A stretch of DNA of 64,000 nucleotides, from positions 1 to 64,000 of the forward strand of contig CAVQSP010000010.1 of the NCBI GenBank assembly GCA_963715985.1, in the 5' to 3' direction. This DNA is from an uncultured Thermoleophilia bacterium. Its GTDB lineage: Bacteria; Actinomycetota; Thermoleophilia; UBA2241. Made by a program: the position numbers and the translations under genes. Under the pieces are notes generated by a model. It made no database searches and was not told where the DNA came from. It saw only the letters and a program-made list of their open reading frames with translations. This document shows, piece after piece, positions 1 through 64,000 of the stretch. Numbering within the stretch: position 1 is the stretch's first letter; each line of letters opens with the position of its first letter.

Positions 1-538
1 TCACGCAGGGCGTCGAGGCTGCCGGCGATGCAGGCGCCGAGCTCGGCGCAGACACGCACCTCCCAGCCGCTGGTCGCCTCGGCGCCGACACCCTTGCTCG
101 TGTTGAGCAGCGCCGCCTCGCACCCGTGCACCGCCGCCGTGGCTGCCGGCACGTCGGTCGGCCGGACGGCGGCGGCGTACTCGTCGATGTTCGGCAGCGC
201 GTCCACGAGCCGCGCGGCGTCGCCGGCGTCCGCCTTGGCGGATCGCGGCGCTCGCCGCTGCGCGGGTCGACGTACATGACGCCCTCGTCGAAGTTGCTGA
301 ACGCACCGGCTCGTCCTCGTCGGTGGGCAGGCGGCGATCGCCGCCTCGACGACCTCGCCGGGGATCCGCACCATCCCGGTCTCGCGATCGATGCTCGCGC
401 CGCCGTCGGCGAAGATGTCGAGCGCCTCGTCGTCCTCGACGAAGACCCCGGTCTCTTCGAGCACCTGCAGGGTCTCTGCGTGGATGGCGTCGAGATCGCC
501 GGCGGAGAGGACTTCGAGCCGCAGTGCGCGGGGTCATG
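1..538 (-). CDS. mttB: Trimethylamine methyltransferase (MttB) family protein, N-terminal part; runs off the window and contains indels
   Basis: Manual translation across frames gives LRLEVLSAGDLDAIHAETLQVLEETGVFVEDDEALDIFADGGASIDRETGMVRIP...FSNFDEGVMYVDPRSGE...DAARLVDALPNIDEY, closely similar to the MttB at 14894-16363. Confidence 0.8.
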
Positions 539-1945
539 ACGACGCACCGACCCTGGTCGCCGCGCAGCGACCGCACCCGGCCGCGGAAGCGCTCGACGCA
601 GTTGATCGGCAGGTCGAGCAGCTCGGCGATGTTGAACTTGGCCTCCATCGCCGTCGGCTCGCCGACGCACTCGTTCTCGAGCTCGGTGAGGCGGCCGATG
701 CCGAACTCGCTGCGCACGTCCTGCATGACGACGCCGTCGGAGAGGTCGCGCACCGAGACGCCGAGCTTGTCGGCGACGTACGCCTTCGCTTCCTTGAGTC
801 GCATGCCACGGGTCATCTGCATCCGCATCACCAGGTCTCCGGCGGTGCGCATCCCGTTCATCCCCGAGGCAAGCATGTGCGCCATGTGCGCGCCCAAGGC
901 ATCGCCGGAGCCCATCTACAAGCCGTCGACGCGCAGGATCTCGATGAAGGCGCGCGAGACTCTCGAGCACGGCGTCGACCGGCGGGAAGGGGTGCATCGG
1001 CACGCCGCAGACTCCCATGCCGACGTTGGGATGCACGGGGATCTGGGCCACGTCCATGCAGGGCTTGATGATGGCGATCGCCCGCGCGACGTTCCAGGCC
1101 ACGCTGCGGCCGGTGTTCATGTTCACGGCCGGACCGAAGATCGTCGCGCCGGCCAGCTGCGCCAGGCGCATCTGCTCGACCGGCCACACGCCGGCCAGCC
1201 GGACGCCCTCCCACTCGAGCTCGCCGTGCATGCCGAGCACGAACTCCGAAGCCATGCCCAGCTCGATGCTCAGGTCGGGGCAGGCGTCGCGCAGTCGGCG
1301 CACCGCCTTGAGCACGGCGAGGAAGTCGGCGTCGCCGGCGGCGCCGGTGGTGTCGAAGTTCATGCCGTCGGCGCCGGCCTCCCACATCGCCTCGCCGATG
1401 CGGACCATGTCCTCCTCGGACTCGGCCGCCGCCTCCTCCTGGGCGGCGCGGGCCTCGTCGATGCGGCCCTCGGGGAGGAGCTGCGACCAGTTGGGGCACG
1501 GCCCGTCGGGCTTCGAGTAGCGACCGAGATCGGCCTGGGCGCCGTACTGCACGGGGATCGTGAGGCGGTACTGCGCCTCCTGCATGAGGCGCTGCTCGCT
1601 GGGGACGACCGTCTTGACGGCCTTGTAGGAGTAGTCCTGCTGCTGCAGTTCGCAGAGGTCGTTGCCCACGTCTTCGGCATCGGTCAGGCTGTCGAGCCTC
1701 GAGGCGCGCAGGACGTTGGATCCGTCGCAGGACAGGACGACCTCGTCGCCGGCCCTGACCCCGGTCATGCGCTCCTGCGAGGCGAAGATGTCGAGCAGGT
1801 GGGCGGCCTCGTCGTCGTCGAGCGGCGGCACTTTGGCGCGCTTCACCGCCGCGGCGACGCCGTCCTCGATGTCGGCGCGCAGCTCGTCGCGCGTCATCTC
1901 CACCGCGGTGCCGTCGCCCATCCTCGTCATCAGCCTGGTACCCAT
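534..1945 (-). CDS. mtbB: Dimethylamine:corrinoid methyltransferase MtbB with in-frame TAG (pyrrolysine) at 916-918; +1 indel near 968; 3' end approximate
   Basis: ATG at 1945 after a GAGGAG RBS. Motifs TRMGDG, DYSYK, PDGP, NFDTTGAAGDADF, GMASEFVLGMHG, FGPAVN, and ...ILRVDGL-TAG-MGSGDALG..HMLASGMNGMRTAGDLVMRMQ, matching the MtbB Pyl site (GVDGI-O-IGVGD). Confidence 0.9.
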
Positions 1946-2135
1946 CAGGGTCCTCCTCTCGGCCGTCTCGGCCTCACTCGGCGCAGGGGCGCCGCGACCT
2001 GCGATGGGCTCCGGCCTTGTCAACAGGAGAATCACGCGACCTCGCACGCCCTCAGCCCTCAGCTCAGAGGGCCCGTGCGGCACGGCTCAAGGATGGTCTA
2101 CCGGGACAGGCCCCCGGACAGGCTCCTGCAGGGGC

Positions 2136-3983
2136 TCACTCCTCCATCGCCGGACCGCCGCGGCGGCGCCTCACGATGAGCCAAACGGCGATGCCGACGA
2201 CCACGACGATCGCGACGATGATGCCGACCCTTGGCGCGAGGTTGGACTCCTCCTCCTCGGCCACTTTGGGCGTCAGGTCGTCGTAGGCCCATGGCATCGA
2301 CGCGCTGCGGAAGGCGAACTGCGGCCCGTCCTTGCCCCCGTTGCCGGTCAGCTCCCAGCCGTCCCAGGTCGATGTGCGGTAGGCCTGCAGCTTGTACGGA
2401 TGGACGGTCACGATGCACGGGCAGTCACCGTACATGACCTGCTGCATCTGGTGGATGTACTGGGCGCGCTTGTCGGCGTCCATCTCCTTTGCCTGCAGCT
2501 TGTCGAGGCGACCGTACTCTTCGTTGACCCACGAGAACTCGTTCCAGCCCTCGATCTGCGCCGGCGAGAAGCACGTGAGCGTCTGGCCGGGGTCGAAGTA
2601 GCCGTCCCAGAGCCAGTAGTAAGCGTCGAAGTCGGGGTAGAACGTGTCGCCCTTGTACCCCCAGATGCTGTCGAAGTAGACCCCCTGATCCTGGACGGTG
2701 AAGGCCACATCGATGCCGACGGCCTCCCACCAGCCCGTGATCTGCTTGCAGGCCCGCGCCGCCTCCGGCGACCCCGACTCGGCCCACAGACGCAGCTTGA
2801 TCGGCTTGCCCTTGTACTCGCGCACGCCGTCGCCGTTCGTGTCGGGGTACCCGGCGTCGTCAAGGATCTGGTTGGCCATGTCCGGATCGTAGTTCCGGGC
2901 CTGACTCTCGTCGGGCGCCCACGCGTAGTCCGGTTCGCTCCAGCCGCCGGGCGGCAGGAACGTGTAGCCGGGTATCGCGCGACCGCCGTAGGCGTTCTCG
3001 ACGATTCTCGCGCGGTCGATTGCGTACTCGAGGGCGCTGCGGAACTGCGGGTCACGCAGGGCCGGGTGCCCGCCGGACTCGCCCTCGTAGCAGTTGAACC
3101 CGACGTAGTCCCAGTTCCAGAAGAGGTACTCGCGCGTGTCGACGCCCTCGGTGCCTTTGACCTTGTCGAACTGCGCGGGAGGGAACATGTAGATGGCGTC
3201 GAGGTTGCCGGCCAGGAAGTCCTGGACCATCGTGTCGCCGTTCTGGTAGACGACGAACAAGACCTCGTCCGGCTTGGGCGCGCCGAAGAGGAAGTCCGGG
3301 TTGGCCGCCATGCGCAGGTAGTCATCCCGCTTCCACTCGACGACCTGCCACGGCCCGTTCCCGATGCATGGCGGGTCGTTCTTGAACGTGACTGTCGCCT
3401 CCTTGACGCCCATCTCTCCGAAGACGTGCTCGGGCAGGCACACCATCCACACGGTCAGCATGTTGGCGACCGGTTGCTTGCAGAAGACCCTGTAGGTGTA
3501 CTTGTCGACCACCTCCGCGCGATCGACGCCTGTGAGGAAGGTGATGAAGTTGGCGATCCGATTCTCGATGATGAAGTTGTAGGTGAAGGCGGCATCGTCG
3601 GCGGTGACCTCCTCGCCGTCGTGCCAGGTCAGGCCCTCGTTCATGTGGAACGTCCAGACGAGCCCGTCGTCCGAGACCTCCCAGCTCTTGGCGATGCCGG
3701 TGTCGGTCGGCTTCAAGGTGTTCCAGTCGCGGCCGACCATGAGCAGGTACTCGTTGACGTAGACCTCGTAGGCGTTCTCGGTCCAGCCGATGAGCGGGTT
3801 CAGGCTGTCGATCTCCTCCATCCAGCCGATCTTGACGACGACCTTGCCTTCGCCGACTGGCGTCGCCGTCTCGTCCTGGCCGAGCGCCGCGCTCGCGCCG
3901 AGCGCAGCGGCGAGACAGACGGTCGCCAGCGCGCACGCCAGCGTAGTCGACCACGTCCTGCGTGTGGTGCTGGTGATCCTCAT
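2136..3983 (-). CDS. ABC solute-binding protein, family 5 (OppA/DppA-like), with C-terminal TM anchor
   Basis: Signal peptide, AKSWEVSDDGLVWTF, WHDGEEVTADD, GNGPW; C-terminal hydrophobic helix followed by RRRR. Confidence 0.9.
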   Translation of the reverse strand: MRITSTTRRTWSTTLACALATVCLAAALGASAALGQDETATPVGEGKVVVKIGWMEEIDSLNPLIGWTENAYEVYVNEYLLMVGRDWNTLKPTDTGIAKSWEVSDDGLVWTFHMNEGLTWHDGEEVTADDAAFTYNFIIENRIANFITFLTGVDRAEVVDKYTYRVFCKQPVANMLTVWMVCLPEHVFGEMGVKEATVTFKNDPPCIGNGPWQVVEWKRDDYLRMAANPDFLFGAPKPDEVLFVVYQNGDTMVQDFLAGNLDAIYMFPPAQFDKVKGTEGVDTREYLFWNWDYVGFNCYEGESGGHPALRDPQFRSALEYAIDRARIVENAYGGRAIPGYTFLPPGGWSEPDYAWAPDESQARNYDPDMANQILDDAGYPDTNGDGVREYKGKPIKLRLWAESGSPEAARACKQITGWWEAVGIDVAFTVQDQGVYFDSIWGYKGDTFYPDFDAYYWLWDGYFDPGQTLTCFSPAQIEGWNEFSWVNEEYGRLDKLQAKEMDADKRAQYIHQMQQVMYGDCPCIVTVHPYKLQAYRTSTWDGWELTGNGGKDGPQFAFRSASMPWAYDDLTPKVAEEEESNLAPRVGIIVAIVVVVGIAVWLIVRRRRGGPAMEE

Positions 3984-4071
3984 GCGATCCCCCCGCCGAT
4001 TCGAGAAGCATCAGAGAGCGACAGGCCTCGGACGAGGCCGCTGGCCGCTGGCCGCGCTTGGCCCGGCAGTT

Positions 4072-4111
4072 CCGCGACCATACGATGGGCTCCATCTTTG
4101 TCAACAGGAGA
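4072..4111 (-). promoter_or_regulatory. Sigma70-type promoter with palindromic operator, upstream of the SBP gene
   Basis: Minus strand TTGACA-16nt-TATGGT; the spacer holds the palindrome GATGG-GCT-CCATC; lies between divergent SBP and TetR genes. Confidence 0.65.
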
Positions 4112-4138
4112 CTCGCCCCGTCCGGGCAAGGAGCCGTC

Positions 4139-4777
4139 GTGCCGGAAGACGCTGCCAGAGACCCGCTCGAAGAGCTCCACCCCACCGCTAGGGCGATCCT
4201 CGTCGCCGCACGGACCGTGCTGCGCGAGCGCGGCATGGCGGGCCTCACCCTCGAAGCCGTGGCCAACGAGGCCAACACCAGCCGCACCCAGGTCCCTTAT
4301 CACTTCGGCAGCCGCGCCGGCCTCATCGAGGCTCTCTTCGACTGGCTGTTCCACGAGGTCTGGATGCGCTTCCTGCAACCACCCGGAGAAGCCCGACGGA
4401 TGACGATCCACGAGTCACTGGAGTGGAGCCGCCAGGAGATGACCGACCTGGCGGCGATACGCGACGCCTGGGAGCTGGTCGCGCACTCGCTGCGCGACGA
4501 GATGGCCCGCAGACGCCTGGTCCTGCTCTACGCGCGCGACCGCCGGCTCGAGGTCGAGACGATCGGCCTCGGCCTGGGCGCGCCGGAGGGCCCGCCTGAC
4601 CCTGAGGCCGAGCGCCGTCGCGACGCGATCGGCGCCGTGCTGCTGGCGATCGACGAGGGGCTCGGCCTGCAACGCGCGATCGACCCGGACTTCGACCTCG
4701 ACGCCGCGCTCGACGCGGCCGAGGAGATCCTGACGCGAGGGCTGCCCGGGCCACCCGGCGAGAACGACGACGAGTAG
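4139..4777 (+). CDS. TetR family transcriptional regulator
   Basis: AAGGAG RBS plus GTG; ILVAARTVLRERGMAGLTLEAVANEANTSRTQVPYHFGSR helix-turn-helix. Confidence 0.9.
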   Translation: MPEDAARDPLEELHPTARAILVAARTVLRERGMAGLTLEAVANEANTSRTQVPYHFGSRAGLIEALFDWLFHEVWMRFLQPPGEARRMTIHESLEWSRQEMTDLAAIRDAWELVAHSLRDEMARRRLVLLYARDRRLEVETIGLGLGAPEGPPDPEAERRRDAIGAVLLAIDEGLGLQRAIDPDFDLDAALDAAEEILTRGLPGPPGENDDE

Positions 4778-4830
4778 CGGCGGGGGTGCCTTCTCACCCC
4801 GCCCCACCACTCTGCACCTCGCCCCGAGGG

Positions 4831-6294
4831 TCAGTCCGTCTCGTCCCGCCGCCAAAGGGTCACGCCCTTGGGCATCGAGACGCTGAGGCAGCGCCGCAGC
4901 GCCCGCGACACCGGGTCGGGCCTGCGACCCTGGTCCTCCAGTACCTCGCAACGCTCGATGGCGCTGCGCACGGCGCGCGCGCCGGCCGAGCGGATGGGCT
5001 CCGGCGGCAGGTAGGTCGGCGGCTCGGAGACCAGCGGCGACTGCGCGTAATCGTCCTCGAGGCCGACTGCCAGCGACGCGAGCGTGCGGCCGATGAGGTT
5101 GGACGCCGAGACGCCGTTGCCCGAGTAGCCCAGACCGTAGTTGATGTTGCGGTACTTGCCGAGGGTGCCGACCCAAGGGATGCCGTGCTGGGTGCGCTCC
5201 AGAGGTCCGCCCCAGCGCCACTCGACCGCGAGATCGCGCGTCGCCGGCAGCATGGCGTGCATGTCTGCGACGATCTCCTCGATCTCCCGGGCGTCGTGGT
5301 AGTGGGCCGGGATGATGTGGCCGCCGAAGCCGAGGCGGCCGCCGCCGCGGCCGAAGACGACGCGGTCGTCGGCCGTGCGCTGTGCGTAGTGCACGGCGGT
5401 GCGTCCGTCCGAGAAGGGGCGGCCGCAGACCCATCCGAGGCGGTCCAGGGCGTCGGGCGAGCTCGCCGTGGCGACGACGTGCGATGGGATGATGAAGACG
5501 GTGCGGCGCAGCTCGGGGACGCGCGCGAGCCGGGCGCCGGAGGCGAGGACGACCTTGTCCGCGCTCACGCTCCCGGACGGCGTCTTGACGACGCCGGGCA
5601 ACGTGCGCTGCAGGCCGACCATCGGCGTGGCCTCGTAGATGCGCACGCCGGCCGCGACCGCCAGCCGGCGCAGGCCCTGGGCGAGCAGCGCCGGCTGGAC
5701 GCTGCCTGCCTGCAGGATCAGAACCCCGGCCTCGGCTGCCGGCGACCCCGACAGGGCGACGGCCTCGTCCTTGCCTAGGATGCGGAAGAGATCGTCACGG
5801 CCGAGCTCAGGCGCCAGGAGTGCGGGCTCGAGGACGCCGTCGACCTGGGCCGCGGACAGCGCCACGGTGAGGCCCCCCTCGAACGCGAGGTCGCAGTCGA
5901 TGGCGCCGTCGCTCACCGTGTCGCGGATGTCGTCGAGGCTGCGCCGCGAGGCGTCGAGCAGCCACAGCGCGGGGTCCCGGCCGAAGCGGGAGACGAGCTT
6001 GGGCAGGATGTCGTCCCAGCCGTTCACCCAGCCGCCGTTGCGCCCGCTGGCGCCGGCGCCGCAGTACTCCCGCTCGACGAGCACGACGTCCGTGCCGGGC
6101 GCGAGCCGCTTGATCGACAAGGCCGTCCACAGACCCGTGAACCCGCCGCCGACGATGCACACGTCGGCGCGCTCGGTGGTCGTCAGCGGCACGATGTCAC
6201 CAGTCTGCCAGCGCGGGTCGCCGCCCTGCCAGTAGACGGCCGCGCGCGCCGCGGCGCCGGGCCCTGCCTTCGCCTTGCGTCTGTGGTCCGCCAT
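4831..6294 (-). CDS. FAD-dependent oxidoreductase, DAO/PuuB-like amine oxidase
   Basis: DVCIVGGGFTGLWTA, GASGRNGG, GYSGNGV motifs. Confidence 0.85.
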   Translation of the reverse strand: MADHRRKAKAGPGAAARAAVYWQGGDPRWQTGDIVPLTTTERADVCIVGGGFTGLWTALSIKRLAPGTDVVLVEREYCGAGASGRNGGWVNGWDDILPKLVSRFGRDPALWLLDASRRSLDDIRDTVSDGAIDCDLAFEGGLTVALSAAQVDGVLEPALLAPELGRDDLFRILGKDEAVALSGSPAAEAGVLILQAGSVQPALLAQGLRRLAVAAGVRIYEATPMVGLQRTLPGVVKTPSGSVSADKVVLASGARLARVPELRRTVFIIPSHVVATASSPDALDRLGWVCGRPFSDGRTAVHYAQRTADDRVVFGRGGGRLGFGGHIIPAHYHDAREIEEIVADMHAMLPATRDLAVEWRWGGPLERTQHGIPWVGTLGKYRNINYGLGYSGNGVSASNLIGRTLASLAVGLEDDYAQSPLVSEPPTYLPPEPIRSAGARAVRSAIERCEVLEDQGRRPDPVSRALRRCLSVSMPKGVTLWRRDETD

Positions 6295-6397
6295 CGTCCC
6301 TCGCTCCTCCATCCTTCTCACCGGCGCTCGCGCCGGCGTCTCGTAAAGGCAACGCGACCCGTCGACCGGTCACGTCACGCGTGCGCCTTGAGCCGAC

Positions 6398-7810
6398 TCA
6401 CGTCCCCGGCCGCTGCGCCTCCACCTCGGCGAGGATGTTGTCCAGGCCGAACTTCGCCGCGTCGCTCAGCTCGAAGGCGCGCGGCTCGGCGCGCAGCGCC
6501 GCGACCCGCGCCCTGAGACGGTCGAGCAAGGTCCGTGACCCAGCGGCCTGCCAGGCGTCGTGACGCGTCGTCTCGAGCAGGTCACTCTGCCAAATCTGGC
6601 GGAAGTGCTTGCGCGTGTAGGGCCGGGCCAGGTGGCTGCCGCCCGGCCCGACGGCCTTGATCTCCTCCAGCGCCAGGGCCTCGTCGTCCACGCGCAGCTC
6701 GCTCATGAACGCCTTGGAGAAGCCGATGAGCTCGTCGCCGAGCAGGATGGACTCGTAGCTCGCCTGCAGGCCGGCCTCCAGGTAGCCGACGTCGTGGAGC
6801 AGGGTCGCCCGTGAGAGCATCCCCGTGATGGTCGTCAAGGCGCTCTCCACGCCCCACTGCTCGTCCAGCGTCTTGCTGTCGGTGTGGCCGGCGTAGCTGA
6901 AGCTCGGGAGGTCGTACCAGCGCGCCAGGTCGGTCTGCGCCTGGTAGCCCTGCAGGCAGCCGGCCGACGAGTAGACCTCGTTCATCGTGCGCATGTTCAT
7001 GGCGCCCACCCCGACTCCCCACACGAATGGAGCTCCCGGCTTCACGGCCTGGTGCAGCACGAGTCCGGCGAGCGTCTCGGCATTGGAGACGACGATGACG
7101 GAGGAGATGCTGGCCGGCGCCGTGGTGCCGGCGTTCGGCGCCGGCGCCCAGATGAGCGGCACGTCGAGCTCGGCGCAGGCGATCACCTTGCTGGCGCCGT
7201 CCTCGTCGAACATGAGGGGCGGCACCGGCATGGCGTAGATGCCGAAGCTGTCCGTCTCGCCGGCGAAGGCCGCCATCTCCTTCATGCGCCCGAGGATGTG
7301 GCCGTCGCGCGGAGCGACCAGCAACGGCTTGCGCGTGCCGCGCATCATGGCGTCCACCTGCACGAGGTCGTCGATGGCCTGAGGCGCGTCCTCCGGCAGG
7401 CCCATGCTCATCACGAAGTCGATGTTGGGCAGCTTCTCGCAGAGCGCGGCCATGCCCTCCACGTCGGCCCTGCGCACGCGGCGGCGCTCGCGCGTGTCGG
7501 GGTCGCAGACGTAGAGCACGTCGCTGCCGGTGCCGCAGTAGCTGTGATGGGCGTCGAGCACCATGGGCTCCGTGTCGCCGCCGCGCGGCTTGATCGTCCA
7601 GTCGCGCGGGGCGCTCTTGACGGCCGCCTCGACCAGCTCGGCGGGGATGCGCACGCGGGTCCCCTCGACCCTGGCGCCGGCGCCGGCGAAGACCTCCACC
7701 GCCGGCGCGTACTTGACCTCGATGCCCGTCTCCGCAAGCACCTCCAGGGTCGCTTCGTGCACGCGCGCGCATACCGCGTCGTCCCAGATCGTCAGGCGAG
7801 CTTCGTTCAT
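6398..7810 (-). CDS. MttB-family methyltransferase, non-pyrrolysine (His at the Pyl position)
   Basis: VHEATLEVLAETG, GTTAPAS, YDLPSFSYAG-H-TDSK, HDVGYLE, IKAVGPGG. Confidence 0.88.
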   Translation of the reverse strand: MNEARLTIWDDAVCARVHEATLEVLAETGIEVKYAPAVEVFAGAGARVEGTRVRIPAELVEAAVKSAPRDWTIKPRGGDTEPMVLDAHHSYCGTGSDVLYVCDPDTRERRRVRRADVEGMAALCEKLPNIDFVMSMGLPEDAPQAIDDLVQVDAMMRGTRKPLLVAPRDGHILGRMKEMAAFAGETDSFGIYAMPVPPLMFDEDGASKVIACAELDVPLIWAPAPNAGTTAPASISSVIVVSNAETLAGLVLHQAVKPGAPFVWGVGVGAMNMRTMNEVYSSAGCLQGYQAQTDLARWYDLPSFSYAGHTDSKTLDEQWGVESALTTITGMLSRATLLHDVGYLEAGLQASYESILLGDELIGFSKAFMSELRVDDEALALEEIKAVGPGGSHLARPYTRKHFRQIWQSDLLETTRHDAWQAAGSRTLLDRLRARVAALRAEPRAFELSDAAKFGLDNILAEVEAQRPGT

Positions 7811-8073
7811 GCCGCCACCTCCTTCGCCTCCGCCCGCAGGGCGGGGACCGATGTGTGCTGTGTGCTCCTGCGACCAGACCGGAAGCGGGTGTCACGTCGG
7901 GTCGCCGGGAGTAGACCGCACCGCAGGCACACGCGAGGTGCGGGGCGGGGCGGATGGAGCCGGCCGCCACTCTACCATCGCCGTTCGACGGGGGGCCAGC
8001 GACCGGCTGCCGAGTTGGAAGGGCATGGCTCTGCCGCTGGACAACGGCGGGCGGCGGCGGCCATGCTTCGCGC

Positions 8074-9288
8074 GTGACGAACGTCCAGCAGATCTACGAC
8101 GACGGCCTCTGCATGCAGTGCGGCACGTGCGCGGCGCTTTGCCCCGCCAGGGCGATCGACCTGGCGTGGGACGTGCGCATCGGCTACCGCCTGACCGTGG
8201 ACGAGCGCAAGTGCACCGATTGCGGGACCTGCCGCGAAGTCTGCCCCGGCCCCGGCCTCGACTTCACCGCCGGGGCCTGGTGGCGGGCGCGCAACGAGGG
8301 CGCCCCGAGCCGCGACTATCTGGGGCCGTGGCGCCGGCTGTGGTTCGGGTGGGCCGCCGATCCGGTCGTGCGGCACGCGGGCGCCTCGGGCGGCGTCGCC
8401 ACCGCGCTTCTGACGGGGGTGCTCGAAGAAGGCCTCGTCGACACGGTCATCGCGGCAGGCACCGACCCGGCCAATCCCATGGAGGCCGTGGGCGTCGTGT
8501 GCCGCACCGCCGCCGAGGTCGCCGCCTGCCGGGGATCCAAGTACAACGTGGTGGCGCTGAACACGCAGCTGCGGCGCGTGCTCGACGAGCCAGGCCGCTA
8601 CGCCGTGGTCGGCCTGCCCTGCCACGTGCAGGGGCTGCGGCTCGCGCAGCGCCGCTCTCCGCGGCTGCGCGAACGCGTCGTCCTCAGCCTCGGCATCTTC
8701 TGCGGGCTCACCAACGAGCCGCGCGCAACCGAGATCTGCGCGCGGCGGGCCGGACTCGATCCGGCCACCCTCAAGAGCGTCTCCTACCGCGGCCCGGGCT
8801 GGCCCGGCGGCCTGCGCCTCGAGACCCGCGACGGGCGCGTGCGCCGACGCGACTTCCCCGACTACTTCGATCGCTACTTCTGGGCGTACATGCCGCCGCG
8901 CTGCCGCTTCTGCCCGGACTCGCTGGCCGAGCTCGCCGACATCTCCGTCGGCGACGCCTGGCTCGAGCGGTTCGAGGGGTCGGACGGCGTGAACGACGTC
9001 GTCGTGCGCACGCCGGCCGGCGAGTCCTTCATGGCAGAGCTCGCGGATCGTCTCGCACTGATCGAGGCGACACCCGACGACGTGGTCTTCTCCCAGCGCG
9101 AGACGTACCACCTCGAGCGCGAGGTGGGGCTGGGGCGCCTCTGGCTCCGCTCCCTCGCCGGCAAGCCGCTGCCGCGCTACCCCGGCTTGCCGACCAGCGT
9201 CACGCCACGGCAGCGGTTCCTGGGCCTGAAGGACGCCGCCCAGGAGCGTCTCCACCGCCTTCTCGCCGACAGGCGCTGGCCGCTCTGA
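8074..9288 (+). CDS. Coenzyme F420 hydrogenase/dehydrogenase beta-subunit (FrhB)-family Fe-S protein
   Basis: Two CxxCxxCxxxCP motifs, GASGGVAT, GSKY, VVGLPC, YRGPGWPG, RCRFC, ADISVGDAW. Confidence 0.85.
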   Translation: MTNVQQIYDDGLCMQCGTCAALCPARAIDLAWDVRIGYRLTVDERKCTDCGTCREVCPGPGLDFTAGAWWRARNEGAPSRDYLGPWRRLWFGWAADPVVRHAGASGGVATALLTGVLEEGLVDTVIAAGTDPANPMEAVGVVCRTAAEVAACRGSKYNVVALNTQLRRVLDEPGRYAVVGLPCHVQGLRLAQRRSPRLRERVVLSLGIFCGLTNEPRATEICARRAGLDPATLKSVSYRGPGWPGGLRLETRDGRVRRRDFPDYFDRYFWAYMPPRCRFCPDSLAELADISVGDAWLERFEGSDGVNDVVVRTPAGESFMAELADRLALIEATPDDVVFSQRETYHLEREVGLGRLWLRSLAGKPLPRYPGLPTSVTPRQRFLGLKDAAQERLHRLLADRRWPL

Positions 9289-9323
9289 CCCGCAGCCGCT
9301 CGCGCCTCGCCCGGCGTCCGGCG

Positions 9324-9375
9324 GTCACTCGTCGATCGCCCGGGCCCGCCCCCTGCGGCGCAGGAGGAGCGCCGC
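9324..9375. repeat. 52-bp direct repeat, copy 1 (duplicate of the SBP gene 3' end)
   Basis: Identical to 10917-10968. Confidence 0.95.
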
Positions 9376-9426
9376 GACCGCCCACGAGCCCGCACCAAGT
9401 CCCCGCCTCTTCGTCAAGAACCGAGT

Positions 9427-9459
9427 AACTTGTATGCCATACAACTTGTATGGCATACT
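9427..9459 (+). promoter_or_regulatory. AT-rich palindromic operator/promoter of the ATPase gene
   Basis: GTATGCCATACAA-C-TTGTATGGCATAC perfect inverted repeat (9432-9458), overlapping TTGTAT...CATACT just upstream of ATG 9466. Confidence 0.7.
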
Positions 9460-9465
9460 CCTTCT

Positions 9466-10845
9466 ATGAAGGAGCTCTTCATCGGCAGAGGCAGGGAGCT
9501 CAAGAGCCTGGAAGAGGCCTGGGACCAGCCGGGCTCCAGTCTCGTGCTGGTCTGGGGCCGACGCCGCGTCGGCAAGACGCGACTTCTCGGCCGCTTCGCC
9601 GAGGCCAAGCGGGCCGTGTTCTACGGCGCCACCCAGCAGGCGCCGGCGGCCGAGCTGGCGGCGTTCTCAGACGCAGTGCGAGGCGCGCTCGCCCCGTCGG
9701 GGACCGACCTCCTCGCCCACGGCGACTTCCCCAACTGGGTGTCCGCACTCGACTACCTCGCCGAGCGCGCTGCCTCACGGAGACTCCTGGTCGTCCTCGA
9801 CGAGTTTCCCTACCTCGTGGCGACCGAGCCGGCGCTGCCATCGATCGTGCAGCGCTTCTGGGATCATCGCGGCCGCGAGTCGAAGCTGATGCTCGTCTTG
9901 TGCGGTTCGGCGCAGGCGATCATGGTCGATCTGCAATCGCAGAACGCACCGCTGTTCGGGCGCGTCGACCGCCGTGTTCACGTGGAGCCCTTCGCCGTGC
10001 AGGACGCGGCGCTGTTCACTCCGGGAGTCGCGGCCGTTGATGCGGCGACGATCTACGGGATCCTCGGCGGCATGCCGACGTACCTGTCGCGCTGGCGCCC
10101 CGGCCAGGGCAGAGACGCCAACCTACGCCGGCTGTTCGGCGAAGCCGCGTCGCCGCTGATCGAGGAGGGCGAGTTCGTTCTGACGAGCGAACTGCCGGAC
10201 GCTTCGGGCTACTTCCGCATCCTGCACGGCATGGCCGCCGGCAATCGCACCTTCAACGCCTTGCGCGACTTCGCCGCCATCGACATCACGCGCCAGCTCG
10301 ACCGGCTCCAGCGTGTCGGGCTTGTGCAGCGCGAGGTGCCGGTGACCGAGGACCCCCTGCGCTCGAAGCGCGTGCTGTATCGCATCGGCGACAACTTCCT
10401 CCACTTCTGGTTTCGGTTTGTTCATCGGCGGCGCGTCGACGTCGCCCGCGGGCTCGGTCGGGAGGTCGTCGATCGCGCGATCATTCCCAGGCTGAGCGAC
10501 TACATGGGGGAGCCCTGGGAGGAGATGTGCCGCGACCACGTCAGGCGACTGGCGGCCGGCGGCGCACTGCCGGTCGAGGTATCGACGGTGGGGCGCTGGT
10601 GGAACCGCGACAACTCGATCGAGATCGACGTGGTCGGCCTCGACGATCGCAAGGTGGTGCTGGCCGGTTCGGTCAAGTGGGCGGCATCCAGTGGTCGAGC
10701 TGAGCTGCGGCGACTGCAAAGGGCGGTCGAGGCGTTGCCGAACCGGGCACCACGCGTTGAGTTGGCGCTCTTCGCACGCGAGCGAGTGAGAGACGTCGCG
10801 CCCGACGAAGCGCTCACCGTCACGGCGGACGATCTGTACGCATAG
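9466..10845 (+). CDS. Archaeal-type AAA+ ATPase with C-terminal DUF234 (PD-(D/E)XK-like) domain
   Basis: FIGRGREL, Walker A GRRRVGKT, Walker B VVLDEFPY, LCGS, DNFLHFWFRF, GRWW...EIDVV...GSVKW. Confidence 0.88.
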   Translation: MKELFIGRGRELKSLEEAWDQPGSSLVLVWGRRRVGKTRLLGRFAEAKRAVFYGATQQAPAAELAAFSDAVRGALAPSGTDLLAHGDFPNWVSALDYLAERAASRRLLVVLDEFPYLVATEPALPSIVQRFWDHRGRESKLMLVLCGSAQAIMVDLQSQNAPLFGRVDRRVHVEPFAVQDAALFTPGVAAVDAATIYGILGGMPTYLSRWRPGQGRDANLRRLFGEAASPLIEEGEFVLTSELPDASGYFRILHGMAAGNRTFNALRDFAAIDITRQLDRLQRVGLVQREVPVTEDPLRSKRVLYRIGDNFLHFWFRFVHRRRVDVARGLGREVVDRAIIPRLSDYMGEPWEEMCRDHVRRLAAGGALPVEVSTVGRWWNRDNSIEIDVVGLDDRKVVLAGSVKWAASSGRAELRRLQRAVEALPNRAPRVELALFARERVRDVAPDEALTVTADDLYA

Positions 10846-10916
10846 GGCGGACGGCGACGGATCGCCGTCGCTGGCGCCGATACTGCTTCATCACGGATCG
10901 GCGCCGCACGCTCTCT

Positions 10917-10968
10917 GTCACTCGTCGATCGCCCGGGCCCGCCCCCTGCGGCGCAGGAGGAGCGCCGC
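10917..10968. repeat. 52-bp direct repeat, copy 2
   Basis: Identical to 9324-9375; encodes the SBP C-terminus and stop codon. Confidence 0.95.
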
Positions 10969-12753
10969 AACCACTACGACGAGCGCGCCCACGACCCCGG
11001 CGGCGATCCACGGCGTCGCGCTCGTCCCGGCCTCGGCGGCGGCGGTCACGGGCCGCAGGTTCAGGTAGGTGTCGACGTTGCCGGCCGTAAAGAAGGCCGG
11101 GCCGTTGCCGTCGTTGACGCGCGTCCAGCCCGTCCAGCCGGCGGTGTCGTAGGCCTGGAAGAAGTCGGGGTAGGCGACGACCACCCACGGCGTCTGCTCG
11201 TACATGATCTGCTGCATCCGCCAGATGGACTGCTGGCGCTCCACCGGGTCGAGTTGCGCCGCTTGTTCGTCGGCGAGCTTGTCGTACTCGGCGTTCGACC
11301 AGCAGGGCTCGTTGGTGGCGCCGATCTGCCAGCTTGCCTCGGCGGTCAGCGTCTGGCCGGGGTCGACGTAGCCCAGCCAGCTGTCGATGTACAGGTCGAA
11401 GTCGGGCCGGTACGTATCGCCCTCGAAGTTCCACACACGGGCGCTGAGGGCGCCGGCGTCCAGCACCGAGAACTCGATCTTGATGCCGAGCTCCTGCAGC
11501 CAGCCGGTGATGAGCTTGCCCTCGGTCTGGGACGGTACATTGTCGGAGGTCGCGTACAGGCGCAGCGTGATCGGCTTGCCCTTCGCGTCGACACGCTTGC
11601 CGTCCTTGAGCGGGTAGCCGGCCTCGTCGAGCAGCCGGCCGGCCTCAGCGCGGTCGAAGCCCACCTCCTCGGCGGCCGACGGCTGCCAGTGGTAGTCGGG
11701 GTCCTTCCAGGTGTTGGGCGGGACGATGGTGGTGCCGGGCGCAGCGTAGCCCTGGAACGCGATCGTGCAGAGCTTGGCCCGGTCGATCGCGTAGTTGAGC
11801 GCGTTGCGGAACTTCCAGTCCTTGAGCACCGGCGCCCCGAGCGAATCCGGGCTGTCGAAGCAGTTGAAGTTCAGGTACTCCCAGTTGTAGTAGGGGTACG
11901 CGAGCGCCTCGGTGCCCGGCTCGGACTCGAGCGTGCGGAACTGGGCCACGGGGATGCCCCACGCCGCGTCCAGATTGCCCGACTTGTAGTCCATGGTCAT
12001 CGTGTCCGGGTTCTGGTAGGTGGCGAAGATGATCTCGTCGACGGTCGGCGTCGTGCCGTAGTAATGCGGGTTGCGCTCCATGCGCAGGAACTTGCCCTTG
12101 GCGACCTCGGACGTGAAGAACGGTCCGCTGCCGACGATGGGCACCGGGTTGGTGAAGCTCGTCTGCGCCGCCTTCGGCGTCACCTTGCTCCACACGTGCC
12201 GCGGCAGGATCGGGATGAAGATGCGCTCCATGTCCGCCTTCGGGCGCGAGCAGGTGATCCGCACGGTGGTCGGGTCGAGTGCCTTGGCGCCGAGGATCCC
12301 GCGCGTCGCCAGCGCCATGTTGAACATCTCGTTCTTCACGATGTAGTTGTAGGTGAAGGCGACGTCGTCGGCCGTGAGCGGCTCGCCGTCGCTCCACTTG
12401 AGGTCCGGGCGGATCTTGATGGTCCAGACCTTGCCGTCGGCCGAGAGCCCGCCGTTCTCCCTGGTCGGGTATTCGGTGGCCAGGTCGAGTGTCGGCTTGT
12501 CGGAGACGCCGAACCCGAAGAGGAAGCTGTAGTTGATGGACCAGATCTCGTAGTCCTGGTTCTGCCAGCCGATGAACGGGTTCAGCGTGTCGGGCTCGAC
12601 GGTCCAGCCGATCTTGAGGACGACCTGGTCCGCCGAGGCAGACGGAGACGGCTCCGACGCGGAGGCCACGGCCGCGAGGAGCAGGGCGGCCACGGCCAGC
12701 GCGACGAGCAGAGCGGGAAGCCGGAGCGCGGTCCGGCGGAGTGCCTCGATCAT
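10918..12753 (-). CDS. ABC solute-binding protein, family 5, with C-terminal TM anchor
   Basis: IGWTVEPDTLNPF, KWSDGEPLTADDVAFT, GSGPF; C-terminal TM plus RRRGR. Confidence 0.9.
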   Translation of the reverse strand: MIEALRRTALRLPALLVALAVAALLLAAVASASEPSPSASADQVVLKIGWTVEPDTLNPFIGWQNQDYEIWSINYSFLFGFGVSDKPTLDLATEYPTRENGGLSADGKVWTIKIRPDLKWSDGEPLTADDVAFTYNYIVKNEMFNMALATRGILGAKALDPTTVRITCSRPKADMERIFIPILPRHVWSKVTPKAAQTSFTNPVPIVGSGPFFTSEVAKGKFLRMERNPHYYGTTPTVDEIIFATYQNPDTMTMDYKSGNLDAAWGIPVAQFRTLESEPGTEALAYPYYNWEYLNFNCFDSPDSLGAPVLKDWKFRNALNYAIDRAKLCTIAFQGYAAPGTTIVPPNTWKDPDYHWQPSAAEEVGFDRAEAGRLLDEAGYPLKDGKRVDAKGKPITLRLYATSDNVPSQTEGKLITGWLQELGIKIEFSVLDAGALSARVWNFEGDTYRPDFDLYIDSWLGYVDPGQTLTAEASWQIGATNEPCWSNAEYDKLADEQAAQLDPVERQQSIWRMQQIMYEQTPWVVVAYPDFFQAYDTAGWTGWTRVNDGNGPAFFTAGNVDTYLNLRPVTAAAEAGTSATPWIAAGVVGALVVVVAALLLRRRGRARAIDE

Positions 12754-12798
12754 CGTTTCCCCCTTGTGGATCTCAGTGCCACCGGTCCAACCTCCATC

Positions 12799-12818
12799 TT
12801 GATTGGACGGACAATAAA
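12799..12818. promoter_or_regulatory. Putative TetR operator, copy 1
   Basis: TTGATTGGACGGACAATAAA; 18/20 identical to 13531-13550; ATTG-N6-CAAT dyad. Confidence 0.7.
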
Positions 12819-12867
12819 GTCGAGAGCCGTGCGGATTTGCCACCCGGCCCCACCGCGGCGGCGAGCG

Positions 12868-13491
12868 TCAGGGCTGCTGCTGCCTCTCCCTCAAGAAGGC
12901 GAGCACCATGTCCTCCCAAAGGTGATAGGTGCCCTCGTGGTCGAAGTGCTCCCGGTCGGCGGCATATTGCACGGCAAGTCCGTCGACGATGGCGACGCTG
13001 AGGGCGGCCAGCTTGGAGAGGTCATCGCCGCCGCCCGCGCCGGATCCGGCCGCGAGAGTCTGCCGGTCGAGCTCCCGCGACCTGGCGTAGTCGGCGGCGA
13101 GGCCCTCACGCAGGCGATCGTCGCGCATGATGTGTGGCAGCAGCTCGTAGAAGGCGCGGAACCCGCGCCAGTCCGCCGAGATCTGCCGCTGCTCGCCGAT
13201 CAGGGCCCTGACCCGCTCTTCCGGCTCCTCGATGCCCTCGAGGTGCTCGCGAAGCGCCTCGTCTTCCGCGTCCATCAGTGACTCGATGATCGCATCGACG
13301 AGGCCCTGCTTGCTCCCGAAGTAGTACGCGACGAGGGCCCTGTACTCACCCGACTCCTCTTCGACGGCCTGCAGGGTGAGTCTCGTGTACCCCTGCTCGG
13401 AGAGGATCTTCCTGGCGGCGTCGAGGATGCGCCGCGCCGTCGGCGACGAGGCGGCGTCCTTGGCTCGCGCCGGACTCGGACTCCCAGCCAC
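12868..13491 (-). CDS. TetR family transcriptional regulator
   Basis: RRILDAARKILSEQGYTRLTLQAVEEESGEYRALVAYYFGSK. Confidence 0.9.
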   Translation of the reverse strand: MAGSPSPARAKDAASSPTARRILDAARKILSEQGYTRLTLQAVEEESGEYRALVAYYFGSKQGLVDAIIESLMDAEDEALREHLEGIEEPEERVRALIGEQRQISADWRGFRAFYELLPHIMRDDRLREGLAADYARSRELDRQTLAAGSGAGGGDDLSKLAALSVAIVDGLAVQYAADREHFDHEGTYHLWEDMVLAFLRERQQQP

Positions 13492-13530
13492 CCGCCACCT
13501 CTCTTCCTCCGCCGCTCTTGCGTACCCTGT

Positions 13531-13550
13531 TTGATTGGTCGTACAATAAA
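13531..13550. promoter_or_regulatory. Putative TetR operator, copy 2, overlapping a TACAAT -10 box
   Basis: TTGATTGGTCGTACAATAAA in the divergent tetR/aguA intergenic region. Confidence 0.7.
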
Positions 13551-13621
13551 CACACGGTCAGAAGAATGCAAGGGGCCGCGACCGGAATCCCGGCCGCGCG
13601 GCCCTGCCCGAAGGAGTCGTC

Positions 13622-14689
13622 ATGCCGCCAGCCGCCGACCCGCGCACCACAGGCCCCTCGACGCCGACTCCTGCGTCTCTCGGCTTCCGCATGCCGGCGG
13701 AGTGGGAGCCGCACGAGCGCTGCATCATGGGATGGCCGACGGAGCTCCGCCACGACGTCTGGGGCGAGCACTACCTGCTCGCCATGGCGAGCTACGCGGC
13801 CGTCGCCCACGCAATCGCCGAGTTCGAGCTGGTCCTCATGCTCGCGCGACCCGGCGAGGGCGCAGTCGCACGCAGCTACCTGGGCCGCGATGTGGAGGTC
13901 GTCGAGATGCCCATCGACGATTCCTGGCTGCGCGACAGCGGCCCGATCTTCCTCACGCACCCGGACGGCAGGCTGGCGATGAGCGACTTCGTCTTCAACT
14001 CCTGGGGCGAGAGGTACCTGCCCTACGACAACGACGCCGCCGTCGGCGCGCGACTGGCTGAGCTCTTCGGCGTCGAACGGTTCGCCGCCCCGATGGTCCT
14101 CGAGGGGGGCAGCATCACCGTCGACGGAGAGGGCACGCTGATCACCACCGAGAGCTGCCTGCTGCACCCGTCGCGCAATCCGGGCCTGACCAAGGACGAG
14201 ATGGCTCAGGTGCTCAAGGACTTCCTCGGTGTGGAGAAGGTCATCTGGCTCATCTCCGGGCTCGGACTCGATGAGGATCCCGACACAGACGGCCACGTGG
14301 ACGGGGTCGGCGCCTTCGTGGGCCCCGGCAGGGTGCTGCTCCACATGGTGCGCGACCCCCAGCACCCCGACTACGAGAACCTGCTCGAGAACAGGCGGCG
14401 CTTGGAGACGACCGACGCGGAGGGGCGCACGCTGGAGGTGGTCGAGTTCGATTGGCGCAGCCGTCCGGTGCTCATCGGGGACACGCCGATCGTCGAGACG
14501 TACATCAACTCGTACTTCGCCAACGGCGCCCTGATCGTGCCGACCAGCGGCACGGCCGACGACGAGGCGGGGCTCGAGCTGCTGCAGGAGATCGTGCCCG
14601 GGCACGAGGTCGTCGGCGTCCCGTGCCCGGTCATCGGCTACGGCGGCGGCGGCATCCACTGCATCACGCAGCAGGTGCCGCGGGTGTGA
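13622..14689 (+). CDS. aguA: Agmatine deiminase family protein
   Basis: RMPAEWEPH, DDSWLRDSGP, LEGGSI, DTDGHVD, GGGIHCITQQVP. Confidence 0.92.
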   Translation: MPPAADPRTTGPSTPTPASLGFRMPAEWEPHERCIMGWPTELRHDVWGEHYLLAMASYAAVAHAIAEFELVLMLARPGEGAVARSYLGRDVEVVEMPIDDSWLRDSGPIFLTHPDGRLAMSDFVFNSWGERYLPYDNDAAVGARLAELFGVERFAAPMVLEGGSITVDGEGTLITTESCLLHPSRNPGLTKDEMAQVLKDFLGVEKVIWLISGLGLDEDPDTDGHVDGVGAFVGPGRVLLHMVRDPQHPDYENLLENRRRLETTDAEGRTLEVVEFDWRSRPVLIGDTPIVETYINSYFANGALIVPTSGTADDEAGLELLQEIVPGHEVVGVPCPVIGYGGGGIHCITQQVPRV

Positions 14690-14893
14690 CCGGGCGGGCG
14701 GCCGCGAGGCACATGGCCGGCGCGGGTGCAGCCCGACGTGGAGAGTCCGGCCGCCCATAACTTGTGCGAATCTCGCCACCCTCGCGAGCCGCCCGCTACG
14801 GATTGCTCGGCGAAGTTGAGCGCCGGCGGCGGCGGAGCTTTACTCGCGCGCCGGGCGGCCATACCCTCGAGACTCCGCGACGAAGGTAGGGCG

Positions 14894-16363
14894 ATGAAGA
14901 GGAACCTGCAGGCCGGACGGCCCAGCTCGGGCGGGTTGAGCCTCAGCGTGTTCACCGAGGCCGAGCTCGCCGATATCCATCTCGGCTCCCTGGAGGTCCT
15001 GGAGCGCGCCGGCATGTGGGTGGAGGACGACGGCGCCCTGGACATCTTCAGCGACGGCGGCTGCCTGGTCGACCGGGAGGCGCACACGGTGCGCATCCCG
15101 CCACACCTCGTCGAGGACGGCCTGCGCTCGTGCCCGCCCAAGACCTACCTGTACGGCCGCGACCCCGCCAACGACATCGTCCTCGAGGCCGGTCGCGTGT
15201 ACGTCTCCAACTTCGACGAGGGCATCATGATCGTCGACGTGCGCACCGGCGAGTACCGCCACCCCGTGCTCACAGACGTGCACGAGGCGGCGCGCCTCGT
15301 CGACGCCCTCAGCGACATCGACACCTACGAATCGGCCGTGCATCCGGTGGACGTGCCCGAGGAGACCGCCAGCCTCTACAAGTGGGAGGCGGCCATCGCC
15401 AACACGAGCAAGCCGGTCGGTACCGAGGCCGTGAGCGCCGCCGACGTGAAGAAGCTCGTCGAGATGGCGACCGTGGTCGCGGGCGGCGAGGACGAGTTCC
15501 GTCGCCGCCCCCTCATCGGCTTCGGCTGCTGCCCGGTGAGCCCGCTGCAGCTGCCTCGCGATGCCACCGACGTGATCATCGAGTCGGCGCGCGCCTGGTG
15601 TCCGGACACGATCCTGAGCATGGCCATGTCCGGCGGGTCGTCGCCGGTCACCCTCGCGGGCACGCTCGTGCTGCACAACGCCGAGGTGCTCGGAGGCATC
15701 GTGTTGGCACAGCTCACCGAGCGCGGCTGCCCGATCACCTACGGCTCGTCGACCACGGCCATGGACCTCAGGCTGGCCACCGCCTCCGTCGGATCTCCGG
15801 AGCTCGCCCTGTTCAGCGCCGCCTGCGCGCAGATGGCGCGGCGATACGGTCTGCCGACCTTCGTCGCCGGGTTGTAGACGGACGCCAAGCTGGGTGACGC
15901 GCAGACAGGTCACGAGAAGACCCTCACCGGACTCCTTCCTGCGTTGGCAGGTGCCAACCAGATCTACGGGGCGGGGATGATCGAATCGGGCGTCACCTTT
16001 GACTTCGGCCAGCTGGTCATGGACAACGAGATCGCGCGCATGATCAAGCGCGTGGTCGGCGGCATCACGGTCACGGACCAATCCATGGCCGTGGACGAGA
16101 TCATCGGGGTCGGCGCGATGGGCGACTTCCTCTCGCTGGACTCGACCCTGCGCCACATGCGCGAGCTCACCCAGCCGGTCATCCTCGACCGCCGCGTGCG
16201 CGAGGACTGGGAGGCGCAGGGGAGCCGCGACCTGGCCACGGTGGCGCACGCCCGGGCGCTGGAGCTCGTGGAGTCGCACCAGCCGACGCCGCTGGACGCC
16301 GACGTCGCCAGGCAGCTGCGCAGCATCGTGGAGGCGGCCGACCGCGAGCGCGGCGTGGCCTGA
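14894..16363 (+). CDS. mttB: Trimethylamine:corrinoid methyltransferase MttB with in-frame TAG (pyrrolysine) at 15875-15877
   Basis: Two listed ORFs are in one frame, joined by TAG: [49 protein letters not shown], matching the MttB Pyl site (VAGS-O-SDAK..QAGHEKT); 489 aa with readthrough. Confidence 0.93.
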
Positions 16364-16549
16364 CGGTCGGCGCGGCGTGCCCGGAGGTCGGCCCGGCGTG
16401 GCCGGACGGTCGGCCCGGCCCTTCCCGCACGACGCTGCGACCCGTCACGGCAGCCGGGTCGCCGGCCCCTCTGAGAAGGGCGCCAAGTGGACTCCCGTGA
16501 CGCAAGCCTCGCGAGAACGTGCGGCCGAGGCGGGATTCATGACTGCCCG

Positions 16550-16587
16550 TTCAACAGGAGGCACAAGCAACGGTGTCTTCTGTTGAA
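16550..16587. terminator. AT-rich hairpin between convergent mttB genes
   Basis: TTCAACAGGAGGCAC-N8-GTGTCTTCTGTTGAA, 15-bp stem with two G-U pairs. Confidence 0.5.
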
Positions 16588-16622
16588 ATCGCGGTGAGGA
16601 CCATGCCTGCCGTGCCGCCTGG

Positions 16623-18093
16623 CTAGCCCCGCCCGGTGTCGCCGGCCTTGACCAGCCGGCGGAGCTCCGCGCGCACGTCCTCGGGGAGCGGGTCGGGCGC
16701 GTGCGTGCGCAGAATCTCACGCGCCTGCTCCTCCGCATTCTGCAGCGCCCCGTGGCGCCCGCCGGTCAGCCACGCGTCGTACGGCGTCCGGTCCCAGACT
16801 CCCGGCCGCCAGATCTCGCCCAGGTGCCGGCGCGTGTGCTTCTCGGCCAGGTACGTCCCGCCGTGCCCGACCGCGCGGATGGCGTCCAGCGCGAGCGTCT
16901 CGTCATTCACCTCGATGCCCCCGGCCATGTGCGCGACGATGCGGTACACCTCGACCTCCCTCAGCAGGTGCGCATAGCTCAGCGTCGTCGAGCCGTCCAG
17001 CAGCCCGCAACCGCTCATCATCTCGGCGCCCGCAGCCACGCTGGCCAGGGTGGAGAGAGCATCGTCCACGGCAGCCTGCCAGCCGGGCTCTTTGGCGCCG
17101 CTGGCCATGGTGCCCATGTTCACGGCGAAGCCGAACGTGGTGCGCCATCTGCGTGGCGGCGGCGGCAAGGACGTAGTCCTCCGGGCTGCCGCCGGTGTAG
17201 CCGCCGGTCTTGAGGTCCATCACGGAGGGCGCGCCGGCCATGAAGCAGGGCGCGCCGGGGTGGGCCAGCTGGACCAGCACAAGACCGGCGACAACGGCCG
17301 CGAGGTTCACGACCAGGTTGCCGGCCAGGCTGGCCGGCGCCGAGGCGCAGGCGAGCGTCAACGAGAGAAAGCCCACACGCACGCCGGCCTCCGCCGCGAC
17401 CAGCGCCGCCTCCAGGCTGACGGCGTCGTTGGCGAGCGGGTCGATGGGGCAGGCGATGAGGCTCATGAGCGGCCGGCGGCGGAGCTCCTCGGCCCCGCCG
17501 GCCACCGTCCGCGCCATCTCCACGGCGCGCCGCGTCGTCTCCGCGCCGACCACGTCCACGGCCTGGAAGTGCTTGCTCGTGTTGGCGAAGACGGCCACGA
17601 GCTCGTAAAGCGGCCGCATTTCCCGCGGCACGTCCTCGGCGGTGACGATCGGGCCCCAGCAGAAGCCGACCTCGGGGACGGCGTCCACAAAGCGCGCCGC
17701 GTCGGCCACGTCGGCCCCGGTGCTGCGGCGACGCTCGCCCGTGGCCGGGTCCAGCACTCACACGCCGCAGCCGTCGTTGCTCAGATAGCTGTGCCAACCG
17801 TCCAGCACGAGATCGCAGCGGGGGTCACGGGCGGCGAGCAGCGGCGCCTGCGGCGCCGCCTCCAGCGCCGCCCGCACCACCGCCTCGGGCAGGCGCGCGA
17901 CCTGCGACGTGCGGTCCACACGGCAGCCGCCGCGTTCCAGCACGTCGAGCGCGCGCGCCAGCGGGAAGCGCACGCCCACCTCCGCCAGCGTGAGCACAAC
18001 GCCATCCTCGAGCCGCGCCACGTCGGCGTCGTCCAGCACGCGCCAGCGGCGCCGGCACGGGATCGGCGCGATCCGCCCACTTGTCTCAGCCAC
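16623..18093 (-). CDS. MttB-family methyltransferase, non-Pyl, interrupted by in-frame TGA (17758-17760) and a frameshift near 17136
   Basis: Three ORF pieces (17758-18120, 16903-17757, 16623-17168) are collinear with the paralogue at 23750-25147 (MDLKTG..TGG.PED; SGAKEPGWQ). Confidence 0.8.
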
Positions 18094-18248
18094 AGGCACG
18101 CCGCCCTCCCCTCCGCACACCGTGAACGCTCCCCGGTCGCAACGTTACACCGCTATACTCAACGTGTCCTTCGGGACGAACGAGACGCCGGGGGGGACGT
18201 CCGGTCGCTCGGCCGGCACGTCCGTGGCGTCGCAGCGAAGGGGGAGAC

Positions 18249-20099
18249 ATGAGCCAGTCGCACGGGCTGCGCCGGCGGGGCCGATGGGCCGTGCTGGCGT
18301 GCGCCGCAATCCTCGCCGTCGGCCTCACGGCCGGACTCTCGTCGGCGCTGGCGTCCAGCAGCAGCCCGTCGCCTGAGGCCGGCAAGACCGTGCTGCGCCT
18401 GGGCTGGACCAGGGAGCCGGACAACCTGAACCCGTTCATCGGCTGGGGCACGCCGTTGTACGAGGTGTGGTGCCTCAACTACGACCTGCTCGTGGGCTTC
18501 GACCCCGAGACGATGACCAACGTCCCCGGCATCGGGCTGGCCACCGCTTGGGAGACGTCGCCGGACGGCAAGGTCTGGACGTTCACCATCACGGACAAGG
18601 CGAAGTGGCAGGACGGCACTCCGCTCACCGCCAGCGACGTGGCGTTCACGTACAACTACGTGCTCAAGAACAACCTCGGGATGTTCATCGACTACCTGCG
18701 CTTCATCGAGAAGGTCGAGGCGCCGGACGCGACGCACGTGGTCTTCACCTGCAGCAAGCCCAAGGCCAACATGCTCGGGCTCTGGCTGCCGATCCTGCCC
18801 GAGAAGGTGTGGAGCACGATCAGTGCCGCCGACGTCGAGAAGACGTTCAAGAACTCGCCCCCCATCATGGGCTCGGGCCCGTTCCAGTGCGTCGAGTGGG
18901 CGCGCGGCAAGTACGTGCGCATGGTCGCCAACAAGGACTACTGGAAGGGCGCCCCCAAGATCGACGAGATCATCTTCCAGATGTACCAGAACCCCGACAC
19001 CATGACCCAGGACCTCAAGACCGGCGCCATCGCCTCCGCCTGGGACATCCCCGATGCGCAGTTCCTGGCGCTCGGCAGCGACCCCAACATCACGGCCATC
19101 GACTGCGTCACGATCGGCCTCAACGAGCTGGGCATCAACTGCTACACGGGCGCCGCCTCCAAGGGCAACCCGGTGCTGCGCGACCCGGCCTTCCGCAGAG
19201 CGCTCAACTACGCGGTGGACAAGGAGAAGATCCTCGCCGTCGCCTACGGCGGTCACGGGCGCGTGGGCAGCGGCCTGATCCAGAGCGAGTACTACGTTCC
19301 GACCTCCGACTATCACTGGGAGCCCCCGGCCGACGTCAAGTACCCGTTCGACCTCGAGCGGGCCAAGAGCGAGCTCGAGGCGGCCGGCTACACCGACAGC
19401 GACGGCGACGGCATCCGCGACTACAAGGGCAAGCCCATCGAGCTGCGTCTGTGGGCGCGCACCGAGTCCATCTCCAGCCAGAACGCCGGCAAGTTCATCG
19501 CCGGCTGGTTCCGGCAGATCGGCCTGAAGATCGACTATACGGTGATGGACGAGAACGCCATCGCAGACGCGCAGTACGCCTTCACCGGCAAGAACGGCGA
19601 CGTGTACGCCCCCGACTTCGACATGTTCATCTGGGGGTGGGGCGGCGACGCCGACCCCAACTTCATCCTCTCGGTGATGACCACCAGCTCCATCGGGTCG
19701 TGGAGCGACTGCGCCTGGTCCAACAAGGAGTACGACAAGCTCTTCCTGCAGCAGCAGACGACCATCGACGTGCAGCAGCGCATCGCTATCGTGCACCGCA
19801 TGCAGGAGATCATCTACGACGAGACGCCGTACATCGTGCTGCAGTACCCCAACGAGCTCGAGGGCTACAACCGCACCGCCTGGACGGGCTGGCAGCGCTC
19901 GCTGGGCGGCAAGGGCAAGGTGTGGTTCGACGCCCTCCCCGGCCTGTACATGAACATCCAGAAGGCGGCGGCGGTGCCTGAGAAGAGCGGCTCCAACACC
20001 GCCGCCATCATCGCCGGCGTCGTGGCGGCCGTGGTGGTCGTCGCCGTGGTCGTCCTGGTGCTCATGCGCCGGGGCCGCCGCCGCGTGGAAGAGACCTGA
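18249..20099 (+). CDS. ABC solute-binding protein, family 5, with C-terminal TM anchor
   Basis: LGWTREPDNLNPF, KWQDGTPLTASDVAFT, GSGPF; C-terminal TM plus RRGRRR. Confidence 0.9.
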   Translation: MSQSHGLRRRGRWAVLACAAILAVGLTAGLSSALASSSSPSPEAGKTVLRLGWTREPDNLNPFIGWGTPLYEVWCLNYDLLVGFDPETMTNVPGIGLATAWETSPDGKVWTFTITDKAKWQDGTPLTASDVAFTYNYVLKNNLGMFIDYLRFIEKVEAPDATHVVFTCSKPKANMLGLWLPILPEKVWSTISAADVEKTFKNSPPIMGSGPFQCVEWARGKYVRMVANKDYWKGAPKIDEIIFQMYQNPDTMTQDLKTGAIASAWDIPDAQFLALGSDPNITAIDCVTIGLNELGINCYTGAASKGNPVLRDPAFRRALNYAVDKEKILAVAYGGHGRVGSGLIQSEYYVPTSDYHWEPPADVKYPFDLERAKSELEAAGYTDSDGDGIRDYKGKPIELRLWARTESISSQNAGKFIAGWFRQIGLKIDYTVMDENAIADAQYAFTGKNGDVYAPDFDMFIWGWGGDADPNFILSVMTTSSIGSWSDCAWSNKEYDKLFLQQQTTIDVQQRIAIVHRMQEIIYDETPYIVLQYPNELEGYNRTAWTGWQRSLGGKGKVWFDALPGLYMNIQKAAAVPEKSGSNTAAIIAGVVAAVVVVAVVVLVLMRRGRRRVEET

Positions 20100-20105
20100 C
20101 GCAGA

Positions 20106-20140
20106 AAGGGGGCGGGGCGCTCGTCGCGCCCCGCCCCCTT
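20106..20140. terminator. Terminator hairpin between convergent genes
   Basis: AAGGGGGCGGGGCG-N7-CGCCCCGCCCCCTT. Confidence 0.7.
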
Positions 20141-20178
20141 CAACGCTCCTTCGTGAGGCGCCGGCTCCGCCGGCGCCC

Positions 20179-21192
<1,014 letters not shown>

Positions 21193-21193
21193 G

Positions 21194-22411
21194 CTACCTC
21201 CTCTCCTTCTCTCTGGCCTTGTCGCGCGCCATGCGGGTCTCGAGCTTGGCCTGCCAGAAGCTGAAGAAGATCGTCAGCGCCCAGTACCAGGCGGCGGCGA
21301 CGAGCAGCGTGCTGAAGAAGCTGAAGGTCGCGGCGCCCGCCAGCTGGGAGCGGCGCAGGAGTTCTTCGACGGTGATGACGGACACCAGCGAGGTGTCCTT
21401 GATGAGGGCGATGAAGTCGTTGCCCACGGCCGGGATGACGATCTTGAAGGCCTGCGGCAGGATGATGCGCCGCTGCGTCTTCCAGCCGCTCAGGCCGATC
21501 GCCCAGGCGGCTTCGTTCTGGCCCTTGGGCACCGCCTGGATGCCGGCGCGGAACACCTCCGTGAGGTAGGCGCCGTAGTTGAGCGAGAGCGCCGCGACGC
21601 CCGACCAGAACGCCGGCGGGTTGAGCGTGTTCGGCAGGCCGAAGGCCTTGATGATCTCGGGGATCACCTGGTAGATGGCGATGATCTGCAGCAGCAGCGG
21701 CGTGCCTCGGAACAGCGAGGTGTAGAAGGTGGCGGCCCAGTACGGGATGCGGCCCAGGACCATGCGCCACATGTAGCCCCAGCTCTGGTAGCGGTCCCAC
21801 GCCTGCCTGAACGTCATCTTCTTCGAGAGCCGCCCGAGCGACCCGAAGAGGGCGAGGACACAGGCGAAGAAGATGGAGATGACCGTGAGCTCGACGGTGA
21901 CGATGCCGCCGCGGGCGATGAACCAGAACCAGTCCTTCATCACCTGGACGCTGATGAGGCTGCCGCTGCCGGCAGAGCCTGTCGAGCCAAAGGACCACTC
22001 GTGCGTCACGATGATGCCGGTGGTGGTGACGAGGTTCGCCTTGAACTTGTAGTCACCCTCGGGGTACCCCGTGTCCCACTTGTACTGCAGGGTGGACGCG
22101 CCCGCCGCGACCTGCTGGATAGCCGGAGGTCCGTTGAGCTCCTGCAACGTGTCGTTGATGTACAACGTGCACTTGGCCAAGTCGAGCTGAGCTCCGTTAG
22201 GCTCGAAATTGACCATGACCTGGTCGCCCGTCCAGCCTTTGAGCCCCCTGGGGTCGTCCGGGTTCGGGATCGTCCCCGTGACGACCGGTGTGCCGGCGGC
22301 CGGGGACGGCGAGGCCGAGGAGGCGAGGGCGAGAGGCGCGGCCGCGAACAGCGCCAGCGCGACGAGGATCGCGATCAGCGCCAGAGCAGGAAGCAGAGGG
22401 AGTCTGCGCAT
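21194..22411 (-). CDS. Polar amino acid ABC permease with an extra N-terminal extracytoplasmic domain
   Basis: [40 protein letters not shown]; signal-peptide-like N-terminus followed by a beta-rich segment. Confidence 0.88.
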
Positions 22412-22516
22412 CTGCTCAACCTCTCCTTTCATAGGACGCGGCGGGGGACCCTGACGGGGCCCCCGCCGCGGAGGTGCGTGCTGCGCCGCGCGTTCCGCGC
22501 AACGCGCCATCGGCTA

Positions 22517-23422
22517 CTACTCCTTGACCGTCAGGTCGAGGCCGTTGTACCACTTCTTGCTCAGCTCGGTGAGCGTACCGTCGGTGTGCATCTGCTCGAC
22601 GGCGTAGTTGAGCATCGCGACCCAGTCGCCCTCGCCCTTGTTCATGGCGAACGCCAGGTCCTCGTAGTAGAGCGGTGCGCCCGAGAAGTCGAACGGCTGA
22701 CCCTCCAGGATGGCCTGCTGCCCGGTAGGGCCGGCGGTCATCACGAACTCGATGTTGCCGTTGCGCAGATCCGGGAACGTGTCGGCGTCCGTCGGGTACG
22801 TCTTGACGACGGCCTTGGTGTTCTTCTTGAGGTACTCGTAGTACGTGGTGGCCGCGCCCACGCCGACCTTCTTGCCGTCCAGGTCGCCGGCGCCGGTGAT
22901 CTGCATGCCGCCCTTCTTCACGAACACCTGACCCGAGGTGTAGTAGTAGGGCACGGTGAAGTCGACGACCTTCAGGCGCTCGGGAGTGATCGTCATGGAG
23001 CCGATGGAGACGTCCCACTTGCCGGTCTGCAGGCCGGGGATGACGGTCTCCCACTGGACGGTCTTGAAGTCCACCGTGAGGCCAAGGACTTCGGCCATGC
23101 CCTTCGCCACGTCGATGTCGAAGCCCACGAGGTCGCCGGTCGCCTGATCCACCGAGCTCTGCGGCGCGTAGTTCGCGTCGGTGGAGACGAGTACGGTGCC
23201 GCGGTCGACGATGGTCTTGGCGAGCCCGACCGGCTCGCGGCCGAGGATGGCCGCAGCGCGCTCGGCGGCGGTGCCTTCAAGCCCCGCGCTCGACGCCGAG
23301 GCGCTCGGGCTGGCACTCGACTCGCCCTCGCTGCTGCTTCCGCAGCCGGCGGCGAACGCCACCATCGCCACCGCGGCGAGAAGCAGCAGAGCCACCAAAA
23401 TGTAGGTCTTGCGATTCCTCAT
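22517..23422 (-). CDS. Polar amino acid ABC solute-binding lipoprotein (family 3)
   Basis: Lipobox AAGC, GFDIDVA, GKWDV..GSMTITPER; tandem TAG TAG stop. Confidence 0.9.
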   Translation of the reverse strand: MRNRKTYILVALLLLAAVAMVAFAAGCGSSSEGESSASPSASASSAGLEGTAAERAAAILGREPVGLAKTIVDRGTVLVSTDANYAPQSSVDQATGDLVGFDIDVAKGMAEVLGLTVDFKTVQWETVIPGLQTGKWDVSIGSMTITPERLKVVDFTVPYYYTSGQVFVKKGGMQITGAGDLDGKKVGVGAATTYYEYLKKNTKAVVKTYPTDADTFPDLRNGNIEFVMTAGPTGQQAILEGQPFDFSGAPLYYEDLAFAMNKGEGDWVAMLNYAVEQMHTDGTLTELSKKWYNGLDLTVKE

Positions 23423-23749
23423 GCCTCCGTCCTTTCCGGCTGAGTTGATCCCGAAGTGTCACACCGCCCCTCACACAGGGATCTGGTGCACGCGGCCCCC
23501 ACCGCTGATCGAGACGTATTGCGCCGCCTGTCCCCCCAAGCGACCGCTGATTCCGTTTTATACAGGAACGAGGCCAAAAGACAAGCGTCTGGACGGCATG
23601 CCGGGGGGCCTCGGCGAGGCTGGACGAGAAGCCGGGGCGAGGCTGGGGAAGGGGTCCGTACCCTACTGCGCGAGAGCCCGCGGGGACAGCGTCGTGTGGC
23701 GCCTCGCGCAGGTGCGGCGGGGCCGCCGCGTGCCGGCGGCCGGCGCGCC

Positions 23750-25147
23750 TCAGGCGATGCCGACCAGCCGCCGCAGTTCGGCGTCCAACGCCGCGTCCAG
23801 CGCCGGCGGCCGGTGCTCGGCGACGATGCGCGCCACGCGCTCGTGGGCGCGGTCGACGGCGGTCTCGCGGCCGCCACCCGCCCAGTAGCGGTGCGGCTGG
23901 TCGACGGTGAGGGGCGCGACGCCGGGCGGCGAGGCCGGGGCGGCCGCGGACGGGCGATCCCGGGAGCCACCATCCAGGCCGGAGAGGTCGATGCCGGCGG
24001 CGATCTCACGGGCCTGCGTCATCGTGTCGGCGGCGAGCGCCATCTCCTCGTAGCTGAAGATGCGCCCGCCCGATACCATGCCGACGCCGGTCAGCATGTC
24101 CACGCCGGCGGCCAGGGAGAGGAAGGTGGTGGTCGTGTCGTCGAGCGCCGACTGCCAGCCGGGCTCTTTGGCACCCGAGGAGTTGATGCCGCACTGCGTG
24201 GGCAGGCCGTAGAACTGGCCCACGTCGCCGACGGCGGCGCCCATGATGGTGTCCTCCGGGGCGCCCCCCGTGAAGTCCCCGGTCTTGAGGTCCATCACGC
24301 TCGGGATGAAGCAGATGAACACGGGGGCGCCCGGGAAGGCGGCCTGCACGACGCACACGGCGCTCAGCGCCTCGGCGATACCCACCACCAGCGAGCCGGC
24401 CATGGTGATCGGCGTGGTGGAGCCGCCCATGGGCATGGTCACGAACCCTATCGGGACGCCGGCCTCGGCAAAGACCAGGCCGGCCTCGAGCGTGCCGGCG
24501 TCGTTGCCCAGCGGTGTGACCGTGCCCAGCAGCGCGCTGACCGGCGGAGCGGCGCGCAGCGCCTCGGCGGAGCCCGCCACCGCGCGCGCCATCTGCACCG
24601 CGATCTCCGCGAGCTCAGGTTCCACCACGGTCACGGTCTGTACGTGCTTGCCCGTGTTGGCGAGAGCCAGATACAGCTCGTGCAGGCCGCGGACCTCGGC
24701 CGGCCGGTCCTGGGCGCTCACGGCCGGCCAGCAGAAGTCGAGCTCGGGCATGGCGTCCACGACACGCGAGATCGTCGCCACGTCGGCGGCAGTCGTGCCG
24801 CGCTTCTCGCCACTCTCGATGTCGTAGATCTCCACGCAACAGCCGTCCGTGGTGAGCAGCGAGCGCTCGCCGGTGACGAGCGGTGTCCCGGCCCTTGCGC
24901 CGAGCGTCAGGCGGGATGGGGCGAGCGCCACGAGGCGGCGGACCAGGTCGGGAGAGAAGCGGACGCGCGCATCGTCCACGTCGGCGCCTTGCTCGGCCAG
25001 CGCCTGCCTGGCGCGTGCCGAGGGGATTGAGACGCCCACCTCGGCGAGCACGGCGAGCGCAGCCGCGTCGAGCTGCTCCAGCTCGCTCCGGGAGAGGATC
25101 TCGAGCCTGCCGGCGGAGCCGACGCTGTGCGTGTGGGAGGCGTGCAT
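23750..25147 (-). CDS. MttB-family methyltransferase, non-Pyl (Ser at the Pyl position)
   Basis: NTGKHVQ, GGSTTPITMAGSLV, MDLKTG, YGLPTQCGIN-S-SGAKEPGWQ. Confidence 0.88.
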   Translation of the reverse strand: MHASHTHSVGSAGRLEILSRSELEQLDAAALAVLAEVGVSIPSARARQALAEQGADVDDARVRFSPDLVRRLVALAPSRLTLGARAGTPLVTGERSLLTTDGCCVEIYDIESGEKRGTTAADVATISRVVDAMPELDFCWPAVSAQDRPAEVRGLHELYLALANTGKHVQTVTVVEPELAEIAVQMARAVAGSAEALRAAPPVSALLGTVTPLGNDAGTLEAGLVFAEAGVPIGFVTMPMGGSTTPITMAGSLVVGIAEALSAVCVVQAAFPGAPVFICFIPSVMDLKTGDFTGGAPEDTIMGAAVGDVGQFYGLPTQCGINSSGAKEPGWQSALDDTTTTFLSLAAGVDMLTGVGMVSGGRIFSYEEMALAADTMTQAREIAAGIDLSGLDGGSRDRPSAAAPASPPGVAPLTVDQPHRYWAGGGRETAVDRAHERVARIVAEHRPPALDAALDAELRRLVGIA

Positions 25148-25257
25148 GTGTGTGACTCCGATCGTCCCAGGGACGCGCCGGCGCCGGCGCGTCCGCCCGG
25201 AAGCCGCGCCAGTCTAGCACGTTTGTGGGGCCCTCCGGCCCCGGGTACCATGGCTGT

Positions 25258-26013
25258 ATGGACGGCGTCGACGACAGCCCCTCGCCCGCAACCGCGCGCG
25301 CGCCGCTGGGCGGGCGCAGTCGCTGGGTGCGCCGGCTCGGCGACATCCTGCTCATCGCCGGCGGTCTCGTGCTGGCCTACCCCTTCTGGTCGGCCGGATA
25401 CGCCCAGGTGCAACAGAGCCGCCTGGACGCCACCTACCGCGACCAGAGCGCGGCGTTCGCCACGGTGGCCTCCGCCAACGAGGACACGCGGCTGCACAAC
25501 GTGCCCAAGACCGAGATCGTCCGCCGGCTGGGCGTGCTTTTTGGAGAGAACCTGCACGCGGGCGACCCCATAGGGCGCCTCCGCATCCCCAGGATCGGCC
25601 TGGACAGGCTCGTGCAGCAGGGCTCGCGCAGCGGCGGCGGCCTCGACCCCTCGAGCGACCGCGCCCTGCTGCGCAGCGGCCCTGTGCACTACGCCATCAC
25701 CCCGCTGCCCGGCACCGGCGACCCGTTCGCGGTCGCGGGCCACCGCACCACGTACGGGGCGCCCTTCAACAAGCTGGACAGGCTCAAGAAGGGCGACGCC
25801 ATCTACCTGGACACGCCGTATGCCCGCTTCCGGTACTCGGTCGCCCGCACCTCGGTGGTGCTGCCCAACGATGTCGGGGTGCTCTACGACCGCGGCTACG
25901 GGCTCGTCCTGACGACGTGCACGCCGCTCTACAGCGCCAGCCACCGCCTCATCGTGTGGGCGGTCCTGGAGCGGGAGACGCCGCTCAAGAAGGCGGCCGG
26001 CGCCACCCGCTGA
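25258..26013 (+). CDS. Class E sortase
   Basis: N-terminal TM, RLRIPRIGL, AGHRTTYGAPF, LTTCTP...HRLIV (His/Cys/Arg triad). Confidence 0.88.
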   Translation: MDGVDDSPSPATARAPLGGRSRWVRRLGDILLIAGGLVLAYPFWSAGYAQVQQSRLDATYRDQSAAFATVASANEDTRLHNVPKTEIVRRLGVLFGENLHAGDPIGRLRIPRIGLDRLVQQGSRSGGGLDPSSDRALLRSGPVHYAITPLPGTGDPFAVAGHRTTYGAPFNKLDRLKKGDAIYLDTPYARFRYSVARTSVVLPNDVGVLYDRGYGLVLTTCTPLYSASHRLIVWAVLERETPLKKAAGATR

Positions 26014-26088
26014 CGGAGGCCGCAAGCCGGCTCGGTCGGCGCCGGGGTCGCCGTCCTCGCGACCAGCGAGCGGGCCTTTGCCCCAGAT

Positions 26089-27339
26089 TCAGGCGGGGTC
26101 GGCGCCGGGGAACGGCGGGCGCTCCCCCGACGTGCCGTCGAGCATCATCACAAGGAATTCCTCACCGGCGTCGGCGCCGGCAAAGCCCGGCGGCACGAAG
26201 GCGAGGCTGTCGGCGAGCGCCATCGAGCGCAGGATGGCCGACCCCTGCGGCCCGGTGGTCGTGAAGCCCCAGCCGCGGTCGCGGTGCACGAGCCGGCAGC
26301 GGCGCGCCTCGGTACGCGCGCGCGTCCCTTTGACCGGCTCCTCGGCGGCCGCGAAGACGTACGGCCTGAAGAGGTCGCGCCTGCCCTGCATCGCGAGCAG
26401 CGCAGGCCGGATGTACATCTCGAAGCTCACCATGGCGGCCACGGGGTTGCCGGGCACGCCGAACACCAGGGTGTCGCCGCGCACGCCGAAGGCGAGCGGC
26501 TTGCCGGGCTTGGTGGCCACGCCCCAGAAGCGCCGCTCCACGCCGAGCTCAGCCTGGACCTGCTTGACGAAGTCGTACTCGCCCACCGACACGCCGCCGG
26601 AGGTGATGACGACATCGTTCTGCAGGGCGGCGCTGATGAGGCGCCGCGTCTCGTCGAGGTCGTCGCGGGCGATGCCCAGCAGGATCGGGTCGCCGCCGGC
26701 CATGAGCGCCTGGCTGCCGGCCGTGAACGAGTTGGAGTTGCGGATCTGGCCGGGGCCCAGCGGCTTGCCGAGCGGGACGAGCTCGCTGCCGGTGGCCAGG
26801 ATCGCCACGCGCGGGCGACAGGCCACGGAGAGGCGGCGCACGCCGATGGAGGCGAGCAACCCGATCTCCGCGGGGCCGAGCCGCGTGCCGCGCGGGATGA
26901 CGGTGTCGCCGGCGGCGACGTCCTCGGCGGCGCATCTCACGTTGGCGCCGGCCGCAGGCGCCTCGCGCACCGTCAGCACGTCGCCGTCCTGCTCCGTGTG
27001 CTCGACCTGCACCACGGTGTCCACCCCGGGCGGAAGCGGCGCTCCCGTCATGATCTTGGCCGCCTCGCGGGGACCGATGGCTTCGCGCACCCACGTCCCG
27101 GCAGGCACATCCACGACCACGCGGAACTCGCGGCGGCCCGCCTCGAGCTCGGCTCCGGCCACCGCGTACCCGTCCATGGCCGAGTTGTCGAACGAGGGCA
27201 CGGCCTCGGGGGAGACGATGTCGGCCGCAGCCGCCCTCCCCAGCGCGTCCAGCAGGTCGACCTCCTGGGCCGGCAGCGGGCGCACTGCCGCGAGGACGGC
27301 GTCGATGGCTTCATGAATACCTATCACGGGCTTCTCCAA
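26089..27339 (-). CDS. moeA: Molybdopterin molybdotransferase MoeA
   Basis: FDNSAMDGYAV, IMTGAPLP, ITSGGVSVGEYD, KPGKP, PGNPVAA. Confidence 0.93.
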   Translation of the reverse strand: MEKPVIGIHEAIDAVLAAVRPLPAQEVDLLDALGRAAAADIVSPEAVPSFDNSAMDGYAVAGAELEAGRREFRVVVDVPAGTWVREAIGPREAAKIMTGAPLPPGVDTVVQVEHTEQDGDVLTVREAPAAGANVRCAAEDVAAGDTVIPRGTRLGPAEIGLLASIGVRRLSVACRPRVAILATGSELVPLGKPLGPGQIRNSNSFTAGSQALMAGGDPILLGIARDDLDETRRLISAALQNDVVITSGGVSVGEYDFVKQVQAELGVERRFWGVATKPGKPLAFGVRGDTLVFGVPGNPVAAMVSFEMYIRPALLAMQGRRDLFRPYVFAAAEEPVKGTRARTEARRCRLVHRDRGWGFTTTGPQGSAILRSMALADSLAFVPPGFAGADAGEEFLVMMLDGTSGERPPFPGADPA

Positions 27340-27384
27340 TACCGCTGGACCGGGTGTGCAGTCTCTTCTGTTTACGCATCTTAG

Positions 27385-27411
27385 TAAACCTCGCGGCCGA
27401 GCGGCCGATTC
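27385..27411 (+). promoter_or_regulatory. Sigma28 (FliA/WhiG)-type promoter
   Basis: TAAA-N15-GCCGATTC versus consensus TAAA-N15-GCCGATAA. Confidence 0.65.
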
Positions 27412-27428
27412 TAGCGGTGGAGGGCGAG

Positions 27429-27632
27429 ATGACCGAGGAGACGAACGTGAATCCTGGAGACCGACCGAGCCGCGCCGACCTCGACCTGACGGGCTCCCGC
27501 AAGCGCCGCGTGTGCGCTCTTCGCGACCTCGTGATCAGGCGCGCCTACGACGTCGCCGGGGCGGACGTGGCGGACAGCATCATCCGCGACGCTATCGTCG
27601 TCGCGGCGCCCTCGCGCGAGCCGCGACACTGA
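27429..27632 (+). CDS. Small FlgM-like anti-sigma28 protein
   Basis: GGAGG RBS; RKRRVCALRDLVIRRAYDVAGADVADSII resembles the FlgM C-terminal motif; sigma28 promoter upstream. Confidence 0.55.
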   Translation: MTEETNVNPGDRPSRADLDLTGSRKRRVCALRDLVIRRAYDVAGADVADSIIRDAIVVAAPSREPRH

Positions 27633-27978
27633 AGACGGCAAGGCCGGCGACCACGCCGGCCGCGTCGACGAGCCCGTCGGCGAGCTGGAAGTCGCGGTAG
27701 GGCAGCGGCGCCTGCAGCACCTCTATCATCCACCCCAGAGCCACCGCCGGCACGGCCGACCACACCACGGCGCGAAGGCTGAGCCGCCACCCGTCGACGG
27801 CCACGGCCAGGACGAACGCCAGGATCGCGTACTCCACGAAGTGCCCCAGCGAGGCCACGAGGTTCTCGGAGTCGCCGGCCGTCGCGGCCAGCACCGGGTG
27901 CGTCGGCAGGACGCCCGCGACCACGATGACGAGCGCCCACAGGGCGGCCGCCAGGATCCAGCCGCGCGATCCCCGCAT
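27592..27978 (-). CDS. VanZ-like membrane protein
   Basis: GHFVEYAILAF...EVLQAPLPYRDFQLADGLVDAAG. Confidence 0.75.
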   Translation of the reverse strand: MRGSRGWILAAALWALVIVVAGVLPTHPVLAATAGDSENLVASLGHFVEYAILAFVLAVAVDGWRLSLRAVVWSAVPAVALGWMIEVLQAPLPYRDFQLADGLVDAAGVVAGLAVFSVAARARAPRRR

Positions 27979-28671
27979 CACGCAGCCGGCGTCACGGCGC
28001 GGCACTCGCCGGCGAACGTCTCCTCACCGCCGGCGACGAGCAGCGCGACGCGCCCCACGCTGCACCTCGACACGCGCGGCGCCGTCCGCGCCGACCGCGT
28101 TGCCGAGCCCCAGGCAGGCGTCGGCCGGCAGCGTGCCGGCCGCGAGCGGGTAGTCCAGACCCTCCAGCGTCACCGTGGCGTCGCCGCCGAGCGGCGCGAC
28201 GGAGACGCGCGTGCCCGCCGCCGCGTCGAGAGAGACCTCAGCCGGCGCGACCAGCACGCGGACCGTGAGCTGAGGCGCCACGAGGCGGGCCGGCACGCCG
28301 GCCTTCGCCAGGCGCCGCAGGATGGCGAGGTGGCCGAGCGTGTGATCGAGGGCACCGAGACCGCCGGCGAGCACGAGCTCGCCGGCGCCGCGGCGCCGCG
28401 CCTCGTCCACGGCCAGCTCCCCGTCGGTGAGGTCCTTGCGCACGGGGTGCCGCACGAGCTCGACTCCCGCCGCCGCGAGGCGCTCCGCCCGCGCGGCGTC
28501 CAGCGAGTCGAAGTCGCCCACCACGAGGTCCGGGGTGACGCCCTGCTCCATCAGGAACCGGGCACCGCCGTCGGCCGCGACCACGAGGTCGGCCGCGGCC
28601 GCCCAACCCCGGTAGTAGGCGGGCTCCTCGTACTCGCCGTCGAGGAAGACGGCGGCGCAGAGACCGCTCAC
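27978..28671 (-). CDS. thiN: Thiamine pyrophosphokinase (C-terminal indel likely)
   Basis: VAADGGA, PDLVVGDFDS, KDLTDGELA, DHTLGH, GLGN; directly downstream of thiT. Confidence 0.88.
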
Positions 28672-29279
28672 GGTCCCGCTCGCCGGCCGCGGCCCGGGAA
28701 CGCCGCGTCGTAGGCCTTCAGGGCCGGCCACAGCAGCAGCGTGGTGAGCACGCCCTCAGGCAGCAGGTACAGCAGGTTGTACGAGGCGGCGTACAGCCAC
28801 GGCGCCTCCCACTGGGGGGCGTACGAGGCGAAGAAGATCAGCCCCGACAGGAAGTGGAAGACGAAGCGCGCGCTCAGCGCGAGCAGGACGGCGAGCCCCA
28901 GTGAACGCCAGCCGCGCACGTCCACGAACCCGGCCACCGCCAGCGACATGAACGCCAGCGGGTAGTCCAGTGCCGCCTGCGCGGGGTGGTACACGAACGC
29001 GCCCGGCAGCCCGAGCTGCAGCAGCCCGTACAGCAGGCCCGTGGTGGCCGCGGGTACGACTCCCCGGCGCACGGCGATGAAGATGATGGGCAGAAGCTCC
29101 AGGCTCACCGACCCTCCCTGCGGCATCACGAACAGGCGCACCTGACCGAGGACCGCGGCGAGTGCGATGGCCACTCCGATCTCCGCGAGCGCTTGCACCC
29201 CCCAGCGAGCCGGGTTGGGGTTGAGGCGTTCACGCAGGTCGAGGGCGGGTGAGGGGGACGAGGCGAGTGGCGTGCTCAT
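28668..29279 (-). CDS. thiT: ECF thiamine S-component ThiT
   Basis: MPQGGSVSL, YHPAQAALDYPLAF, RFVFHFLSGLIFF, YN motif; under a TPP riboswitch. Confidence 0.92.
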   Translation of the reverse strand: MSTPLASSPSPALDLRERLNPNPARWGVQALAEIGVAIALAAVLGQVRLFVMPQGGSVSLELLPIIFIAVRRGVVPAATTGLLYGLLQLGLPGAFVYHPAQAALDYPLAFMSLAVAGFVDVRGWRSLGLAVLLALSARFVFHFLSGLIFFASYAPQWEAPWLYAASYNLLYLLPEGVLTTLLLWPALKAYDAAFPGRGRRAGP

Positions 29280-29288
29280 GGTCGGTCT

Positions 29289-29410
29289 CTCCCTTCGCTG
29301 GCATTACCCAGCAGCGTCCGGGGACGCCGCCACCACAAGGGTGGTCAGGTTCTAGGCGTCGGCGCCAGGAAGCGCCTTCTCAGCTCCTCACACGGGAGCT
29401 CCGCAGGGCA
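29289..29410 (-). ncRNA. TPP riboswitch (variant with J4/5 insertion)
   Basis: Minus strand GCTGAGA...GAACCTGA-[33 nt]-CTGGGTAATGCCAGCGAAGGGA directly 5' of the thiT ATG. Confidence 0.88.
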
Positions 29411-29479
29411 CTGACAGTGTACTCCAGGGCGTCGGCGAGGTCAGCAGTGTTTCAGAGCCGGGGGGAGCGGTTCACCCCC

Positions 29480-29830
29480 ACCTGTGGAGAGTGTGGATAA
29501 GTTCCTTTTGCCACGCGTACAGGCTCACGATCGCAGTGGAAAAGGCGTTGACGACCACGACTTCCCTTGACAGGAGGCTCGCCGGACATGCGCGGCGGGA
29601 AAACGCCCTGAGCAGGGACTTATCCGGTCGAGTATGGGGTTGACAACGGCGGCGGGATGCACTCAGCCTCGACGCAGGCTGGGGGCCGCGCCGGCGTGCA
29701 CGTCACCCTTGTGTGAAACCGCACTATCCACAACTCCCGCAAATTGGGCACGTTCGGCGGACGCCGATGAGCGGCTTTCAACATATCTTGAACATACTGT
29801 GGATAACTATGGTGTTTCCGCTGCAAATCC
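29480..29830. other. oriC-associated DnaA-box cluster (upstream)
   Basis: TGTGGATAA at 29492-29500 and 29798-29806, CTATCCACA at 29724-29732, plus degenerate boxes; lower GC, non-coding. Confidence 0.8.
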
Positions 29831-29896
29831 GCGTTTCACGGCGCTCGTACAGCGGCTTTCGGGGCGCCACGCCCCTCTGCTATACTCGGCGCCCCC

Positions 29897-30766
29897 ATGG
29901 ACTCGTTCCTCGACAGGCTGCTTGCCGAGCAGGAGGCCGCCGGACGGCAGCCCGCAGGGCGGCCTAAGAGCGCGGCCGCCGGCCCGCTCGCCACCACACC
30001 CACTGCCGCCAAGGCGTCTACTATGACGGCGCCCACGGCCGTGCTGCCGGACGCGCCGCTGGGCGCGGAGGCGCCGCGCATCGCCATCTACGACACGCTC
30101 ACGGCGCCTCCGCGTGTCATCACCGTGGAGGAGGAGGACCTGCCGGCGCTCATCGCCTCGCTGGCGGAGAAGACCTACCACTACTGCCGGGAGCAGGGGG
30201 GCGAGGTGCCTTACACAGTGATCCAGGAGCTCATGGAGAACCTGCTCCACGCCTACTTCCGCGACGTGGTGGTCACGATCATCGACAGCGGTCATACGAT
30301 ACGCATCTCCGACCACGGGCCCGGAGTGGACGACAAGGACCGCGCCTTCCAGCCCGGCTTCACCACGGCCACCGCGCTGCAGCGCTCCATCATCCGGGGC
30401 GTGGGCTCCGGCCTGCCTCTCGCGCGCGAGTCGCTGCAACTGCTGCGCGGCATGCTGACGGTGGAGGACAACCTCGGCGGCGGGGCCGTGTTCACCATCA
30501 AGATGCCGACCGCCGAGGCCGCGCCGGCACCCAGACCTGAGACGCCCGGTGTCAAGCTGACCAACCGCCAGACCAAGGTGCTCGTCCTGCTCATGGAGCT
30601 TGGCGCCGCAGGTCCCACGGCCATCGCCAGGGAGCTCGACATCTCTTCCGCGACGGCCTTCCGGGAACTCGTTGTGCTGCAGGATATGGGGTTGATACAC
30701 TCGCTCGGCGACGGCAAGCGAGCCTTGCGCGAGGAGGGCCTCGCCCTTCTCGAGAGCATCCTCTGA
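29897..30766 (+). CDS. HATPase_c (GHKL) ATP-binding protein with C-terminal HTH
   Basis: ELMENLLHA (N box), ISDHGPG (G1), GFTT, GVGSGLP (G2); C-terminal GPTAIARELDISSATAFRELVVL. Confidence 0.85.
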   Translation: MDSFLDRLLAEQEAAGRQPAGRPKSAAAGPLATTPTAAKASTMTAPTAVLPDAPLGAEAPRIAIYDTLTAPPRVITVEEEDLPALIASLAEKTYHYCREQGGEVPYTVIQELMENLLHAYFRDVVVTIIDSGHTIRISDHGPGVDDKDRAFQPGFTTATALQRSIIRGVGSGLPLARESLQLLRGMLTVEDNLGGGAVFTIKMPTAEAAPAPRPETPGVKLTNRQTKVLVLLMELGAAGPTAIARELDISSATAFRELVVLQDMGLIHSLGDGKRALREEGLALLESIL

Positions 30767-30827
30767 CCGACGTTCTCACGCACCCGGGCGCGCCGCCGCA
30801 TCCCCGGGTGGACCAGGGCGGGCGCAC

Positions 30828-32255
30828 ACGGACGACGAGCTCACACGTATCTGGGATGAGGTGAAGCGGCTCCTCGCCGGGCGCCTCAGCGAGGCGGCGT
30901 TCCAGTTCTGGTTCGACCGCACGCTCCCCCTCGGCCTCGAGGACGGCGACTTCATCGTCGGCGTGCCCAACGACTTCGCCCGCGACTGGATCGAGAAGCG
31001 CTTCGCCGGCCACGTGGTCGAAGCGCTGACAGAGGTCCTCGGCGACGCCGTCGGACTGCGCCTTGTCGTCGACGAGCGTGCCGAGCACGTCATCGTGCCC
31101 GAGATGCCGGCGGCGGCTGCGCCGCCGCCGCCGGAGCAGGGGCCCAAGGCCTCCCGGGAGCCCGTCCGCCCCGACACGTGGACGCGGCGCACCAAGGGGC
31201 CCAAGGGTCAGGCCGCCGGCGACCTCAACCCGCGCTACGTCTTCGAGCGCTTCGTCGTCGGGCCGCACAACGAGTACGCCGCCGCGGTCGCTCACAGCGT
31301 CGCCGAAGCGCCGGCCACCGCGTACAACCCCGTGTTCATCTACGCCGCCACGGGGCTCGGCAAGACCCACCTCATCCAGGCGATCGCGCACGCCGTGATC
31401 GCCCAGAACCCGGACCTGCAGATCCGCTACGTCACAGTGGAGCGCTTCACCGACGACTTCATCAACGCCGTCACCGACAAGAGCCGCATCGACGGCTTCA
31501 AGCAGACCTACCGTGAGAACGACGTGCTCCTCATCGACGACGTCCAGTTCCTCGCCGAGAAGCAGCAGACGCAGGTGGAGTTCTTCCACACGTTCAACGC
31601 CCTCTACGAGGCGGGCAAACAGATCGTCATCACGAGTGACCGTCAGCCGCGCGAGCTCGAGGCGCTCGAGGAGCGCCTGCGCTCGCGTTTCGGCCAGGGC
31701 GTCGTCGTGGATATCGGCCAGCCGGACCTCGAGACGCGCATCGCCATCCTGCGCACGCAGGTCAAGTGGGAGGGCTTCAAGATCGCTGAACCGGAGGTCC
31801 TCGACTGGATCGCCTCGCGCGTGAACACCAACATCCGTGAGCTCCACGGCGCCCTCACCCGCGCCGTCAGCTATGCCTCCATCCACGGCCGCGATGTCAC
31901 CATGGAGGTCGCGAGGGAGGCGCTCAAGGACATCCTCCCCAAGTCGTATCAGCACCCCGTCACGGTGGAGACGGTGCAGGCCGAGGTCGCCCGCCAGTTC
32001 GGCATGCACGTCAACGACCTGCGCGGCAACCGCCGCACGGCGGACGTGGCGTACGCGCGGCAGATCGCCATGTATCTCTCGCGGGAGCTCACCGAGGCCT
32101 CGCTGCCGGGCATCGGCAAGAGCTTCGGCGGGCGGCACCACAGCACCGTCATCCACGCGGTGAACAAGGTCGAGCGCCAGCTCAAGGACGGCCACGACCC
32201 CCAGCTTCAGGACATCGTGGAGTTGGTCACGGCGCGTCTCAAGTCCGCACGCTGA
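30828..32255 (+). CDS. dnaA: Chromosomal replication initiator DnaA (start uncertain: ACG 30828 or GTG 30861)
   Basis: LNPRYVFERFVVG, YNPVFIY..TGLGKTHL, LLIDDVQF, EFFHTFNAL, RLRSRF, FGGRHHSTVIHA. Confidence 0.97.
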   Translation, partial: TDDELTRIWDEVKRLLAGRLSEAAFQFWFDRTLPLGLEDGDFIVGVPNDFARDWIEKRFAGHVVEALTEVLGDAVGLRLVVDERAEHVIVPEMPAAAAPPPPEQGPKASREPVRPDTWTRRTKGPKGQAAGDLNPRYVFERFVVGPHNEYAAAVAHSVAEAPATAYNPVFIYAATGLGKTHLIQAIAHAVIAQNPDLQIRYVTVERFTDDFINAVTDKSRIDGFKQTYRENDVLLIDDVQFLAEKQQTQVEFFHTFNALYEAGKQIVITSDRQPRELEALEERLRSRFGQGVVVDIGQPDLETRIAILRTQVKWEGFKIAEPEVLDWIASRVNTNIRELHGALTRAVSYASIHGRDVTMEVAREALKDILPKSYQHPVTVETVQAEVARQFGMHVNDLRGNRRTADVAYARQIAMYLSRELTEASLPGIGKSFGGRHHSTVIHAVNKVERQLKDGHDPQLQDIVELVTARLKSAR

Positions 32256-32289
32256 CCGCTCCCTCCGGTCCGCGCGCCGACCGCCCGCG

Positions 32290-32545
32290 GTAGTGTCCAC
32301 ATCCCCGGTGCAGCAGGCCTGCGGTGCAGCGCGTGGACGTTCTCCCGCGCGAGCCGCAAATCCGCTATGCTTCCCTCCGACAGGGAGGGCCTCGCGGGCG
32401 CAGCGTCACGTTCTGCACACCCCGTCCACAGCTCTGTGCAGACGCCGGCGCCCAGGCTGAGCAGGGACATCACGACCTCTCCGCATCGTCAACAGTGTCT
32501 ATGACGATGACGAGGAGAGATGTCTTCTCTTTATTGTCATAAGGA
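32290..32545. other. dnaA-dnaN intergenic origin region (degenerate DnaA boxes, putative DUE/DnaA-trios)
   Basis: GTGTCCACA 32293, TTCTGCACA 32411, CCGTCCACA 32422, then ATGACGATGACGA trinucleotide repeats and AT-rich TCTTTATTGTCATAA. Confidence 0.65.
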
Positions 32546-32551
32546 GTCGGG

Positions 32552-33665
32552 ATGAAGCTCACGTGTGATCGCTCGGTGCTGGTCGACAAACTCGCGATCC
32601 TCTCCCGCGGTGTGTCCACTCGCCTTGCCCTGCCCGTGCTCTCGGGCATCCTCCTGCAGGCCGCCGAAGGACGCCTCGACCTCTTCTCCACCGACATGGA
32701 GATCTCCATCAAGGCGTCCGTGGCCACCACGGTCGAGCAGGAGGGTGAGATCGTCGTGCCGGCGCGGCTCCTCAGCGACATCGTCCGCAACCTGCCCGGC
32801 GAACAGGTGGTCATCGAAGCCACCGAGACTATGGCCAAGGTGTCGGCCGGCCGCGCCGAGTTCTCGCTCAACGCGTGGTCTGCGAGCGACTTCCCGCAGA
32901 CGTCCACCTTCGACATGAGCGGCTCGTTCATGGTCGGCCGCGAGCCCTTCGTCGAGACGCTCAACAAGGTGGGCCGCGCCGCATCGCGCGACGAGACGCG
33001 GCCCATCCTCACCGGTGTGCTCATGACGATCCTCGGCGGCGAGCTGCGCATGGTCGCCACGGACAGCTACCGGCTGGCCGTCAAGGAGACCAAGCTGGAC
33101 CACGCCCTCCCCTCCGAGGTGCAGGCCATCGTGCCGGTCAAGGCGCTGGGAGAGGTGGCCCGGCTCGCCGGTTCGAGCAGTGAGGGCGACCTCGAGGTGG
33201 CCATCGGCGAGAACCAGGCGCTGTTCAAGCTCGGCGACGCGTCGGGAGAGGTCCTCATCGCGTCCCGTCTCGTGGAAGGCCAGTTCCCCAACTACCGCGC
33301 CCTCATCCCGGAGTCGTTCGACCACGAGGTCACGCTGGCGCGGGACGACTTCATGGCTGCGGCGCGGCGCGTCAGCCTGCTGGCCCAGAAGAACGCGCCG
33401 CTCCGCCTGTCGTTCGCCGAGCACAAGCTCTCGATGAAGGCGCTCACGCAGGACGTCGGCCAGGCGGAGGAGTCACTGGACGTGGAGTTCGCCGGTGAGC
33501 CCTTCGAGATCGGCTTCAACCCGCAGTACCTCATCGAGGGCATCGATGCCCTGGACGACCCGGCCGTCCACGCTGAGGTTCACGAGCCCGCTCCGCCCCG
33601 GCGTCATCAGTGGCGCCGACGGCAGCTTCACGTACCTCATCATGCCGATCCGCCTGAGCAGCTGA
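32552..33665 (+). CDS. dnaN: DNA polymerase III beta clamp (frameshift near 33570)
   Basis: STDMEISI, DETRPILTG, VATDSYRLA, GQFPNY, IGFNPQYL; shifted frame ends YLIMPIRLSS-TGA. Confidence 0.95.
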
Positions 33666-33877
33666 TCGAGGTGACCGTCAGCGGCTCCTTGCCGCTCGGG
33701 GCGTTCCTCAAGGTCGCCGGCGCGGCCTCCACCGGCGGTCACGCCAAACTGCTCGTCCAGGAGGGCGAGGTCCTGGTCAACGGCGAGGTCGAGACGCGGC
33801 GCGGCCGTACTCTGCAGCCCGGCGACGTCGTGGCTGTGGGCGGCGAGGAGTATCGCGTGTGTTCGTCACCCGCCTGA
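33662..33877 (+). CDS. S4-domain RNA-binding protein (YaaA/RlbA-like)
   Basis: LGAFLKVAGAASTGGHAKLLVQEGEVLVNGEVETRRGRTL, between dnaN and recF; start approximate. Confidence 0.88.
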   Translation: MIEVTVSGSLPLGAFLKVAGAASTGGHAKLLVQEGEVLVNGEVETRRGRTLQPGDVVAVGGEEYRVCSSPA

Positions 33878-35210
33878 GGCTGGTCAACTTCCGGTCGTAC
33901 TGCGACGCGGCCGTGACCTTCGGCGACGGCCTCAACGTCGTGGTGGGGGCCAACGCCACCGGCAAGACCAATCTGCTCGAGGGCGCGTGGTTCGCGCTGC
34001 GCGGCAGCTCGCCGCGCACGCGCCGCGAGGAGAAGCTCGTCACGTGGGGACAGCGCTTCACCCGCGTCGAGCTCGAGCTGGACGGAGACGCCGGGGGCCG
34101 GCAGACGGTCGCTGTGGCCTATGCCACCGGCCAGGGCAAGCGCGCCCACTGGAACGGCGTGGAGGTGCCGTCGCAGGACGACCTCCGCGGGCGGAGCCAG
34201 GTGTTCATCTTCGTCCCCGAGAGCCTCCTGCTCGTCAAGGGCAGCCCAGCGCGGCGGCGCGCCCATCTGGACGCGTTCGCCGCCGCGCTCGACCCGCAGT
34301 ACGGCGCGGCGGTGCGGGACCTGCAGACGGCGCTGCGCCAGCGCAACGCGCAGCTGCTTGCCGTGAAGCACGGTGCCGCCATCGCCGCGCTCGACCCGTG
34401 GGACGCACAGTTCGCGCGCTGGGCCACCGAGCTGGGCCGCCGCCGCCGCGAGCTGGTGGCCGAGCTGGCCGAGTCGTTCTCCACCGTCGCCGCCGAGCTG
34501 GCGCCGGGCGACGCGCAGTTCCGGCTGCAGCTCGTGAGCCAACTCGGCGGCGTGGGCTACGAGGAGGCGGCGTTGCTGGAGGAGCTCCGCGCGCGCCGCC
34601 CGGGCGAGACGAGCCGCGGCCTCTGCGCTCTTCGGGCCGCACCGCGACGACCTCCGCTTCCTCGAGGTGTCCCCGCGGCCGCCGGCCGACGAGGGCTGGC
34701 GCAGAGAGGAAGACGCGCGGGCCGACAGCCGCGCCCGCGCCGGTGACGCGCGCGGAGGGTCGCGGTCGGAGACGGTGGGACCGGGCGCCGGCCTGCGGCC
34801 CGGTGGACCTGCCGCGCGGCGGCCGCGACCTGCGTCTCTTCGGCTCGCAGGGCGAGCAGCGCGCCGCCGTACTGGCGCTGCTGCTCGCGGAGCAGCAGCT
34901 CGCGACGGCGCGCATCGGCAGCCGCGGCACCCTCTTCCTGGACGACGTCATGAGCGAGCTGGACGATGCCCGGCGCCGCCTTCTGGTGCGCATGCTGGCG
35001 TCGGCCGGCCAGGCCATCATCACGACGACCAACCGGCACTATTTCACGGAGGACGAACTGCGTGGAGCCACCGTCATCGAACTGCCGATCGACGGCTCGG
35101 TGACCGTGCGGCTCGGTCGAGCCCCCGGCAGACGCGGAGCGGCTCGGCGCCGCCGGAGGACGCGGCGCTCTGATCCGCGGCGACCGCTCTCGCCGTTCGC
35201 CGTGGGCTAG
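33859..35210 (+). CDS. recF: DNA replication/repair protein RecF (frameshifts near 34630-34800; end approximate)
   Basis: NFRSY, GANATGKTNLLE, GSPARRRAHLD, FGSQGEQR, LFLDDVMSELD. Confidence 0.92.
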
Positions 35211-35266
35211 AATCCTGGCACGGCGGCCGGCAGGTCGGCAGGCTGCCCTGGGGACCGGAGGTCGTC

Positions 35267-36263
35267 ATGAAGCCGCCGCAGCGCCCGCCGTCCGCCGGGC
35301 AGGAGGTCAGTCCGGGAGACTGTCGGCGGGGCGTGCTCGTGGAGCGCTTCTCGCTGGTCGCGGGCGTCCTCGGGGTTCGCCGCCGCCTCCGGCGAGGCCA
35401 GCCGGCCCCGGCGGCCGGCGCCGGACCGCGAGCAAGCCGCCCGTCAACGTCATCCTCTTCGGATGGGACGGCGCGCAGCGCGCGCACGTCAAGGAGTGTC
35501 TCGCGCGCGGCGAGCTGCCGACCTTGCGGCGCGGTCGCCGACAAGGGCCGACTCGTGGCCATCGACGTCGTGCGCACGACCGATACCAAGTCTGGCTGGT
35601 CGCAGATCCTCACCGGCTACCAGCCGGAGAAGTCCGGCGTGTTCAGCAACAGCCGCTTCCGCCCATCCCCGAGGGCTACACCATCTTCGAGCGCCTCGAG
35701 CGGCGGTATGGGCCGGGTTCGTCCGTGGCCGTGGTCGCGAAGAAGGATCACATCGGCTACGACGCGGGCCTGCCGTATGCCAACGCCGTCTCGCACATGG
35801 ACCACTTCGACAACGGCCTGGTGAAGAACGACATCGTCGCCGAGCGGGCCATGGCCTATCTGGAGCAGTACGGGTCGCGCCCGTTCTTCTTCTTCGTCCA
35901 CTTCGCCCAGCCGGACCACCTCGGGGCATGCGAGCCGGGGAGGACTCGCAGGAGTACACCGATGGGATCATCTCGGACGACTACTGGACCGGCAAGGTCA
36001 TCGCCAGACTGAAGGCACTGGGCCTGAGCGGCAAGACGGCCGTCTACATCACCGCCGACCACGGGTTCGACGAGGGCCTCAAGTCCCATGCCGACGCGCC
36101 CTACGTGTTCCTCGCCACGACGGACAAGGGTGTGCAGCGGCGAGGTCTGCGGGAGGACATCGCCCCGACGATCTACGACCGCCTCGGTCTCGATCCCGGC
36201 GCGATGTCACCGGCCCTCGACGGTCACTCACTGCGGCGCGCCTACTCCCCGCCGCTATGGTGA
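35267..36263 (+). CDS. Alkaline-phosphatase-superfamily metalloenzyme (multiple indels)
   Basis: Across frames: VILFGWDG, TDTKSGWSQILTG, FFVHFAQPDHLG, YITADHG, DIAPTI. Confidence 0.75.
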
Positions 36264-36790
36264 GGCGCGCGCCGCAGGTCCGGGGGGCCGCGCAAGGGCG
36301 AGCTCCCGCCGCCTGGACCAGATCCTGGGTCCGGCTCTGGAACGGCTGGCGGCGAGCGACCAGGCCAAGGCCTACGCGGCCTGGGCGCGCGCCGCCGGCG
36401 AACAGGTGGCGGCCGGCACCCAGCTGCGCGGCTTCTCCCGCGGGACGCTGACCGTCGAGTGCTCGTCATCGGTGTGGGCCAACGAGCTCACGTATCTGAG
36501 CGGCCAGATCAAGGGGCGCATGGACGGCATGAGCTCCCGGCCACCCCGTCAAGCGGCTGCGCTTCACCGTCGCCCGCTCTCCCCGAAGGCAGGAAGATCA
36601 GCCTGCCGCGTCGAAGGATGATGCCGCCGTCCCAGCGGCCCGCGCCGCCCGAGATGGACGGGGCGCGGGCCCAGGCGGAGGGAGTGCGCGACGAGCGTCT
36701 TCGGGCGGCCATCGAGGCCCTGCTTCAGGCGCCCATCGGGGGGCCACCGAAGGCGCCCCGGCGACGGCAACCCTCGCGGTTGACGAAAAC
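36257..36790 (+). CDS. dciA: DUF721/DciA helicase-loader-like protein (indels; end approximate)
   Basis: WARAAGEQVAAGTQLRGFSRGTLTVECSSSVWANELTYLSGQI; position before gyrB. Confidence 0.75.
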
Positions 36791-36920
36791 CGCCGTTTTG
36801 CGGCGCTTTCGTAGGGTTCTTCAGGCTCGCCCCGAGACTCACCGTCTGATATACTCACGCAGGCAGGACGAGCCTGCCTGCACCACCCCGTCCCATCCCC
36901 TCGGCACACTGCGAGGTTGA

Positions 36921-41792
<4,872 letters not shown>

Positions 41793-41910
41793 CCGCCGCA
41801 GGCAAGTCAACGTGCGGTGGAGCGAGCGGCACCGCACGCTGACCGTCGTAGCCGGGCTGACGTCGGGTGCAGCGTAGCGGCACTCGACACTGCTGCAACC
41901 GCGTGACGTG

Positions 41911-41947
41911 ACGAGGGCCGGGGAGGCGCTGCCTCCCCGGCCCTCGT
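41911..41947 (+). terminator. Terminator hairpin after gyrA
   Basis: ACGAGGGCCGGGGAGGC-GCT-GCCTCCCCGGCCCTCGT followed by GCTTTC. Confidence 0.7.
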
Positions 41948-42282
41948 GCTTTCAGGTGACCGACGGCCGGTTCCGCTCGAGCCGCGTGCGGCCGGGGGGG
42001 ATGCCACCCGGCTCCGCCGCCGCCCCCAGGACGTCGCGCAGCCAGCCGATGCGCCGCAGCGACTCCGCCGGGCGACGGCCGGCCAGCCTGATCGAGCGAT
42101 CTCTGTGCCCGGCGCTCAGGATCATGACCGTGCTCATGGTGTGACCTCGATTCTTCTCTCAGCGGCGGTGGATCAGGTGCCGCAGCTTTGATGTTCATAA
42201 AAGATATCACAGAGACATCAGGAGGTCAACAGTGGTCCTTCAGGCCTTGCGAGAGCGCGACGACGTCTGCTAGGTTGCGTGC

Positions 42283-42960
42283 ATGTCTCGCTCTGACCCC
42301 AGGACCCCAGATGCCACGGAAGCGACCGGGTCGCTCGGCGATCAGGTCTACCGCGCGATCAAGGAGGACGTCCTCTCGGCGAGGATCGGCCGTGATGAAC
42401 TGCTTCTGGAGCAGGCACTCGCCGAGCGCTACGGCGTCTCGAAGACACCCGTCCGCGAGGCGCTCCGGCTGTTGGCCCACGAGGGGCTGCTCCGCGTGCT
42501 GCCGCGCAAGGGATACATGCTCCGGCCCGTCGGCATCCAGGATGTCGTCGAGGTCTTCGAGCTGCGACGCATCCTGGAGCCCGCGTTGTGTGCTGAGGCG
42601 GCCCGGCGGCGGACGTCGGAGCAGCTGGCCAGGATGGAGGAGTCGGTCGAGATCGAACGACACCTCGCGGACCCGAGCCTGGAGGAGATGGAGAGGTCTC
42701 TCGGGCTGCATCTGCTCATCGCCGAGTCGACCGGCAACGAGCGGGCCACCGCCATGGTGAGGTCCCTCATGGACGACGCGGCGCGGATGCCGCGGCCGAT
42801 CCCCGTCCTCACGACCGGGCCGAGGCGGCCGGGCGTCGAGGAGCACGCCCGGATCGTGGCCGCCATCGCAGCCGGAGACGTCGAGGAGGCGTCCGCCGCC
42901 ATGCTGGCCCACCTCGAGGCGACGATCGCGCGCGATCTGGGCGGCCTCGGCGCACGCTAG
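42283..42960 (+). CDS. GntR (FCD) family regulator
   Basis: LAERYGVSKTPVREAL, EHARIVAAIAAGD. Confidence 0.9.
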   Translation: MSRSDPRTPDATEATGSLGDQVYRAIKEDVLSARIGRDELLLEQALAERYGVSKTPVREALRLLAHEGLLRVLPRKGYMLRPVGIQDVVEVFELRRILEPALCAEAARRRTSEQLARMEESVEIERHLADPSLEEMERSLGLHLLIAESTGNERATAMVRSLMDDAARMPRPIPVLTTGPRRPGVEEHARIVAAIAAGDVEEASAAMLAHLEATIARDLGGLGAR

Positions 42961-43035
42961 GCCGCCGGCTTCCAGGCGCGCTGTGAGAACCTTACTAAGT
43001 AAGGACCTAACCGCCGACCCGGTGGCGCTGCCGGC

Positions 43036-44439
43036 TCACCCGTCCTCGCGCCTGTAGTTCTCCCCGGCCACGAAGTCCTGCACCGTGCGCCGTGCTGCGA
43101 TCTGCCGCAGGCCGGCCTCGGTCACCATGTAGGCGGCGGCCTCGTCGCGGCCGTTGTAGGCGCTCATGCACTCGAGGGAGTAGGCGCCCACGTCGAGGAA
43201 GGCGACGATGTCGCCGACCTTGCTGCAGGTGGGAAGGTAGCGGAAGTCCGACCCGGGGTCGCCGGCGTACACGTCGCCGCCGTCGCACAGCGGACCGCCC
43301 AAGCGGAAGGGCCGCACCGGCGGCTTGCTGCAGTGATTGGCGAGCACGGCACGGAAGTACCAGTGGTAGCTCGAGTGCTCGAGGATGGTGTTGAAGCCGG
43401 CGTCGACCATGAGCCAATCCTCGCGGGTGATGCGTCCGTGGGCGGCCTCGACGAGCTTCGTCTTCTCGGCCTCGACGCGGGTCACGAGGATGGCCGTGTT
43501 GCCGGCGATCGCGCGGCCTGGCTCGAGGAAGAGCTGCAGGTCCGGGCGCGCACGGTGAAGGCGCTCGCCGATGGCTCGCGCGTAGCCCTCCAGCGTGTGC
43601 GGCGCCTCGAAGTAGGTGTCGGGCTCGTCGGCCGTGCGGTCGTAGTAGGGGATCGCGAAGCCGCCGCCGATGTCGAGGTGCTCGAGCCTGATGTCGTGGG
43701 CCGTCTCGATGCGCTCCAGCAGCGCCAGCGCCCGGTCGAGCGCCTCGAGGTAGGGCTCGACGTGCGTGATCTGCGAGCCGATGTGGTAGTGCATGCCGAC
43801 CAGGCGGATGTTGGGCAGCTGGGCCGCCAGACCGAAGGCGCCGAGGGCCTCGTTCACGTCGATGCCGGCTTTCGCGCCCTTGCTGGTGCGCAGGCCGGGG
43901 TGCGTCTCGCTGGCCACGTTGAGGTCCACGCGAAGGGAGACACGCGCCTGCGCGCCGAGGTCGGCGGCCACGTCGGCCACGCGCCGAAGCTCGAAGACCG
44001 AGTCCACGACGATGGCCTCTATGGGTGGCCGCAGGGCGGCGATGATCTCGTCGCGCGTCTTGGCGTTGCCGTTGAAGATGATCTGCCCCGGCTCGAACCC
44101 CGCCGTGCGGGCCTTCCAGAGCTCCCCGCCCGAGTTGACCTCGATGTCGATGCCGCCGCGACGAACGCGGTCGAGGAACCACAGGTTGGAGCAGGCCTTG
44201 CTGGCGTAGAAGACGCGGGTGGCAGGGTGGTGTGCGCGGAAGCCGTCGCGAAGGGTCGCGATGTTGCGGTCGATCTGGGCGGAGCTGAAGAGGAAGAAGG
44301 GCGTGGGTGTGGTGTCCGCCATGCCGGCCACGTCGATGCCGTCGAAGCGCATGCGGCCGCGCTCGCAGGTGATGACGTCCTTCATGGGGTCGGCGATGCG
44401 CGCGAACTCGACGTCGCACTGGGGGGCGTCGGGGTCCAT
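43036..44439 (-). CDS. PLP-dependent fold-III decarboxylase (LysA/ornithine decarboxylase family)
   Basis: FYASKA, HYHIGSQ, LDIGGGF, LEPGR, GPLCDGGD, GAYS. Confidence 0.88.
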   Translation of the reverse strand: MDPDAPQCDVEFARIADPMKDVITCERGRMRFDGIDVAGMADTTPTPFFLFSSAQIDRNIATLRDGFRAHHPATRVFYASKACSNLWFLDRVRRGGIDIEVNSGGELWKARTAGFEPGQIIFNGNAKTRDEIIAALRPPIEAIVVDSVFELRRVADVAADLGAQARVSLRVDLNVASETHPGLRTSKGAKAGIDVNEALGAFGLAAQLPNIRLVGMHYHIGSQITHVEPYLEALDRALALLERIETAHDIRLEHLDIGGGFAIPYYDRTADEPDTYFEAPHTLEGYARAIGERLHRARPDLQLFLEPGRAIAGNTAILVTRVEAEKTKLVEAAHGRITREDWLMVDAGFNTILEHSSYHWYFRAVLANHCSKPPVRPFRLGGPLCDGGDVYAGDPGSDFRYLPTCSKVGDIVAFLDVGAYSLECMSAYNGRDEAAAYMVTEAGLRQIAARRTVQDFVAGENYRREDG

Positions 44440-44505
44440 GGGCGACCTCTCAGCGGTTGGTGGGCGGGGCGCGGCTGAGAAGTGCTTACCCCGCGCCCCG
44501 CGGTC

Positions 44506-45278
44506 TCAGACCGCAGGCGCCCCGGCTGCGGCACGCACCAGCACGCCTCCGAGCGCACCGCTGCGCACGTTCTCGAGGATGCCGCCGTACTCGGCGGCCA
44601 CGAACTCGTACCAGTCGGCGCCGAACTCGCATCTCGATGGCGTCCTTTCTGGCGGCGATGCGACGGCACAGGACCTCGTACCAGCGCGTGAGCTCCGGCT
44701 CCAGGTCGCGGAGCTCGATGAGCGTCCAGCCGGCCGCGGCCAGGGCGCCGGGGAGGGCGCCGGGTTCCAGCGGGCGCCACCATTCCCGGCTCGGGTGCCC
44801 CCGCGTGGCCGCGGCGAAGCGCCCGTGCGGGTCCGAGTACTCCAGCAGGCGGAGCTCGGCGCCCCGCGCGGCCAGCCGGCGAAGCTGCGCGAAGGCCGCG
44901 GGCTGGTCGGGCACGGCGTAGAGGGCCGTCATGGCGTACACGAGGTCGAACGGACCGGCGAGCACGGCGGCGGCGGCCTGCAGGTCGCCCTCCACGATGG
45001 CGACTTCAGGGTGTCGCTTGCGGCCGAGGAGCACGGTCTCGGCGTCGATCTCGATGCCGGTCACCGTGCCGTAGCCGCTGTGCCTGCACCCAGGCCGCCG
45101 TGCCGCCGCCGCCGCAACCGGCGTCCAGGATGCGGCGGCCTGGGTCGGCCGCGAGCCCGGCGAAGAGGAGGCGGTTGGCCTCCTCTTCGCCGGGGTGCGC
45201 GTAGTCGGCGTCGCGGATGAGCGCCAGCAGGCGCTTGCCCGTGGCGTTGTTGATCGCCTTCGGGCCCATCGTCGTCAT
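44506..45278 (-). CDS. Class I SAM-dependent methyltransferase (indels)
   Basis: HPGEEEA, ILDAGCGGGGTA, FDLVYA; pieces 45006-45278 and 44486-45064. Confidence 0.8.
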
Positions 45279-45312
45279 CGTCGCGACCGGTCCCGGGCTT
45301 GTCGGGCCGTGG

Positions 45313-48009
45313 TCAGACGAGCTCGTGCAGGCGCTTGATGAGCGGCTCGAACTCGGGGCCGGTGAAGCAGTACTGGAGCTCGGTGAAGCGGCGCCGGAGC
45401 GCGATGACCGCCTCGCTCACGCGGGCCCCGTGGTTGACGACCGCCGCCATGAGTCCCGCGATCTCGCCGAAGTCCGCCGGCTCCATGCCGAACCGCGTCA
45501 TCTCGGCCACGCCGAGGCGCAGGGCGCCCGAGGCGGTGAAGCCCTCCTCGTCGGGCGCCGCCTGGTAGTTGCAGATGATGTTGTTGCCCTCGAGCAGGCC
45601 GGCGACCTCGGGGCCGCGCCCGTAGCCGACGCGCACGATCACCTGGTGCGTCTCGGTGAAGTCCACGGCCGGGTCGCCGGCCACGTCCAGCCCGGCCTCC
45701 TTGAGCGCCACGGCGAAGGCCTTGGCGTTGCGCAGGACGGCCTGCTGGTAGGCGTCCTTGAAGTGGTTCATCTCGAAGGTCGCCATGAGCAGGCCGAGCA
45801 GCGTGCCCAGGTGGTGGTTGCTCACCGATCCCGGGAAGGCACGGCGCTCGATGGCCTCCCAGAGGTCGTACTTCTCCTGCGGCTCCTCCCAGCGCCCGCC
45901 GATGAGGCCGCGCTGCGTGCCGAAGAAGGTCTTGTGCGTCGACCCGGTGACGAGGTCGGCGCCCTCACGGAACGGCTCCTGGAAGTGCGGCCCCACGAGG
46001 CCGAGCACGTGCGCCATGTCGTACATGAGCACGGCGTTGATGCCGGCGTCGTCGAGGAAGGTCCTGACTTCGTACACCGGCTCCGGGTGCAGCACCATGC
46101 TCTTGCCGAGGATGATGAGCTCGGGGCGCTCCTGCTCGATGAGGTCGAGGAGCGCCGGCACGTCCGGCTTGTACGGGTTGTCGGCGAGCACCGGGATGTC
46201 CACCACGGCCGGCAGTTCGGTGCGTGGGTCGCGGGCCACGTAGTCGCGCAGCGCGCCCATGGGCTGCGCGCTCAGGTGGCCGCCGCGGGCGATGTGGTTG
46301 TTGATCACCTTGGCGATGCGCCGCGGTTCGGCCTTGCGGTCGGCGCGGTTGAGGTAGTCCACCATCGCGCTGAACACGGCGGTGTTGGCCATCTGACCGC
46401 TGATGACGCGTGTCTCCACCTCCGGGCAGCCCAGGTAGGCGCGGAGCTCGTTGGCGAGCAGCCGCTCCACCTCGTGGATGAACCCGGTGCCCTGGTAGTA
46501 GAAGACCTCCTGGTCGTAGAAGGCCTCCGTCTTCTTGTGCTCGGCGTAGCGGAAGGACGGGTCGAGGGTGCTGAGCAGCCGGACCATCGGCGACGCCGTC
46601 ATCTCCGAAGGGATGAGGTCGATGCACTCGTCCTGGCGCCACACGTGGTTGGCCACGGCCAGGTTCAGGAGGCGAAGCGCCTTCTCGCCGGCCTCGCCTC
46701 CCTCGAGCTCGGAGAGCTGTGGCGTGTAGTCCCACACGATGGCCCGTGCGCACGGAGGAGCGTCGCTGCGCAGGTGGTAGGGCACCACGAGTCCGGGGAC
46801 GCGGCGGCCGCGCACGTCGAGCTCCACTTCGTCGTCCTCGACCACGCGGCTGTCCAGGTAGGCGAGGGCTATCGAGCGCAGGTCGTGCTCGTCCGTACGC
46901 GACGAGCAGAGCCCCTCGCCCTCCACGCCCCAGTAGGGCACGGCCGTGCCGCTGGTGACCCAGCCGAGGAGCTCGCCGTCCGGACGCAGGACCTGCGAGC
47001 CTTCGCGGGCGATGCCGCGCCCGGTCACGGCCACGGGCCGCGTGAGGCGTGGCAGGTCGTGGATCAGCGAGTAGTCGCGGGCGAGGATGCGCGCGTACGC
47101 GGCGTGCTGCAGCTCGAGCGCCGCACGCCCGACGAACTCACCCTTCAGCGGCGAGAAGCTGACCGCGAACGTGGCCAGCGGGCAGCTCATGATGGGGATC
47201 TCGTGGCCGTCGGGGTCGAGGCCGAGCTCGTGCCCGTACAGCGGCAGGCCGGCCTCGAGGCGCAGCGTGTCGCGGGCGCCGAGCCCCACGGGAGCGGCTC
47301 CTGCCTCCACCAGCGCGTCCCAGAGTGCCGGCCCGTGCTCGGGCGCCATGAACAGCTCGAAGCACAGCGGCTCGCCGGTGTAGCCGGTGCGCGCGATGCG
47401 TACCGGCACGGGGCGAGCCGTGCCGCCCGGACTCGGCACCTGCATGGTGGCGATGCTGAGCTCGTTGCGGAACGGATCCGGGAGCGTACCGGTCGCGATG
47501 AGGCCGGCGAGGATGTCCCGGGACGCCAGGCCCTGCAAGGCCAGCATGGCGATCTCGCCGGTCTCGTCGGTGAGCTCGACGTCCGGGAAGCCCTCCAGCT
47601 GCTCCTGGAAGTGCTCCCAGTCCTTGACCCGGTTGGCGGCGTTGACGACCAGCAGGTACTCGTCCTCCACGAAGCGGTAGAGGTAGGCGTCGTCCACCGC
47701 GCCGCCGGTCGGTGTGGGCACGATGGTGTACTGCGCCTGCAGGGGGTCGAGCGCCTCGGCGTTGTTGCTGAGCACGTGCTGCAGGAAGCGTGCGGCGCCG
47801 GGGCCGCGCAGCACGAAGCGGCCCATGTGCGACACGTCGAAGAGGCCCGCGCGGCTGCGGGTGGCGAGGTGCTCGGCGAGGATGCCGCCGGGGTACTGCA
47901 CCGGCATCTCCCAGCCGCCGAAGTCGACGAGTCTGGCCCCGAGCGCCACATGACGCCCGTGGAAGGGCGTGCGCAGCAGACCGGCGGCCTCGGGCGATGA
48001 GCCGCTCAC
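45313..48009 (-). CDS. Fused glycine-cleavage T protein (GcvT) + serine hydroxymethyltransferase
   Basis: N-terminal LRTPFH..FGGWEMP, LFDVSHMG, RTGYTGE, GARDTLRLEAG; C-terminal LIPSE, YDMAH, STHKTFFG, GALRLG; one continuous frame. Confidence 0.9.
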   Translation of the reverse strand: MSGSSPEAAGLLRTPFHGRHVALGARLVDFGGWEMPVQYPGGILAEHLATRSRAGLFDVSHMGRFVLRGPGAARFLQHVLSNNAEALDPLQAQYTIVPTPTGGAVDDAYLYRFVEDEYLLVVNAANRVKDWEHFQEQLEGFPDVELTDETGEIAMLALQGLASRDILAGLIATGTLPDPFRNELSIATMQVPSPGGTARPVPVRIARTGYTGEPLCFELFMAPEHGPALWDALVEAGAAPVGLGARDTLRLEAGLPLYGHELGLDPDGHEIPIMSCPLATFAVSFSPLKGEFVGRAALELQHAAYARILARDYSLIHDLPRLTRPVAVTGRGIAREGSQVLRPDGELLGWVTSGTAVPYWGVEGEGLCSSRTDEHDLRSIALAYLDSRVVEDDEVELDVRGRRVPGLVVPYHLRSDAPPCARAIVWDYTPQLSELEGGEAGEKALRLLNLAVANHVWRQDECIDLIPSEMTASPMVRLLSTLDPSFRYAEHKKTEAFYDQEVFYYQGTGFIHEVERLLANELRAYLGCPEVETRVISGQMANTAVFSAMVDYLNRADRKAEPRRIAKVINNHIARGGHLSAQPMGALRDYVARDPRTELPAVVDIPVLADNPYKPDVPALLDLIEQERPELIILGKSMVLHPEPVYEVRTFLDDAGINAVLMYDMAHVLGLVGPHFQEPFREGADLVTGSTHKTFFGTQRGLIGGRWEEPQEKYDLWEAIERRAFPGSVSNHHLGTLLGLLMATFEMNHFKDAYQQAVLRNAKAFAVALKEAGLDVAGDPAVDFTETHQVIVRVGYGRGPEVAGLLEGNNIICNYQAAPDEEGFTASGALRLGVAEMTRFGMEPADFGEIAGLMAAVVNHGARVSEAVIALRRRFTELQYCFTGPEFEPLIKRLHELV

Positions 48010-49218
48010 GCCTCGGCCCAGCTCTTCAGCAGCCCGAGGCCCTCGCGGATCCGCTCGGTACTGATACCCGAGTAGGCGAAGCGCACGTAGCGCTGCTCCT
48101 CGCCGGGGAGCGCGCGGCCGAAGTGCAGGCGGGTGCAGAAGCTGACGCCCGTCTGCTCCAGCGCCGCACGCCGCAGCTCGTCGTAGGTCGAGAATCCCTT
48201 GCGCTCCATGAGCCCGGTCACGTTGGGATACAGGTAGAACGTGGCCCCCGGGCGGAAGCAGGCGATGCCGGGGATCTCGTTGAGGATGTCGACGGCGGCG
48301 TCGCGGCGCTCCCGGAGGATGCGCGACGATCTCGCGTGGCCCCGCCTGGTCGCCCGTGAGGCCCTCCAGGGCGCCGTACTGGACGAAGTGGTTGGAGCAG
48401 CTCTCGTCGTTGACGTTGAGCTTGGCGATCACGTCGGCGATCCACTGCGGCCCGATCGCGGCGCCCAGGCGCCAGCCGGTCATCGCGAACTTCTTGCTGA
48501 ACGTGTAGAGGATCAGACAGCGTTCCGCCATGCCGGGCAGGCTCGCCAGCGACCGGCTGGCGCCCGAGTAGCGGATGTCCCAGTACGCCTCGTCGCAGAG
48601 CACCAGCAGGTCGTTCCTCAGCGCGAACTCGGCGACGCGCTCCATCTCCGCCGGCGAGCTCTCCGCGCCGGTGGGGTTCTGCAGGTTGTTGAAGATGAGG
48701 ATCCGCGTGCGCGGCGTGACCTGTCGCTCCAGGGCGTCGAAGTCGAGCTCATAGTCCGCGTCGCCCTCCACGTAGCCGTAGGGCAGGGCGACGCCGCCGT
48801 TGAACTCGATCTGGCTCTCGTAGATGGGGTAGCCCGGATTGGGGTAGAGCACCTCGTCGCCGGGGTCCATGACGGAGAGGAGGAACTTGCCGATCACCGG
48901 CTTGCCGCCGGGCTCGACCACCACGTTCTGCGGGCCCAGCTCGAGCCCGCGAGAGGCGGCCACATCGGCGGCCAGGGCCTCGCGCAGCGGCATGATGCCG
49001 GCGTTCGGGCAGTAGCCGGTCTTGCCGTCGCGGATGGCCTTCTCCGCGGCGTCCACGATGTTCCGCGGTGTGGGCAGGTCCATGTCGCCGAGGTGGAAGG
49101 GGTAGACGGTGTGGCCGAGCGCCTGCCACTCGTTGGCCTCGGCCGAGACGGAGAACGCCGTCTCGGTGCCGAGACGGTCGATGCGAGCTGCCACGCGGTG
49201 GTCGAGTCCTGCGCCCAT
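48006..49218 (-). CDS. Class I/II PLP aminotransferase (frameshift near 48320)
   Basis: PNPGYPIY, NNLQNPTG, DEAY, TFSKKFAMTGWRLG; C-terminus in ORF 48006-48221. Confidence 0.88.
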
Positions 49219-49242
49219 AGCACTCACTCCTTGAGCCAGAGA

Positions 49243-49415
49243 GGACAGGGTGATGGTCCCATCACCCTGTCCGCCTGCGGGCTCGTGAGCCGCGTGCTCC
49301 AGGGGCCCGTCCGCTTGCGCTCCGTTGGCCTGAGAGATTCGGCGGCGCATCCGGCGCCATCCTTGCCCCTTCGGCGCCCGCCATCTCTTGCGAGCGGCGG
49401 GCTCTCGCGCCAGCA
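49243..49415 (-). ncRNA. Glycine riboswitch (single aptamer) with downstream hairpin
   Basis: Minus strand GAGAG...CGCCGAAGGGGCAA...AATCTCTCAGGCCAACGGA; 14-bp hairpin at 49243-49272 before the RBS; upstream of the gcvT-glyA fusion operon. Confidence 0.85.
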
Positions 49416-49784
49416 TCCGCCGGGCGTCCTCGGTTGCCCCGAGCGTAGCACTCATGGGCAGCGCCGGGCAACGGGGGCGGGTGCAGGGTCAGCGGGACGT
49501 GGGGACGTCCAGCACCTCGACGTGCACGTGCGCCTTGTGGCGGATGGTGCGCAGCACGTCGATGGCCGCCTTGACGCAGTCCTCCAGGCCGGGCTCGGCG
49601 GCTTCACGGGGCAGGCCGACATCAGGTCGCGGCGCTCTGTGCGAGGATCGTCTCCCAGGCGGGCCTCCGTTCTATCCCCCGCCAGGCCGGGTCCGGCCCG
49701 TCACGTCCGGCTCGTGCGGGTGTAGGCTGCGGGGGCGCACGGGTCTTTGTCCGTCAGCTGTCCAGCTGTGCGCGGGGGTCGGAG

Positions 49785-50237
49785 ATGCACGCGGAAGAGC
49801 TCCGCTGGTTCAACGACTGGGTGGTGTCGTGGCCTGTCCAGGTCGCGGTCGCAGCCGCCCTCGTCGCCCTCGTGGTGATCGCCTTCGCGCGCTCGTCGCA
49901 GACGTTCGGTGAGGGGCCGGCGCGCACCCGGTTCCGCGTCGCCGTGGTGCTCCTGGGCGCCGCCCTCGTCCTTCAGGCGCTGCTCACGGCCGCGACCGGT
50001 CGCATGGTCACGCCGGTCTTGATCCAGGTGATCGAAGTGCTGTGGCTGTTCGCCTTGTGGCTCTACTACTTCTTCCGCCTGCTGACCGGACGGCGGAGCG
50101 GCAAGGGCGACCCCGAGACGCAGCGTCGCGGAGTCGCCCTGGACGACGCCATCTCCCGCTGCGGCCGCGACCGGGACGGACCGGAGGCCGGAGACGGCGA
50201 GCCGCGCTCCGGCTGCGCGGGCAGCGGCGCCCCCTGA
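49785..50237 (+). CDS. Hypothetical membrane protein
   Basis: GGAG RBS-like; three hydrophobic segments. Confidence 0.55.
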   Translation: MHAEELRWFNDWVVSWPVQVAVAAALVALVVIAFARSSQTFGEGPARTRFRVAVVLLGAALVLQALLTAATGRMVTPVLIQVIEVLWLFALWLYYFFRLLTGRRSGKGDPETQRRGVALDDAISRCGRDRDGPEAGDGEPRSGCAGSGAP

Positions 50238-50313
50238 GCCCGGCGCCGCGCGAGGTCCCGGATGGGCCGGCGCCGGTGGCCCGCCCGCTCGACCTCCGAT
50301 AGACTCGCCTCCC

Positions 50314-51360
50314 GTGAGCGAAACGACCGACACGTCCGGCACGTCCTCGGAGGCCAGGCCTCAGCGCCGGCCGCGCGTGTTCAGCGGCATCCAGCCCTCC
50401 GGCAACATGCACCTGGGCAACTACCTGGGCGCCGTGCGGAACTGGGTCGCCATGCAGGAGACCCACGATTGCGTCTACTGCGCCGTCGACCTGCACGCGA
50501 TCACCGTGCGGCAGCAGCGTGCGGAGCTGCGGCGCAACACGATCGACCTGGTCAACCTGCTGCTCGCTTCCGGCATCGACCCCGAGCGCTCCATCGTGTT
50601 CGTGCAGAGCCACGTGGCGGCCCACACCGAGCTCATGTGGATCCTCAACACCATCACGTACATGGGCGAGCTGCGGCGCATGACGCAGTTCAAGGACAAG
50701 ACCGCCGGGCAGGAGGGCGAGAGCATCGGTGTCGCGCTGTTCGACTACCCCGTGCTGCAGGCCGCGGACATCCTTCTGTACCAGGCCGACGCGGTGCCCA
50801 TCGGCGAGGATCAGAAGCAGCACGTGGAGCTCACGCGCGACATCGCCATCCGCTTCAACAACGCCTTCGGCAAGGCCTTCGTCGTGCCCGAACCTATCAT
50901 CCGCGAGGGCGGGGCTCGGGTCATGGGCCTGGACGATCCCACGAAGAAGATGAGCAAGAGCTCCGGCTCCGACAACAGCTACATCGCCGTGATGGACCAG
51001 CCCGACGTGATGCGCCGCAAGATCAAGCGCGCCGTCACCGACTCGGGCACCGACGTCCGCGGCGGCCCGGACAAGCCGGCGCTCACCAATCTGCTCGACA
51101 TCTACAGCGCCCTGACCGGCGAGGCCGTGTCCGCCATCGAGCAGCGCTATGAGGGCAAGGGCTACGCTGACTTCAAGACCGATCTGGGCGAGGTGGTCGT
51201 AGAGGCGCTCGCCCCCATCCAGTCACGCATCCGCGAGCTCGAGGCCGACAAGAGCTTCACGCTCGAGGTGCTCCGCGCAGGGGCCGAGCGCGCCGAGGCC
51301 ATCGCCGGCCGCACGCTCGCCAAGGCGCGCGAGCGCATCGGGCTCGTCCCGCGCCCGTAG
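50314..51360 (+). CDS. trpS: Tryptophan--tRNA ligase
   Basis: SGIQPSG.MHLGNY, DLHAIT, YPVLQAADIL, GEDQKQH, KMSKS. Confidence 0.97.
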   Translation: MSETTDTSGTSSEARPQRRPRVFSGIQPSGNMHLGNYLGAVRNWVAMQETHDCVYCAVDLHAITVRQQRAELRRNTIDLVNLLLASGIDPERSIVFVQSHVAAHTELMWILNTITYMGELRRMTQFKDKTAGQEGESIGVALFDYPVLQAADILLYQADAVPIGEDQKQHVELTRDIAIRFNNAFGKAFVVPEPIIREGGARVMGLDDPTKKMSKSSGSDNSYIAVMDQPDVMRRKIKRAVTDSGTDVRGGPDKPALTNLLDIYSALTGEAVSAIEQRYEGKGYADFKTDLGEVVVEALAPIQSRIRELEADKSFTLEVLRAGAERAEAIAGRTLAKARERIGLVPRP

Positions 51361-51409
51361 GGTCCGCGCCCGCCGGGCGCCCGCCGACGCCAAGGCATCC
51401 GGAGGACCG

Positions 51410-52285
51410 GTGACCGCCACCACCGACCGCTACAGGAGCATCCGCACCGTCCTCTGGGGCGTGCTGGTGCTCAATCTCGCGGTGGCGACCGCGAAGCTCG
51501 TGTACGGGATCATCAGCCATTCGGCTGCCATGGAGGCCGACGGCTTCGCCTCGATGTTCGACGGGGCATCCAACGTCATCGGTCTGGTCGGCCTCTGGTT
51601 CGCGGCGCGGCCGGCCGACGTCGAGCATCCCTACGGGCACGCCAAGTTCGAGACCTTCGCCGCAGCGCTGATCGGCATCATGCTCGTGATCGCCGGCTAC
51701 ACGGTCGGCAAGGGCGCCGTCGACAGCCTCATGGGCCGCGGCGTGCCCACCGAGGTCACGTCGATCTCGTTCGGCATCATGCTCGGCACGCTCGCCGTGA
51801 ACCTCCTCGTCACCACCTGGGAGCGTCGCGCCGGCAAGCGCCTGAGCAGCGAGATCCTGCTCGCCGACGCCAGTCACACGCTGAGCGACGTGCTCGTCAG
51901 CTGCGGCGTCATCGTCAGCCTCATCCTCGTCAAGGCGGGCATCCAGCAGGCCGACGGCGTGGTCGCGCTCCTCGTCGCCGTCGTCATCCTCCGCACCGCC
52001 TGGGGCATCATGAGCGGCGTCCTGCACACGCTCGGCGACGCCGCCCGCCTGCCGGTGGACGAGGTCGCCGCAGTCGCCCGCCGCGTGCCCGGCGTCTCCG
52101 GCTGCCACGCCGTCCGCTCCCGCGGGCCCGAGTCGCAGGTGTACGTGGACCTGCACGTGCAGGTGGCGCGAGGGACCACGGTCGAGGTCGCACATGACGT
52201 GGCGCATGACGTCGAGGCGGCACTGCGCCACGAGTACGGCCAGATCACCGACGTGGTCGTGCACGTCGAGCCGGCGGAGCAGTGA
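51410..52285 (+). CDS. Cation diffusion facilitator transporter
   Basis: HPYGHAKFE, ADASHTLSD, VDLHVQV, VVVHVEP. Confidence 0.9.
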   Translation: MTATTDRYRSIRTVLWGVLVLNLAVATAKLVYGIISHSAAMEADGFASMFDGASNVIGLVGLWFAARPADVEHPYGHAKFETFAAALIGIMLVIAGYTVGKGAVDSLMGRGVPTEVTSISFGIMLGTLAVNLLVTTWERRAGKRLSSEILLADASHTLSDVLVSCGVIVSLILVKAGIQQADGVVALLVAVVILRTAWGIMSGVLHTLGDAARLPVDEVAAVARRVPGVSGCHAVRSRGPESQVYVDLHVQVARGTTVEVAHDVAHDVEAALRHEYGQITDVVVHVEPAEQ

Positions 52286-52388
52286 GGGCGCCGCGGACGC
52301 TCCGGCCCGCCTGCCGCGACCCGAGAGTGGCCCGCGCGGGGGCGAGCGCGTAGACTAGCGCACGCACCGAGGGTCCCCGGGAGGGCAC

Positions 52389-52859
52389 ATGATCTCCGAT
52401 GAGCTGATGAAGCGCAGAAACGCCGGCGCCATCATCGACAGGGCTGTCGACGCGATGGTCTCCGTCGACGTCATGAGAAAGCGCGCGATGCAGACGGTCG
52501 GCGATGAGTTCCCGCTCGTGTTCTGGACCGGCACGGGCCGCATCGTCGGTGCCGACGAGAAGACGCTCAGCCTGCTCGTGCGCGGGCTGCGCGCCGACTT
52601 CACGTGGGAGCGTCTCGGGGTCACCTGGCAGCGGCTGCTGGACAACCACACGCTGGACGTCGACGAGCTCGGCGGCGGTCACGACGCCGTGGGCATCGTC
52701 AGCATCTTCGCCCATCTGGCTGCCGGCGCTCTCGATGTGATCGACGAGGACGGCCTGCTGGTGGTCAAGAAGCGTCCCGACAGACCGATCCACCAGTACT
52801 CGGACATGAGCCGGCCCACCGCCTGGGCGCAGTGGCGGCGGGACATCCACGGCGACTGA
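52389..52859 (+). CDS. Hypothetical protein
   Basis: GGAGG RBS, GC3-rich codon usage. Confidence 0.65.
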   Translation: MISDELMKRRNAGAIIDRAVDAMVSVDVMRKRAMQTVGDEFPLVFWTGTGRIVGADEKTLSLLVRGLRADFTWERLGVTWQRLLDNHTLDVDELGGGHDAVGIVSIFAHLAAGALDVIDEDGLLVVKKRPDRPIHQYSDMSRPTAWAQWRRDIHGD

Positions 52860-52893
52860 CGGCCGCCGAGGCATCGCCGTCTCGACCCTCGCC

Positions 52894-53793
52894 GTGATCC
52901 AGCTCTTACGAGACAGGCACGTCTTCAGCCTCTCGGCGACGGCTGAGCCTGCCGCGCGCGTCCCAGCCGGAGGCACCGTTTGCCTCGAGACCTCGGACTG
53001 CTTTGCCGACCAGGTGCGCTCGTCCTCCGATACGTCGGAGGGCGTCGACTGGGAGCACATCAATCCCGCGACGGGGCCCGTCTACGTGGATGGTGCGGAA
53101 CCCGGCGACGTACTCGCCGTCACCGTGGAGCGGATCGAGGTGGCGGACCAGGGCGTGATGGCGGTGAGCGCCGGTTTCGGCGTGCTGCGCGAGCACTTCT
53201 CGGGGACCTCGTTCCGCATCGTCCCGCTACGGGACGGCGCGGCGTTGCTGCCGGGCGGAGCCCGCGTCGCGCTGCGGCCGATGATCGGCGTCATGGGAGT
53301 CGCGCCGGTCGGCGAGCCGGTACCGTGCGGCTCGCCGGGACCGCACGGCGGCAACATGGACACGCAACTCATCGGGGAGGGCGCCACCGTGTATCTGCCG
53401 GTGGCGGCAGCCGGCGCTCTGCTGGCGGCGGGCGACCTTCACGCGGCCATGGGTGACGGCGAGATCAGCGGGACCGGGGTGGAGGTGGCGGGGCGCATCA
53501 CCCTGCGCGTGGACGTGCGCCGCGACCTCGCTCTCGTGAACCCGGTGGTCGAGACGCCGGAGGTCGTGGCGACCGTCGCCTCGGCCGTGACGCTGGACGA
53601 GGCCGCGGACCTGGCGACGCGAGACATGGCCGAGCTGCTGCGCGCGCGCCTCGGCCTCTCCATCGGCGACGCCACGATGCTGATGAGCGCTGGAGGTCAG
53701 CTGCGGGTGTCGCAGGTCGTGGATCCTCTCAAGACGGCGCGCTTCGAGATGTCCAAGGAGATCCTGGCGTGCTTCGCCACCACCCTTTTGTGA
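52894..53793 (+). CDS. Acetamidase/formamidase family protein
   Basis: NPATGPVYVDGAEPGD, HGGNMD, GDLHAAMGDGEI. Confidence 0.9.
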   Translation: MIQLLRDRHVFSLSATAEPAARVPAGGTVCLETSDCFADQVRSSSDTSEGVDWEHINPATGPVYVDGAEPGDVLAVTVERIEVADQGVMAVSAGFGVLREHFSGTSFRIVPLRDGAALLPGGARVALRPMIGVMGVAPVGEPVPCGSPGPHGGNMDTQLIGEGATVYLPVAAAGALLAAGDLHAAMGDGEISGTGVEVAGRITLRVDVRRDLALVNPVVETPEVVATVASAVTLDEAADLATRDMAELLRARLGLSIGDATMLMSAGGQLRVSQVVDPLKTARFEMSKEILACFATTLL

Positions 53794-53835
53794 GGGCGGG
53801 ACGGAACGCCGCACGCCCTCTGCTGGAGGTTCCCG

Positions 53836-54711
53836 ATGACCACTGACTACGGCGCCCAGAGCATGACCGCCCCTCTCAAGAGGGTCGTGATGCGGCGGCC
53901 CGGCGAAGACATGGCCGCCGCCGACCCGGCCGCGTGGCACTACACGGCGCCGATCGACCTCGAGCAGGCGCGTGCGGCGCACGACGCCTTCGCGGACGCG
54001 CTGCGCGCCTGGGGCGTCGAGGTGCTGTACCACGACGAGCCGCTGCCGGGGCTCGCCGACGGCGTGTTCGTCTTCGACCCCGCCCTCGTCACCGACCGCG
54101 GCACCGTGCTGCTCAGCATGGGCAAGGAGAAGCGCCGCGGCGAGGAGGAGCCACTGGGCCGCACGCTGCAGGCCTGCGGCGTGCCGCTGTACGGGCGTCT
54201 CGAGGGTGACGCCCGCGCCGAGGGCGGCGACACGCTGTGGCTGGACCACGACACGCTCGCAGTAGGGCGCGGCTTTCGGACGAACGCCGAAGGCGTGCGC
54301 CAGCTCCGCGGCCTGCTCGGCCCGCTCGGTGTCACGGTGGTGGACTACGACCTGCCGTTCTTCACGGGCCCAGAGGCCTGCCTGCACCTGCTCAGCGTCG
54401 TCAGCCCGGTGGACGACGACCTCGCTGTGGCGTACCCGCCGCTCATGCCTACGGCGTTCTGGGCGGAGCTCAAGCGGCGCGGCGTGCGCCTGCTGGAAGT
54501 CCCGGAGGGGGAGTTCCTCCACACGCAGGCGACCAACGTGCTGTGCGTGGCTCCGCGCCGCTGCGTCATGCTGCAGGGCAGCCCTGTGACCCGTCAGCTC
54601 CTCGAAGAGGCCGACTGCGAGGTCGTCACCTTCCCCGGGGAGCCGCTCTCCTTCAAGGCCGAGGGCGGGCCCACCTGTCTCACGCGCCCCGTTCTGCGCG
54701 ACGCCTCCTGA
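53836..54711 (+). CDS. Amidinotransferase / dimethylarginine dimethylaminohydrolase (DDAH)-like protein
   Basis: DGVFVFDP, RRGEE, EGGD, RTN, LHL, GGPTCLT. Confidence 0.85.
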   Translation: MTTDYGAQSMTAPLKRVVMRRPGEDMAAADPAAWHYTAPIDLEQARAAHDAFADALRAWGVEVLYHDEPLPGLADGVFVFDPALVTDRGTVLLSMGKEKRRGEEEPLGRTLQACGVPLYGRLEGDARAEGGDTLWLDHDTLAVGRGFRTNAEGVRQLRGLLGPLGVTVVDYDLPFFTGPEACLHLLSVVSPVDDDLAVAYPPLMPTAFWAELKRRGVRLLEVPEGEFLHTQATNVLCVAPRRCVMLQGSPVTRQLLEEADCEVVTFPGEPLSFKAEGGPTCLTRPVLRDAS

Positions 54712-54724
54712 GGGACGCCGAGCC

Positions 54725-56086
54725 GTGAGCACGGCCGGGGACGACGCCCGTGGAGCGCTGAGCTTCGCCGAGCGCCGCGCGCTCGACGCCCTGGACCTCG
54801 ACGGCCTCGTGGCGCTGGTGCGACGCCTCGTGGCGATCCCCAGCCTCGACGGCGCCGAGAGCCCCGCACAGCGGGCGGTCGGCGCCTGGATGCGGGATGC
54901 GGGGCTGACCGTGGACGAGTGGGAGATCGACCTCGCGGAGCTGGCCGCCCACCCCGACTGGTGCCACGAGGTCGAGCGCGACGAAGCGCTCGGCGTGGTG
55001 GGCTGGACCGGGGAGCGGCGCGGCGGCAGGGACCTGCTGCTCAACGGCCACATCGACGTCGTGCCCGTCGGGGACGAGGGCGCCTGGACGAGACCCCCCT
55101 TCGACCCGGCCGTTCGTGACGGCCGGGTCTACGGCCGCGGCGCCGTGGACATGAAGGGCGGTCTGGCCTGCGCGCTGGCCGCCGCCGCCGCGGTCCACGC
55201 CGCGGGTCTGCGACTTCGCGGTCGTCTGAGCGTGGCGAGCGTGATCGGCGAGGAGGACGGCGGCACGGGTACCTTGGCCACGCTGCTGCGCGGTCACACG
55301 GCGCAGGGTGCCGTGGTCACGGAGCCCACGCGGCTTCGTCTCGTCACCGCGCAGGCCGGCTCCCTGATGTTCCGGCTCACGGTGCCCGGCTTCTCCGCCC
55401 ACGGCTGCGTGCGCGAAGAGGGCGTGAGCGCGGTGGAGAAGTTCCTGCCTCTGTTCGCGGCGCTGCGCCGCCTGGAGGCGGAGCGTTGCGGCGTGGACAC
55501 CGCCGACGGCACGGGCGCGGCGGGCCACGCCGCCGCCGGCGAGCACTCGCACGTCGCGGGCGATCCGCGCTCGCCCCTGTTCGCCGGCTACCGGCTGCCC
55601 TGGCCCATCGAGGTCGGCACGCTGCGGGCCGGTGACTGGGCCTCGAGCGTGCCGGACACGCTGGTCGCCGAGGGCAGGTACGGCGTGGCTGTGGGCGAGG
55701 ATCCGGCGGCGGCCCGGAGGGTCTTCGAGGACGCCGTCGCCCGCGCCGCCGCCGCCGACCCCTGGCTGGCCGCACATCCGCCCTCGGTGGAGTGGTGGGG
55801 CGGCCGCTTCGACCCCGCGGTCACCGCGGAGGACGACCCCATCGTGGCTGCCGTGAGCGGCGCGGCCGCGGCGGTGTGCGGCAGCGCGCCCGCAGTCGAG
55901 GGCGTGACCTACGGCGCCGACATGCGGCTGCTCGTCAATGTGGGCCGCATCCCCACGGTGATGTTCGGCCCCGGCGACGTGCGCGTGGCGCACATGCCCG
56001 ATGAGCACGTCCCTGTCGCGGACCTCGAGGCTGTGGCCCGCACGCTGGTGGTGGCCGCCCTGCGCTTCTGCGGCGCGGAGGAGTAG
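54725..56086 (+). CDS. ArgE/DapE family M20 deacylase
   Basis: NGHIDVVP, GRGAVDMKGG, GEEDGG, AHMPDE. Confidence 0.9.
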   Translation: MSTAGDDARGALSFAERRALDALDLDGLVALVRRLVAIPSLDGAESPAQRAVGAWMRDAGLTVDEWEIDLAELAAHPDWCHEVERDEALGVVGWTGERRGGRDLLLNGHIDVVPVGDEGAWTRPPFDPAVRDGRVYGRGAVDMKGGLACALAAAAAVHAAGLRLRGRLSVASVIGEEDGGTGTLATLLRGHTAQGAVVTEPTRLRLVTAQAGSLMFRLTVPGFSAHGCVREEGVSAVEKFLPLFAALRRLEAERCGVDTADGTGAAGHAAAGEHSHVAGDPRSPLFAGYRLPWPIEVGTLRAGDWASSVPDTLVAEGRYGVAVGEDPAAARRVFEDAVARAAAADPWLAAHPPSVEWWGGRFDPAVTAEDDPIVAAVSGAAAAVCGSAPAVEGVTYGADMRLLVNVGRIPTVMFGPGDVRVAHMPDEHVPVADLEAVARTLVVAALRFCGAEE

Positions 56087-56107
56087 GCCGGCCTCACGGC
56101 AACGAAA

Positions 56108-56141
56108 GGGGGCCGGGGCGGCGTGCGCCGCCCCGGCCCCC
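56108..56141. terminator. Hairpin between convergent genes
   Basis: GGGGGCCGGGGCGGCG-TG-CGCCGCCCCGGCCCCC. Confidence 0.65.
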
Positions 56142-56150
56142 GCCTGTGCC

Positions 56151-57395
56151 TCAGTTGGCGGTGACGACGTCCTTGCGCGTGACCGGCAGGTTGCGCACCC
56201 CGAGCTCGGCGATGAAGGCGTCGCGCACGCTGCGCGGCAGCTCCTCCGGGCAGACCATGCCCTTCTGGGCGATCTTGTCCTCGACGATGAACTCGGCGTA
56301 GATGCTGGCCGGCGTGCTGGTGCCGTAGCTGACGCAGGTGGCGCCGGGGATCTGGCCGTTCACCCATTTGATGTCCGGCGGGAAGATGTTGTAGCCCACG
56401 GTGGCCGGCTTGCCGTCCTTCTCGCCGATGCAGTCCACGGTGACCACGCCGTAGTCCGTGATCTCGCCGGCGAGCGCGAGCCTGGCGAGCTCGTCGGCCG
56501 GCGGGTTGGGCGCCAGGGTGGCCACGAAGACGTCGATCGGCCGCACCTCGGTGCCGTCCTTGAGCTTGACCGGGTACTTGCTGGTCATGCCCGAACCCAC
56601 CAGGGCGAGGTCGGCGTCGATGCCGCTGCCGTCTGCGTCGCCGCCCATCTTGAAGTCCACGTAGCGCAGGCCCTTGTCCCCGAGCACTTTGGGGAGAAGG
56701 CGCGGCAGGGTGCTGACCTCTTCGTGGTCGTGGCAGATGACGGTGCCGAGGCCGAACGGCTCGGGGAACTCGTACTGCTCGCGGCGCCCGAAGATCTCCA
56801 CGCGCTTGAACTCGCCGTCCTCGTACAGGAGCGGCGGCTGCGAGCAGTCGGTGTAGTAGGTCTCCTGCGACCAGACCTGCAGCGGCACGGGGGAGTCGAA
56901 GAGCGCGAAGTCCTTGATGCGGATCTCAAAGCACTTGTCGAGGTCCTCGTAGCCGTTGGCGGCGAAGGTGTTGGTGACGCCCGGGTCCATGCCGGTGCTC
57001 AGGAGGGCGAGCTGCCCCTGCCGCGCGAACTCGGGGGCAAGCGTCATCTGGTCGAGGTAGGCCTCGTCGATGGTCTGCGAGCGCGTCTGGCCCTGCGCCA
57101 TGTCGATGTAGGCGGCGCCGCACTTGAGACACGCCTGCATGATCGACGTGTTGAACTCGGGGATGACGGCGTTGACGATGAGCTTGCAGCCCTCGCCGGC
57201 CCGGGCGATCGAGTCGGAGTCGGCGGCGTTCATGAACAGCGCGGTGGCCTTGCCGTGGCCCACCTGGCCGGCGACGAAGCGGGCGCGACTCTCGTCGTAG
57301 TCGCTGACGACGATCTCGGTGATGGCCGGGTTGCGCGCCAGATTCCAGGTGAGGACCTGTCCCTGCATGCCCGCGCCGACGATGAGGACCTTCAT
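56151..57395 (-). CDS. Saccharopine dehydrogenase family (carboxynorspermidine-synthase-like) oxidoreductase
   Basis: KVLIVGAG, YIDMA, GMDPGVTN, HEEV. Confidence 0.85.
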   Translation of the reverse strand: MKVLIVGAGMQGQVLTWNLARNPAITEIVVSDYDESRARFVAGQVGHGKATALFMNAADSDSIARAGEGCKLIVNAVIPEFNTSIMQACLKCGAAYIDMAQGQTRSQTIDEAYLDQMTLAPEFARQGQLALLSTGMDPGVTNTFAANGYEDLDKCFEIRIKDFALFDSPVPLQVWSQETYYTDCSQPPLLYEDGEFKRVEIFGRREQYEFPEPFGLGTVICHDHEEVSTLPRLLPKVLGDKGLRYVDFKMGGDADGSGIDADLALVGSGMTSKYPVKLKDGTEVRPIDVFVATLAPNPPADELARLALAGEITDYGVVTVDCIGEKDGKPATVGYNIFPPDIKWVNGQIPGATCVSYGTSTPASIYAEFIVEDKIAQKGMVCPEELPRSVRDAFIAELGVRNLPVTRKDVVTAN

Positions 57396-57534
57396 GTGCT
57401 CGTCTCCCTTGGAGGAGTTGCTGTGCCTGCCTGAGGTTCTATCAGATGCGACCTCAGAGGACAACCGCCGATGTGACGAATCTCGAGTCATGGCCGAAGT
57501 CATTGGCACGAGTGTCGCAGATTCTAGGCTGGAA

Positions 57535-58182
57535 TCAGCCGACTTTCGTGCCACACTCGGCGCAGAACTTGGCCTCGGGCTGGAGCTTGGCGCCGCACTG
57601 CGTGCAGTGCTTGCCCGACTTGAGGTCCTGGCCGCACTGGGGGCAGAACTTGGCATTGGTCTCCTGCGGGGCGCCGCACGCGGGACACGAGGCCACGATG
57701 CCCTCGCGCCAGTCCTTCTCGGTGAGGTGCTTGTCCTCGTCGCTCATCTTGGCGTGCGCCCAGACTTCTTCCACGGACTTGTCCGCCTGCGCCGCCGCCA
57801 TCTCCACGCCCATGTCGGGGGCGCAGTCCTTGCAGAGGCCCTTCTTCTCGTTCCAGCACTGCTGGCGGCACACCCAGGCGCTGCAGCGCGGGCACTGGAC
57901 GAACTTGGGGCGGATCTGGTCGACGGCCTTGTGGAACGCGGCGTCGCCGCCCTTCTCCCAGGCGGCGGACTTGACCTTCTCCGCCGCCGCGGCGCCCTGG
58001 CTGAAGAAGCCTCCGAGTAGGCTGCCTGCGCCCTCCAGGAGGTTGGTGGCAGTGGCTAGCTCGAAGCTGTCGAACTCGGTGCGGTAGCCGTTGCGGCAGC
58101 GGTTGCAGAGGAACTCGAACTGAAAGCCGCTGTCGGTACTGAGGTCGGTGTAGTTGTTGGTGAACTCGATCTCGCCTGCCAT
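57535..58182 (-). CDS. Double zinc-ribbon protein
   Basis: Multiple CxxC pairs; KFCPQCG, KFCAECG. Confidence 0.85.
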   Translation of the reverse strand: MAGEIEFTNNYTDLSTDSGFQFEFLCNRCRNGYRTEFDSFELATATNLLEGAGSLLGGFFSQGAAAAEKVKSAAWEKGGDAAFHKAVDQIRPKFVQCPRCSAWVCRQQCWNEKKGLCKDCAPDMGVEMAAAQADKSVEEVWAHAKMSDEDKHLTEKDWREGIVASCPACGAPQETNAKFCPQCGQDLKSGKHCTQCGAKLQPEAKFCAECGTKVG

Positions 58183-58347
58183 GGAGCGCCGCCTCCGTTC
58201 CGGGGCCGACGGCCCCCGTGCGTGTGCCTGCGTGGTGGGCACGAGTATATGCCGCGCGTCGCCGGACACCGTGGTGGACGAGACGGTGCCCAATGCGCTC
58301 ACGGCAAAGCTCACGGCAGTCGGGTGCCACGACGCTGAGGATGAGAG

Positions 58348-58423
58348 TGGTGGAGCATAGCGGAATCGAACCGCTGACCTCCTGGGTGCGATCCAGGCGC
58401 TCTCCCAGCTGAGCTAATGCCCC
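58348..58423 (-). tRNA. tRNA-Ala (CGC)
   Basis: GGGGCATTAGCTCAGCTGGGAGAGCGCCTGGAT-CGC-ACCCAGGAGGTCAGCGGTTCGATTCCGCTATGCTCCACCA; G3-U70 pair, encoded CCA. Confidence 0.97.
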
Positions 58424-58614
58424 ACGAGGGGTCCCGTCTCCGGGGACTCAGTATTATGGGGCATTCCCTTTTGGGCGGCAAGCCACGTCCGCGGCGCGTC
58501 CCCTCCGGCCGGCCGTCGCCGGAGGCGCGCACCGCCGGCCGGGTCCTTCCGGGCGCCGGTGGGCATGGCGTAGACTGGGCGTGCCCCGACCTGCCTGCGC
58601 CCTGGAGCCCCGCC

Positions 58615-59748
58615 GTGAAGATCACCGCCGTGCACGTCGACACGCTCGAGCTCGAGTACGAGGAGCCGTTCGTCATCGCCTCGTCGGCGCTCGCCGCCGG
58701 CCCCTGCGACCTGGTGCGCGTGGAGACGGACGAGGGTCTCGTGGGGTACGGAGAGGCCTGTCCGGCGTACGAGTTCACCGGCGACACGCTGTGGACGGTC
58801 CAGGACGTCATCGGCGAGTACCTCGGTCCCTCGGTGATGGGCAAGGATCCCTTCGACGTCGAGGCCATCGTGCGCTGCTGGGAGCGCGAGCTCTTCACGG
58901 TCGGCAACCAGGCGGCCCGTGCGGGCCTGGAGATGGCGCTGTGGGACCTCCAGGGCAAAGCGCTTGGGCGGCCGTTGAGCGATCTCGTCGGCGGCCGCAC
59001 CCGTGACGGACTCACGGAGGTCATCGCGTGGGGCTGGGACGAGCCCGAGGAGCTCGCGGCCAAGACCCGGACGGCCCTGGAGCTCGGCATCACCGTGTTC
59101 AAGATCAAGGTGGGCGACGCGCCGGAGCGCGATGAGCAGCGTGTCGCCGCGGTACGCGCCGCCGCCGGGTCGCGGGCGCGCATCACGGTGGACGCGAATC
59201 AGGGCTGGTGGGACGCCAAGACTGCGGTGGCCGCGATCAAGCGGCTCGAGCCGTACGGCATCGAGTTCGCGGAGCAGCCGGTGCGGATTGACGACCTCGC
59301 CGGGGCACGGTTCGTGCGCGAGCGCGTGGATGTGCCCATCGCCCTGGACGAGAGCGTGCGCGGCCCGTGCGAGGCGCTGGCGGCCGTGAACGCAGGCGCC
59401 TGCGACATCATCGTCGTCAAGCTGATGAAGACCGGCGGCATCCTGAACGCCCTCAAGGTGAACGCCATCGCGGAGGCTGCCGGAGTGACCGTGATGATCG
59501 GCAACATGGGCGAGAGCAGCCTGGGCCTGGCGGCCCACTTCCACCTCAACGTGGCGCTTGCCAACGCCGTGCACGGCGACGCGAACCTGCCCTCACGGCC
59601 CGCGGGGCTCAAGCGCGACATCGGCGCCGGCCTGCGCGCCGAGCTCCGAGACGGCGTCTCCGTCGTCGTGGTGCCGGACGCTCCGGGACTCGGCATCGTG
59701 GTGGACCAGGACGCCGTCGACGCGCAGCGGGTCTCGCGGCGCTGGTGA
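58615..59748 (+). CDS. Enolase-superfamily dipeptide epimerase / muconate-lactonizing-like enzyme
   Basis: GYGEA, MALWDLQGK, FKIKVG, VDANQ, EQP, LDES, VKLMKTGG. Confidence 0.88.
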   Translation: MKITAVHVDTLELEYEEPFVIASSALAAGPCDLVRVETDEGLVGYGEACPAYEFTGDTLWTVQDVIGEYLGPSVMGKDPFDVEAIVRCWERELFTVGNQAARAGLEMALWDLQGKALGRPLSDLVGGRTRDGLTEVIAWGWDEPEELAAKTRTALELGITVFKIKVGDAPERDEQRVAAVRAAAGSRARITVDANQGWWDAKTAVAAIKRLEPYGIEFAEQPVRIDDLAGARFVRERVDVPIALDESVRGPCEALAAVNAGACDIIVVKLMKTGGILNALKVNAIAEAAGVTVMIGNMGESSLGLAAHFHLNVALANAVHGDANLPSRPAGLKRDIGAGLRAELRDGVSVVVVPDAPGLGIVVDQDAVDAQRVSRRW

Positions 59749-60677
59749 GCGGGACCGTGGACCGCGAGGAGCTCAGCCGGGTCTGGCGGGAGGCGGCGGG
59801 GCCGCCGGCACCGTCCGTGCCTTCGCCTGGGCCCACCACGCTCATGGGCGCGCCGCTCGCCTCGCCGGACGAGCTGCTCGGCGTCGACCTCGCCGTGCTC
59901 GGCCTGCCCATCGGGGCCTGGCAGGACGCGCCGGCCGCAGTGCGCACCGCCTCGCGTCGGTACTCGGGGTGGCTGGCGGCGGCCCAGGCCGAGATCGGCG
60001 TGCACGTGGCGGACTACGGCGACGTGGCCGTGGACGCCGCCGACGCCGCCGTCACCTTCCTGCGCGCCCACGAGCGCATTGCCGACGTCCTCGCTGCCGG
60101 CGCCGCTCCCCTCGTCCTGGGCGGTGACTCCCTGGTCACCGTCCCTGTCCTGCAGGTGCTCGCCGGAAAGCTGCGGGGCCGCCTCGGCGTCATCGCCTTC
60201 TCGCCGCGTCTGGACCTGGATCTCGAGGCGGCCGACACCGGCTCGGGACGCTGGATGCGAGCCTTGGAGCTCGGTCTCTGCACCCCGCAGAACGTCGTCC
60301 TGATCGGCGATCGAGGCGCGCCGGACGAAGCGCAGGCCCGGCGCGCCGGCGCCGCGCTGGGGGTGCGCCGCTATGGGCTCGCCGACGTCGCCGAGGCCGG
60401 CGTCGTCACGGTCGCCCGCGAGGCCCTGGAGTCGGCCTGCGCCGGCACTGAGGCCGTGTACGTCTCTGTCGACCTCGGCGTAGCCGAGGGCCTGAGCGAT
60501 CCGGCCGGGCTGAGCGCCGGCGACCTGAGCGTCGCGCTCGGTCTGGTGGCCGCCGCCCGCCTCGCCGCTGTGGACGTGTGCGGAGTCGATCGCGCGGCCG
60601 GCTCGGGCGGTGCCGCCCTGCTCGCCGCCCGCCTCGCCGCGGACATCGTGCTGGCCGTCTCCAGCGCCCGCGGCTGA
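59745..60677 (+). CDS. Arginase/agmatinase-fold protein lacking metal ligands
   Basis: DAPAAVRTAS, DYGDV, LGGDS, IGDR, VYVSVDL, GLSAGD; GTGA overlap with the upstream gene. Confidence 0.75.
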   Translation: MSGTVDREELSRVWREAAGPPAPSVPSPGPTTLMGAPLASPDELLGVDLAVLGLPIGAWQDAPAAVRTASRRYSGWLAAAQAEIGVHVADYGDVAVDAADAAVTFLRAHERIADVLAAGAAPLVLGGDSLVTVPVLQVLAGKLRGRLGVIAFSPRLDLDLEAADTGSGRWMRALELGLCTPQNVVLIGDRGAPDEAQARRAGAALGVRRYGLADVAEAGVVTVAREALESACAGTEAVYVSVDLGVAEGLSDPAGLSAGDLSVALGLVAAARLAAVDVCGVDRAAGSGGAALLAARLAADIVLAVSSARG

Positions 60678-60871
60678 CCGCCCGCGGGCGACCGCCGGCG
60701 GCACCGCGGCCCCCCGCAATGGCACAGCGTTGCCACGCTGGTCAACGGGGCGTGGCGTCTCGTCCCGAGTGGTCTGGGCACTCGGCCCTAGACGTGAGTT
60801 CCATCGAGCGGGCGCCTCTGGTGGACGACACTGTCTGCAGAGCAGCAGCCACCAGTGGGGAGGGTTCGCAG

Positions 60872-61045
60872 GTGACACGCGAAGAGAAGGAGCAGGCGGT
60901 CGACGCCGTGCTCTCGACGTATGCGCACCTTGGCGCCACCCTGGTCGCGGACGACCAGACGCTCGTCAGGCTTCTGCAGACGCTCGAGCTCTCCACGACC
61001 GACAGGGAAGTCGGCGACTACCTCTGCTCGTTCCTCATCGCGTAG
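60872..61045 (+). CDS. Small hypothetical protein
   Basis: GGGGAGGG RBS, GTG start, 57 aa; 3' end overlaps the convergent gene. Confidence 0.4.
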   Translation: MTREEKEQAVDAVLSTYAHLGATLVADDQTLVRLLQTLELSTTDREVGDYLCSFLIA

Positions 61046-62934
61046 GGGGCTTGCCGCTTCAGGCGTTCTTCGAGGCGGGCGTTCTCGAAGGCGGCGGCCA
61101 GCAGGTGACCGGCGCCGCGGAGGAGGCCCAGGGAGTCGGTGTAGTCGCGTGGCCGCGTGTCGTAGACGTCGATGAATCCGTGCAGGCGATCTCGAAGCAC
61201 GACGGAGACACACACCTCACTGGCGTATCCGAGCTCCCGGTACGCCAGCCTCTCAGCCTCGCTCAGCCTGGGGTCGTCGATCTCGCTGACCATGAACACC
61301 TGGTGAGCGTTCATGGCCTGCACGACCGTGGGGTGGCGCTCGAGGTCGAGAAGTGCGCCGACGGGGTGCTCGTCGAAGCCGCTGCGGTCGTAGCTGGCAA
61401 CGCAGCGCATGCCGTGGTCGGAGACGCGGAAGATGTCACAGCCGGCGGCGTCCAGGGCGCTCTGAAGACGCTCCGCCGTCTGGCGCACCAGCACGTCGAG
61501 CCCAGGTGCGCGCCCGGCGATCTCGCCGATCTGGACGAGCTCGTCGATCACGCGGCCGCGGCGTGCCACCTGTTCGGTGAACAGCCCGGTCTCGAGCGCG
61601 TGCCCGGCCACCCGGGCGAGGGCGCGGATGAGGTCGAGGTCGGCGGCGAAGTCGTGAGGTACGTAGTCGCAGAGCTCCACGAGGCCGATGACCTTCCCCG
61701 CCGAGAAGAGTGGCAACGTGACCTGAGACTGGTACCCCCACTTCTCCAGAGAAAAGCGGACCTCGTCGTCAAGAAGCGGGTCGGCGAGGTCCGCGATGAG
61801 GATGACCTCGCCGCTCTCCACCGCCCGCCTGCTGGCGGGGTACCTCGCCAGCGGCAGGACGACGTCCTCCCAGTCGCCGTCGAACTGGTCCCCGTCGTAG
61901 CTCGTCAGGGCGCGACAGGTCTCTCCCTCGACGGCGTAGACTTCTGCGACGGGGGCGCCGGTGACCGCGGCGAGTCGCTGGACGACGGCGCGCAGCACGG
62001 TCTCGGGGCCGAGGCGAACGGTGTCCTCCAGGCCCTCCTCCGTCAGCGCGGAGAGGCCGCGCCGGAGTCTCTCGATCCGCGCGGGATCGCCTGTGGAGGG
62101 TACCGCAGATGTGGACACGGCCGAGGCGCCCTGCTGCGTGGAGTCGGCTGCACTCCCTTGCTTGGGGCCGTCCGCCCCGCTGCCGGCAGCGTCTGTGGCC
62201 GGGATCTCGCAGGGCTCCTGCGCTTCCGGGGCCGGTTGCCCGAGGCGACTCGTCTCGCCGCCGCCTGCGATGAGCAGACCGGCGTGTCCGGCCACGGACT
62301 CGGCGAAGGTCACCATGGCGGCGGTGAAGTCGTGCGGACCGCGGGTGTCCGCCAACCGCAACACGCCCAGTGACCTGCCGGCGACGGTGATGGGCAGGAC
62401 GAGCAGCGCGCGAACGCCCTGCCGCAGGTAGTCCTCCGCCACGGGAGGGGCGAGGAGGCTGGTGGCCGCCAGGTCGGGGACCACGAGCCGGCGGCGGCTC
62501 CGGAGCACCTCGGCCTCGGTGGCCGACGACTCACGGGGGAGATGCGCGCCGGCGGTCCTGCCGTGGCCGTCCGGAGGATGGGCCGCCACGATCCTCAGGG
62601 TGTCGTCGCCGTCGCAGAGGGCGATGCAGCACGATGTGACGGCGACGCCCTCGGCGGCCACGCTCGCCAGCGCCTGCAGCGCCGAGATCTGCGAGATGCG
62701 GCCGGCGTCATCCTCGCCGGACCGAGAACCTGCCGGCTCCGCGGCGTGTGCGCTGCGCCCGAGCGCCGCCTCGATGTCGGCGCGCCGGTAGCGCCTGTGG
62801 CCACCCGGGCTCCGGTAGGACCTCACGCGGCCATCGTCGCTCCAGCGGCGGAGCGTGTTGTGGCTCACACCGAGCGCGGCCGCCGCCTCCGCGAGGCGCA
62901 GCCATTGCCCGCCGTTTGCTCTGCCTACGCGCAT
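61018..62934 (-). CDS. MerR/excisionase-type HTH with multiple GAF domains
   Basis: LAEAAAALGVSHNTLRRWSDDG..SPGGHRRY; three GAF-like repeats (LLVLPI...GVL; QVTLPL...GLVEL; AFENARL). Confidence 0.8.
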   Translation of the reverse strand: MRVGRANGGQWLRLAEAAAALGVSHNTLRRWSDDGRVRSYRSPGGHRRYRRADIEAALGRSAHAAEPAGSRSGEDDAGRISQISALQALASVAAEGVAVTSCCIALCDGDDTLRIVAAHPPDGHGRTAGAHLPRESSATEAEVLRSRRRLVVPDLAATSLLAPPVAEDYLRQGVRALLVLPITVAGRSLGVLRLADTRGPHDFTAAMVTFAESVAGHAGLLIAGGGETSRLGQPAPEAQEPCEIPATDAAGSGADGPKQGSAADSTQQGASAVSTSAVPSTGDPARIERLRRGLSALTEEGLEDTVRLGPETVLRAVVQRLAAVTGAPVAEVYAVEGETCRALTSYDGDQFDGDWEDVVLPLARYPASRRAVESGEVILIADLADPLLDDEVRFSLEKWGYQSQVTLPLFSAGKVIGLVELCDYVPHDFAADLDLIRALARVAGHALETGLFTEQVARRGRVIDELVQIGEIAGRAPGLDVLVRQTAERLQSALDAAGCDIFRVSDHGMRCVASYDRSGFDEHPVGALLDLERHPTVVQAMNAHQVFMVSEIDDPRLSEAERLAYRELGYASEVCVSVVLRDRLHGFIDVYDTRPRDYTDSLGLLRGAGHLLAAAFENARLEERLKRQAPYAMRNEQR

Positions 62935-63100
62935 GGTGATGGTCGCGGCGCCCTGCCGCATGCGCAAACCTACCAGATTCTTCGCGACTCTGGGAGCGTT
63001 GAGACGCTCGCGACGCACGCATCGCGACGTGAGGCATGAGAATCAGCCTGCGGCCGACGATACCGCGCCGCCACCGGCCACACAGCGAAACGAGAAGCGT

Positions 63101-64000
63101 CTAGTGCTCGTCTTGCCCCGACGGATCGCCGGCGGCCTCAACCGGCGCATCGGGACCGGCGATGGCCCTTGCGATGTCGGCGAAGGCGGCGCCGACCGGC
63201 GTGCTCGGGTCGAGGGCGGCCGGCGAGCCCGTATCGCCTCCTTCACGGGTGGCCTCGTCGAGCGGGATGCGGCCCAGGAGGCGTGTCTCCATGAGGCGCG
63301 CTATCTCGTAGGCGCCTCCGCGCCCGAAGATGTAGTGCCGGCTGCCGCAGTCCGGGCACTCGTAGTAGGACATGTTCTCGACGACCCCGAGCACGTGCTG
63401 CTTCGTCATACGGGCCATCTTGGCCGCCTTCACGGCTGTGCGGGAGGCGGCCTCCTGCGGCGTGGTGACGATGACGAGTTCGGCGCCGGGGATCATCTGC
63501 GCGACGGTCAGCGCGATGTCGCCGGTGCCGGGAGGCAGGTCTATGAGCAGAAAGTCCGGGCTGCCCCACAGGACGTCGCCGAGGAACTGCTCGATGGCGC
63601 GACCGAGCATGGGGCCGCGCCAGATGACGGGTTCGTTGTCGGGCAGGAAGAAGCCCATGGAGACGACTTTGACACCGTGGGCTTCCGGCGGCAGCATCTT
63701 GCCTTCGTGCGCCGCCGGGGGGACGGCGGCGAGACCCATCATCAGCGGCATGGTGGGTCCGTACACGTCGGCGTCAATGAGTGCGACGGCATGTCCCTGC
63801 GCTGCGAGGGCGACGGCAAGGTTGGCGGTGACGGTGGACTTGCCCACGCCGCCCTTGCCGCTTGCGATGGCGATCGTGCGCGTCTTCGAGCCGGGGCCGA
63901 AGAGGCTCTGCACCATCTGGTTGCGGCTGGTCAGGCGCTCCTTCATCGCGTCGCGCTCTTCGCACGACATCGCGTCGAGCTTGACCTCCACCGCGCGGCC
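63101..64000 (-). CDS. mrp: Mrp/NBP35 (ApbC) Fe-S carrier ATPase, 5' partial
   Basis: IASGKGGVGKST, DADVYGP, VIWRGPM, DLPPGTGD, VTTPQ, ENMS, CPDC. Confidence 0.93.
   Translation of the reverse strand, partial: GRAVEVKLDAMSCEERDAMKERLTSRNQMVQSLFGPGSKTRTIAIASGKGGVGKSTVTANLAVALAAQGHAVALIDADVYGPTMPLMMGLAAVPPAAHEGKMLPPEAHGVKVVSMGFFLPDNEPVIWRGPMLGRAIEQFLGDVLWGSPDFLLIDLPPGTGDIALTVAQMIPGAELVIVTTPQEAASRTAVKAAKMARMTKQHVLGVVENMSYYECPDCGSRHYIFGRGGAYEIARLMETRLLGRIPLDEATREGGDTGSPAALDPSTPVGAAFADIARAIAGPDAPVEAAGDPSGQDEH

Follow-up and report, generated by a model that had tools for sequence, protein, structure and literature searches.

Pyrrolysine (Pyl)-type methyltransferases are the sign of an organism that demethylates di- and trimethylamine, an activity which in peat and soil either rivals methylotrophic methanogenesis or supplies it. 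In Bacillota and Desulfobacterota, the Pyl systems have split pylSn and pylSc genes, and the pyl genes, pylBCD included, usually lie near the methylamine methyltransferase genes.

Two published sources bear on Actinomycetota. The first describes Actinobacteriota MAGs from a permafrost peatland in which Pyl-encoding mttB and mtbB are expressed (PMC10805028). The second counts two Actinobacteria among 81 PylRS-encoding bacteria, and its supplement includes PylSc of a 'Thermoleophilia_bacterium' and of an 'Actinobacteria_bacterium' (PMC9630628); given the former PylSc, the machinery appears to exist in the lineage. Pyl-type mtbB in Actinomycetota is already known, and the window analysed here, a whole stretch of 64 kb, adds nothing beyond public data and print. 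An earlier, sequence-only reading of this window had called an Actinomycetota-like Pyl host notable; its novelty was overstated, since such hosts already appear in PMC10805028 and PMC9630628. We describe herein the anatomy of the locus. It is quite probably a genuine Pyl-type mtbB from an uncultured member of the Actinomycetota that most resembles Thermoleophilia MAGs, with frame breaks that most likely stem from assembly indels.

The mtbB gene and its reading frames

The gene lies on the minus strand near the start of the window and comprises the following features.

1951-1960, minus: Shine-Dalgarno-like GAGAGGAGGA, 5 bases upstream of the mtbB ATG (sequence reading)
1945-1943, minus: start codon ATG of mtbB (sequence reading)
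969-1945, minus: N-terminal 325 codons of mtbB, frame A, with PF09505 and TIGR02368 matches
965-975, minus: frame break, A to B, through a single additional base (GCCGTG[C]TCGAGAG on the minus strand)
919-966, minus: 16 codons SRVSRAFIEILRVDGL from the frame break to the amber codon, frame B
916-918, minus: in-frame TAG, putative pyrrolysine codon, residue 343 of the corrected reading
819-918, minus: match to Rfam PYLIS_2 (RF02509, mtbB pyrrolysine insertion sequence), beginning exactly at the TAG
557-915, minus: C-terminal part of mtbB 3' of the TAG, frame B, with PF09505 up to position 462 of 463
534-556, minus: disturbed 3' end of mtbB, frame B without stop; TGA 536-534 is one base out of frame, in an ATGA overlap
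1-537, minus: 5' part of the Pyl-type mttB that lies directly downstream of mtbB and runs past the window start, with three single-base deletions

Both parts of the gene match the same family profiles. Pfam PF09505 (Dimeth_Pyl; gathering score 25 bits) covers profile positions 4-336 of 463 in frame A (E 5e-108, 362 bits) and 338-462 in frame B (E 1.6e-47, 163 bits). With NCBIfam TIGR02368, the N-terminal piece aligns to positions 1-338 of 466 (265.9 bits), and residues 2-130 of the C-terminal piece fall on columns 341-465 (123.1 bits); neither piece alone reaches the equivalog cut-off of 369.1 bits, because the gene is split. The similarity to MtbB on both sides of the stop, as claimed earlier, is thereby borne out. 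The top database match of the N-terminal part is 94% identical, and the C-terminal part shares 96% nucleotide identity with the locus L001. One base on from frame A, frame B (966 to 535) reads ..SRVSRAFIEILRVDGL-TAG(918-916)-MGSGDALGAHMAHMLASGM.., and its 16 residues SRVSRAFIEILRVDGL are identical to the C-terminal 16 residues of two homologues, P0003 and P0007. At the sequence level, the locus is confirmed as a real dimethylamine methyltransferase gene with a conserved, putatively Pyl-encoding amber codon at 916-918.

The frame is disturbed at two places. The extra base at 967/968 is absent from all five close relatives (L001, L002, L003, L004 and L005), and homologues read ..DAVSRVSRAF.. uninterrupted across this stretch; the indel near 968 that the sequence-only reading held responsible for the broken ORF is therefore real with respect to 5/5 relatives. 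At the 3' end, frame B stays open to base 1 of the window and TGA 536-534 is out of frame, so the frame must change a second time between 556 and 537. In all four relatives with complete ends (L001, L002, L003 and L005), ..RSL(R/G)G is followed by a stop at a distance of 2-8 codons. The 3' end at 534 proposed earlier does not hold, since the reading frame 3' of the TAG does not contain TGA 536-534. As assembled, mtbB is thus interrupted by more than its UAG: by the insertion at 967/968, and by the lack of an in-frame stop after 556.

The amber codon and the sequence 3' of it

TAG 918-916 sits on column 356 of TIGR02368, the pyrrolysine column, in agreement with the earlier reading of this triplet as an amber codon within an MtbB gene; its residue number is 343 instead of 356, because the N-terminal part is shorter than that of the profile. 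In relatives, the N-terminal piece stops at column 355 and the C-terminal piece begins at 357. An in-frame TAG occupies the same position in 72 of the 73 best related loci; the remaining locus is cut off by the end of its contig. When all MtbB N-terminal ORFs of these loci are considered, TAG comes next in 124/127, and the remaining three show a sense codon and are cut by a contig end. Among the best 120 protein matches listed, nearly all are 342-344 aa long, i.e., truncated at the amber codon.

Beyond the TAG, the in-frame run of relatives extends for 103 to 171 codons before the next stop, with the exception of two loci that reach the contig end first and of L028, which stops after 49 codons. 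Over the first 32 codons 3' of the TAG, variation at the three codon positions amounts to 0.25, 0.15 and 0.40, respectively (66 distinct sequences). Judged by comparison among relatives, this coding pattern of variation speaks for translation that goes on past the mtbB TAG, as do the substitutions versus L001 (10, 7 and 32 by codon position). TAG also serves as an ordinary stop in the window, where it ends 10 of the 38 Pfam-supported ORFs; the next in-frame stop after these lies 0 to 811 codons further on.

The PYLIS_2 match scores 52.2 bits (gathering score 36) over model positions 1-100. In the window, non-standard pairs make up 4 of the 11 in helix 1 and 1 of the 7 in helix 2. Over 66 distinct sequences, 58.8% of the cells are paired in helix 1 and 93.5% in helix 2, which is largely invariant; at the pair of columns 75:90, both sides change in 13/66 sequences. 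The covariation score was 0.125, versus a mean of 0.099 after shuffling; sliding the partner by -2 gave 0.115. As independent structural evidence, PYLIS was rejected as weak, the match being mostly coding-sequence conservation.

Neighbouring genes, relatives and decoding machinery

Further genes of the MttB family lie in the same window.

6398-7810, minus: MttB-family paralogue without an amber codon, non-Pyl; Pfam MTTB E 7.7e-69, TIGR02369 287 bits, below the cut-off of 525
14894-16363, plus: mttB (trimethylamine methyltransferase), second Pyl gene, intact, with in-frame TAG 15875-15877
15875-15974, plus: match to Rfam PYLIS_3 (mttB), beginning exactly at the mttB TAG; 79.7 bits, gathering score 38
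16623-18144, minus: MttB-family paralogue split over three frames; Pfam MTTB positions 29-118, 129-331 and 335-492 in three ORFs
23750-25147, minus: MttB-family paralogue without an amber codon, non-Pyl; Pfam MTTB E 4.2e-71, TIGR02369 302 bits, below 525

The intact Pyl-type mttB lies 13 kb from mtbB, and the three paralogues are non-Pyl. It scores 665.3 bits with TIGR02369 (equivalog cut-off 525) and aligns with PDB chain 7xcm_A over residues 2-485 (E 2.8e-121), its TAG standing opposite residue 334, which we take to be Pyl in the solved MttB (7xcl, 7xcm). Two methylamine methyltransferase families of the window, MtbB and MttB, hence carry a UAG at their own Pyl positions. The truncated gene at 1-537 matches Pfam MTTB at E 2.3e-13 and is one base short at 237, at 303 and at about 321 relative to both L031 and L035; the L035 orthologue has a TAG after ..SVIAGA, at its Pyl position. 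A 40-base deletion in this gene was considered and rejected, as L031 and L035 are equally short there; the lesions are the three one-base deletions. The split paralogue at 16623-18144 has an extra base at 17136 relative to both L045 and L048. The sequence-only account had included neither the mttB at 14894-16363, nor the Pyl-type mttB starting at 537, nor the out-of-frame 3' stop.

The assignment of the window to an actinobacterial-like, high-GC genome stands: among the 73 best loci, 70 have an Actinomycetota label (Thermoleophilia in 48, Actinomycetes in 13 and nothing below the phylum in 9). Of the genome records scanned, PKYM01000001.1 (L001) comes closest, with 97% protein and 96% DNA identity, and syntenic stretches with 79-92% nucleotide identity span 4811-7826, 9378-12222, 13532-18092 and 20182-25136. 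The relatives contain 127 MtbB N-terminal ORFs in 72 loci. Pyl-type methyltransferase genes, the survey suggests, are common and multi-copy in Thermoleophilia-like MAGs, a point made only in passing in the literature.

The search for pylT and pylSBCD, named earlier as a check on Pyl translation, came back empty for the 64-kb window and for the surroundings of mtbB (within 10 kb) in 73 loci. In the window, ARAGORN gave tRNA-Ala only and no pylT, and Rfam gave no further tRNA either at the gathering score or at E up to 0.5; in the 73 related loci, ARAGORN gave no CUA tRNA. PylS, PylB, PylC and PylD were absent from the window ORFs searched (52 with Pfam, 15 with NCBIfam), which were chosen with a GC3 filter through which some genes may have dropped out. 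Within 10 kb of the relatives' mtbB, these four were likewise absent from the representatives of 275/275 ORF clusters in 73 loci (NCBIfam), with a cut of E 1e-12 for the first 60 and of E 1e-30 for the remaining 215, the latter a threshold that could miss a short PylSn. A tblastn search at E 1e-5 gave no corrinoid protein or RamA-like gene in the window; among the related loci, 15/73 have corrinoid protein genes or fragments and 2/73 a RamA/AcsV-like gene. Demethylation of dimethylamine, which the sequence-only reading ascribed to the organism, does not follow from this copy, given its two frame problems as assembled and a window without a corrinoid gene.

On the minus strand, mtbB and the Pyl-type mttB behind it form a pair, with mtbB first. 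We propose that UAG 918-916 is decoded as pyrrolysine by a tRNA(CUA) and a PylS encoded elsewhere in the genome, and the Pyl-spanning peptide of the read-through MtbB is predicted to be ..VDGL-Pyl-MGSGDALGAHMAHMLASGMNGMR. The full-length MtbB would have about 465 residues; its Pyl would bind and activate dimethylamine, and one methyl group would be handed to a Co(I) corrinoid protein, presumably also encoded elsewhere.

Alternative readings and comparison with known systems

The insertion at 967/968 and the out-of-frame stop 536-534 are most likely assembly indel errors rather than biology, because gyrA and recF in the same window are also split. In gyrA, Pfam DNA_topoisoIV positions 1-196 and 193-431 do not share a frame, and a G-run near 40005-40013 is one G too long; gyrB has a phase change inside the gene by frame walk alone, and its N-terminal ORF at 36917-37894 has no Pfam match. 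Frame breaks in mtbB or corrinoid genes occur in some related MAG loci as well (L019, L038, L010, L026, L046, L051 and L070). It is conceivable, though rather unlikely, that Pyl is decoded in this organism while mtbB and the mttB behind it have recently become pseudogenes, the lesions at 967/968, 537-556, 237, 303 and 321 being real and the dimethylamine function resting on other copies. The distribution of the window-specific one-base indels argues for this: those confirmed by at least two relatives (967, 237, 303, 321 and 17136) all fall in Pyl/MttB-family genes, and none falls in about 4.2 kb of other well-covered genes (4811-7826 or 13532-14693). About five or six lesions are crowded into the first 1 kb of the window, and with so many MtbB paralogues in relatives one lost copy would cost little. 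Nevertheless, gyrA and recF are frameshifted in the same window yet cannot be pseudogenes, and substitutions in mtbB versus L001 are mostly at third codon positions (10, 7 and 32 at the three positions), which argues against long-term decay. Assembly polishing probably fails in paralogue-rich regions too. A further reading, in which the frame change upstream of the UAG is programmed as a +1 recoding coupled to Pyl insertion, was rejected and strikes us as barely credible. A homologue, P0025, does change frame about 15 codons upstream of its TAG, but in a different frame and at a different site. The extra base is missing in the five closest relatives, the top 342-aa homologues read straight through the 967/968 stretch, and many other window genes are shifted as well.

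That the TAG is a true stop, so that the protein ends at 342 residues (whether or not a C-terminal piece is made separately) and the organism lacks Pyl, would accord with the empty search for Pyl machinery in the window and the 73 related loci and with the frequency of TAG as a stop in the window. We regard it as very improbable nonetheless. A true stop would hardly be kept at one column in 72/72 complete relatives and be followed by 103 to 171 in-frame codons (49 in L028) with coding-pattern variation just 3' of it, and the second family, mttB, keeps a TAG on its own Pyl position. Moreover, a PylSc of the lineage is public (PMC9630628) and Actinobacteriota MAGs express such genes (PMC10805028).

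A wider reading may be put forward tentatively, and we consider it possible at best: Pyl use might be widespread among the Thermoleophilia of soil and peat, as a trait rich in paralogues, and not an Actinomycetota rarity, with mtbB and mttB lying apart from the pyl genes, usually also from corrinoid genes, and with TAG as a frequent ordinary stop. If this is true, then Pyl-dependent methylamine demethylation would take place in facultative or oxygen-exposed soil bacteria, and UAG read-through would have to be limited by means undescribed for Actinomycetota. In at least one related locus, L058, an aa3-type cytochrome oxidase is encoded no more than 10 kb from mtbB. For annotation, mtbB and mttB models of high-GC MAGs that are split at an amber codon should be merged, and the frame breaks of indel-rich assemblies should not be taken as biology.

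The locus resembles the MtbB genes of methanogens (PF09505, TIGR02368) in its full-length profile match, in its TAG on column 356 and in the PYLIS_2 match at the TAG. It differs from them in its bacterial, high-GC host, in the lack of an adjacent mtbC-like corrinoid gene in the window, and in a PYLIS helix 1 that is poorly formed in the window and its relatives. A PDB search for a solved MtbB structure gave 0 matches; the structural counterpart is the neighbouring MttB family, with Pyl334 (7xcl, 7xcm) opposite the TAG of the window mttB. With the Actinobacteriota MAGs of PMC10805028, the window shares the phylum, both gene families and the truncation of gene models at the amber codon. Its mtbB copy carries frame breaks, and the anatomy of such a locus is not described in the passages considered from PMC10805028 and PMC9630628. 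In contrast to what is usual in Bacillota and Desulfobacterota, the 73 loci have no pyl gene at up to 10 kb from mtbB, and the 64-kb window has none either. By analogy with the Pyl systems of those two phyla, UAG would be expected to work here as it does there, i.e., as Pyl in a few genes and as a stop elsewhere.

mtbB, its amber codon and its neighbours

The window is 70% G+C and contains no N. On its minus strand, the dimethylamine methyltransferase gene mtbB starts from an ATG codon at 1945-1943, which is preceded by GAGAGGAGGA (1960-1951). Translation from this ATG gives 325 MtbB-like codons and thereafter arginine-rich nonsense; the frame one base on reads ..SRVSRAFIEILRVDGL, a TAG codon at 918-916, and then MGSGDALGAHMAHMLASGM.. 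on the same strand. The first frame matches profile positions 4-336 of Pfam Dimeth_Pyl (PF09505; E 5e-108), and the second matches positions 338-462 (E 1.6e-47). In NCBIfam TIGR02368 (466 positions), the two pieces occupy 1-338 and 341-465. Residue 2 of the second piece lies on column 341, which places the amber codon, its residue 17, on column 356; in relatives, column 355 is the last one covered upstream of the TAG and column 357 the first one covered downstream. Frames, TAG and flanking MtbB reading are exactly as the sequence-only reading had described, and alignment with the family profile puts the TAG on the pyrrolysine (Pyl) column.

Features of the window:
537-1, minus strand: 5' part of an MttB-family (trimethylamine methyltransferase) gene, downstream of mtbB
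2136-4010, same strand as mtbB: family-5 solute-binding protein gene, upstream of mtbB
6398-7810: MttB paralogue without an amber codon (TIGR02369 287 bits, under the cut-off of 525)
14894-16363, plus strand: intact mttB, with TAG at 15875-15877
23750-25147: MttB paralogue without an amber codon (TIGR02369 302 bits, under the cut-off of 525)
Rest of the first 25 kb: TetR/BetI-like regulators, FAD oxidoreductase, FrhB-like iron-sulfur protein, agmatine deiminase, ABC transport parts
Replication origin region: dnaA, dnaN, recF, DciA-domain gene, gyrB, gyrA

When read through, the intact mttB scores 665.3 bits with TIGR02369 (equivalog cut-off 525), and its residues 2-485 align with 7xcm_A, a trimethylamine methyltransferase of known structure (E 2.8e-121), so placed that TAG lies opposite residue 334. 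Rfam PYLIS_3, a pyrrolysine insertion sequence (PYLIS) model, begins at this TAG (79.7 bits). In the related locus L035, the orthologue of the 537-1 gene carries a TAG after ..SVIAGA, the Pyl position. A PYLIS_2 match (the mtbB model) likewise begins at the mtbB TAG (918-819; 52.2 bits versus a gathering score of 36). It was discounted as structural evidence because helix 1, in which 4 of 11 pairs are non-standard in the window, is paired in just 58.8% of cells across relatives, and helix 2, paired in 93.5% of cells, is nearly invariant in sequence.

Several other features of the window are recorded here. Between MttB paralogues lie genes for an FrhB/FdhB-like protein with two 4Fe-4S motifs (7915-9288, plus) and an "archaeal" ATPase_2/DUF234 protein (9289-10845, plus); partial matches to 7915-10845 occur in loci L005, L047 and L048. 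A frame of 1391 stop-free codons (45316-49488, minus), directly behind a glycine riboswitch (49308-49419, minus), joins aminotransferase, GcvT aminomethyltransferase and serine hydroxymethyltransferase domains, and could be a real fusion or the product of indels that erased stops. The DnaN ORF (32543-33877, plus) has a shortened third clamp domain and a C-terminal S4 RNA-binding domain, and is probably two genes merged through a frame error. Genes for a ThiT-like thiamine transporter and a thiamine pyrophosphokinase lie just downstream of a sub-threshold TPP riboswitch match (29273-29415, minus; 32.6 bits versus 54.3, E 0.015).

Conservation of the amber codon and the host

A protein search with the N-terminal MtbB piece gave 2307 matches, the best of them 94% identical. 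Nearly all of the best 120 were 342-344 residues long, as gene models ending at the amber codon are, and the homologue sequences examined have ..RVDGL, or something very similar, as their C-terminus. In species-representative genomes, a relative was encoded in 589 stretches, and 73 loci were retained. An in-frame TAG after ..DG(L/Y) occupies the same site in 72 of them; the contig of the 73rd, L036, ends before that site. The frame stays open for 103 to 171 codons past the TAG in 69 of the 72, two others reach the contig end first, and one (L028) stops after 49 codons. Among MtbB N-terminal ORFs in the loci, TAG comes next in 124 of 127, and a sense codon, owing to a contig-end cut, in 3. Over the first 32 codons past the TAG (66 distinct sequences), variation at codon positions 1, 2 and 3 was 0.25, 0.15 and 0.40, which indicates that this stretch is under coding constraint in the frame of the TAG.

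The host had been called probably actinobacterial, and the relatives support this. Titles of the 73 best loci name Thermoleophilia (48), Actinomycetes (13), Actinomycetota only (9) and Deltaproteobacteria (3); the closest, L001 (PKYM01000001.1), shows 97% protein and 96% DNA identity, and much of the first 25 kb is syntenic with such MAG contigs at 79-92% identity.

The surroundings of these loci offered further observations. More than 25 of the 73 carry a tRNA-Thr gene (anticodon TGT or CGT) no more than a few kb from mtbB (L007, L008, L011, L017, L025, L033, L038, L040, L041 and others). In L058, an Actinomycetota MAG, subunits I and II of an aa3-type cytochrome c oxidase (4-1814) are encoded within 10 kb of the Pyl-type mtbB, so that aerobic respiration genes adjoin an oxygen-sensitive corrinoid pathway. 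L017, a MAG labelled Actinomycetes, encodes HdrC-like and HdrA2-like heterodisulfide reductases (18334-20965) at most 10 kb from mtbB.

Frame breaks: probable assembly error or recent decay?

The indel suspected near 968 proved to be one surplus base at 967/968 (minus-strand context GCCGTG[C]TCGAGAG), absent from all five relatives in the nucleotide alignment (L001, L002, L003, L004 and L005); with this base removed, the protein reads ..DAVSRVSRAF.., the same as database homologues P0003 and P0007. A second frame problem, at the 3' end of mtbB, had gone unnoticed: the TGA at 536-534, which belongs to an ATGA overlap, is shifted by one base from the TAG-carrying frame, and past ..RSLRGD that frame is stop-free to base 1. 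Since the four relatives with complete ends all stop 2-8 codons past ..RSL(R/G)G, a further one-base change is indicated between 556 and 537, its exact site being blurred by divergence of the relatives. Compared with both L031 and L035, the gene at 537-1 is missing a single base at three sites (237, 303 and about 321).

These breaks are probably artefacts of assembly. Recent pseudogenisation of this mtbB copy would account for the fact that indels backed by at least two relatives all fall within MtbB or MttB-family genes, with none in 4811-7826 or 13532-14693. However, essential genes are broken as well, which points to an indel-rich assembly: gyrA (39245-41792, plus) is split, with Pfam DNA_topoisoIV positions 1-196 and 193-431 falling in successive frames and a surplus G within a G-run near 40005-40013; recF (33859-35207) is spread over two frames; and gyrB changes phase near 37400 in a GC3 frame walk. 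The MttB paralogue at 16623-18144 is likewise in three frames, with an extra base at 17136 relative to two of two relatives. Moreover, the window mtbB differs from L001 by 10 substitutions at first, 7 at second and 32 at third codon positions, so that the copy appears free of long-term decay. We therefore regard recent pseudogenisation as improbable and favor assembly error. Frame shifts also occur in public relatives, in the mtbB or corrinoid gene of L019, L038, L010, L026, L046, L051 and L070, and in homologue P0025, where the shift precedes the TAG by about 15 codons and thereby bypasses it.

Proposed decoding of the amber codon and earlier records

Neither the 64-kb window nor the 10 kb around mtbB in the 73 loci yielded a CUA-anticodon tRNA, PylS, PylB, PylC or PylD. 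Searches of the window for corrinoid protein and RamA-like genes were likewise negative; of the 73 related loci, 15 carry corrinoid genes or fragments and 2 carry a RamA/AcsV-like gene. Right after the L048 orthologue of the window's mttB, a corrinoid protein gene is present as its final 63 codons alone (6034-6222), seemingly as a remnant, and no such remnant is detectable at the matching window site (16364-16620).

Since no Pyl machinery was found in the window or the loci, that the organism reads UAG as Pyl can only be inferred, from conservation of the TAG across two or three gene families, coding constraint on the sequence that follows it and public PylSc sequences. These PylSc sequences are listed for "Thermoleophilia_bacterium" and "Actinobacteria_bacterium" in a supplement (PMC9630628). 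The observation itself is confirmed, the mtbB gene and its Pyl codon being real. The interpretation given by the sequence-only reading is supported in part, with Pyl decoding and dimethylamine demethylation in this genome still putative.

An Actinomycetota-like Pyl host had been considered notable, but its novelty is low: the phenomenon is in print (PMC10805028, PMC9630628) and near-identical sequences are public. Two Actinobacteria stand among 81 bacterial PylRS genomes in PMC9630628, a count repeated in PMC11764691. Besides PMC10805028, titles and abstract openings of the literature searched mention no Pyl trait in Actinomycetota.

Among 38 Pfam-supported ORFs of the window, 10 end in TAG, 28 in TGA and none in TAA, and the TAG-ended ones are followed in frame by another stop after 0 to 811 codons. 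TAG is otherwise a normal stop in the window, and read-through of UAG would therefore have to be limited in some way. As in other Pyl bacteria, regulation of pyl gene expression would be the means.

Follow-up and report, generated by a model that had tools for sequence, protein, structure and literature searches.

A probable pyrrolysine-dependent trimethylamine methyltransferase gene, interrupted by an in-frame TAG, in an uncultured high-GC wetland bacterium

Within the window, by which we mean the whole 64,000-nucleotide stretch of DNA analyzed here, lies an mttB gene that appears to be a genuine but ordinary pyrrolysine (Pyl) trimethylamine methyltransferase gene. This gene and the other features of the window that bear on its interpretation are as follows:

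14894-16363, forward strand: mttB, Pyl-type trimethylamine:corrinoid methyltransferase gene, 489 codons plus a TGA stop, with matches to TIGR02369, PF06253, and 7xcl/7xcm
15875-15877, forward strand: in-frame TAG, the predicted pyrrolysine codon, residue 328, opposite X334 of 7xcl
15875-15974, forward strand: match to Rfam RF02510 PYLIS_3 ("Pyrrolysine insertion sequence mttB"), model positions 1-100, 79.7 bits versus a gathering score of 38
16364-16622, no strand: short spacer, occupied in relatives by mttC and a class-III aminotransferase-like gene, opening with about three 22-nt tandem copies
580-1930, reverse strand: mtbB, dimethylamine methyltransferase gene with a TAG at 916-918, PF09505 matches of 363.6 and 159.5 bits
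6431-7798, 16623-18120, and 23768-25159: non-Pyl MttB-superfamily paralogues with no TAG

Under translation table 11, mttB is covered by two open reading frames, 14726-15877 and 15944-16363, which share one frame on the forward strand. The sequence-only reading that preceded this analysis had described an mttB split by an in-frame TAG whose readthrough gives 489 amino acids, and translation bears this out: 14894-16363 yields 489 residues with a single in-frame TAG and a terminal TGA at 16361-16363, and a Shine-Dalgarno-like GAAGGTAGG stands upstream of the ATG at 14894. Of 67 related loci fetched, L094 and L095 stop short of the site; the other 65 all carry the TAG in an identical motif, as do all ten TAG-bearing copies among the 43 long MttB-family paralogues examined from this genome. 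No variant is listed at 15875-15877, and short-read contigs from three independent wetland runs (X1, X2, and X3) cover 15812-15922; such cover is absent, for example, at 16336-16583 (three runs) and at 17700-17823 (two runs). On these counts, TAG at this motif is far beyond chance. The 161 codons 3′ of the TAG evolve as coding sequence: compared with 19 orthologues, they show 521, 329, and 809 differences at codon positions 1, 2, and 3, respectively, with an amino acid identity of 77 to 81%, zero indels, and zero stops. The mttB orthologues in MAGs titled Thermoleophilia are 81 to 86% identical. A rival idea takes the TAG for a nonsense mutation or a sequencing error that leaves a pseudogene or two products (327 amino acids and a 139-amino-acid ORF from the TTG at 15944). 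It can draw on the fact that table 11 cuts the frame in two and that this assembly has errors. As far as sequences can tell, however, it stands refuted and can practically be dismissed: the TAG lies at the exact Pyl column in these 65 loci and in all Pyl-clade paralogues except one, it is also present in the short-read contigs, and codons 329-350, which would be lost on a restart at 15944, belong to the best-conserved part of the protein (amino acid difference, 0.007 to 0.02).

The mttB product scores 665.3 bits against TIGR02369 (the NCBIfam trimeth_pyl equivalog; cut-off, 525), 306 bits against PF06253 (cut-off, 25), and 406 to 409 bits against the solved MttB 7xcl/7xcm across residues 2-485. 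The TIGR02369 cut-off is passed by Pyl-clade copies only (537 to 735 bits); the two non-Pyl paralogues of the window that were scored reach 284 to 285 bits. Residue 328 aligns to Pyl334 (the X in "YVAGSXSDAKV") of 7xcl, which places the TAG at the conserved Pyl position of MttB, as the sequence-only reading had proposed; the non-Pyl MtgB proteins (2qne and 9yce) read "GGGLNDSK" at this column. When 45 MttB-family rows are placed in a tree, a clade of 16 (SH-aLRT, 99) unites all 15 TAG rows, the window mttB among them, with one Leu variant, and the other 29 non-TAG rows fall outside it. The comparison with MtgB-type homologues that had been suggested as a check thus puts the gene inside the TAG clade with its TAG on the Pyl column, and not among the MtgB-type non-Pyl proteins.

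Several catalytic residues can be traced across the same alignment. Tyr364, Met249, and Gly372 of archaeal MttB correspond to Tyr358 (in "GANQIYGAG"), Met243 (in "LSMAMSGG"), and Gly366 here. In the portion of the structural study drawn on here, the archaeal Tyr364 is described as the proton shuttle to Pyl, with Y364F lowering Vmax about 28-fold, and Gly110 of the Gly110-Thr111 cis-peptide pair is given as 100% conserved in Pyl MttBs (PMC9842639). This pair is not kept in the window copy or in any of the 23 orthologues shown, all of which carry Asp108-Glu109 ("NFDEG"), while in other bacterial groups the first site holds G, A, or S and the second E. Since Gly110 of the archaeal structure is reported in that portion to work via its main-chain carbonyl (PMC9842639), Asp-Glu need not alter the chemistry; it reduces strict identity with Pyl MttB, not mechanistic likeness.

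The host genome (70% GC, 88.8% complete, contamination 7.3%) carries pylB, pylC, pylD, tRNA-Pyl(CUA), pylSn, and pylSc on contig C13, so that the search for a pyl cluster called for by the sequence-only reading had a positive outcome. The window itself lies on a different contig (C10). Two members of the cluster were placed as follows:

C13:551949-552972: pylB, split by a 1-nt insertion and below its cut-off, unlike the other pyl genes
C13:555126-555198: tRNA-Pyl, over its cut-off

Likewise, pylC, pylD, pylSn, and pylSc all exceed their cut-offs. As gyrA, too, is split by an indel in this assembly, the insertion in pylB probably reflects an assembly error. Of 36 genomes sampled from the same genus, 33 have PylS; in our sample of the class, PylS occurs in two families only (51/55 and 9/55 genomes), compared with 0 of 190 genomes in ten other families. 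TAG terminates about 19% of 2060 crudely called ORFs, so UAG decoding would have to be site-selective. DNA of the window was found in 24 wetland metagenome runs, none of them listed as an RNA data set, and the title of one related locus (L074) names a palsa isolate.

The reading we favor, with a probability of roughly 85%, is that mttB encodes a full-length (489-amino-acid) Pyl-dependent trimethylamine:corrinoid methyltransferase, in which the UAG at codon 328 is decoded as Pyl and which acts with a corrinoid partner supplied in trans. Under this model, the UAG would be decoded in translation by tRNA-Pyl(CUA), charged by the split bacterial PylSn and PylSc synthetase whose genes lie on the other contig, and the pyrrolysine itself would be supplied by PylB, PylC, and PylD. 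Pyl328, flanked by Tyr358 and Met243, would then bind and activate trimethylamine, by analogy with the solved archaeal enzyme, and the methyl group would pass to the Co(I) corrinoid of the partner protein, leaving dimethylamine. Because an adjacent mttC is missing, this partner would presumably have to come from among the roughly 20 corrinoid proteins that other loci of the genome encode. From there, the methyl group would most likely be transferred to tetrahydrofolate via a pterin-binding methyltransferase, with RamA-type activators keeping the corrinoid reduced.

The missing partner gene raises the question of whether mttB, while intact in sequence, is functionally orphaned or decaying in this genome. 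In most relatives, mttC starts at the mttB stop and encodes a 216-amino-acid corrinoid protein, but roughly 2.5 kb holding it is missing from the window locus, together with the aminotransferase-like gene. Neither tblastn nor blastn finds an mttC remnant in the 16364-16622 spacer, and the 88.8%-complete genome holds no mttC orthologue of at least 80% identity; the best, a candidate corrinoid partner encoded at C14:696020-696625, reaches 67%. The junction is supported by one independent X2 short-read contig, which bridges the mttB 3′ end into the spacer, skipping 43 nt, and mttC erosion appears to recur in the lineage, since five orthologous loci (L030, L048, L049, L050, and L055) retain C-terminal mttC remnants only. 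The converging MttB-like neighbor gene also looks broken, with an in-frame TGA at 17758-17760; its frameshift at 17136, however, is probably an assembly error, as the short-read contigs of two runs lack it. Against decay of mttB itself stand the Pyl TAG as the sole lesion in its frame, the high identity to its orthologues given above with an unchanged pattern of constraint, and the availability in trans of corrinoid proteins encoded elsewhere, so that we regard an orphaned or decaying gene as quite improbable.

A functional enzyme with Pyl at residue 328 could still have another substrate. The genome has ten TAG-mttB copies, roughly 50 to 65% identical to the window copy where compared with it, so the substrate of the latter may not be trimethylamine, and its orthologue group might be one of many diverged Pyl-MttB paralogues, specialized on a different methylated amine. 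The group-specific Asp-Glu pair beside the active site would fit such a specialization, as would the neighborhood in relatives, which is odd for a trimethylamine operon (non-Pyl MttB genes, an FAD oxidoreductase, agmatine-deiminase-like and FrhB-like genes, and solute-binding proteins). Yet we know of no Pyl-MttB with a substrate other than trimethylamine, the TIGR02369 equivalog cut-off is exceeded, Pyl, Tyr358, Met243, and Gly366 are all retained, and a side-chain swap at a residue that acts through its main-chain carbonyl need not matter. We therefore consider another substrate unlikely and retain trimethylamine as the probable one.

In all, the genome encodes 10 TAG-mttB, 11 TAG-mtbB, and 2 TAG-mtmB copies, the last answering the search for mtmB that had also been suggested. 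The mtbB of the window supports the earlier claim of a second enzyme family with a TAG at its own Pyl site: its TAG at 916-918 lies in a "DGL-TAG-xG" motif common to 11 of 11 genome copies ("DGL-TAG-MG" in the window copy), and Rfam PYLIS_2 matches 819-918 at 52.2 bits. In the assembly, this mtbB runs in two frames, with a frameshift near 962-969. Elsewhere in the genome are about 20 corrinoid proteins (29 matches, 4 of them above the Pyl-corrinoid cut-off), two RamA-type activators, URO-D family paralogues, and, at C11:151314, a pterin-binding methyltransferase gene adjoining a RamA gene. The demethylation chain from trimethylamine to dimethylamine, which had been deduced from the two TAG genes, is thus supported at the level of the genome; the locus alone does not support it, because its mtbB is frameshifted and its mttB lacks a neighboring corrinoid gene.

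We also considered the RNA that follows the UAG. Within the 64-kb window, PYLIS_3 matches at the mttB site only, but the model also matches the TAG-less paralogue L105 (56.7 bits), suggesting that its score partly reflects coding conservation, and the RF02510 consensus has few pairs, two of which are non-standard in the mttB sequence. Synonymous change is strongly suppressed here: across 18 orthologues, synonymous divergence is 0.04 to 0.10 in the post-TAG stretch versus 0.17 to 0.39 elsewhere (Mann-Whitney, p = 4.8e-10), and orthologues of a non-Pyl MttB paralogue, used as a control, show no such dip. The 12 mtbB orthologues display a weak drop after their TAG (0.22 versus 0.30; p = 0.025), which other stretches equal, so that a general Pyl-UAG signal was rejected and the constraint does not appear to be general to Pyl codons here. 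The synonymous profile of the L081 mttB group (n = 5) is without clear pattern. Two candidate structures lie in the constrained region:

15893-15997, forward strand: candidate long-range helix pairing GGUGACGC (15893-15900) and C15902 with G15988 and GCGUCACC (15990-15997)
15939-15961, forward strand: candidate hairpin CUG-C-GUUGGC / AGGU / GCCAAC-CAG, from covariation and RNAalifold

In the long-range helix, 90.7% of cells are paired across 60 distinct sequences, with two-sided changes in 3 of 9 pairs; RNAalifold predicts its core unaided, and the U of one U-A pair comes from a rare GGT codon. The helix is a candidate, and any function of it is conjectural. The hairpin, which RNAalifold predicts independently and which alone folds at -13.0 kcal/mol, is paired in 96.5% of cells, with two-sided changes in 4 of its 9 pairs; one pair is U-A in 27 sequences, A-U in 22, and G-U in 9. 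Folding energy by itself does not argue for a structure: of 200 shuffled versions of the 120 nt that follow the TAG, 113 fold as well as the native sequence (z = +0.26). A first candidate helix near the UAG (columns 23-30 with 36-42) was weak, being 83% paired with one double change, and gave way to the long-range helix, in which its 5′ strand takes part. It is tempting to speculate that the roughly 105 nt at 15893-15997, beginning 18 nt past the start of the UAG, form a lineage-specific structured element, a helix enclosing the hairpin, that is kept by selection acting at synonymous positions, rare codons ending in A or T among them, and aids Pyl insertion at this UAG; we put this forward tentatively, with the odds somewhat against it.

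Compared with known systems, the window mttB shares family, length, and the "LSMAMSGGSS" and "GHEKT...AGAN.IYGAG" blocks with the Methanosarcina-type MttB (7xcl/7xcm/7xcn; Commun Biol 2023, PMC9842639), where Pyl is residue 334 and not 328. It differs in its bacterial, high-GC host, in the Asp-Glu pair, in the lack of an adjacent mttC, and probably in the downstream methyl acceptor, which would be tetrahydrofolate instead of coenzyme M. The non-Pyl MttB superfamily (MtgB glycine betaine methyltransferase, 2qne/9yce) shares the TIM-barrel family, at 221 bits. Among bacteria, Bilophila also has Pyl-MttB genes. Desulfitobacterium hafniense and the Olavius delta-1 symbiont likewise combine a split PylSn/PylSc, a pylBCD cluster, and UAG as a frequent stop, and the symbiont has several Pyl methyltransferase paralogues, 7 MtbB and 3 MttB (PMC1976440). 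The present case differs from these bacteria in its phylum (Actinomycetota), in an identity of 48 to 51% to the Peptococcaceae copies, and in its larger complement of Pyl methyltransferases. Our literature searches on pyrrolysine returned nothing relevant for Thermoleophilia and, among the papers listed for Actinomycetota, nothing on Pyl methyltransferases. Pyl mttB and mtbB in Actinobacteriota MAGs are nevertheless already published, as such MAGs from the thawing Stordalen Mire express both genes (mSystems 2023, PMC10805028) and probably represent the same lineage and habitat as the window organism. In the parts of that paper drawn on here, Pyl genes are recognized by amber-codon truncation only, and no mention is made of the Pyl column, a pyl cluster, the number of paralogues, or an RNA element downstream. 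As for the RNA, the nearest known elements are the PYLIS of mtmB and PYLIS_3. The latter is a 100-nt stretch starting at the UAG, as in the window mttB, but the helices supported here differ from its consensus and, by eye in the alignment, are not kept in Firmicutes copies; an earlier study saw no sign of common structure in the mttB region (PMC3639795).

Taken together, these data confirm a complete pyrrolysine system in an uncultured high-GC wetland lineage whose relatives are titled Thermoleophilia, accompanied by unusually many Pyl methylamine methyltransferases, so that these bacteria are likely consumers of tri-, di-, and monomethylamine. In peat and lake sediment, such consumers would have methylotrophic methanogens as competitors. 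Annotation routinely splits genes of this kind at the TAG. If the proposed RNA element is real, bacterial mttB would for the first time have a "PYLIS" whose structure is backed by sequence comparison, and the element would bear on how bacteria tell a Pyl-UAG from a stop-UAG. The synonymous constraint and covarying helices after the UAG give work on site-selective UAG decoding in bacteria a concrete point that can be tested.

The plus-strand open reading frames 14726..15877 and 15944..16363 share one frame (table 11), and translation of 14894-16363 with the TAG read as pyrrolysine (Pyl) gives 489 residues, with a sole TAG at residue 328 (15875-15877) and a TGA as end stop, just as the sequence-only reading had described the split mttB gene. 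The ATG at 14894, which has GAAGGTAGG just upstream, agrees with the N-termini of homologues. The product matches the Pfam family PF06253 (MTTB, 306 bits) and exceeds the cut-off of 525 for the NCBIfam equivalog TIGR02369, “[trimethylamine--corrinoid protein] Co-methyltransferase”, with 665.3 bits; among solved structures, two trimethylamine methyltransferase chains match it best, 7xcm (409 bits) and 7xcl (406 bits), over residues 2-485. Residue 328 lies exactly opposite the unknown residue X of 7xcl (YVAGSXSDAKV), so that the TAG does occupy the conserved Pyl position of MttB, whereas the non-Pyl glycine betaine enzyme (2qne, 9yce; 221 bits) has GGGLNDSK at this column. We then compared the active site, which in the excerpt of PMC9842639 considered here comprises Pyl334, Tyr364, Met249, Gly372, and the Gly110-Thr111 cis-peptide, by structure-sequence alignment and a 57-row alignment. 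Tyr358, Met243, and Gly366 are retained in both the 7xcl and the 57-row alignment, while the window and each of the 23 orthologues shown have Asp108-Glu109 (NFDEG) in place of the archaeal Gly110-Thr111; the first position of this pair is G, A, or S in other bacterial groups.

To follow the TAG beyond this genome, we fetched 67 related loci, one genome per species, nearly all titled uncultured Thermoleophilia or Actinomycetota MAGs, together with one Candidatus Formimonas warabiya and two other Firmicutes. The homologous motif carries TAG in all 65 loci that reach the site (two, L094 and L095, end short of it), and in eight loci the mttB gene is frameshifted at other places. In comparison with 19 orthologues of the same length, the three codon positions (1/2/3) show 596/551/1900 differences upstream and 521/329/809 downstream of the TAG, and the 161 codons 3′ of it show no indels and no stops at 77-81% amino acid identity. 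Short-read contigs from three wetland runs span 15812-15922, with no change listed at the TAG. This conservation, the downstream coding constraint, and the short-read contigs exclude a nonsense mutation or a sequencing error, and we assign a probability of about 0.85 to a read-through Pyl-MttB gene, for whose product we infer the substrate, TMA, and the partner protein. In a Pyl-mttB paralogue of one relative, a second in-frame TAG (L071:6853-6855, codon 285, YG-TAG-STT), at a position that is Ser in others, could reflect an error or a nonsense mutation, or could mark a further Pyl site.

The genome (4.35 Mb, 22 contigs, 70% GC, 88.8% complete, 7.3% contamination; the window is C10:1-64000) holds 89 PF06253 matches, and ten of the 43 long ones examined contain a TAG, one each, always in the motif AG-x-TAG-x-D-x-K. 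A rapid maximum-likelihood tree was built from 45 rows, of which 37 are the genome's own copies (420 aa or longer) and 8 are outside Pyl copies; in it, a single clade of 16 holds all 15 TAG rows (SH-aLRT 99), placing mttB, with its TAG on the Pyl column, apart from the non-Pyl homologues. TIGR02369 scores are 537-735 bits for the six other TAG copies tested, versus 284-285 for the window's two tested non-Pyl paralogues. The only non-TAG row in the Pyl clade, L105 (C3:63073-64479, 652 bits), encodes Leu (CTC) in the Pyl column and has Ala replacing Tyr364, which looks like a recent pyrrolysine loss with a possible functional change; it adjoins a TAG-bearing copy at C3:61572-62990. The earlier claim that two unrelated families each carry TAG at their own Pyl site holds for mttB and the dimethylamine methyltransferase gene mtbB, whose copy in the window is:

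580-1930, minus strand: mtbB, TAG at 916-918, in two frames in the assembly (962-1930 and 580-969)

It is one of 11 mtbB matches, all with TAG (DG[LF]-TAG-xG), and is followed after its TAG by a match to the Rfam pyrrolysine insertion sequence family PYLIS_2 (mtbB; 819-918, minus strand, 52.2 bits). The pattern extends to a third family, since a genome search for the monomethylamine methyltransferase gene mtmB found two copies with TAG (GMGL-TAG-GPE). Four full-length mtmB-like genes without TAG (C11:185068-186420, C11:311481-312830, C3:48518-49861, and C14:103360-104718; PF05369, 225-378 bits), most of them adjoining corrinoid-protein genes, are candidate non-Pyl MtmB homologues.

The genome search also recovered the pyl cluster, all on contig C13:

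C13:551949-552972: pylB, two frames (303.8 and 125.8 bits)
C13: pylC (317.9 bits)
C13: pylD (199 bits)
C13:555126-555198: tRNA-Pyl, anticodon CTA
C13: pylSn (124.6 bits)
C13: pylSc (316.5 bits)

Between pylSn and pylSc lies a corrinoid-protein gene that the assembly has in two frames (C13:558334-558910, plus strand). A single extra base near C13:552668 (within C13:552600-552720) breaks pylB; the essential gyrA (39245-41789, plus strand) is likewise broken into two frames near 39990-40000, which indicates indel errors in the assembly, so that pylB is probably intact and apparent pseudogenes call for caution. PylS occurs in 60 of 300 other genomes sampled from the class, distributed as 51/55 in the window's family (33 of 36 in its genus), 9/55 in a second family, and 0/190 in ten others. 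Of 2060 ORFs with 250 or more codons, a rough set selected on GC-by-position, 78% end in TGA, 19% in TAG, and 3% in TAA. TAG is not reassigned genome-wide, and the cell must tolerate UAG read-through or discriminate, as the excerpted text of PMC1976440 describes for other Pyl bacteria. A tRNA-Sec (anticodon tca, C13:139538-139635) suggests that the organism probably decodes UGA as selenocysteine as well as UAG as pyrrolysine.

The window adjoins the replication origin genes dnaA, dnaN, recF, gyrB, and gyrA, and the neighbours of mttB, several of which recur next to the orthologue in other MAGs, are:

upstream of mttB: TetR/BetI-type regulator and agmatine-deiminase-like gene
around mttB: three non-Pyl MttB-family genes
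around mttB: FAD oxidoreductase and FrhB-like iron-sulfur protein
around mttB: SBP_bac_5 binding proteins and amino-acid-type ABC transporter

In those other MAGs, a 216-residue corrinoid protein (B12-binding_2 and B12-binding) begins at the mttB stop codon, followed by a class-III aminotransferase-like gene and an intact converging MttB-family gene. The roughly 2.5 kb with the first two genes are absent from the window, where a 259-nt spacer separates the mttB stop (16363) from the end of the converging gene (16623). We found no remnant of the corrinoid partner gene mttC in this spacer and no orthologous mttC of at least 80% identity elsewhere in the genome, the best (67%, C14:696020-696625) adjoining another TAG-mttB; in five orthologous loci, mttC is reduced to its C-terminal part. 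A 22-nt unit repeated in tandem about three times (16340-16410, plus strand) starts in the last mttB codons (GGCGTGGCCTGACGGTCGGC...), and one contig from the wetland run X2 joins the mttB 3′ end to the spacer while omitting 43 nt of this repeat, which points to copy-number variation between populations. The converging non-Pyl gene (16623-18120, minus strand), intact in orthologues of other MAGs, looks broken by an in-frame TGA (17758-17760), where short-read coverage is too sparse for a judgement, and by a frameshift, but the latter is probably an assembly error, since short-read contigs from X2 and a second run, X3, lack the base at 17136, whose removal would restore the frame. Elsewhere in the window, a glycine riboswitch aptamer (RF00504, 54.8 bits; 49308-49419, minus strand) precedes a 1391-codon open frame (45316-49488, minus strand) with aminotransferase, GcvT, and SHMT domains, which may be several genes or one fusion.

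The proposed TMA to DMA demethylation chain has its support in the genome as a whole rather than in this locus alone. Elsewhere, the genome has 29 corrinoid-protein matches, four of them above the Pyl-corrinoid cut-off, two RamA-type activators, a pterin-binding gene adjoining one RamA, and URO-D-family genes, making a chain from TMA onward plausible for the organism; but the window's mttB has no mttC of its own, and its product must borrow a corrinoid partner.

At the nucleotide level, the constraint after the mttB UAG is real. The mttB pyrrolysine insertion sequence family PYLIS_3 matches 15875-15974 with 79.7 bits (gathering score, 38), although this score partly reflects coding conservation, because the family also matches L105, with its Leu, and the eight other paralogues that carry TAG. 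As a synonymous measure we took the chance that two codons for an identical residue differ, in 30-codon windows across 18 orthologues. It is 0.04-0.10 in windows whose first codon lies between 321 and 351 versus 0.17-0.39 elsewhere, and 0.25 at codons 231-260, where the protein is equally invariant. Amino-acid-invariant degenerate codons average 0.081 at codons 329-378 (n=45) versus 0.273 in the remainder (n=270; Mann-Whitney one-sided p = 4.8e-10), and minimum 50-codon windows begin at codons 331-338. Eight of the 40 codons after the UAG end in A/T, versus 0-4 in other 40-codon bins. The same dip appears in a second paralogue group (n=14), with an unclear profile in a third (n=5), and a non-Pyl MttB control from the same MAGs (6431-7798 orthologues, n=16) shows no such drop at the corresponding site (0.24-0.32). 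The weak drop in 12 mtbB orthologues (0.22 vs 0.30, p=0.025) counts against a general Pyl-UAG signal.

An alignment of 60 distinct 129-nt stretches, each starting at TAG, suggested two candidate elements:

15939-15961: hairpin CUG-C-GUUGGC / AGGU / GCCAAC-CAG, 96.5% of cells paired
15893-15900 and 15902 with 15988 and 15990-15997: long-range helix, 90.7% of cells paired

Changes on both sides occur in 4/9 hairpin pairs and 3/9 long-helix pairs; one hairpin pair is U-A in 27, A-U in 22, and G-U in 9 sequences. Together the elements score 0.135 for covariation versus 0.062 in shuffles (0/500 reach 0.135) and at most 0.055 with partners slid, and RNAalifold independently predicted both cores. However, the candidate structure was derived from the same, mutually related sequences that score it, some of the columns that covary fall on codon positions one or two, and fold stability after the UAG is not above shuffles. 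The hairpin lies 64 nt past the UAG and is too distant to influence by itself a ribosome that has paused there. By eye, 5/8 contiguous long-helix pairs and 2/6 hairpin-core pairs are broken in L105, and the long helix is not kept in Firmicutes copies. Given these caveats, the mttB region without sign of a common structure in PMC3639795, and the lack of one among bacterial Pyl genes in the excerpt of PMC1976440, a lineage-specific structure would be only a small, unproven addition.

According to the portion of PMC10805028 consulted, mttB and mtbB genes that encode Pyl, identified via amber-codon truncation, are expressed in Actinobacteriota MAGs from a thawing mire, so that genes of this kind are already known. 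A literature search for Thermoleophilia and pyrrolysine found nothing relevant, and the supplements of PMC10805028 may list the lineage. The present analysis adds the exact position of the Pyl column, the pyl cluster in full, a count of the Pyl methyltransferase copies, the distribution of PylS by family, the local mttC loss, the Asp-Glu replacement, and the constrained stretch after the UAG.
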